Source of the DNA: a virus
IMG/VR virus record: IMGVR_UViG_3300043295_000234
Length of the DNA: 24,107 nucleotides
Direction: 5' to 3' (one strand)
In this document: piece by piece, positions 1-24,107 of the stretch
Layout of the letters: the number at the start of each line of letters is the position of its first letter
Position numbering within the stretch: position 1 is the first letter of the stretch
The notes under the pieces: generated by a model
What the model was told of the DNA's origin: nothing
Databases searched by the model: none
The model's input: the letters and a program-made list of their open reading frames with translations, nothing else
Program-made: the position numbers and the translations under genes

Positions 1-2
1 AG

Positions 3-131
3 CTGCGGCTGGGGGCGCGCGTGGCCCGCGAGATGACGCCCCAGGAGCGGTACGCGGCCGAGGAGAGGATCCGCGAGCTCGACGCGGTCCTGTCGGGCGG
101 GCCCGAACGTCGAGCGGGACGCCTGTACTAA
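3..131 (+). CDS. 3' end of a hypothetical protein (5'-truncated by the window)
   Basis: Frame 3 reads LRLGARVAREMTPQERYAAEERIRELDAVLSGGPERRAGRLY with TAA at 129-131, overlapping the convergent HNH stop. Confidence 0.55.
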   Translation: MRLGARVAREMTPQERYAAEERIRELDAVLSGGPERRAGRLY

Positions 132-637
132 CCGAGGTGGGGGCACACGCCCCCGTTTCTGACCTTCCCGAGCTGGCAGACGGCGCAGAGAGCTTGTAGA
201 GGCGGTTCGTTGGGCCACCCTCTGGCCCGTAGTAGGGCTGCGAAGGACCGACCGCCCTTGCTCCCGCGCCCTCCCCCGCGGTCTTTGGCCCCGTCGTTGT
301 TGACGTGGTCGAGGGTCAGCGCCCATTCTGGGGCTACGATGTGTAGAGGGCATTTGGGGCAGCAGCACACCGGCGGGTCGTGACCCGAGTAGTGGACGAG
401 TGCCTCGTGATACGCTCTGCTCTGCGTCTCTCGTACCTGCCGGGCCGCACAGGACTTGCACCGGCGGAAGAAGGGGTGCCCGTGGACGCGAAGGACATTC
501 GCTTCCGTCAACTGGACGCCACACCGCAGGCAGGTCTTTAGGGGCCGAGGGGGACGAACAGTAGTTGGTAGGCCGCCGCTCGCCGTGTTCCCCTCGGCTG
601 TCCCCGTTCCGTCGTTGAGCGTACGCTGTGCGAGCAT
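128..637 (-). CDS. HNH-family endonuclease-like protein with Zn-binding motifs (copy 1)
   Basis: CLRC..CKSC, CCCPKC, LTLDHVNNDG, LQALCAVCQLGK..GGVCPH; typical of small phage HNH proteins; visibly less GC-rich than the flanks. Confidence 0.75.
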   Translation of the reverse strand: MLAQRTLNDGTGTAEGNTASGGLPTTVRPPRPLKTCLRCGVQLTEANVLRVHGHPFFRRCKSCAARQVRETQSRAYHEALVHYSGHDPPVCCCPKCPLHIVAPEWALTLDHVNNDGAKDRGGGRGSKGGRSFAALLRARGWPNEPPLQALCAVCQLGKVRNGGVCPHLG

Positions 638-685
638 GGCGACCTACCGCCGGGTTGATAGGTCCGGCTACCCTTAACAGTATGG

Positions 686-1051
686 ATGAGCGCCCGCTTC
701 GACCCGAGGGACATGGACGAGGACGGCCGGTACATCTCGAACGCCGTCCTGCTGGAGAAGATCAACGGGTTCCGAACGTTCTACGAGACGCGCCACAGCG
801 AGCTCATGGAGCGGGTCGCCCACCTGGAGGGGGTCGTCAAGGAGGTCGGCGAGAAGGCCGCCGAGCGGGCCGCCGTCCTCGAGAACCGGGAGATCGTCGA
901 CCGGGAGCGCATCAAGACGCTCTTCGAGGCGAACGCCGCCCACAAGCAGGCCCACGCGGACGGCCGGGCGACGACGATCGCGGTGGTCACCGTCATCGTG
1001 GGCGCCGCCGGAGTCCTCTCATACTTCATCGGACTGTTCCTGGGCCGGTGA
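686..1051 (+). CDS. Coiled-coil protein with a C-terminal transmembrane anchor
   Basis: 121 aa; charged helical body then TTIAVVTVIVGAAGVLSYFIGLFLG; TTGATA at 655-660 is at TATA-like distance from the ATG. Confidence 0.8.
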   Translation: MSARFDPRDMDEDGRYISNAVLLEKINGFRTFYETRHSELMERVAHLEGVVKEVGEKAAERAAVLENREIVDRERIKTLFEANAAHKQAHADGRATTIAVVTVIVGAAGVLSYFIGLFLGR

Positions 1052-1698
1052 CCGACTCGGTCAGCGTGGTCCTCATCAGCCGCACCCTCGAGGAGGCGCG
1101 CCGGGCCAGCGAGCGGCTGCCGCCCGGGGCCGACGAGGTCCTGCTCGCCACGAACCCCCGCGGGATCCCGTCCGTGCATCCGGCGGTCATGCGGAACCGG
1201 GGCGCCGAGCACGCCACGGGCTCCATCCTGGCGTTCTTCGACGACGACTGCTCGATCGAGGGCGACCTCCGCTGGTTCAAGGGCCGGAGCGAGGCCTGGT
1301 GGACGGCGCAGTCGTTCCGCGACGCCACCGGGGACGGGGCGTCGGCGCGCGCCTGCGCGTTCTCCACGGCCGCGGCGCGCCACGGGATCTGGTTCGGCGC
1401 GATCGGCGCCTTCATGGTGTTCCGCCGCAGCGCGTTCTGGGCCGTCGGGGGCTTCCCCGTCGTCGCGCCGGGAGAGGACACGGGCATCGCGCGCCGGCTC
1501 TACCGCCTCGGGCTCCGGATGCACCCCTCGCCGTTCCGGGTGACCTTCCACCGCCCCGTGACGACCCTCGGGCCCGCGATCCGGCGGGCGCCCGACTGGC
1601 TGAGGTTCCCGCAGCCGGAGACGGTGCCGATCCTCCGCCAGGTCCCGCGTCAGCCCAGCGGGACGCAGCAGCCGTCGCCCGTCGTGTCGGCGAAGTAG
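1048..1698 (+). CDS. Glycosyltransferase family 2 (GT-A fold)
   Basis: GTG start overlaps the upstream TGA (GTGA); VSVVLIS, RNRGAEHATGSILAFFDDD, FMVFRRSAFWAVGGF, GED motifs; 216 aa. Confidence 0.85.
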   Translation: MTDSVSVVLISRTLEEARRASERLPPGADEVLLATNPRGIPSVHPAVMRNRGAEHATGSILAFFDDDCSIEGDLRWFKGRSEAWWTAQSFRDATGDGASARACAFSTAAARHGIWFGAIGAFMVFRRSAFWAVGGFPVVAPGEDTGIARRLYRLGLRMHPSPFRVTFHRPVTTLGPAIRRAPDWLRFPQPETVPILRQVPRQPSGTQQPSPVVSAK

Positions 1699-2144
1699 CC
1701 CGGCGGGCAGTCCGCGGCCTCGCCCGGCGGGACGGGGTAGTTGAGCGCGGGGACCTGGTTCCCCGGGCACGCCGGGCAGCTCGGGCACGGGCATTGCTCC
1801 TCGCAGTTGCACCCGCCGGTGCAGCCGATGTCCGCGCACGTCGCGCACGACAGCGGCGCCTGGCACGTCTGGTTCTCGGGGCAGTTCGGGCCGCAGTCGG
1901 AGCAGGGGCAGTCCTGCCCGCAGTCGCATCCGGACGGGGTGCACCACCCGTCGGCGTCCGGCCCGACGGTTCCCGGGGGGCATCCCCCCGTCGTCGGCAC
2001 GCACAGCCCCTCCGGGGGGCGCGGAGGGCACCCGGGACGCGGGCACGGGCTCAGGGAGCACCGGAGGACCCACCCGATGAGGAAGCCGCCCGCGACGGCG
2101 GCAAGGCCGATCGCCGCGGCCTGGCCCCGGGTCGCCACGGTCAT
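1650..2144 (-). CDS. Membrane-anchored Cys/Pro/Gly-rich protein (25 Cys)
   Basis: ATG at 2144 overlaps the upstream stop (ATGA); N-terminal hydrophobic AAAIGLAAVAGGFLIGWVL followed by dense CxC/CxxC repeats; 164 aa. Confidence 0.75.
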   Translation of the reverse strand: MTVATRGQAAAIGLAAVAGGFLIGWVLRCSLSPCPRPGCPPRPPEGLCVPTTGGCPPGTVGPDADGWCTPSGCDCGQDCPCSDCGPNCPENQTCQAPLSCATCADIGCTGGCNCEEQCPCPSCPACPGNQVPALNYPVPPGEAADCPPGYFADTTGDGCCVPLG

Positions 2145-2362
2145 TCCTCGGAAGGACACGTCAGGCAGAGGCCCTGCGACGTCGACGTCCCCGGCGCCCC
2201 GCCCGGCCCGCCCGGCGCCCCCGACGACGCGGGCTGGGAGCCGCTGCTGGACCCGGCGGCGCGGCGGCGGCGGAGCAGCGCGGCGATCGCGAGCGCGGCC
2301 CAGACGCTCACCACGACGCCGCTCCCGACGGCGACGCCGAGGTCCTCGTCGGCCACGCTCAC
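2141..2362 (-). CDS. Small membrane protein (73 aa)
   Basis: GTGA overlap at the start and ATGA overlap at the end; TM segment LGVAVGSGVVVSVWAALAIAALL followed by RRRR. Confidence 0.7.
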   Translation of the reverse strand: MSVADEDLGVAVGSGVVVSVWAALAIAALLRRRRAAGSSSGSQPASSGAPGGPGGAPGTSTSQGLCLTCPSEE

Positions 2363-2913
2363 CACTTCCCTTCGGGGCACCCGCCCGTTCCGGACAGGAG
2401 GACCCGCGTCGCGATGGGGCAGCCGCAGTGGCGGCACCGCGGAAGGATCCCGCCCGTGTTCATCTCGCAGGCGTCGCAGACGGCCCGCCGGTACGACCGG
2501 AGCCCGCTCGAGAGGGCCGCGACCGGCGCCGTCGGGGGAGGCCGGTTGTAGGCGTGGAGCTCCTCCTGCGCCGCCGCGGCGATCTCGCGGACCTGGTGGC
2601 CGGGCTTCCCCGGCGCCACGATGACGTAGCCGAGCTCGGCGAGGGTGTGCTCCCCGACGGTCGTCTCCGTGCCGTTCGGGGCGATCCAGATGGGGACCTC
2701 CTTGCTGAGGCCGTCGATCTCGACGGCGCCCATCGCCTCGGGCCAGCTGACCTGCCCGTTGTCCGTCATGGGATGCGCCGTCCGGTACGGGACGAGCCCG
2801 ATCGCCCGGGCGTCGCTCTGCCCCAGGATGGCCTGCGAGGCGCCCGTGTCGACGAGCGCGCTCCGCTCGATCGACCCGCCCGGGCCGTGGAACGTCGCCA
2901 GGAGGTGCGCCAT
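2359..2913 (-). CDS. Retropepsin-like (clan AA) aspartic protease with a C-terminal Cys-rich Zn finger
   Basis: ALVDTGASQAIL catalytic motif; TVGEHTL at the position of the (I/L)LG motif; C-terminal CDAC..CRHCGC..C; TGATG junction; 184 aa. Confidence 0.8.
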   Translation of the reverse strand: MAHLLATFHGPGGSIERSALVDTGASQAILGQSDARAIGLVPYRTAHPMTDNGQVSWPEAMGAVEIDGLSKEVPIWIAPNGTETTVGEHTLAELGYVIVAPGKPGHQVREIAAAAQEELHAYNRPPPTAPVAALSSGLRSYRRAVCDACEMNTGGILPRCRHCGCPIATRVLLSGTGGCPEGKW

Positions 2914-3485
2914 CAGGTCGCCGCCTTCTTCGGGTTGTAGAAGAGGAACTGGACGTCGACGCCCGCGTCCGTCGCCGCCGGGTCCGCCATGACGTAGAGG
3001 TAGCTGAGGTCCCACACGTCGAGCGCGATCGCCTGGCCCTCGGGCAGGTGCGAGTACGCGTTCGCCGGCGGCGTCGCCTGCGGCGCGTCGGAGAACCAGT
3101 ACAGGAGCTCCGTCAGGGCGGAGAGGTTCCGCAGCGTCACCGTCCGGACGTTCGGCGGCACCGGGCTCACGAGGGTCGCGACGGCCTGCCCGTTCTGGAC
3201 GACGACGAGGTTCGCCCCGCCCGACCCAAACCCGTTCTTCGGCGTCCCGACCTGGGAGTAGGTCAGCGTCCGGAGGTCGTTGGCGGGCTCGAGCAGCCGC
3301 CGGATCTGGCGGAGCAGCTGGCAGACGTCCTCGGGCGACCCCGGGACGATCCCCGCCGAGCCCGACGGCGCCTCGGTCAGGCTCAGGCCGGCCGCGGGGA
3401 GCTGGGCCGACTGGCCCTGTCGGCGGCCGGGCGGGCGCACGGGGACGCTGGTCGGAACGCTGGTCGGCTCCTCGGTCGCCTCCAC
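2913..3485 (-). CDS. Hypothetical protein, putative virion component (beta-rich C-terminal domain)
   Basis: 190 aa; low-complexity N-terminus then alternating-hydrophobic strands (VRTVTLRNL, LLYWF, YLYV, VDVQFLF); located in the structural block. Confidence 0.65.
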   Translation of the reverse strand: MEATEEPTSVPTSVPVRPPGRRQGQSAQLPAAGLSLTEAPSGSAGIVPGSPEDVCQLLRQIRRLLEPANDLRTLTYSQVGTPKNGFGSGGANLVVVQNGQAVATLVSPVPPNVRTVTLRNLSALTELLYWFSDAPQATPPANAYSHLPEGQAIALDVWDLSYLYVMADPAATDAGVDVQFLFYNPKKAAT

Positions 3486-3495
3486 GGCGACCCCT

Positions 3496-3921
3496 CTACT
3501 GGCCCGCGCCCGGCGTCATGCGCGCGAGCGCGTGGGCGTTGAGGCTCGTCGCCGCGTTCGACACCACCTGGAGCTTGTAGCCCGGCGTGATGAGGATCTT
3601 GAACTGGTCCTCGTCGAACTTCTCGCTCGCGCTCGCCGCCAGGTTCCAGGTGAACAGCGGGATCGTGGTCGACGTGTCCGGGTCGTACAGCTGCACCGTC
3701 GCCAGGATCGCGGAGTTGGTGGCGTTGGTCAGGATGAGCCAGTCCACCTTCAGGTTGAAGTTGTCCGGGCAGATCGGGCCGTCGCCGGTGGCCCCGTCGA
3801 CCGTCAGGTCCGCCGGCGTCTCGCCGACCGCCGTGTGGGTCGACAGCGGGACGTAGTCGGCGTCGTGGACGTCGTCGAAGTAGCCCGACCCGAGGTAGGC
3901 CGAGGACGTGGACGCGCCCAT
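3496..3921 (-). CDS. Putative virion protein, single beta-sandwich (penton/spike-like)
   Basis: 141 aa; TGATG start; strand pattern LKVDWLILTN..ATVQLYD..ILITPGYKLQVVSN resembles small jelly-roll domains (fold inferred). Confidence 0.65.
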   Translation of the reverse strand: MGASTSSAYLGSGYFDDVHDADYVPLSTHTAVGETPADLTVDGATGDGPICPDNFNLKVDWLILTNATNSAILATVQLYDPDTSTTIPLFTWNLAASASEKFDEDQFKILITPGYKLQVVSNAATSLNAHALARMTPGAGQ

Positions 3922-4754
3922 CAGCTGCCTCCCGTGGAGGCCGTGAGATACCCGGCCGAGATGAGGGCCTGCTCGACGGAGGTCGACGCGGCGCTGTTCT
4001 TCGGCTTGCCGCGGCTCGAGCTGTACGGGGGAAGGTCGCCCGCCTCGGCGCCGAGCGGCTGGATCTTGCCGTAGTTGTTCGAGGGCCACGGCAGGTTGAC
4101 GTTCGGCGCGCCGAGCGACACGTAGCGCGCGGGCATCGTGCGCTTGAGGAGCCGCTGGACGATCGCGGGGTCGGTGACGGGGTCGACGTACAGGCGGTTC
4201 ACGAGGAAGTAGAACCGCGGGTTCACGGGCCACGGGCCCGGGTTCGCCAGCACGAACGAGATCAGGATGCTGTTCAGGCTGAAGAACTCCGAGTAGCGGC
4301 TCGGCGACTTGTACGGCGAGTCGAAGCCGTCGAGGAAGCCGACGTCGGGGTACGTCTGCGACGGGACGATGTTCTGGTCCAGCGCCGCGACGAACGAGCC
4401 GCCCGGCTGCTGGAGCCACACGCGCATCTGCCGCGGCGCGACGCCCCAGAAGACCTGGTAGAGCTCGAGCTCGTCGAGCAGCGTGAAGATGTTGGTGACG
4501 CCCGCGATCGACGTCACGGTGTTCAGCAGCGGCAGCTGGAGGTTCTGGATGTAGCCCGGCGCCTGGCCCGCGCCCGGCACCTCGCCGACCTGCACCATCG
4601 GGCCCGCGAGGGCCCCCTGGAGGACCGGGTCGTAGACGAGCGGGTTCAAGCTCTGGCGCCGGACGACGAGCGGGACGTACTCGTCGGTGCCCGTGTTCAG
4701 AACGACGTAGTCGGATTCCTGGAGGAGCTGGCTCAGGTCGTCGATGCTCGGCAT
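3921..4754 (-). CDS. Putative capsid protein (jelly-roll-like, 277 aa)
   Basis: Strong purine-rich RBS (AAAGGGAGAG); beta-rich composition (YQVFWGV, MRVWLQ, ISFVLAN, FYFLVN). The ORF is clear; the capsid function is inferred. Confidence 0.6.
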   Translation of the reverse strand: MPSIDDLSQLLQESDYVVLNTGTDEYVPLVVRRQSLNPLVYDPVLQGALAGPMVQVGEVPGAGQAPGYIQNLQLPLLNTVTSIAGVTNIFTLLDELELYQVFWGVAPRQMRVWLQQPGGSFVAALDQNIVPSQTYPDVGFLDGFDSPYKSPSRYSEFFSLNSILISFVLANPGPWPVNPRFYFLVNRLYVDPVTDPAIVQRLLKRTMPARYVSLGAPNVNLPWPSNNYGKIQPLGAEAGDLPPYSSSRGKPKNSAASTSVEQALISAGYLTASTGGS

Positions 4755-4828
4755 CTTGTTTCTCTCCCTTTCGTGTGTGTGTGCTCGGGGCGGAGGAAGG
4801 GGTTGCTATGAGGGGGGTAGGCCGCGAC

Positions 4829-5158
4829 CTACGTCCCCTCGTAGATGACCGAGGCGGTCAGGCCCTCGGCGTAGGTGACGGACCCGAGCTCCTGGAGGTA
4901 GCCGCCCGTGGTCGCGCCCGTCGTGTAGAGCTTGAGCAGGAACGTCTGTCCCGACTCGGAGCCGAGCACGGCGGCGGCGAGGACGGTGGTCCCCTGGCCC
5001 GTCGAGGCCGGGGACTTCACCATCACCGATCGGACCTTGTTCAGCTGGGCCGCCTTCGTGACGGTCAGCGTGTAGCCGCCCGCCGGGTAGACCGTGCTGG
5101 GGACCGTGATGTCCTCGGCGAACAGCCGGGCATCGGTCCCCGTCGACTGGTTCCCCAT
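4829..5158 (-). CDS. Small beta-rich virion protein (cement/decoration-like)
   Basis: 109 aa; GGAGGAGG RBS; YPAGGYTL..LLKLYT..ELGS pattern; lies between two capsid-like genes. Confidence 0.65.
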   Translation of the reverse strand: MGNQSTGTDARLFAEDITVPSTVYPAGGYTLTVTKAAQLNKVRSVMVKSPASTGQGTTVLAAAVLGSESGQTFLLKLYTTGATTGGYLQELGSVTYAEGLTASVIYEGT

Positions 5159-5192
5159 CTTCTTCGACCCCCCTCCTCCGCGGGAACGGGGC

Positions 5193-6050
5193 CTACGTGG
5201 CCTCGTTCGTCGCGTAGTCGGTCGTCTGGATCTGGCCGCCGAGGACGGTCGGGATCGAGGCGCCCGCCGTCTCGTAGTTGATGTCGATGTAGAGCGCCTT
5301 GTTGAGCTGGACCAGGAACGCCTGGTCGAACTCGTAGACGCCCAGGTCGGACGGGGTGTGGAGCCACGGGTTCTCGTGGACGCCGAGCTTGCGCTGGGTC
5401 TGGTCGAGCAGCTGCCACTCCGTGATCCGCGGCGAGGAGGCGAAGTCGCCGATGCCGAGGACCTCCATCACGACGCGGTTCTGCGGGGACCGGAGGATCG
5501 AGCCCGACGTGGTCGTGTTCAGGTTGATGTTGAACGCGCCCGTCTGGACCGTGGTGACGGAGGCGCCCACCGCCCACCCGGCCGTCGCGACGGTGTACGG
5601 CCAGGCGATGATGTCGGCTGCGGAGATCGTCGGGTAGCACGTCGCCGCCCGGATCAGCGACGGGACGAGGGTCCCGTTCGAGATGGGGCCGATGTTCCCC
5701 GTGATCTCGTACTTCGCGTCGACGGCGAGGATCGCGAGCTGCGGGAGCTTCGTCGCGAAGTACACCATGTCGCGGAAGCTGTAGCGCGCGTAGAGCTGGG
5801 TGTAGTACCAGCTCATGAAGTTGGACCACTCGGTGACGGTGAGCGCGGTCGAGGAGAGGTCGGGCGTCGGGTAGATGTTGGTCAGGTAGTCGTCCGCCGG
5901 CTGCCCGCCGGGCAGGAGCGGCGACTGCGCGGGCGTCGGGCCCGCGAGGCCGAGGAAGGCGTCGACGTTCAGCGGCGAGTCCCCAGGGAGGACCTGGAGC
6001 TTCGCGTAGATGGTGTCCGTCCCGGGGTTCATTCGCGGTAGATCGGCCAT
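5193..6050 (-). CDS. Putative major capsid protein (285 aa)
   Basis: ATG at 6050 with GAGGG RBS and an upstream TATAAG (6087-6092); Thr/Ala/aromatic beta-rich sequence ending in strand-like VMEVLGI..ITEWQL..FLVQLNKALYIDINY..VLGGQI. Function inferred. Confidence 0.6.
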   Translation of the reverse strand: MADLPRMNPGTDTIYAKLQVLPGDSPLNVDAFLGLAGPTPAQSPLLPGGQPADDYLTNIYPTPDLSSTALTVTEWSNFMSWYYTQLYARYSFRDMVYFATKLPQLAILAVDAKYEITGNIGPISNGTLVPSLIRAATCYPTISAADIIAWPYTVATAGWAVGASVTTVQTGAFNINLNTTTSGSILRSPQNRVVMEVLGIGDFASSPRITEWQLLDQTQRKLGVHENPWLHTPSDLGVYEFDQAFLVQLNKALYIDINYETAGASIPTVLGGQIQTTDYATNEAT

Positions 6051-6086
6051 GTGTGTCCCTCGAGTGCTGTAGGGTCGGGCAGGGTT

Positions 6087-6107
6087 CTTATACGGAGGAG
6101 TCACTCC
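6087..6107. promoter_or_regulatory. Bidirectional TATA box (CTTATA/TATAAG) plus GGAGT-C-ACTCC palindrome
   Basis: TTATA at 6088-6092 lies 23-27 nt before ATG 6115 (+); TATAAG on the minus strand lies about 40 nt before the capsid ATG at 6050. Confidence 0.6.
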
Positions 6108-6114
6108 ATGACTG

Positions 6115-6342
6115 ATGGTACCGGCCGAATCAGACGGGGACGGTCAGGCCCCCCATGCGACCCCTGGACGGACCGAGCTCGTGAAGTTTCAGGTGACCTC
6201 TGAGACGAAGCTGGCATGGGTTCGAGTTACGGGTGAGGCCCGCGTGAAGAAGCGATGGAACCAGGACGATCTACTCCACCACCTACTCGAGCTCTACGCG
6301 GCCGAGGAGATGGGGAACCGTAGCGTGTTCCATCGCCGCTGA
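6115..6342 (+). CDS. Ribbon-helix-helix-like transcription regulator
   Basis: 75 aa; LVKFQVTSETKLAWVRV..NQDDLLHHLLELY strand-helix-helix pattern; divergent from the capsid gene. Confidence 0.55.
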   Translation: MVPAESDGDGQAPHATPGRTELVKFQVTSETKLAWVRVTGEARVKKRWNQDDLLHHLLELYAAEEMGNRSVFHRR

Positions 6343-6384
6343 AAAAGAGGGGTCCCCTGCCTCGCGGGGGTCACGAGGCAGGGG
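6342..6384 (-). terminator. Hairpin plus U-tract terminator
   Basis: Perfect 11-bp stem (6354-6364 with 6374-6384, 9-nt loop) followed on the minus strand by CTCTTTTT, downstream of the 6405 stop. Confidence 0.7.
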
Positions 6385-6404
6385 TCGGAAAGGTTGGACT
6401 GGTC

Positions 6405-6884
6405 CTACGCGGTGAGCGCGCCGAGGACGGCGATGTTCCTCAGCGTGGCCGCCGGGGCCGCGCTCGCGGGGATCCCGCGGGGCGTCACCGTCGTGTTCGT
6501 GTAGGCGCCGCGGTAGGCCGCGCGAGCGCGGGACGCCGTCCCGCCGATCATCGCGACGACCTTCGGCACGATCCAGCCGAACAGGAACGTGGTGAGCCCC
6601 CAGCCGAGGAGGGCTCCCGACAGCGCCCTGTGGCCGCCGAGGATCCGGGTCTTGCCGAACGTCCCGATGAGCCCGAGGGTCGTGCCCACGATGCCCGTCG
6701 CGAAGTTGACCGTCTCGCCGTTGGTTCCCAGCTGCGGGACCCACGCGGGGCCCGAGCCGGAGTTGTCCCAGGCGGTCGTCGCGGCGACCTGGAGGCCGCC
6801 CGCGCCCGCGCCGATCACGCTCGTCGCGAGGACCGCACGGGTTTCGGTGTCCATCCGGAGGCCGAACCCGGGTGCGTATGCCAT
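6405..6884 (-). CDS. Multi-pass Gly/Ala-rich membrane protein (putative internal-membrane virion protein)
   Basis: 159 aa; about 3 hydrophobic segments; GGGAGGT RBS. Confidence 0.75.
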   Translation of the reverse strand: MAYAPGFGLRMDTETRAVLATSVIGAGAGGLQVAATTAWDNSGSGPAWVPQLGTNGETVNFATGIVGTTLGLIGTFGKTRILGGHRALSGALLGWGLTTFLFGWIVPKVVAMIGGTASRARAAYRGAYTNTTVTPRGIPASAAPAATLRNIAVLGALTA

Positions 6885-6921
6885 GATGTGTTACCTCCCT
6901 CTCGTGGTTTGGTCGGGAGGC

Positions 6922-7290
6922 CTACGCCCGGATCGCTCGTCCGCCGCGGAGCGCCTGGGCGCGCGCGCGCCACGCCGAGACGGCCTGCGGGACCGCCTGG
7001 TGGCGCATCTGGGCCGAGCGGGCCTTGTCGGCCCAGTACTCGGGGTTGACGGATCGGCCGGTGAGCTCGCGGCGGACGTAGCCCGCGGCGCCGGGCAGTC
7101 CGTCGATGTTGATCAGGCCCTTGTCGGCGGCGTCGTGGGCGGCCTCGGCGAGGTTGGCGCACGCCTCGGTGACGCCGGGCTTGACGAGGAACAGGTTGCG
7201 GTACGGCGCAACCGTGACGCCCTTCTTGCTGAAGGGCCCAGCCGACTTCAGGACCATTCCCGCCGCGATGCCGTTCGTGAGTCTGCTCAT
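6922..7290 (-). CDS. Basic hypothetical protein (122 aa), possible virion/DNA-binding protein
   Basis: ATG 7290 with GGAGAG RBS; Arg/Ala-rich C-terminus; first gene of the minus-strand structural block. Confidence 0.7.
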   Translation of the reverse strand: MSRLTNGIAAGMVLKSAGPFSKKGVTVAPYRNLFLVKPGVTEACANLAEAAHDAADKGLINIDGLPGAAGYVRRELTGRSVNPEYWADKARSAQMRHQAVPQAVSAWRARAQALRGGRAIRA

Positions 7291-7335
7291 TTTCGTCTCT
7301 CCGTTCGGGGTCTCCCCCGATGATAGAAGGATGGC

Positions 7336-7371
7336 GTCACTCTTAAGTCTCGTGTCACCATTTGGTGACTC
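7336..7371. promoter_or_regulatory. TATA box (CTTAAG) with GTCAC repeats and a GTCACCA-TT-TGGTGAC palindrome
   Basis: TTAAG at 7343-7347 is 25-29 nt upstream of GTG 7372; perfect 7-bp inverted repeat at 7354-7369. Confidence 0.6.
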
Positions 7372-7533
7372 GTGGCCCCGGTCGAGGAGCATATCGTTCG
7401 CCGTCAGGTGTGGGTGCGCGTGAACCAGGGCGTCCTCGACCGGATCGCCGCGTCGTGCGCGCGCAAGGGCCTCGTCCAAGAGGTCGCCGTCGGTCGGATC
7501 CTCCAGGACGCGGTAGCGCGGGGCAAGCCGTGA
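7372..7533 (+). CDS. Ribbon-helix-helix (CopG/Arc-like) regulator, 53 aa (absent from the ORF track)
   Basis: Manual translation MAPVEEHIVRRQVWVRVNQGVLDRIAASCARKGLVQEVAVGRILQDAVARGKP; classic strand-helix-Gly-helix pattern; TGA overlaps the next GTG. Confidence 0.75.
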   Translation: MAPVEEHIVRRQVWVRVNQGVLDRIAASCARKGLVQEVAVGRILQDAVARGKP

Positions 7534-8087
7534 GCGCCGCCGCCGTCCCGCCCCCGCTGTCGACGAGCTGCCCCAGCTGCCGACTCTCCGTCTACTTCCT
7601 CGACGAGCCCGAGCTCTCGGCCCACCGCTCCGTCTTCCCGAACGCGGGCGTCGTCCGACGGGTCGGCGTCGACATGGCGGGCTGGCGGCCCCAGCGGGAG
7701 CTCGTCGTCGCGGGGAAGAGGATCCTGCTGCGCCGCGCCGACCTCCTCGCCTTCACCGTGTTCCCCATGCGCTGCGACCGCCCCGCGTGCGGCAAGGTCT
7801 TCGTCGCCTACAACGACGTCACCAACATGGCCAACGTCGTCCACTACGAGACGCACGTCCGGCCCTACCACCCCGAGCGCCCGCCCGTGCTGGCGAACTA
7901 CGGGCTGGTCGCGCACACGCCCGGCGAGTTCGCGAAGGACGTCGCGGGCATCAAGAACCCGCTCATCCGGGACGCCGTGCTCCGTCGGCTGACCGGGGCC
8001 GGGTGGGAGTCGCTCGTCACGCTCGTGCGCGAGGAGATGCCCCCGGCGCCTCCCCCGTTCGTCCCGCGCTCGGCCGCGGAAGAGTAG
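7530..8087 (+). CDS. Zn-finger hypothetical protein (185 aa)
   Basis: GTGA-coupled to the RHH gene; CPSC and CDRPAC..H..H..H motifs. Confidence 0.7.
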   Translation: MSAAAVPPPLSTSCPSCRLSVYFLDEPELSAHRSVFPNAGVVRRVGVDMAGWRPQRELVVAGKRILLRRADLLAFTVFPMRCDRPACGKVFVAYNDVTNMANVVHYETHVRPYHPERPPVLANYGLVAHTPGEFAKDVAGIKNPLIRDAVLRRLTGAGWESLVTLVREEMPPAPPPFVPRSAAEE

Positions 8088-8088
8088 C

Positions 8089-8577
8089 TCAGAACGGCGG
8101 CATCGGGATCGAGGACAGCGGCCCGGCCTCCTCGACCGTCGGGTGGATGTGGCCCGGAGCGCGCGCCGATCGCCGCGGGACCTTGACCTTCTTCTGCTTC
8201 ACCTTGAGGGGGGCGAGGCCCTCGGCCCTCCGGCGGACGTCGTCGGGGAGCATCATCCGGTAGAGCTCCTGCTGCCGGGCCCGCTCGTCCCGGACCTTCT
8301 TGCTCCGGTGCGGGTCGGGGTTCGCCGCGGCGACCAGCTTCTCCTCCTCGCGGATCGGGGCCCAGGTCGGGTTCTGGCCGTGCTCGGCCTTCTCGCCGAA
8401 CGCGCGGGCGGCGCCGGCCGCGAAGGCGGCGCGGGCCTCGAGCTCGGGCGCGGTCATCTGGTCCAGCTCGTGCACCGACGGCTTGACCCGCTGCCAGACG
8501 ACGCCGTTCTCCTTCTGCACGGGCATCAGCCGGATCTTCTGGTGCGTCTCGGGGTCCTCGAGCTCGTAGACCGTCAT
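8089..8577 (-). CDS. Hypothetical protein (162 aa)
   Basis: Normal globular, charged composition; ends 1 nt from the convergent stop at 8087. Confidence 0.75.
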   Translation of the reverse strand: MTVYELEDPETHQKIRLMPVQKENGVVWQRVKPSVHELDQMTAPELEARAAFAAGAARAFGEKAEHGQNPTWAPIREEEKLVAAANPDPHRSKKVRDERARQQELYRMMLPDDVRRRAEGLAPLKVKQKKVKVPRRSARAPGHIHPTVEEAGPLSSIPMPPF

Positions 8578-8606
8578 CGTAAGTAGGAAGAGTATGTGTT
8601 GACGCT

Positions 8607-9059
8607 ATGCCGAAGGTCCCCTACTCTGCCCCGTACGCGGAATGGCCCGAGCGGCGTAAGAAGCTTGCGCGGGCGAGGTCACGCCGATGGGCCAACAAGA
8701 ATAGGGAGCGCGTCCGTGGGTGGGACCGAAAGAACGCGCGGCGAACCTGGCGCGCGACCACGGCGGAGGCGCTGCGAACCTACGGTACGGACCCCCCGAC
8801 GTGCGGCTGCCCCAGGTGTCCCCTCCATAAGGAGGCGGACACGCGGTTCCTGACGCTCTCTCACCCCGATGGGGGTGGAGGCGCCCACCGACGCGCGTTG
8901 ACCGGCAATTCAAAAGGAGGCGGATGGGTCGGCGCGCTCAAGAGGAGGGGCTGGCCCACGGACCCTCGCATCATCGTGGAGTGCTGGAACTGTAACGAGG
9001 GGCGCAAGGTCAATGGGGGTGTGTGCCCCCACCTTACGCCTGACAGCGCCCCTCGGTGA
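8607..9059 (+). CDS. HNH-family endonuclease-like protein (copy 2)
   Basis: Basic N-terminal helix; CGCPRCPLH, LTLSHPDGGG, RGWP, VECWNCNEGRKVNGGVCPHL; clearly alignable to 128..637. Confidence 0.75.
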   Translation: MPKVPYSAPYAEWPERRKKLARARSRRWANKNRERVRGWDRKNARRTWRATTAEALRTYGTDPPTCGCPRCPLHKEADTRFLTLSHPDGGGGAHRRALTGNSKGGGWVGALKRRGWPTDPRIIVECWNCNEGRKVNGGVCPHLTPDSAPR

Positions 9060-11166
9060 TGGCCTTGTCGAGGTCGTTGAGCGCGTCGCGCAGCGACCCG
9101 TTGACCGCCTTCGCCACCGCGGCGAAGTAGTCGCCGGGGCATGTCAGGCTTTCCGCCGTCGCGACGGCCTGGAGGTACTCGACGACCTGGGCCTCGAACA
9201 GCGGGTAGACCCGGAACTTGATGGCCCGGGAGCCGAGCGGCGTGTCGACGAGGAAGTCCGGCCGGTTCGACGTCGCGAAGACGATGTTGTTGCGCGCGAC
9301 CGTCGTCTGGTCGACGTCGGCGCGGCCGGCCTGGAGGACGTCCTTGAGGAACGAGATCGTCGTCGGCGGGATGCGGTCGACGTCCTCGAGGACAAGTACG
9401 TGCTTGACCGACACCCCCTGCGTCGACTCGCCGAACCCGCCCGGCGTACGGATGAAGTTGCGGAGCAGCTCGCGCGTCGCCGAGTCCGCGAGCGCGTCGC
9501 CCGGGACCTCGAGGTACCAGCCGGACTCCGGCCCGCCCCGGGGGTTCACGACGGCGAGCGTCGACCCGGCGGCCTCGAGCTCGGCCTGCTTCTTCCGGAA
9601 GTAGTCGCGGGCGAACGCCCGGACCACCGACGTCTTCCCGAGCCCCCCCTGCTCGCTCCACAGGACCATGAACAGCGGCGGCCGGTCCCTCTCGATCGCT
9701 GCCCGGAGGAACGCCACCGGGTTCTCGTTCTCCGGGGTGCGGCTCGACACCACGACGTCGGCGAGCGTCCTCGGCTCGAACCGCACCGCGAGCGGCACGT
9801 AGACCGCCCCCATCGGGGCGACGGTGCCGAGCGTCCGCTGCGGGGTGTAGGCCCCGGCGACCGGCGCCGTCGGCGCGGGCGCCCACTCGGCCAGGTGCTC
9901 CAGGAGCGGCGCCTGGAACGCCTCCCGGTTGAGGGCCGCCCACGGGACGTTCGTCCGGCGGCGAACGTAGTTCGCGTCGAGCGAGATCCCGAGCCGCAGG
10001 ATGAGGTCGACGCGGGCGTCATCGGAGAGGCCGTTCCAGATGCGCGAGGCCCGCGTGATGGACTCCGCCGTGATGGGCTCCGGGGGCGGCAGCGGGACCG
10101 GCTCCGACTCGATCCCCCGGACGACCTCGCGGTGCGTCCCCTCGGGGCCCGTGTGGATGCGCTCCTCCACGTACTCCCGGGTCAGCGGCGCCGGCGGCGG
10201 GGGCGGAGGAGGCGGAGGGGGAGGTGGCACGGGCCGCAGTGGCGCGGGCGGCGGTGGCTCGTTCTCGATGTGGAGCCCCGTCGGGCCGCCAAAATCGCCG
10301 GGCGGCGGGAAGTGGAAGACCTGCTCCCACCGGGACCGGGCCGCGTCGACGACGTCGGACGGGGGCCGGATCCCCCGGTCCTTCAGCAGCTTCGACCACA
10401 GCCGGTAGTTGGCCTCGAGCTCGCGGCGGCCGAACGTCCGGATGGCGTTGGGCGACGGGAACTGCGGGTTCGTGGGCTCCGGCGCCGCGGGCGGCTTGGC
10501 GAGCTCCTCGCGCTCCTCGGCCGGCGTCGGGGGCGGGGGAGGCACCTCGGGCGCGGGCGGCTCGGGCGTCCCCTGGAGCTCGGGCGGCAGCGGGGGCGCC
10601 GGGTTCTCGCCGATGTTGATCTCCCCGGGCCGGAACTCGATGCGGGGCCGGGGGCCCTCCTCGCGGCGCCCGCGCATCTCCTCCCGGATGATGTCGCGGA
10701 GCTCGTCGGGGTTGAACCCGGTGACGGGGCCGGTGACCTTGCTGCGGAGGTCCGGCGGGATGATGTCCTGGAGCTCGGGCGCGAACGACTCCACGATGGC
10801 GGCGGCGAGCTTGCCCGCGTCGCTGATCTCGATGCCCCGGAGCGCGCCGAACTGCGTCCCGAGGTACTCCTCGAGCGTCTCGCCCTTCTTGGCCCGATAC
10901 TGCATCCGGGCCGTCGCCACCCGGGCCTTCTGGAGCGTGGCGTAGTTCTGGAGGATCTGGGCCGACGTCGCCCGGAGGAACTTCCACAGCCGGTCCGCCG
11001 ACGGGAACTCCATGCGGTGCGTGCGGGTGAGCACGAAGACCTCGCGCAGGAACGCGATGATGGCCCGGCCGTCGACCTCCTTGAGGGCGCCCGAGTCCAC
11101 GACCTCGATCGCGCGGAGGGCGCGGTCGCGCGGCGACAGCCGGTCCGGGTTCGACTCAATCGCCAT
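9034..11166 (-). CDS. Fusion protein: unknown N-terminal region, Pro-rich linker, C-terminal RFC small-subunit-like clamp-loader AAA+ domain
   Basis: RFEPRTLADVV (RFC box II), GGLGKTS (Walker A), VLVLEDVD (Walker B variant), FATSN (sensor 1), LGSRA (SRC-like Arg finger), GSLRDALNDL (sensor 2). Confidence 0.85.
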   Translation of the reverse strand: MAIESNPDRLSPRDRALRAIEVVDSGALKEVDGRAIIAFLREVFVLTRTHRMEFPSADRLWKFLRATSAQILQNYATLQKARVATARMQYRAKKGETLEEYLGTQFGALRGIEISDAGKLAAAIVESFAPELQDIIPPDLRSKVTGPVTGFNPDELRDIIREEMRGRREEGPRPRIEFRPGEINIGENPAPPLPPELQGTPEPPAPEVPPPPPTPAEEREELAKPPAAPEPTNPQFPSPNAIRTFGRRELEANYRLWSKLLKDRGIRPPSDVVDAARSRWEQVFHFPPPGDFGGPTGLHIENEPPPPAPLRPVPPPPPPPPPPPPAPLTREYVEERIHTGPEGTHREVVRGIESEPVPLPPPEPITAESITRASRIWNGLSDDARVDLILRLGISLDANYVRRRTNVPWAALNREAFQAPLLEHLAEWAPAPTAPVAGAYTPQRTLGTVAPMGAVYVPLAVRFEPRTLADVVVSSRTPENENPVAFLRAAIERDRPPLFMVLWSEQGGLGKTSVVRAFARDYFRKKQAELEAAGSTLAVVNPRGGPESGWYLEVPGDALADSATRELLRNFIRTPGGFGESTQGVSVKHVLVLEDVDRIPPTTISFLKDVLQAGRADVDQTTVARNNIVFATSNRPDFLVDTPLGSRAIKFRVYPLFEAQVVEYLQAVATAESLTCPGDYFAAVAKAVNGSLRDALNDLDKAITEGRCQA

Positions 11167-12436
11167 CGGACTCCTCCTCGACCCCCTCGCGGTCCGCCTC
11201 GGTGATCGACTCGGACCGGAAGATGCGCTCGACGACGGCCGGCAGGTTCTCCTCCTTGGTGCCGGTCGCCACGACGACGTAGACGGTCGCCCGCTCCTTC
11301 CCGGGCAGCGTGCGGACCACCCGGCCGACCTCCTGGACCAGCTTGGTCACCCCGGCGCCCCCGCCCATGAGGACCGCGATGCCGACCTCCGGGACGTTAA
11401 CGCCGCGGCGCAGCACGGCGACGGAGGCGAGGACCTGGAACGTCCGGCCCCAGCTATCGAAGATGTCGACCCGGTCCCGGCGCGTCGTCTCCGCGCTGAT
11501 GATGCGGCTCGGCACCCCGCTCATCGTCAGGTAGGCGCAGGCGTCGGCCAGCGGGTCGACCCGAGTGCCGAACACGAGGATGCGCTGGTCCGGGTGCGAG
11601 CGCGCGATCGACAGGAGCTCCTCGGCCCGCGCCGGCACGTTCGCCAGCAGCGTCTCGCGGAGCGAGCTGTACTTGAAGAAGGCGAGGGCGGCCTGCCGGA
11701 TGCTCGCGTCCGGGCTCGAGATGAGCCGCTTGACCCGCAGCGGGTTCCCGGTCCCGAGGACCCGGCGCAGGTTGCGGAGCGTCGCGTCGACGCGGTCGTA
11801 CTCGCGCCGCGCCTCGGGCGTGAGCTTCACGTACCGGGCGACCGTGTGGACCGGGACGAAGACCCCGGCCTGGATCTGCTCGCGCGGGCTGCGCGACAGG
11901 AGGACGGGGAACGACGCGAGCAGCTCGCTCCTCCGCTCCTTCTCCGACGGCAGCGTCGCGGTGAAGACGACGGCGTAGCTGTGCTGGCGGGCCTCGGCGA
12001 GGACCCGCTTCCAGACGTCGCCCGTGGCGAGGTCGCCCTCGTCGAAGATGACGACCGGGAACCCCCGGATCTTCTCGGGGTTCGCGAAGAGCGACTGGTA
12101 CGTCGACACGGTGACGAACCCCGGCCGCTTCTCCTCGCCGTAGTACACGCCACCCCGGATGCCGGCGCTGGCGAGCGCGGGGATCCACACCTGGTCGATG
12201 AGCGCCTTCGTCGGGACCAGGATGAGCGTCGGCTGCCGCAGCCGGATGATGAGCGCGATGGCCGCGAGCGTCTTCCCCGACGCCGTCGGGAGCTCGATCG
12301 TCCCGTAGTGCTTCGCGAGCGCGGCCTCGACCGCCTCGTCCTGGTAGTCGCGGAGCGCGAACGGAAGCCGCCACGCGGCGAAGTCGTCGGTCGGCGGAGG
12401 GATGATGCCGAAACGGTCGAACGGGGACGCCGCCAC
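11156..12436 (-). CDS. Superfamily 2 helicase, XPB/Rad25-like
   Basis: LRDYQ (Q motif), LPTASGKT, IFDEGD, TAT, RRGVNVPE, QEVGRVVR; 426 aa. Confidence 0.9.
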   Translation of the reverse strand: MAASPFDRFGIIPPPTDDFAAWRLPFALRDYQDEAVEAALAKHYGTIELPTASGKTLAAIALIIRLRQPTLILVPTKALIDQVWIPALASAGIRGGVYYGEEKRPGFVTVSTYQSLFANPEKIRGFPVVIFDEGDLATGDVWKRVLAEARQHSYAVVFTATLPSEKERRSELLASFPVLLSRSPREQIQAGVFVPVHTVARYVKLTPEARREYDRVDATLRNLRRVLGTGNPLRVKRLISSPDASIRQAALAFFKYSSLRETLLANVPARAEELLSIARSHPDQRILVFGTRVDPLADACAYLTMSGVPSRIISAETTRRDRVDIFDSWGRTFQVLASVAVLRRGVNVPEVGIAVLMGGGAGVTKLVQEVGRVVRTLPGKERATVYVVVATGTKEENLPAVVERIFRSESITEADREGVEEESDGD

Positions 12437-12439
12437 GGC

Positions 12440-12643
12440 TCACGCCTCCGACATCACGAGCCCCATCTGGGGAACGAGCTCGTCCCGCCCGAGGATCGGG
12501 ATCTCCCGGTCCTCCTGGGCCGCCTTCGCCCGCTGCTGGCTGCCGGACGAGACGAGCTCGTAGAGGCCCAGGCACGCGAGGAGGATACCCGCGATCGACA
12601 CGACGACGCCCAGGCCCAGCTTCATCGTCTCCGCCCCGCTCAT
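12440..12643 (-). CDS. Small membrane protein (67 aa)
   Basis: TM segment LGLGVVVSIAGILLACLGLY; ATGA overlap. Confidence 0.7.
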   Translation of the reverse strand: MSGAETMKLGLGVVVSIAGILLACLGLYELVSSGSQQRAKAAQEDREIPILGRDELVPQMGLVMSEA

Positions 12644-12987
12644 CGGCGGCGCCTCCGGCTCGCGCGCAGCGCCTCGACCAGGGCCGCCTCGACCAGCTGC
12701 TTCGTCGGCTGGCGCATCGGGCCCCGGACCGGGATCATCGCGTTCAGCGCGTCGCCCATCCGGTCCTGAACCAGGTGCGCCGACGCGGCGACGACCCGCT
12801 CGGGCGTCAGCTTCCCGCGCTTCGCGAGCTCGAGCGCGGCGCCGGACAGCGAGTGGATGGAGTCCTCCCGGTGCCGGCCCCCGTGCGCCGACGCCGTGGA
12901 ATCCATGAGCTGCTGAACCTCCCGGCCGGCGACGGGGTCGATCCCCATCATCCGATTCAGCTCGGCGTGGAGCGCCCGGGACGGCAC
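12640..12987 (-). CDS. Hypothetical protein with a His/Asp metal-binding pattern (YdjM-like hydrolase candidate)
   Basis: H..MD..HR...H..HL..D spacing; 115 aa; CCTTAACC about 25-28 nt upstream of the GTG. Confidence 0.6.
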   Translation of the reverse strand: MPSRALHAELNRMMGIDPVAGREVQQLMDSTASAHGGRHREDSIHSLSGAALELAKRGKLTPERVVAASAHLVQDRMGDALNAMIPVRGPMRQPTKQLVEAALVEALRASRRRRR

Positions 12988-13012
12988 GATGGATGTAGGG
13001 TCGCCCGTTCGG

Positions 13013-13576
13013 TTAAGGGTTCGGTTCCGGGCTCGCGAGCCCGGCCGAGGGCGCGGGCCGCATGCACAGGCCGTGGTGGAGCGGGCAGATGCCCCTCGGG
13101 GGCCGGTAGATGGGGGCGTCGTCGATCTCGCCCTTGTCGCGGAGCATGACGAGCATGTGGAACGTCAGCCAGCAGAAGTACTCCCACCCCTGCGGCGTGT
13201 CGAGCAGCGCGGCCTTCTGGGGGTCGGCCGACCGGATGAGCTCGCGGCACATCCGGGGCTGCATCAGGTAGGTGTGGATCGAGGTCCACTGGTTCCGGAT
13301 GACGGCCCGCGCGATGCGCTTGGAGAATCGGTTGTCGAGGTAGCGCCGCCGGACCTCGGACGACAGGTCGTAGCCCGTCGTGATCGCGTACTCGAACTCC
13401 GCCATGCTGAACGACTGCGCGAGGACCCCGAACATCGACTGGATGAGCTCGTCGTTCCCGGGCTTCGTGAACCGGAGCGCGCGCTTGAACCAGCTCTCCT
13501 TCCAGAACTTCGCGGCCTCGGGCGAGGCGTGCGGCGGCACCCGGGTCTTGAGGTTGTCCGCGTCGGTGTCGGCCAC
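13013..13576 (-). CDS. Hypothetical protein (about 187 aa)
   Basis: Aromatic-rich helical globular sequence; start placed at GTG 13576 after the 13587 stop (the track gives 13612). Confidence 0.75.
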   Translation of the reverse strand: MADTDADNLKTRVPPHASPEAAKFWKESWFKRALRFTKPGNDELIQSMFGVLAQSFSMAEFEYAITTGYDLSSEVRRRYLDNRFSKRIARAVIRNQWTSIHTYLMQPRMCRELIRSADPQKAALLDTPQGWEYFCWLTFHMLVMLRDKGEIDDAPIYRPPRGICPLHHGLCMRPAPSAGLASPEPNP

Positions 13577-13586
13577 GGTCGAGGTC

Positions 13587-15116
13587 CTACGGCCGAACCT
13601 CGCCGTTGCCACCCTCGGTCACGGTCCCGTCCTTGTCGATCGTCGCGTCGGGCGGGATCTCCTGCGCTGGCGGAGCCTCCGCCGGGGCCTCCTCCGCGGG
13701 GGCCTCCGGCTCGGGCTCCCCCTCGGGCGGCGCCTCCGGAGCGGCCTCGGGCGGGGCCGGCGGAGGCGCGGCCGGCTCGGTGTGCTTCGTGCCCGGCTTC
13801 GGCGGAGGCGCCAGGGTCGTCCGGCCCGCGACGCGGGAGAAGACCGAGGGACGGGGCGCGGGAGCCTCCGGCGCCGGAGGCGCGGCGGCGGGCGGCGCGG
13901 GGGCCGCCGGAGCGGGCGCCGCGGGGGCGGGCGGCGGGGTGCGCTGCGAGGGGAGGACGCCGACGGCCCGGCGCTCCTGGTAGATCCGGCTCCCGAACCG
14001 GGCGACGAACTGCTCCTTGGTGAGGCTCACGACCTCCTTCGTCGCCTCGTTGCGCCCGGAGTACGGCATGTCGGGCCAGGTAGCGAGGTCGCTCGGGTCG
14101 GCCTCCCATCCCGCGAGCTCGGGATACGGGTCGCGCGTTCCCGACGGCGGCTGCGGCGGGGCGCCCGCCTCGTCCTCGTACTGCGGCTGGTAGACGGCGG
14201 AGCTCCCGGGCGGCCCCGACGGGGTGCGGCCCGGTGGCGGGAGCCCGCGGCGGCCGGCCTCGAGGGCGCCCATGCCCTCGAGCCCCTTGCCGATCTGGTC
14301 GCCGACCAGGTTGATGCTCTCCTTGACCTCGTCGACCCACCACGGCTTCTGGTTCTGGGGCGGGCCCCCGGTGCCGCGGATCGTCTCCCACTTCTTCCCG
14401 ACGGCCTCGAACTGCGTCAGGCCCTCCATCACCGAGTCGAGCTGGCTCCTCGGCGCGCTCGATGTCTGGAGGATCGGCTCGACCCGGGCGCGGAGCGACT
14501 GGAGCGCGGCGGCGTTCTCCTTCATCACGGCGTCGTACTGGGCGTCGCGCTGGGCCATCGCCGCGTCGAACCGGGAGATGAGGGCGCCGTCGCGGGCGTC
14601 CTGCTTCGCCTGGCGGACGGCCTCGGCCTCGGCGAGCTTGCGCTCCTCCTTCTCCTTGAGGAGCTCGGCGACCTGCTGCTGGAGCGCGAGCGTCGCGGGG
14701 TCGGGCGCCGCCGTCCGCGCCGACGGGCCCTCGCCGTCGCCGTCGAGCGTGCGCCCCATCGCGAGGATCTGGTTCGCCCGGACCTTCTGCTTCGCCAGCT
14801 TCACGAGGTCGAACTCGTCCTCGTCGGCCCTCGGACGGTTGCCGCCGTTGCCGAGGAGATCCGGCATCGCGGCGACGAGCGCGAGGTTCGCCTTGCGCTT
14901 GACCGCCTGCTGGATGATGTCGTCGACGGACTGGTCCGGGTCCGCCGCCGGGAGATGCTCGCGGGGCTCCCGCCACGGCTTCGTCGGCGCGGGCCCGCCG
15001 CCACCCAGGAGACGGGTGCGGACGACCTCGTTGACCGAGATGTTCTCCCGGCTGGCGATCTCGTTGACCAGCTTCATCGTCTCGGCGTCAAGGACTGTGG
15101 GCATCGGACTGCTCAT
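13587..15116 (-). CDS. Large protein with an RHH-like N-terminus, coiled coil and Pro/Ala/Glu-rich tail (509 aa)
   Basis: TVLDAETMKLVNEIASRENISVNEVVRTRL; heptad-rich centre; APPAP low-complexity C-terminus; ATGA overlap. Confidence 0.75.
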   Translation of the reverse strand: MSSPMPTVLDAETMKLVNEIASRENISVNEVVRTRLLGGGGPAPTKPWREPREHLPAADPDQSVDDIIQQAVKRKANLALVAAMPDLLGNGGNRPRADEDEFDLVKLAKQKVRANQILAMGRTLDGDGEGPSARTAAPDPATLALQQQVAELLKEKEERKLAEAEAVRQAKQDARDGALISRFDAAMAQRDAQYDAVMKENAAALQSLRARVEPILQTSSAPRSQLDSVMEGLTQFEAVGKKWETIRGTGGPPQNQKPWWVDEVKESINLVGDQIGKGLEGMGALEAGRRGLPPPGRTPSGPPGSSAVYQPQYEDEAGAPPQPPSGTRDPYPELAGWEADPSDLATWPDMPYSGRNEATKEVVSLTKEQFVARFGSRIYQERRAVGVLPSQRTPPPAPAAPAPAAPAPPAAAPPAPEAPAPRPSVFSRVAGRTTLAPPPKPGTKHTEPAAPPPAPPEAAPEAPPEGEPEPEAPAEEAPAEAPPAQEIPPDATIDKDGTVTEGGNGEVRP

Positions 15117-16045
15117 CGGTTGCTTCCCCCTCCCGGGCTCAGGGCGAGTCGGGGAGGATTGGTAACGGCGTCGGAAACGGGAACCCGGGCCTCATCGCGC
15201 CGGACCTGGCGCTCCATGAGCTCGTCCAGGAGGATGACGTCCTCCTCGTTCAGGTGGGCGCCGCTCAGGAGCGCCGCCAGCACGAGCTTGTTGGCGTACT
15301 CCCGAATCTCGCGCCGCCGCTTCACGGGGTCGAGCTCGTCCTCCAGGGCGTCGATCTTGGCGAGGAGGAAACCGATCTCGCGGCTCATCCGGGTGTAGGA
15401 GTCCTGGTTCCTCCACCAGAAGTCGATAGCCTCCTCGACCATCTTGCCGGGACCCTCCGGGAACCGGGCGCGCAGCCCGCTCTCGACGTAGAACTTGGTG
15501 ACGACGACGCCGGCCTGCTCGACCCAGGCCTGCTGTTGGAGGGCCTTCTGGGTCGCCGCCTCGACGTAGGTGTCGGCGAGCTGGTTGCGGGCCGCCTGCT
15601 CGGCGACGTCGGCGGGGGACGTGCCCTCGGGGGCACCGCGCGCCTCCTCGACCACGGCCTTGACGGCCGAGGCGATGGCGAGGGGGAGGGAGCGCATGTC
15701 GGCGCGCAGGGCCTCGATCTCGGGGGACACGGACGCTGGGGGCGCGGCCGACGGTGCCGACGGCGCGCCGGGCACCGCGGATCCCCCCGATGGCGGATTC
15801 GCAGGAGGGGTGCCGTCGCTGCCCGTGGCGGCCGTCGCTCCTGAATCGGGCGTCGTCGATCCCACGGCGGGCGCCGGGCTGGTCCAGCCGGGGATGCCGG
15901 CCTGGGCGAGGAGCTTCTTGACGACCCGCTCGTCGCAATCGGCAGCCTTTGCGTAGGCGGAGATCGACAGGTCCACCCCCGCGTCAAAATGGGCCCGGAG
16001 CGCCTTCTTGACCCGGTCGGTGTGCTCCTGGCTCCAGCGCGCCAC
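15113..16045 (-). CDS. Protein with an N-terminal HTH-like domain, Pro/Ser linker and coiled coil (about 310 aa)
   Basis: LSISAYAKAADCDERVVKKLL fits an HTH; start GTG 16045 or TTG 16057. Confidence 0.7.
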   Translation of the reverse strand: MARWSQEHTDRVKKALRAHFDAGVDLSISAYAKAADCDERVVKKLLAQAGIPGWTSPAPAVGSTTPDSGATAATGSDGTPPANPPSGGSAVPGAPSAPSAAPPASVSPEIEALRADMRSLPLAIASAVKAVVEEARGAPEGTSPADVAEQAARNQLADTYVEAATQKALQQQAWVEQAGVVVTKFYVESGLRARFPEGPGKMVEEAIDFWWRNQDSYTRMSREIGFLLAKIDALEDELDPVKRRREIREYANKLVLAALLSGAHLNEEDVILLDELMERQVRRDEARVPVSDAVTNPPRLALSPGGGSNR

Positions 16046-16053
16046 TGCCGGCC

Positions 16054-16094
16054 GCAAGTGCTGGTCCGCTACTTAGCAAGTGCGCCCGCAAGTG
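16054..16094. repeat. Three direct repeats of GCAAGTG
   Basis: Copies at 16054-16060, 16076-16082 and 16088-16094, directly upstream of the HTH gene. Confidence 0.7.
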
Positions 16095-16266
16095 TCCGAA
16101 CACCAGCTGGTGCTGCTGCGGGCGTACTCCGTCACGTCAGACCGCCGTGGGGGGGAGGATGCCGTCGTGGGGGAACCCTCGACGGACGCTCGGCGCTCGC
16201 CACGTCCCCCCGGCGGGGCGCGACCGGCGCCGAGCGCCGGCGGCCCCCACAGGGGGGCCCGCCCGG

Positions 16267-16629
16267 TTACGGGCCGTCCTTGCGCCAGAGCGCGGAGGCG
16301 AAGTTCGCAGCCTTCTCGGCACCGCCGAACCGGAGGCGCTGGCCGATGTGGACCACCCGAAAGGGCCCAACGTTGTTCTGCCACCACGCGGTCGAGGGGT
16401 CGTCCTTGACGAGCAGGACCACGGGTCCGGGGTGGTCGCGCGCCTTGCGGACCCACGGGCCCGGGTCCGAGTACGGCGGGTTGATGAACACGGGTCGGTC
16501 TGTCGGCCACGCGCCCAGACCGTCCCGCTCGCGCAGGCCCTCGGGGTTGACGGGACACGCATCGAAGTACGGCCGCCCGTCGAACAGGACCTCCAAGAGC
16601 CATCGGGGGGTTGCCCAATCGTCCGTCAT
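16267..16629 (-). CDS. Phage-type DNA N6-adenine methyltransferase (Dam family), 120 aa
   Basis: DDWATPRWL, FDAC, VFINPPYS, STAWW, QRLRF motifs; ATG 16629 fits the motif spacing. Confidence 0.85.
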   Translation of the reverse strand: MTDDWATPRWLLEVLFDGRPYFDACPVNPEGLRERDGLGAWPTDRPVFINPPYSDPGPWVRKARDHPGPVVLLVKDDPSTAWWQNNVGPFRVVHIGQRLRFGGAEKAANFASALWRKDGP

Positions 16630-16648
16630 CGGCAGGGGGGCGACCGAG

Positions 16649-16870
16649 TTACAGGCACGGGGCCGGGGGCACGAGGCCCCACGACACCACGAGCCCCTGC
16701 GCGTTGGGTGCCCGGTGATACCACCCGCAGCCAGGACACCGGAGGCGCTGCCCGTCCGCTCGGCGGAAGTGAACGACGGTCGGGTCCTCGGCAAAGAGCA
16801 TCCGGACAAGGGCGGGGTCGCTGTTCGTCTCGGGGCTCGGCGGCGTGGGTCGGTCCATGCTCGCGCTCAT
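16649..16870 (-). CDS. Small hypothetical protein with CPGC (73 aa)
   Basis: ATG 20 nt after a motif TAA; its stop TAA lies within the next motif. Confidence 0.6.
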   Translation of the reverse strand: MSASMDRPTPPSPETNSDPALVRMLFAEDPTVVHFRRADGQRLRCPGCGWYHRAPNAQGLVVSWGLVPPAPCL

Positions 16871-16890
16871 CGCCCCGGGGGCGGCAGGGG

Positions 16891-17376
16891 TTACGCGGGC
16901 TCCCCGTCCCCGATGGCCCACGGGGCCGCCTCGTACCCCGGGAGCCGCGCGATCAGCAGCATGCGGAGCCCTTCGCAGAAGCGGTACGCCTCAGTCACCT
17001 CCCAATCCGCCGACTCGCAGGATTGGTACTCGAAGCACCGAAGCAGCTTGAGCGCCCCGACGGCCGACACCCGCCGGGACGTCTCGCGGTAGCGGTACTC
17101 GGGGGTCGCCTGTAGCTCGCCGTACCGGGCGCTGACGCTGCGGTGGTTCTCGGCCCAGAGCATCGCGCCCACGGCGTCCGCGTTCGTGTAGTCCAGCTCG
17201 CGGCGGTTGGCGCGGACCTCGGCGATCCAGCCCTCGTACCCGGCGGAGCCGGGATACGGCGGGCTCGGCCGAGCCTGCCACGTCACGCGGTCGGCACCAA
17301 GGGCCGGCGAGGAGTACCGAATCCCCGCCGTCAGCAGATAGTCGATGTGGGCCTGCGACACGACAAACGCGCTCAT
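16891..17376 (-). CDS. Conserved mobile-element hypothetical protein (161 aa)
   Basis: MSAFVVSQAHIDYL..LWAENHRSVSARY..FEYQSCE..W..LPGYEAAPW pattern recalled from phage/plasmid proteins; TGATG start. Confidence 0.75.
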   Translation of the reverse strand: MSAFVVSQAHIDYLLTAGIRYSSPALGADRVTWQARPSPPYPGSAGYEGWIAEVRANRRELDYTNADAVGAMLWAENHRSVSARYGELQATPEYRYRETSRRVSAVGALKLLRCFEYQSCESADWEVTEAYRFCEGLRMLLIARLPGYEAAPWAIGDGEPA

Positions 17377-18437
17377 CAGCCCGAGGCGGGACGGGTTACG
17401 CCCTCGGGGGAGAACGTCTCCAAGGGGACCTCTCCGACCCACTCCCCACGCTCGCCCGAGCGGCCCGCCCGTTGGAGGGCGACCCGGACCTTGAACTGCC
17501 ACGAGGGTTTCCCGACGACCAGTTCCGGGTGCCGCTCGGCGAACCACGCGTACGCCTCGGTCACGGTGACGCGGCCCCCGTGGTCGGCGATACAGGCCTT
17601 CGCCTCGCTCGCCCACCCGATAGCGTCCAGCCGCAGGGTGTGCCGGGGAGGGGGCGCGCGAGCGCGCGTGGCGAGGCCCCGGAGGGCCGCCGGGCGCGCC
17701 GCGCACGCGAGGAGGCCGTTCTCCTTGACGCAGTCCGCGCAGGCCGTGTTACACCGCAGGAACGTGCGCCAGTCCCAACCGGCCTTCTGGAGCGGCGTCT
17801 CGCGGCCGTACGCGAAGTGGCCCTCCACCAGCTTCGTCTCCATCACCCGAGAGCGCAGGGGCGTCTCCATGACGCGCCCGGCCTGGACGGCGATGCGGTC
17901 GAAGAGCGGGCCGAACAGGGGCGCGTTCTCGCCGGTGGACTTGGCGCGGAAGATGACCTTGGGGATGCGGGCCAACTCGACCAGCCGGTCCTCGGGGGGG
18001 ACCACCGCCCCGGTCGGGAGGATGTCGGTCGAGATTTGGATGTTGACGCACCGGGGATCGAGCGCCACCCGCTCGTAGAACGACAGGGGGAGCAGGCCGC
18101 GGCTGATGAGGAAGTACGAGCGGTTGGGGAAGTCGGGGCGGAGCCACCGAGCCCCGCAGCAGTCCCAGACGCCCTCGCCGGCCTTGAAGGCGGCGTAGTC
18201 GTCCGGGAGGATTTCGCGGTACGTCCCCAGCCGGATGAGGCCCCGGCGGGCGGTCCCCTCGTGCCGGTGGTTCGGGGTGGACCTGCGCCGCCGGGACGTG
18301 GCGAGGCGAAGTTTCAGGAGCGGCTCGGCGTAGCACTCGGGACAGAGCCCCTTGCCGAACAGGACGCAGGGGCGCAGCTGTTCGACCTCCGGGCAAGGGA
18401 CCAGCCCTGCCCCCGACATCTTGAGGTTGGACGACAC
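17376..18437 (-). CDS. Gp88-like (radical-SAM-related Fe-S) protein
   Basis: C-x8-C-x7-CPECYA, RLGTYREI, YFLISRG, NIQISTD, C-terminal CNTACADC; 353 aa. Confidence 0.6.
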   Translation of the reverse strand: MSSNLKMSGAGLVPCPEVEQLRPCVLFGKGLCPECYAEPLLKLRLATSRRRRSTPNHRHEGTARRGLIRLGTYREILPDDYAAFKAGEGVWDCCGARWLRPDFPNRSYFLISRGLLPLSFYERVALDPRCVNIQISTDILPTGAVVPPEDRLVELARIPKVIFRAKSTGENAPLFGPLFDRIAVQAGRVMETPLRSRVMETKLVEGHFAYGRETPLQKAGWDWRTFLRCNTACADCVKENGLLACAARPAALRGLATRARAPPPRHTLRLDAIGWASEAKACIADHGGRVTVTEAYAWFAERHPELVVGKPSWQFKVRVALQRAGRSGERGEWVGEVPLETFSPEGVTRPASG

Positions 18438-18455
18438 GGCCCGGGGGCCGAGGGC

Positions 18456-18656
18456 TTACGGGAGCCGGTCGTCGAGTCCGACCCCTCCCCCGGCCGCGAG
18501 CGCGCGCCCCACCGTGGGGAGCGGGTCGCGCCCCGCCGCGATCTCGGCCGCCGTGAACTTGTCGAGGAACTTCCGGCGGCGCCGCCCGTCGGGGAGCGCG
18601 CAGAACCGCTGAACCACCCTGTCGAGGCGGGCCTGTTCGGCCTCCCACGGGTTCAT
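18456..18656 (-). CDS. Hypothetical protein (66 aa)
   Basis: TGATG start; TAA stop within a motif. Confidence 0.6.
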   Translation of the reverse strand: MNPWEAEQARLDRVVQRFCALPDGRRRRKFLDKFTAAEIAAGRDPLPTVGRALAAGGGVGLDDRLP

Positions 18657-18952
18657 CAGTCCATCAACCCCGGGAACGGGTCAGGCTCGGTCGGCGCGCG
18701 GGCGCAGACGGGGCACGTCCCGAGCGGGTTCGCGCAGGCGACCTCGCCGAGCCGGTCGTCCTCGGGCGTGACGACATCCACGCCGTCCGGATCGACCGCC
18801 TCCATGTCGGCCTGTATCTGTTCGAGCCCGGCGATCCGCGCCTTGTAGTCGGAGGGGGCCACCACGTCCACCGTGTAGGTGACGCGGTAGTGGCAGTTGT
18901 CGGCGCGGGGCGTGTCGGCGTTCGGGAGCGGGGTTGCCGCCTCTGGTGCCAT
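18656..18952 (-). CDS. Acidic hypothetical protein (98 aa) with YRVTYTVDVVAPS and CxxC motifs
   Basis: ATG 18952 is 19 nt after a motif TAA; TGATG at both ends. Confidence 0.7.
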   Translation of the reverse strand: MAPEAATPLPNADTPRADNCHYRVTYTVDVVAPSDYKARIAGLEQIQADMEAVDPDGVDVVTPEDDRLGEVACANPLGTCPVCARAPTEPDPFPGLMD

Positions 18953-19206
18953 CAGGCCGGGGTCGGGGCGGTTACGGGGGCCGTCCCGGTCGGCGGGGCC
19001 GCGTCCTCGGTGACGACCAGTTGGAGCGAGGCCCACGCGGAGTCCGAGCCCGCCTCGGAGTGAAACCCCCGGGTGTCGTCGATGATCCCGTGGACCTTCT
19101 CCAAGACGGCCTTGCGGGCGGGCGGAGCGATGCCCGCCTGCGCCATCAGGTCGGAGAGGGAGCGCCACCGGCCGTACCAGACGCGCTTGTGGGGTGCGGT
19201 CGCCAT
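18952..19206 (-). CDS. Hypothetical protein (84 aa)
   Basis: MATAPHKRVWYGRWRSLSDLM...; TGATG at both ends. Confidence 0.65.
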   Translation of the reverse strand: MATAPHKRVWYGRWRSLSDLMAQAGIAPPARKAVLEKVHGIIDDTRGFHSEAGSDSAWASLQLVVTEDAAPPTGTAPVTAPTPA

Positions 19207-19706
19207 CAGTCCCCCCGGGGAAGCCCGGCGTCCTCCCGGTTGTCGGCGTCGCGGTCGGACTGGTCCGGATCGGGCGCGTCGTCGGCCTCGGGCTCCCACT
19301 CGAAGTCCGCCGCGGCGTTCGTCTCCCCGATGTCGTCTTGGTCCACCTCGAAGAACCCGGAGTCGTAGTCCTCCTTCGAGTCGGCGGGAACGCCGAGGTT
19401 TCCGTCCTCGGCCAGCTGGTCGATCACGTCGGCGGCCGCCTGTTCGTCGGGGGCCCGGACCACGCGGGAGCAACGGTTCCCCGTCTCCCACAGGACGCGG
19501 TAGTTTTTCCACTCGCTCTTGGGCGGGACGGGGACCAGCTGCTTGCCGACCCGCCGAACGGTGACGCCCGGCGACGGCTCGGCGACGACGAGCCCCGCCT
19601 TGACGAGGTTCCCCATCCCGAAGGCGCCCACCATCCACTCGGGGGCGTGCGCGACCACTTCCGGCGCTGTCTCACTCTTGGGCGGGTTGTCCGCCTTCTC
19701 GGTCAT
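19206..19706 (-). CDS. Acidic protein with a DpnD/PcfM-like domain (166 aa)
   Basis: YRVLWETGNRCSRVVRAPDEQAAADVIDQL..EDYDSGFFEV; motif 19 nt upstream. Confidence 0.65.
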   Translation of the reverse strand: MTEKADNPPKSETAPEVVAHAPEWMVGAFGMGNLVKAGLVVAEPSPGVTVRRVGKQLVPVPPKSEWKNYRVLWETGNRCSRVVRAPDEQAAADVIDQLAEDGNLGVPADSKEDYDSGFFEVDQDDIGETNAAADFEWEPEADDAPDPDQSDRDADNREDAGLPRGD

Positions 19707-19725
19707 CGACCGAGGGACGGCCGGG

Positions 19726-19977
19726 TTACGCGAACTCGGAGAGGCACGTCTCCCGGTAGCGCGGGGGACGCGGGCCGTGGGTCGCGGGGACCTCGCCCGG
19801 GGTGTCGGTGATCCGGCGCTGGTCGTGTCGGAGCCGATGCTCCCCGAGGCACGCTCCGCAGACCACGAACGCCGGGCTGTCGGGAAGGTGCGGAGCGCAG
19901 TCGAGGCACGGGCCCCGGCGGACCGATTGGAACCGGGTCAGGCGGAACCCGCAGAAGTGGCAGGGTGTCGGCTTCAT
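19726..19977 (-). CDS. Cys/His-rich Zn-finger protein (83 aa)
   Basis: CHFC, CLDC, CGAC..H; motif 19 nt upstream. Confidence 0.7.
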   Translation of the reverse strand: MKPTPCHFCGFRLTRFQSVRRGPCLDCAPHLPDSPAFVVCGACLGEHRLRHDQRRITDTPGEVPATHGPRPPRYRETCLSEFA

Positions 19978-20079
19978 CGTCCTGGCTGTCGAGAAGTTAC
20001 GGGCGGGAAGGGGTTGGGTTTGAGGGGGGCCGCTCTCCGAGCTATGGGACTTGCCCCTCGCGGCGGCCCCCGGTCATCG

Positions 20080-20454
20080 TCAGCCGGGGGTCGGGGACGT
20101 TACGGCGGGCACGTCCTCGACCTCCTCGTCCGTCTCGGAGACGCGGTGGATCGAGCAGGGGCCGGACACGCACCCCTCCTCCAGCGCCTCGCGGATCATC
20201 TCGCGCGCCTCCTCGACCGAGCCGAACTCAAGCGAGTCGCCCTCCTCCGTCTCGAACCACTCGCGGGTCGGCCTGTCGGGACTGCGGACCACGAACCACT
20301 TGTAGGGAGCCTTCTCGACCAGCAGCGGGTCGGGCTCGTCCCCCACGTATTCCACGTATTGCTCGTAGGCTTGCTCGGCGATGTTGCGCGCCTCTTCCTC
20401 GGTCGCGGCCTCGACGGTCGTGTCGAAGCCGTGCCGGACCCTCCACAGCGTCAT
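20080..20454 (-). CDS. Acidic hypothetical protein with an internal repeat (124 aa)
   Basis: TVEAATEEEARNIAEQ and LEFGSVEEAREMIRE; motif 19 nt upstream. Confidence 0.75.
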   Translation of the reverse strand: MTLWRVRHGFDTTVEAATEEEARNIAEQAYEQYVEYVGDEPDPLLVEKAPYKWFVVRSPDRPTREWFETEEGDSLEFGSVEEAREMIREALEEGCVSGPCSIHRVSETDEEVEDVPAVTSPTPG

Positions 20455-20918
20455 CACGCGGGGACCGGCGGGGTTACGGGCGCGCTCGGCGCGGGGCTCT
20501 GTCGGGCCCGGATCTCCGCGCGCCGGGCCCGTTCCGCACGGGCCTCGCGGGAGCGGGGATGGAGGAGCAGCCGCGCGTCCGTGGTCCAGCCGCAGAAGTA
20601 CTCCACGCAGTCGGAGCCCGCGATGGGCTCCTCGATCAGGTTGCCGTCCTTGTCGAAGTCGTCCCCCCACGGGAAGGCATCGAGCGCGTCCTGGACGAGG
20701 TTGCGGAGCATCTGCTCGCTCGGGCCGGGGCGCACCCGCCTGTCGCCACGGACGGCGGAGGCGAAGAGCTGGCCGGCGTAGTCGGGGCCCCGCAGCTGCC
20801 CCCTGCGGCAGGCGTAGTCGATGATCCTCGCGGCGCGGGCGAACGCTTGGTGCCGGGTAAGGTCGGGGTTCAACTCCACCAGTACGTCGGTCAGGGCCGA
20901 CATCGCGGAGCGCCCCAT
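20454..20918 (-). CDS. Hypothetical protein (about 154 aa)
   Basis: TGATG at both ends; globular composition. Confidence 0.7.
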   Translation of the reverse strand: MGRSAMSALTDVLVELNPDLTRHQAFARAARIIDYACRRGQLRGPDYAGQLFASAVRGDRRVRPGPSEQMLRNLVQDALDAFPWGDDFDKDGNLIEEPIAGSDCVEYFCGWTTDARLLLHPRSREARAERARRAEIRARQSPAPSAPVTPPVPA

Positions 20919-21067
20919 CAGTCCTCCCCGGTCGCGTCGGCCTCGGCGTCGGCCTCGCGGGCCTCCCGCTCGCGATCCTCGCGGGCGGTGATCTCCGTGT
21001 CGATGTCGTCTCGGGGGTTCCACGGTGCTTCCGGGCCCTGCGGGCCCCGGTCCTCTACGGGCGTCAT
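20918..21067 (-). CDS. Small acidic protein (49 aa, absent from the track)
   Basis: MTPVEDRGPQGPEAPWNPRDDIDTEITAREDREREAREADAEADATGED; motif 19 nt upstream; TGATG end. Confidence 0.65.
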   Translation of the reverse strand: MTPVEDRGPQGPEAPWNPRDDIDTEITAREDREREAREADAEADATGED

Positions 21068-21092
21068 CCCCCCGAGGGGAGCGGGGTTACGT

Positions 21093-21260
21093 TCAGAAGT
21101 CGGAGAGCGAGGGCCCGAGCCGGCGCACCGTCGGGGTGAGCGCCTCGGTCTTGGCCTGGATGAAGCGGTACTGGTCGAGCGCGCGGTCGATGGCGCAGGC
21201 GTCGTTCTCGGCCTCCACCTGGAACGAGGCGGCCGGGATCTTGACCTCGAAAATCGGCAT
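21093..21260 (-). CDS. Small hypothetical protein (55 aa, absent from the track)
   Basis: MPIFEVKIPAASFQVEAENDACAIDRALDQYRFIQAKTEALTPTVRRLGPSLSDF; TGATG start. Confidence 0.7.
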   Translation of the reverse strand: MPIFEVKIPAASFQVEAENDACAIDRALDQYRFIQAKTEALTPTVRRLGPSLSDF

Positions 21261-21499
21261 CAGCGCCCCATCGGCCGAGGGTGGTCGCGCTCCTCGGTCA
21301 GCTGCTCGACCTCGGCCTGGGCGTCCTGGGCGGCGTGCTCGAAGCCGACCAGGTAGGCCTCGTGGCAGAGCTTCTCCACGTCGTCGAAGGTGAGCGTGAT
21401 GAACGACCCGCCGTCGGGCTCGGGTCGGATCGCCTGCGCGTCGAGGACCGTTCGGACCGCTCGCTCCTGCCGCTCCTTGTCGGGGGTGATGGCTACCAT
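21260..21499 (-). CDS. Hypothetical protein (79 aa)
   Basis: MVAITPDKERQERAVRTVL...; motif 19 nt upstream; TGATG at both ends. Confidence 0.7.
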   Translation of the reverse strand: MVAITPDKERQERAVRTVLDAQAIRPEPDGGSFITLTFDDVEKLCHEAYLVGFEHAAQDAQAEVEQLTEERDHPRPMGR

Positions 21500-21696
21500 C
21501 ACTGGTACTCCGACGGGATTACGCCGGGCGGGAGGATCCGGCGCACGCAGTTCAGGTGGTACTTCACCTTGTCCACCGACACGCAGTCGCCTCGGAGGCC
21601 GCGCCGGCAGTACTGGCACTTGGGCCACACCTCCTCGTAGAGGGACGGGTTGTCGAACGACGGGCCGTAGATGTGGAAGAACGAGATCTCGACCAT
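21499..21696 (-). CDS. Zn-finger protein (65 aa)
   Basis: CQYC..YHLNC treble-clef-like pattern; motif 18 nt upstream. Confidence 0.7.
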   Translation of the reverse strand: MVEISFFHIYGPSFDNPSLYEEVWPKCQYCRRGLRGDCVSVDKVKYHLNCVRRILPPGVIPSEYQ

Positions 21697-21753
21697 GCCC
21701 GGGGGGCCCCCCGGTTACGGAGGGCCCGGGCGGAAGGGGTTGGGTCGGCGCGC

Positions 21754-23205
21754 TCAGTACTCGTCGCCGTGGCTCGTGGGGGTGTGGGCCCCGAGGATCC
21801 CGTCGATGGCGTCGAGGACGGACCCCCGGTTCTTGTTGCGGGCCTCCGTCTCGCGCATCCGGGCCGCGAGCAGCGGGTCGTCGCGGAGGTTGACCGTCTT
21901 GTCCGAGGAGGAGTAGGCCTTGCCGTTCTTCCCCTTCGACCAGCCGGTGATCGCCTTGACCACGTCCGCGACGGACCCCGAGAGGAGCTCGGGCACCGGG
22001 TCGAGCGGCTCCGCGTCGGGGAGCATCGGCCAGCCGGAGCCCCGGACCACCTTGAGGACGGCCTTGCGGTCCTTCCCCGAGGCGGGGATGGCGATGGCCT
22101 GGGTGACGTGCCCCTTCTTGGGGTCCACGACCGGGCGGAACTCCACGCCGAACGAGTACGGCAGCTTGCCGAAGCCGAGCTCGTCGCGGTCGATCTCCAG
22201 CGTGACGCGGACCACGTCCTCGTCGCCGCCGTTCAGGTCCATGCGGACCGACGTGACGCCGTCGCCGGCCTCCTTGACGAGGCCCAGGACGAGCTCGTAG
22301 GGCCGCTTGTCGATGCCGACGGCCGGGTTGACGGACCGATCGTACCGCTCGGCGCGGCGCTCGTCGCGCTCGGCCTTGACGGTCGGGTTCGCATCGATCA
22401 CCGAGCGGCGGTCCTGGACGGCGCCCGTGCTCAGGTTCCAGATGTGGCCGTTCGCGTCCTGGACGGTGACGGTCTTGCCCTTCGTCTTCATCGTCCCGTA
22501 GGCCTGCCGCTCGGGCGGCTGGGTACACTTGGGGCACGATGGGAACTTCGACGCTGCCGCCGTCTCGCGCAGCTGGGCGGCCTCCTGGGCCGCCTCGGCC
22601 TGCTGCCGGATCTCCGTGCGGAAGTACGGGTCGACGGGGCCGACGAGGTAGTCCTCCGAGCGCCCCTCGATGATGTCGCGCTGGCCCTCGACGGGGAGCG
22701 ACGCGATCAGGACGGCGTGGCCGACGTCCATCTCCCCGTCGGCGAGGAACTTCTGGGCCTCGGGGGAGAGGTTGAGCAGGCGGAGCCGGTCGCGGACCCA
22801 CGACTCGCTCTTCGACAGGCGGGCGGCGATCTCCTTGGGCTTCGCGCCGGTGGCCTCCGAGTACGCGTGGATCCCCCGGGCCTCCTCCATCGGGGTCAGG
22901 TCGGTGCGGAGCAGGTTCTCCAGGAGCCGGACCTCGGCGCGCTCGGGCTCCGTCAGGGACATCACGCGGGCCGGAACGGTGAGCAGCTTCGCGGCCTTCG
23001 CGGCGGCGACCCGCCGGAACCCGGCGACGAGCTCGTAGGTGTCCTTCTCCTTGCCGGCGACGACGATCACCGGCTCGAGGACCCCGTGCTCGGCGATGTT
23101 GGCGACCAGCTCCTTGAACGCGGGCGAGCCCTCGTCGAGCTCGCGGACGTTCCCCTCGGCGACAATTCGGCTCAGGGCGACCTCGGCGTACTCCTTCGCG
23201 GGCAT
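21754..23205 (-). CDS. parB: ParB/Spo0J-family protein with an extended C-terminus (483 aa)
   Basis: LVANIAEHGVLEPVIV..YELVAGFRRVAAAK (GxRR), LLENLLRTDLTPMEEA, HTH EIAARLSKSESWVRDRLRLLNL. Confidence 0.9.
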   Translation of the reverse strand: MPAKEYAEVALSRIVAEGNVRELDEGSPAFKELVANIAEHGVLEPVIVVAGKEKDTYELVAGFRRVAAAKAAKLLTVPARVMSLTEPERAEVRLLENLLRTDLTPMEEARGIHAYSEATGAKPKEIAARLSKSESWVRDRLRLLNLSPEAQKFLADGEMDVGHAVLIASLPVEGQRDIIEGRSEDYLVGPVDPYFRTEIRQQAEAAQEAAQLRETAAASKFPSCPKCTQPPERQAYGTMKTKGKTVTVQDANGHIWNLSTGAVQDRRSVIDANPTVKAERDERRAERYDRSVNPAVGIDKRPYELVLGLVKEAGDGVTSVRMDLNGGDEDVVRVTLEIDRDELGFGKLPYSFGVEFRPVVDPKKGHVTQAIAIPASGKDRKAVLKVVRGSGWPMLPDAEPLDPVPELLSGSVADVVKAITGWSKGKNGKAYSSSDKTVNLRDDPLLAARMRETEARNKNRGSVLDAIDGILGAHTPTSHGDEY

Positions 23206-23224
23206 CACCCGTAAGGGGGCCGAG

Positions 23225-23404
23225 TTACGGGCCGAACGCGGGGGAGAGGCGCTCCTGCTCGACCCCGTGGAGGTACACCTTGTGCTGGGTCGCGCGCTCC
23301 AGGGCGAGGCGCTGCCGAATGTTACAAGATCGGCAGACGGGTTGGCCGAGGAACTCCTCGACGCCCGGCTGCCGGCAGTAGACGCACGGGAGGGGGTCGC
23401 TCAC
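23225..23404 (-). CDS. Zn-finger protein (59 aa)
   Basis: CVYC..CRSC; GTGA-coupled start. Confidence 0.65.
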   Translation of the reverse strand: MSDPLPCVYCRQPGVEEFLGQPVCRSCNIRQRLALERATQHKVYLHGVEQERLSPAFGP

Positions 23405-23514
23405 GGGAACGGCCACGCGGGGAAGTGGGCGTAGACGACGTCGCCGTCCTCGTTCACCGAAACCTCGAACGTCATGCCGAGGACCTCCTCGACCATCACC
23501 ACGTCCTCGCTCAC
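23401..23514 (-). CDS. Very small acidic protein (37 aa)
   Basis: MSEDVVMVEEVLGMTFEVSVNEDGDVVYAHFPAWPFP; GTGA overlaps at both ends. Confidence 0.55.
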   Translation of the reverse strand: MSEDVVMVEEVLGMTFEVSVNEDGDVVYAHFPAWPFP

Positions 23515-23696
23515 TTCCGCCTCCGCCGCCGCGCGACCTTGCGGAGCAGCTTCTCCTTCGCGTGGAGCTCGGCGAGCCGGATCTCCTGCGTCTCCTCCGG
23601 GGTGCCGATGCGCCCGCACTTCCGGCAGGCGCGTCGGCCGCCGAGCTCGTCGACGGGGTTCGACCAGTCGGGCTCGTGGTCCGTCGGGTGCGTCAT
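23511..23696 (-). CDS. Small protein with CRKC and a basic tail (61 aa)
   Basis: Motif 19 nt upstream of the ATG. Confidence 0.65.
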   Translation of the reverse strand: MTHPTDHEPDWSNPVDELGGRRACRKCGRIGTPEETQEIRLAELHAKEKLLRKVARRRRRK

Positions 23697-23715
23697 CGCC
23701 CCGGGGCCGGCGGAG

Positions 23716-23871
23716 TTACGGCAGCGCCGGGACCGCGTGGCCCTTGACGAACGTCGGGAAGTACCCGGGCGCCGTCATGAAGGACTGGTCGCGGTTCGCC
23801 TCGGCGTGGATCGCGTAGCTCGCGGGCCAGCCGCACGTCGGGCAGATGGCGTCGATCGGGATGGCGGTCAT
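23716..23871 (-). CDS. Small protein with CPTC (51 aa)
   Basis: ATG 23871 overlaps the upstream TGA; TAA stop within a motif. Confidence 0.6.
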   Translation of the reverse strand: MTAIPIDAICPTCGWPASYAIHAEANRDQSFMTAPGYFPTFVKGHAVPALP

Positions 23872-24107
23872 GCGGGAGGCTCGGCCCGGACCTCCGAGAA
23901 CTCGTGGAGGTAGACGAGGTCGGTCAGGTTGGGGGGCCGGATCAGGCCGTAGTTCTCCGTCCACTCCTTGAGGAAGGCCTCCGGGCTCTCGGCACCCTCC
24001 AGCTGGTAGTAGAGCTCGGCGACGTGGCCGAGGCGCATCGGCCGGATCGCCGTGAAGATGAACCGCTGTTCGTCGATGAGGAAGTGGTCCCCGCGGAACC
24101 CGTGCGG
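23868..24107 (-). CDS. ASCH-domain-like protein, 3' part (5'-truncated)
   Basis: Manual translation ..GDHFLIDEQRFIFTAIRPMRLGHVAELYYQLEGAESPEAFLKEWTENY..VYLHEF; the EG..S...F..W..Y..V.LHEF pattern fits ASCH/PUA-like proteins. Confidence 0.65.
   Translation of the reverse strand, partial: PHGFRGDHFLIDEQRFIFTAIRPMRLGHVAELYYQLEGAESPEAFLKEWTENYGLIRPPNLTDLVYLHEFSEVRAEPPA

Follow-up and report, generated by a model that had tools for sequence, protein, structure and literature searches.

The window analyzed here, a 24,107-nucleotide stretch of DNA from a virus record, carries the following genes and regulatory signals.

662-1051, plus strand: membrane protein with a C-terminal transmembrane (TM) segment
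1090-1698, plus strand: GT2-family glycosyltransferase, start approximate (Pfam Glyco_trans_2_3, 27.1 bits against a cut-off of 27)
1650-2159, minus strand: Cys-rich protein (25 Cys) with an N-terminal TM anchor, in a variable region
2141-2437, minus strand: small protein with a single TM segment and an uncertain start, without conservation in relatives
2359-2913, minus strand: retropepsin-type aspartic protease (Pfam) with a DTGA motif and a Cys-rich C-terminal tail
2913-3485, minus strand: p190, 190 aa, with a variable N terminus and a conserved C-terminal region of ~130 aa
3496-3921, minus strand: p141, 141 aa, small, acidic, and conserved, directly after P2
3921-4754, minus strand: P2, 277 aa, candidate for a second capsid protein, perhaps with a jelly-roll fold
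4829-5158, minus strand: p109, 109 aa, small and Thr/Gly/Ser-rich, between P1 and P2
5193-6050, minus strand: P1, 285 aa from its ATG, candidate major capsid protein by AF2 fold
6057-6061, minus strand: Shine-Dalgarno-like GAGGG before P1, read from the sequence
6087-6092, minus strand: TATA-like box TATAAG, 37 to 42 nt before the P1 ATG, read from the sequence
6115-6342, plus strand: small divergent gene, 75 aa, position and orientation kept in relatives
6354-6384, minus strand: terminator-like element, a GC-rich 13-bp hairpin with a CUCUUUUU run after it
6405-6884, minus strand: tm159, Gly/Ala/Thr-rich membrane protein with 2 to 3 predicted TM segments, at a conserved position
6922-7290, minus strand: p122, 122 aa, basic, left border gene of the block, with no Pfam or PHROG match

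The five minus-strand reading frames on which the original prediction was built (P1, p109, P2, p141, and p190) are present where it had placed them. Their third-position GC contents of 0.94 to 0.97 mark them as true coding frames, and tblastn recovers all five, in unchanged order and at 25 to 58% identity, from independent contigs (L004, L005/L010, L009, L011, L020/L021, L022/L023, and L044), so we regard them as real genes. With a GC content of 71%, the window also contains many spurious open reading frames. At least eight related loci, metagenomic or from MAGs, keep the gene order of the block. The block co-occurs with protease, membrane, PKD, and tailspike-like proteins; it is the conserved part of these elements, and their replication modules differ. 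The proposal of a contiguous module holds in that the block has the behavior of a conserved structural module carried by an archaeal mobile element, and the membrane proteins ascribed to it are found at 6405-6884, 2141-2437, and 1650-2159 on the minus strand and at 662-1051 on the plus strand. Together with its extension in an identical copy (L007), the element exceeds 26.3 kb, and its backbone genes encode a ParB, an SF2 helicase, and a clamp-loader-like AAA+ protein. None of the claims made here relies on the unpublished genomes G099, G213, and G303.

The fold predicted for P1 makes it a candidate major capsid protein (MCP). Its AF2 model is confident (pLDDT of 86.5) and combines N-terminal helices (residues 9-20, 29-36, 72-86, and 99-116) with a C-terminal single jelly-roll of eight strands spanning residues about 128 to 276; an alternative GTG start upstream at 6104 would lengthen the protein to 303 aa. 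The earlier description of P1 as beta-rich fits this beta sandwich but not the first ~115 residues, which are mostly helical in the model. An HK97 fold was suspected from the long helices, and fold searches ruled against it. The closest solved structure is a 178-residue capsid chain of Sulfolobus polyhedral virus 1 (SPV1, of the Portogloboviridae; PDB accession number 6oj0); the 178-residue chains of that entry, A and T, we take to be SPV1 VP4 from their number and length. Structural neighbors of P1 also include many cellular CBM/DOC-type jelly-rolls, with Z scores within 1 of the viral match, several jelly-roll domains of phage receptor-binding or baseplate proteins appear in the match lists, and Foldseek searches of PDB and BFVD returned only generic jelly-rolls at TM scores of about 0.2.

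P2 adjoins P1 in every full module, with p109 between them in most copies (the G056 copy has no p109). Its model is of low confidence (pLDDT of 56) and matches only jelly-roll-like structures, the best neighbor again being the 178-residue SPV1 chain, so that P2 is possibly a jelly-roll. Of the two capsid-sized proteins, at least P1 has a confidently predicted single jelly-roll; a second one, in P2, depends on this low-confidence model. Language-model neighbors of one P2 homologue are phage tail-associated clusters (0.90 to 0.91), and ESM Atlas feature matches of 0.81 to 0.91 are to phage structural clusters, both of which serve as leads only. Neither P1 nor P2 has a TM segment or a hydrophobic N terminus, and they therefore do not look exported.

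Among the smaller proteins, p109 is a candidate minor capsid or spike protein whose sole match among PDB profiles, the PRD1 P5 spike knob (1yq5), is not significant (E value of 0.087). p141, which has no match in PDB, Pfam, or PHROGs, is a candidate minor capsid or vertex protein, and p190 is presumed to have a structural or assembly role. PDB sequence profiles yielded nothing for P1, P2, p141, or p190, and P1 and P2 profiles run against PDB sequences retrieved no Halopanivirales MCP even at an E value of ≤10; the original prediction likewise saw no direct sequence similarity to known MCPs. All-against-all hhalign comparison detected no paralogy among P1, P2, p109, p141, and p190, and Pfam and PHROGs matched no core protein other than the protease.

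That protease matches Pfam Asp_protease_2 and gag-asp_proteas at E values of ~1e-4, below the gathering score (23 bits against a cut-off of 24.3 for Asp_protease_2). Its orthologues in L020/L021 match at E values of ≤1e-5, and the DTG motif together with these family HMM matches places it in the retropepsin-like family (Pfam clan AA). It is conserved in L004, L005, and L011 and is a candidate maturation protease. The Cys-rich gene beyond it was seen in no element but this one and its identical copy, and converging on that gene is the GT2 gene at ~1090-1698 (plus strand), which the original prediction overlooked; glycosyltransferases are also encoded in L004, L005, L022, and L044.

Upstream of P1, the terminator-like hairpin (ΔG of -29 kcal/mol, z of -4.3, with none of 200 shuffled sequences equally stable) lies between convergent genes and parts a p122-tm159 unit from the P1 operon. 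Of 10 related loci, 8 have elements similar to the TATA-like and Shine-Dalgarno-like ones, equally spaced. The small divergent gene has counterparts of ~65 to 71 aa, equivalently placed and oriented, in L004, L005, and L044, and its pattern of a strand followed by two helices, with '..EDFVK.LL', suggests a ribbon-helix-helix (RHH) regulator. tm159 lies upstream of P1 in all relatives examined, and p122, with 68% identity to L020 against 37% for P1, is better conserved than any other protein of the block and may be a DNA-binding or nucleoprotein.

Within our sample of the class, P1 is confined to a single Thermoplasmata order, where 4 of 186 genomes encode it; three of these four also have P2 next to it. 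The element belongs to the mobile elements of Thermoplasmata archaea from soil and peat, which bears out the archaeal host that had been predicted; the host is non-halophilic. The further claim of a very high-GC archaeon fits only the present copy: since related elements in the host order span 40 to 72% GC, hosts are not restricted to high GC. In a check for CRISPR targeting, short near-exact DNA matches were examined in 81 host-family genomes; none of five inspected lies in a repeat array, and most matches are of low complexity, arising from a poly-Pro tract at 10185-10227. Searches of the element for tRNAs, Rfam families, and repeat arrays returned none.

As originally noted, Pfam and PHROGs detect no head-tail hallmarks in the large open reading frames of the window. 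An HK97 fold, a terminase, and a portal, any of which had been named as evidence against a tailless virus, were looked for and not found in this element (26.3 kb) or in ~21 kb from each of four relatives, and no tape-measure-sized gene occurs in the 21 to 26 kb available from five lineages. With a jelly-roll P1 and empty Pfam and PHROGs searches in the window and its relatives, the features of Caudoviricetes (HK97-fold MCP, large terminase, and portal) are absent. The recommended search of the flanks for a packaging ATPase (FtsK/HerA or A32-like), which used Pfam and PHROGs on the window and its extension and Pfam matches for L004, L005, and L020 to L023, all from incomplete genomes, found none beside the capsid genes, in the 26.3 kb, or, for FtsK/HerA, in the four relatives. 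The only NTPases seen are the SF2 helicase and the AAA+ protein; the latter (9034-11166) was considered as a packaging ATPase and rejected, as it matches clamp-loader families.

Halopanivirales (Sphaerolipoviridae, Simuloviridae, and Matsushitaviridae) have two single-jelly-roll (SJR) MCPs over an internal membrane, and the original prediction saw in the element a possible divergent member. The tandem capsid-sized pair with at least one SJR, the membrane proteins, and the predicted lack of a tail are common to both. However, Halopanivirales encode an FtsK/HerA ATPase beside their MCP genes, of which there is none in the DNA seen from five lineages; their gene order differs from P1-p109-P2, an aspartic protease is present here, and the host belongs to a non-halophilic, non-thermophilic lineage. 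Their MCPs (VP16/VP17 and VP4/VP7 types) have no sequence match in the element and are missing from the top 50 structural neighbors, an absence that does not exclude likeness. VP17, a Halopanivirales MCP, has its nearest structural relative in SPV1 VP4 (PMC8812541), the protein whose structure (6oj0) is the source of the top neighbor here, which speaks for kinship. On balance, membership in this order (Helvetiavirae), with two vertical SJR MCPs over a membrane and ATPase-driven packaging, is very improbable. PRD1-type viruses (Tectiviridae and other Bamfordvirae) differ in having a double jelly-roll MCP, whereas P1 has a single one, and their A32-like ATPase and protein-primed polymerase were not found in the element. 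The architecture looks more like that of Portogloboviridae, given a candidate SJR capsid protein (VP4/VP10 type in that family) and, in the DNA seen, no recognizable packaging ATPase. Portogloboviridae are likewise tailless, a property predicted here from genes alone, infect archaea, and encode membrane proteins, a glycosyltransferase, and a methyltransferase, as does this element. They differ in their circular genome of ~20 kb, their Sulfolobales hosts, their mini-CRISPR arrays, and their genome-condensing nucleoprotein VP1, of which no homologue was found here, p122 being a candidate only.

An unlikely but substantive alternative is a nonviral plasmid or integrative element that forms no virion, with P1 and P2 as jelly-roll carbohydrate-binding, cell-envelope, or other accessory proteins. 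The backbone of ParB, helicase, and clamp-loader-like protein is plasmid-like, relatives of the replication module occur without P1 and P2 (G377, G365, and G315), and cellular jelly-rolls score nearly as well as the viral match to P1; the element has no recognized virus hallmark protein, and scans of an IMG/VR subset with A1, P0016, and P0009 found no relatives. Yet P1 and P2 are not export-like, the block is conserved while replication modules vary and is accompanied by protease, membrane, PKD, and tailspike-like proteins, and one viral capsid chain tops the lists for two unrelated block proteins. Quite unlikely is a virus of different shape, be it pleomorphic, spindle-shaped, or head-tailed with its head genes beyond the window, whose P1 and P2 would serve as spikes, in receptor binding, or as baseplate-like parts. 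Phage proteins of the receptor-binding and baseplate kinds often contain jelly-roll domains, consistent with those in our match lists and with the tail-associated lead for the P2 homologue; receptor-binding proteins, however, are usually the most variable genes, and P1 and P2 are the most constant here, head-tail genes are absent as described above, and the genes include no recognized small hydrophobic capsid protein of the spindle type.

We favor, at a probability of roughly 0.6, the interpretation that the block is the virion-formation module of an undescribed group of tailless double-stranded DNA viruses (or hybrids of virus and plasmid) from Thermoplasmata of soil and peat, based on the kept gene order, the P1 jelly-roll, the membrane proteins, the protease, the glycosyltransferase, and the archaeal link. 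The particle predicted from these genes is most likely tailless and membrane containing. In such a virus, the P1 operon would start at its own TATA-box promoter, facing the small divergent RHH-like regulator; P1 and P2, the latter probably also a jelly-roll, would form the capsomers of an icosahedral shell enclosing a lipid layer that bears tm159 and other TM proteins, and p109, p141, and p190 would supply its minor, vertex, or spike components. Precursor cleavage would fall to the retropepsin-like protease, and glycosylation of the shell to the GT2 enzyme. Since a packaging ATPase was not seen, the genome, instead of being pumped into the shell, may be enclosed by coassembly with a DNA-binding protein, as it is in SPV1; p122, which is basic and highly conserved, is a candidate for this role. 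The ParB suggests persistence as an episome.

Neither Pfam, PHROGs, nor the IMG/VR subset contains the family, and standard virus-detection pipelines therefore probably miss it; it is likewise missing from the literature searched. A GTDB pattern scan with A1 and a megablast query of phage and plasmid records with the entire window gave no matches. The literature searched describes neither this group, nor a similar virus group of soil and peat Thermoplasmata, nor a prokaryotic virus combining a two-SJR capsid, no ATPase, and a retropepsin-type maturation protease. It has been proposed that a portoglobovirus-like ancestor with one SJR MCP and no ATPase led through an intermediate to Helvetiavirae, with two SJR MCPs and an ATPase (PMC8812541). 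That the element represents a new family from mesophilic soil and peat Thermoplasmata, having an icosahedral membrane capsid of two SJR proteins, a retropepsin-type maturation protease, and no packaging ATPase, and thus a living intermediate in that scenario, is a tentative and somewhat doubtful proposition. If P1 and P2 are both SJR proteins and a packaging ATPase is lacking, the group would test this origin scenario and would carry an SPV1-like architecture over from hyperthermophilic Sulfolobales to mesophilic Thermoplasmatota. A retropepsin-like protease in a prokaryotic capsid module would be of interest in its own right, and even if not viral, the block would still be a conserved, lineage-specific jelly-roll module on archaeal mobile elements.

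At ~71% GC, the 24,107-bp window contains many spurious ORFs as a result; the coding frame was singled out in each region by third-position GC (0.94 to 0.97), with nearly every real gene on the minus strand. The five ORFs that the original prediction assigned to a morphogenesis module (P1, p109, P2, p141, and p190) are all present, but that inventory overlooked a glycosyltransferase on the plus strand. The block reads as follows.

Genes of the block, in window coordinates
6922-7290 (-), p122, 122 aa, basic
6405-6884 (-), tm159, 159 aa, 2-3 TM segments
5193-6050 (-), P1, 285 aa, candidate major capsid protein
4829-5158 (-), p109, 109 aa
3921-4754 (-), P2, 277 aa, candidate second capsid protein
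3496-3921 (-), p141, 141 aa
2913-3485 (-), p190, 190 aa
2359-2913 (-), retropepsin-like protease
2141-2437 (-), small TM protein
1650-2159 (-), Cys-rich TM-anchored protein
~1090-1698 (+), GT2 glycosyltransferase

Pfam and PHROGs give no match for any core protein of the block, and relatives of P1 are few: a search among 5.8 billion proteins recovered a small number, and a profile search of 1.84 billion representatives yielded 43 clusters of 230- to 305-aa proteins. The contigs of the relatives from the first search share the gene order of the window: helicase, clamp-loader-like AAA+ protein, p122, tm159, a small divergent gene, P1, a ~100-aa protein, P2, a ~135-aa protein, a ~157-aa protein, and an aspartic protease. 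The block is a conserved set of genuine genes, its tm159-P1-(p109)-P2-p141 core being retained at 25 to 58% identity in elements of 40 to 72% GC. p109 is therefore not required in the core: a same-genus copy (L044; G056, DAHXNZ010000028.1, 10001-11603) has P1 immediately next to P2 and no p109 homologue in between.

The core is joined to differing replication modules; in L022/L023, a PDDEXK nuclease and other genes stand where the helicase/AAA+ pair is otherwise found. Conversely, three same-genus genomes (G377:C24, L040; G365:C12, L041; G315:C33, L026) encode relatives of the window's helicase, p115, p199, p509, Dam methylase, and p353, at up to 83% protein identity, and have no P1 or P2, from which we conclude that the replication/accessory and structural modules move independently. 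The methylase (16270-16809, minus strand) is a phage-type Dam N6-adenine methyltransferase (PF05869, 2.7e-12) with 83% identity to the G377:C24 gene. An opposite-strand gene (7362-8087, plus strand) lies between the replication module and the structural one; it has no Pfam match and is kept in L004, L009, and L020 (29 to 39% identity over ~160 aa). Paralogous genes at 128-637 (-) and 8607-9059 (+), 40% identical over 110 aa, flank the structural block on both sides in opposite orientations and have a homologue at L020 6851-7216; their earlier label as HNH genes finds no Pfam match at an E value of ≤0.1.

Downstream of the protease, the region is variable and contains glycosyltransferases and PKD-domain proteins. 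There, a 367-aa protein of L020 (19459-20562, minus strand) matches the PHROG categories "virion structural protein" (6e-15) and "tail spike protein" (9e-8), the sole statistically solid virion annotation found in the whole family. An identical JGI contig (L007) reaches 2,187 bp past the window's left end, so the element exceeds 26.3 kb and is incomplete. Its extension adds two beta-rich ORFs without family matches that look like fibre or spike proteins: L007 8386-8994 (36% identity to L004 19485-20246) and L007 9341-10321 (tandem "..GAESLAETPAL.."-like repeats).

The AF2 model of P1 (39-sequence alignment; pLDDT 86.5, pTM 0.86) has helices at 9-20, 29-36, 72-86, and 99-116, followed by an eight-stranded sandwich at ~128-276; the fold is not HK97. 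Foldseek retrieved only generic jelly-rolls (furin P domain, CBMs, picornavirus VPs) at a TM score of ~0.2, and BFVD gave no clear match. P1, P2, p109, p141, and p190 show no profile similarity to one another, and their single PDB sequence match pairs p109 with the PRD1 P5 spike knob (E value of 0.087).

Searches with Pfam and PHROGs covered the window's large ORFs, the L007 extension, and ~21 kb each of L004, L020/L021, and L022/L023. They found no terminase, portal, HK97 major capsid protein, or tail gene, in agreement with the original prediction, and no FtsK/HerA match for the packaging ATPase that it proposed to look for in flanking sequence; the window's 710-aa AAA+ protein is clamp-loader-like.

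Our preferred reading, with a probability of about 0.6, is that the block encodes the virion of a new, tailless group of Thermoplasmata viruses whose particles probably contain a membrane. The capsid would be built of P1 and probably P2, with the small conserved proteins as minor or vertex components; the aspartic protease would mature the particle, the glycosyltransferase would modify it, and the genome would be enclosed in the manner of SPV1, which does so without a packaging motor (PMC8459092). A non-viral element carrying jelly-roll accessory proteins is conceivable but unlikely. A different virion morphology, in which P1 and P2 are spike or baseplate-like proteins, is doubtful. Membership in the Halopanivirales, as originally proposed, is very improbable and was not borne out: no FtsK/HerA ATPase was found in the DNA covered, and none of the order's capsid proteins turned up in PDB sequence profile searches (E value of ≤10) or among the top 50 structural neighbours.

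The archaeal host assignment holds. The nearest genome, G001, has one contig identical to window 16917-24107 and is archaeal, as it encodes ribosomal protein S19e and no bacterial L20, and P1 relatives occur in Thermoplasmata genomes, one of them being an NCBI entry derived from a Thermoplasmata MAG. The host is non-halophilic, as the proteins encoded in the window lack an acidic character. A TATAAG box 37 to 42 nt and a GAGGG motif 7 to 11 nt upstream of the P1 ATG, with similar signals in 8 of 10 related loci, fit archaeal expression. Between tm159 and the P1 operon stands a 13-bp hairpin with a U-run behind it, and the small divergent gene there, conserved in position, has an RHH-like pattern.

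Of the 186 genomes in G001's order, six-frame profile searches detected P1 in four (G291, G406, G321, and G056, the last recorded as "Thermoplasmata archaeon isolate clean313"), and they detected it in none from other orders of the class (401-genome sample); P2 adjoins P1 in three of the four. In-frame stops interrupt P1 of G321 (two; L013/L047, G321:C73) and P2 of G406 (one TGA; L046, G406:C34), and may reflect provirus decay or faulty assembly; the G321 copy sits in 39.5% GC DNA. In G291, a divergent P1-like gene (247 aa) stands alone, with no P2, in an island (~2000-16100 of L016, G291:C10:445001-465000; GC of 0.59 to 0.67 versus 0.70) integrated in a 513-kb Thermoplasmata contig. The island also encodes a D5-type primase-helicase (548 aa), a 534-aa protein, a trypsin-like peptidase, and a 512-aa tyrosine integrase. 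It could be what is left of a provirus, or else another element that has acquired a P1-type protein. Short DNA matches in host-family genomes gave no CRISPR spacer evidence linking element to host; the AAA+ protein's poly-proline tract, encoded by a CCG-rich repeat (10185-10227), accounts for dozens of spurious short matches throughout that family, which could be taken for spacer hits.

The P1/P2 family is absent from Pfam, PHROGs, and the IMG/VR subset, no description of it was found in the literature searched, and it is best filed as new within the tailless archaeal viruses with SJR capsids. Should P1 and P2 both prove to be SJR capsid proteins, and the ATPase be missing from complete genomes, these elements would match the intermediate stage postulated in the origin of the Helvetiavirae (PMC8812541).

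Follow-up and report, generated by a model that had tools for sequence, protein, structure and literature searches.

The window, the whole 24,107-nucleotide stretch of DNA analysed here, comes from a virus-like element of ~56 kb that belongs to UBA184-type Thermoplasmata and in which a short word lies ~21 nt before most early genes, some 6 nt nearer to them than a host box. Judging from sequence, this word, at about −23 to −18, is probably the core of a TATA-less early/middle promoter that yields mostly leaderless mRNAs and is read by a viral sequence-specific factor. In some relatives of the element the word switches to CCAAA and the geometry is unchanged.

The element belongs to an apparently undescribed family (~55–56 kb) of uncultured, virus-like elements in peat and acid-soil archaea, linked to an abundant archaeal family of these habitats. 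Its viral nature rests on size, circularity, gene content and mosaic variants. It encodes RecT; capsid, portal and integrase were looked for and none was identified in the element, and scans of IMG/VR gave chance matches or nothing. A search of an incomplete literature library found no description of the family or of the motif. The host is archaeal, with 3–4 TFB paralogues per host and several TBPs in host assembly G001.

Motif copies in the window

All 15 motif positions of the initial annotation are present on the minus strand, and the 13 regular distances from the T of TAA to the start codon were reproduced (22 nt in ten copies, 21 nt in two, 23 nt in one), as was the division of the TAA into stop codons (7), intergenic positions (3) and positions inside an open reading frame (5). 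The formula given there, CGTAAC-N19-ATG, needs adjustment: its distances are right, but the 19 nt follow CGTAA, which leaves 18 after CGTAAC, and three copies depart from the word that most share (TGTAAC at 16651, CGTAAT at 21521 and CGTAAG at 18458). The strict pattern CGTAAC-N18-20-DTG has 9 matches, versus 0.38 expected and a maximum of 2 in 100 shuffles. In the 16.2–24.1 kb region CRTAA occurs 14 times in sense and once in antisense orientation, and 12 copies have ATG or GTG at 20–23 nt, compared with 0.2 in shuffles. The reported confinement to 16.2–23.7 kb is true inside the window, but the element holds more copies elsewhere, before the first early gene, RecT and one gene of another module.

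Read in the direction of transcription (all features that follow are on the minus strand), the copy with T at 23718 (23696..23720) has the upstream stop as its TAA and leads to an ATG at 23696, with a predicted RNA start at 23697. The next (T 23227; 23205..23229) precedes the ATG of a ParB-family gene (ParB_N and HTH_ParB; 21754..23205), which would be motif-driven, and alone has an inverted arm that is perfect over 7 bp. Intergenic copies lie at T 21717 (21696..21719; start at 21 nt), T 21089 (21067..21091), behind which the module is swapped among variants, and T 19999 (19977..20001); a pyrimidine tract precedes those at 21717 and 19999. Within upstream reading frames stand the CGTAAT copy (T 21521; 21499..21523), with a stop-start overlap at 22 nt, and the copies at T 20476 (20454..20478) and T 18974 (18952..18976). 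At T 19728 (19706..19730) one variant swap ends 12 nt past the T, and at T 17398 (17376..17400) one ends at +21. The CGTAAG copy (T 18458; 18437..18460) has a GTG at 21 nt, and that at T 16893 (16870..16895) a start at 23 nt. TGTAAC (T 16651; 16629..16653) precedes a Dam-family adenine methyltransferase gene (16267..16629), the last that would be motif-driven, whose conserved N-terminus anchors the start. Two irregular copies keep TG at +20/+21: one (T 20102; 20077..20104) is followed by ACG at +22 and by an ATG at +25 that opens only a short reading frame, and the terminal copy (T 16269; 16248..16271) lies at the Dam stop with no conserved reading frame after it.

Two promoters in the window serve for comparison (12987..13017 and 16045..16077): in the former a canonical host-type CTTAA box (13017-13013) lies 28 nt before the GTG that heads an operon of a 103-aa, a helicase and a clamp-loader-like gene, and in the latter GCTAA lies 30 nt before the GTG of a 310-aa gene, the first gene outside the motif-driven cluster. 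The former is the clean leaderless comparator; the TATA sequences at 7343 and 6088 that had been offered as such lie 55 and 40 nt from their starts on the minus strand.

The same slot in related elements

The slot is filled by C[GA]TAA in five distant relatives (proteins ~50% identical), and CRTAA enrichment and strand bias are seen in six elements. Two other elements have CCAAA there: L326/L329, with 7 matches versus 0.3 in shuffles, and G125, two contigs assumed to form one element, with 6 versus 0.2. The same motif cluster, running from the first early gene to Dam, is found in all six CRTAA and both CCAAA elements, and a terminal copy also ends it in the four fully read CRTAA relatives and in one CCAAA relative. 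The start lies at 20–23 nt for 64 of 91 non-redundant boxes, start-codon assignments being anchored by the Dam N-termini.

Distance and word compared with host promoters

In host genes and host tRNAs, and likewise at the remaining promoters of the element, the TATA word stands at 27–31 nt. Host boxes peak at 27–28 nt and drop sharply below 26, those of tRNAs lying mostly at 28–31. Both spacings occur in the viral genomes, CRTAA at 20–23 nt (59 vs 3) and YTTAA/TTCAA at 26–30 nt (25 vs 5). The pattern CRTAA-N17-19-ATG shows no excess in 186 genomes of the host order, and the apparent host matches at 21 nt all come from a binned piece of this element. In 60 of 77 contigs the host orthologue of the first early gene is preceded by a box at 27 nt; in three viruses the distance is 21–23 nt. 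The initial annotation had put the motif about 5 nt closer than a TATA box; closer it is, and against host genes the shift is ~6 nt.

The viral copies also differ from host boxes in word and context. They avoid CTTAA, the commonest host word, and none of 71 has a TATA word at the canonical upstream slot, where AT content is 0.14–0.39 against a regional 0.29–0.33. Host boxes are preceded by an A-rich BRE, which viral boxes lack: A at T−9 to T−7 amounts to 6–15% in viral copies versus 24–41% in the 27–28-nt host set, a small one that takes in one viral gene. Canonical spacing (~23 ± 2 nt from the TATA box's 3' edge) is not kept by viral copies at 20–23 nt when their start sites are taken from start codons and the YR step. 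CGTAA, CATAA and TGTAA occur as host TATA variants, the first two being real at 27–29 nt, and CCAAA has no peak in host upstream regions. Several viral spacers keep TAG at +13 to +15, as does the host promoter of the same gene, which, together with CGTAA and CATAA being host words, fits descent from a TBP site. The use of CGTAA and CATAA as minor host TATA words at 27–29 nt and the occurrence of CCAAA in relatives were not visible to the initial annotation.

An initiator-like step at a fixed distance

The Y-R initiator of canonical archaeal promoters is found in the viral copies, where a YR step stands at +20/+21 in 75% of 64 short copies. Among 22 copies that have their start codon elsewhere (leadered or without a reading frame), 18 also show it, against a background of 19%; this set was hand-picked and its copies are not independent. 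The step thus appears to be kept when motif and start codon are further apart, as it would be at a transcription start. Divergent gaps of 48–92 bp hold the first-gene copy, and in them the motif is often the sole candidate promoter. Conservation is limited to 5–6 bp; the spacers are GC-rich and share no conserved fold (mean z from −0.55 to +0.30), and the window has no Rfam matches.

We propose that a virus-specific class of promoter, with the motif at its core, serves the recombination, partitioning, methylation and accessory genes, which would be expressed early or in the middle of the cycle. RNA would start at the purine at about +21, which would place the word at about −23 to −18 and leave most mRNAs leaderless or with a 1-nt G leader; a few would have leaders of 10–13 nt beginning with a GAGG-type ribosome site. 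More speculatively, an element-encoded sequence-specific protein may read the word and recruit the host RNA polymerase, acting instead of TBP/TFB or while repositioning them. Whether a viral protein can replace or reposition TBP/TFB thereby becomes a directly testable archaeal question, as about a dozen genes per genome apparently start half a helical turn closer than from a host box, with no TATA upstream.

Alternative explanations

The word might instead be read by host factors, with TBP using CRTAA as a weak TATA box or a TFB paralogue using a downstream element and the start lying ~6 nt closer. CRTAA and TGTAA being host TATA variants would suit this, as would the several TFBs of the hosts and TBPs of G001, a box-to-TAG distance like that of the host promoter of the orthologous gene, the AT motif at −26 to −19 in class II repeats of halovirus HF2 (PMC8707807), and the position of the first copy in relative G124, which on the other strand falls where a canonical TATA box would serve the divergent gene. 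This explanation is nevertheless rather unlikely: it leaves CCAAA in the same slot, a word with no peak in host upstream regions, the avoidance of CTTAA, the missing A-rich BRE and the lack of any excess of the pattern in host-order genomes to be accounted for, and spacers read in the host register would measure 16–18 nt, versus 23 ± 2 in 94% of mapped M. jannaschii promoters (PMC2699501). An antisense TATA reading applies to the one G124 copy only and was rejected. The signal might also act in RNA, a long early transcript being cut ~21 nt past the word into leaderless mRNAs, in the manner of a polyadenylation signal with CPSF-type cleavage, or a viral RNA-binding protein placing ribosomes, for which the fixed start distance, the scarcity of Shine-Dalgarno sites and the 88% pyrimidine content of G124 spacers, like archaeal termination tracts, can be cited; a change of word would suit an RNA-binding factor equally. 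However, the first-gene copy lies in divergent gaps of 48–67 bp with no upstream TATA to bring it into RNA, and the word often has a terminator-like tract immediately ahead of it. That the YR step keeps its place when the start codon shifts to +25 to +44 argues against a ribosome ruler; at 5 of the 15 window copies the start overlaps or abuts an upstream stop, which would allow coupling in the absence of the motif. With the spacers lacking a conserved fold, a hairpin or RNase-site reading was dropped, and we judge action at the RNA level quite unlikely.

Recombination at sites delimiting gene cassettes, of an integron-, dif- or shufflon-like kind, is largely refuted as the main function and highly improbable. 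The motif does border most genes, the last included, RecT is encoded, and strain variants swap modules, with 4 of ~14 swap ends in the motif-to-start span (5% of the region); this bias is explained by selection for expression-competent swaps. Crossovers fall at different bases (−6, +5, +12, +21), most of them inside genes, dyad symmetry is limited to one copy (12 of the 13 window copies reach an inverted-arm match of 3–4 out of 7 at best), and no integrase, resolvase or tyrosine recombinase was found among precomputed Pfam matches of called genes. Such sites would explain neither the first-gene copies nor the fixed YR step. Equally remote is a stoperator-like repressor operator, or mere stop-codon context: the TAA is a stop in 7 of the 15 copies and every copy runs in the direction of transcription, but 8 are not stops, CCAAA contains none, an operator presupposes a promoter, of which there is no sign upstream, and the strict start distance would go unexplained. 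A reading as an ECF-sigma promoter of bacterial type, in which the −35 word is followed by N16 and a −10 that overlaps the ATG, was rejected because the host is archaeal and only the start codon is conserved at −10. The identity of CGUAAC with a stretch of 16S helix 44 is deemed coincidental, since the CCAAA relatives do not have it; the G001 assembly has no 16S.

The early-promoter or viral-factor branch of the initial proposal is thus supported by a geometry kept in eight related elements with a different word in two, by the initiator-like YR step, the tight divergent gaps and the absence of such spacing from host genes, while its translation or RNA-processing branch is weakened.

A candidate factor

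The best candidate reader of the word is a winged-helix-like protein of ~300–360 aa, encoded divergently from the first motif-driven gene and preceded by a normal TATA promoter. Its C-terminal part models as winged-helix-type (the best match, at Z 6.0, has an rmsd of 2.8 across 77 residues); nearly all of the top 50 structural matches are winged-helix, at middling Z scores of 4.5–6.0 (under 8), and there is no Pfam or PDB sequence match. A search for TBP/TFB in the complete G124:C24 contig gave no match up to E 1, and host-built profiles gave E of at least 0.2 and an hhalign probability under 4%. A reading of the divergent gene as a remote TFB was abandoned, there being no profile match and the model being winged-helix-like.

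The CCAAA viruses group together in the trees of the winged-helix-like protein (98/99) and of the 126-aa first early protein (94/91), but not in those of ParB or a 187-aa protein; this co-segregation of word and factor clade rests on two CCAAA lineages, with the factor gene of L094 left out. In L327 the candidate factor has a homologue with no motif cluster close by. The 126-aa protein, host-derived and possibly a partner of the winged-helix-like protein, gives a confident model (pLDDT 90) with no fold match (best Z 4.7) and no Pfam or Atlas match, a result from which neither a function nor a new fold follows. A tentative and somewhat doubtful extension is that the winged-helix factor, perhaps packaged in the particle, lets the host RNA polymerase make a TBP-bypassing, sigma-like start, with no need of a TATA box, from a swappable 5–6-bp word at −23 to −18, word and recognition helix changing together between virus lineages. 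The two word/factor pairs lend themselves to a cross-over experiment and, if this is true, could provide orthogonal inducible promoters for archaea.

Comparison with known systems

In the middle promoters of phage T4, the MotA box and MotA/AsiA allow a viral word, read by a DNA-binding protein of the virus, to replace a host core element and redirect the host polymerase; the analogy is functional only, T4 being a bacterial sigma-70 system, and no homology is claimed. Mycobacteriophage start-associated sequences are repeated words before small accessory genes. They are a weaker parallel than the halovirus repeats, and are ~13 bp long, start-abutting and ribosome-site-like, whereas the word described here lies 20–23 nt off, in register with the YR step and not with the start codon.

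Archaeal viruses are described as having no RNA polymerase of their own and as using host TBP/TFB at clear TATA/BRE promoters (PMC5569661). Fixed distance, YR initiator and mostly leaderless mRNAs are shared with the canonical archaeal BRE/TATA/Inr promoter (PMC2699501, PMC5569661), from which the viral copies differ in a word ~6 nt closer (20–23 vs 27–29 nt), in having no BRE and, in some relatives, in CCAAA. The GTC element of SIRV1/SIRV2 (Kessler et al. 2004, cited in PMC5569661) is likewise a short viral word just past the TATA position but, as far as that citation describes it, stands beside a clear TATA box, of which none is detectable in 71 copies here. Closest in function, as the initial annotation had noted, are the class I and II intergenic repeats of HF2 and Haloferacalesvirus, which are repeated, conserved and oriented promoter elements with separate early-middle and late classes, and for which virus-encoded sequence-specific factors have been proposed (PMC8707807). 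Those repeats, however, are 29–58 bp long, AT-rich, carry real TATA boxes and are active in uninfected Haloferax (PMC8707807), whereas here only 5–6 bp and the YR step are conserved, no TATA is seen upstream, CRTAA and CCAAA are interchangeable, and it is the early class that is close-spaced.

A fixed-distance motif in the early region

All positions listed in the initial annotation for CGTAAC-N19-ATG were found on the minus strand at the distances it gave, the T of TAA lying 22 nt from the start codon in ten copies, 21 nt in two and 23 nt in one. The strict pattern has 9 matches in the window against 0.38 expected. Between 16.2 and 24.1 kb there are 14 coding-strand copies of CRTAA (CGTAA or CATAA) and a single one on the opposite strand. 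The distance constraint held against shuffles: for 12 copies in this region the start codon lies 20-23 nt away, where shuffled sequence gives 0.2. Five relatives with roughly 40-55% protein identity (L087, L089, L094, G124:C24 and L285) have C[GA]TAA in the corresponding cluster, which runs from the first early gene towards the Dam-family gene, and 64 of 91 non-redundant boxes show the 20-23 nt spacing to a start. The starts behind the word are real, since the conserved N-terminal motif of the Dam-family gene (16267..16629) begins 20-22 nt after it in five relatives. Non-homologous modules swapped between strain variants each come with a copy of the motif at an unchanged distance. RecT, too, has a copy in front of it, as do single genes at other places. 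The motif is a real, family-wide, selected element.

At the end of the cluster (window 16267-16050), a motif copy is followed, in all elements read through there, by 200-600 bp with no conserved ORF, which may encode a small RNA or a transcript linked to an origin. Some variants have a gene with an N-terminus resembling LAGLIDADG by eye (L070:1345-1800; L108:6239, minus strand), with its own CCTAA copy 21 nt ahead of the start. Just upstream of RecT, L087:9820-9910 contains 3-4 tandem repeats of ~21 nt, with the motif word on the opposite strand.

In L326/L329, a 56-kb relative with the same gene order, CRTAA is absent from the early region and CCAAA occurs there 14 times in sense and once in antisense, 7 copies being at the equivalent distance against 0.3 expected. 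G125:C18 has 6 such copies against 0.2 expected, and in G125:C6 and G126:C12 the first early gene likewise has CCAAA before it. The AA of CCAAA has the same place relative to the start as in CRTAA, and CCAAA gives no peak in host upstream regions. A change of word with the geometry kept would be expected of a sequence-specific factor changing with its site.

The element, its host and the host TATA boxes

The window belongs to an element of ~56 kb that is present on many peat metagenome contigs; RecT and the 126-aa gene heading the cluster lie ~3 kb past the window's right end. G001, a Thermoplasmata genome with a TBP closest to those of UBA184-type genomes, has pieces of the element in its bin. 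In this host family the 126-aa gene belongs to the chromosomal core (59 of 60 genomes; 0 of 341 others), which ties the element to it; both this tally and that of 186 host-order genomes, among which CRTAA-N17-19-ATG is not enriched, take in three unpublished genomes (G162-G164), and every claim draws on other genomes as well. The host copy, read from translations, lies between the thermosome and lysyl-tRNA synthetase genes. The first early gene (L068:6312-6728, plus strand) is a captured copy of this ~130-aa core gene (host copies in L239-L318, G001:C110 and G124:C11); the captured copy is present in 8 of 8 elements, and the core gene was not found in other sampled Thermoplasmata. Its product has a confident structure model with no fold or family match. 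In L068 an ACG aligns to the start codon (6312-6323), so that, judging from sequence, translation must start at an upstream GTG (+25 or +28) or at the ACG itself.

Host boxes peak 27-28 nt before starts and drop sharply below 26; the sole two "host" boxes at 21 nt are on the binned contig of the element itself. For host tRNA genes the box is mostly at 28-31 nt. Viral genomes have CRTAA at 20-23 nt (59 vs 3) and YTTAA/TTCAA at 26-30 nt (25 vs 5). In 60 of 77 contigs the box of the host orthologue of the first early gene is at 27 nt; in three viral copies the distance to the same start codon is 21-23 nt. Taking the host 27 nt as equivalent to the usual spacer of 23 nt would put the viral spacer at 16-18 nt; in M. 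jannaschii, 94% of mapped promoters are within 23 +/- 2 (PMC2699501). None of 71 copies has a TATA word at the upstream canonical slot, and the motif departs from TATA promoters in three tests (TATA position, TATA presence and BRE). It may nevertheless descend from one, as CGTAA and CATAA are also minor host TATA words, at 27-29 nt, and some viral spacers retain TAG at +13..+15, as in the host promoter. The host bin G001 has several TBP and TFB paralogues (C107, C14, C25, C56, C19, C77); G124 has one TBP and three TFBs.

Transcription, translation or recombination

The motif could act in DNA as a start signal, in RNA as a translation ruler or cleavage signal, or as a place of recombination. 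A pyrimidine-purine step, mostly TG, is found at +20/+21 in 18 of 22 copies (background 19%) of either word with the start codon further away or absent, a hand-picked set of non-independent copies; in 12 of these a GAGG-type word directly follows the step. The first-gene copy lies within divergent gaps of 48-92 bp, of which it is the sole AT island in G124 and L087. C/T-rich tracts often lie just upstream of the motif and, in several host contigs, after the stop codon, and spacers have no conserved fold. Taken together, the step, the divergent gaps, the upstream tracts and the lack of a conserved spacer fold appear to speak for a start signal acting in DNA rather than for a translation ruler or a cleavage signal, with a start predicted at +21. 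As for recombination, modules are exchanged among variants, and 4 of ~14 swap ends fall within the motif-to-start span, 5% of the region. These are at four different bases, the remaining ends being inside genes or at other gene junctions; no motif copy except 23227 has dyad symmetry, and no integrase was seen among the Pfam hits of called genes. RecT-type exchange with selection for expressed junctions would make the bias a side effect. We consider it probable that the motif is a promoter.

Stops in the element (window ~21735-21743, ~20010-20018 and ~4795-4805; L228) and the host thermosome gene (L245, L247, L259) are repeatedly followed by a CAACCCCTT tract, which probably serves as a terminator in this high-GC lineage; G124 has the tract and the motif fused.

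The motif resembles in function the intergenic repeats that serve halovirus HF2 as promoters, where class II likewise has a close AT motif, at -26..-19 (PMC8707807). Its slot is that of the GTC element of SIRV (PMC5569661). A TATA box is retained in both of these systems; none was seen at the canonical slot for the motif.

A candidate factor

Searches of these elements turned up neither a TBP nor a TFB. A 295-360-aa gene, with ~20 homologues at 50% clustering, is divergent from the first motif-driven gene in 7 of 7 relatives with the region read, and has a canonical-looking box in most. The C-terminal part of its product models well, and winged-helix domains make up almost all of the top 50 structural matches, the match being weak (best Z 6.0, rmsd 2.8, 77 residues). 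In its third helix, CRTAA elements have xNxL where CCAAA elements have FDH. The tree of this gene places the two CCAAA elements together (98/99), as does that of the 126-aa gene (94/91); the ParB and 187-aa trees split them. That the tree tracks word type, over two lineages, may be taken as a lead, not proof, and the grouping leaves both the gene with the winged-helix-like product and its 126-aa neighbour as candidates. We lean towards a TATA-less promoter class read by a viral factor; that the system amounts to TBP bypass by a winged-helix protein seems doubtful. The appropriation of the T4 MotA type is a functional analogy.

Other features of the element

The G124 relative is a 54-kb contig with terminal repeats. 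We call the element virus-like because no capsid gene was identified on it. Two conserved ~280-aa genes with no family match (window 5193-6050 and 3921-4754, minus strand) are capsid candidates; they have no detectable homologues in G124, which suggests that its structural module differs. An XPB/Rad25-like helicase (11156-12436, minus strand) lies beside a 710-aa protein with a clamp-loader-like ATPase lid (9034-11166, minus strand); the two have a canonical promoter, and their order and presence differ between relatives. A Cys/His-rich ORF of lower GC (128-637, minus strand) resembles an HNH nuclease by eye and is a candidate for one. Between the ATPase and the gene that comes next, 8600-9030 is a lower-GC, apparently non-coding stretch, possibly an origin or control region.
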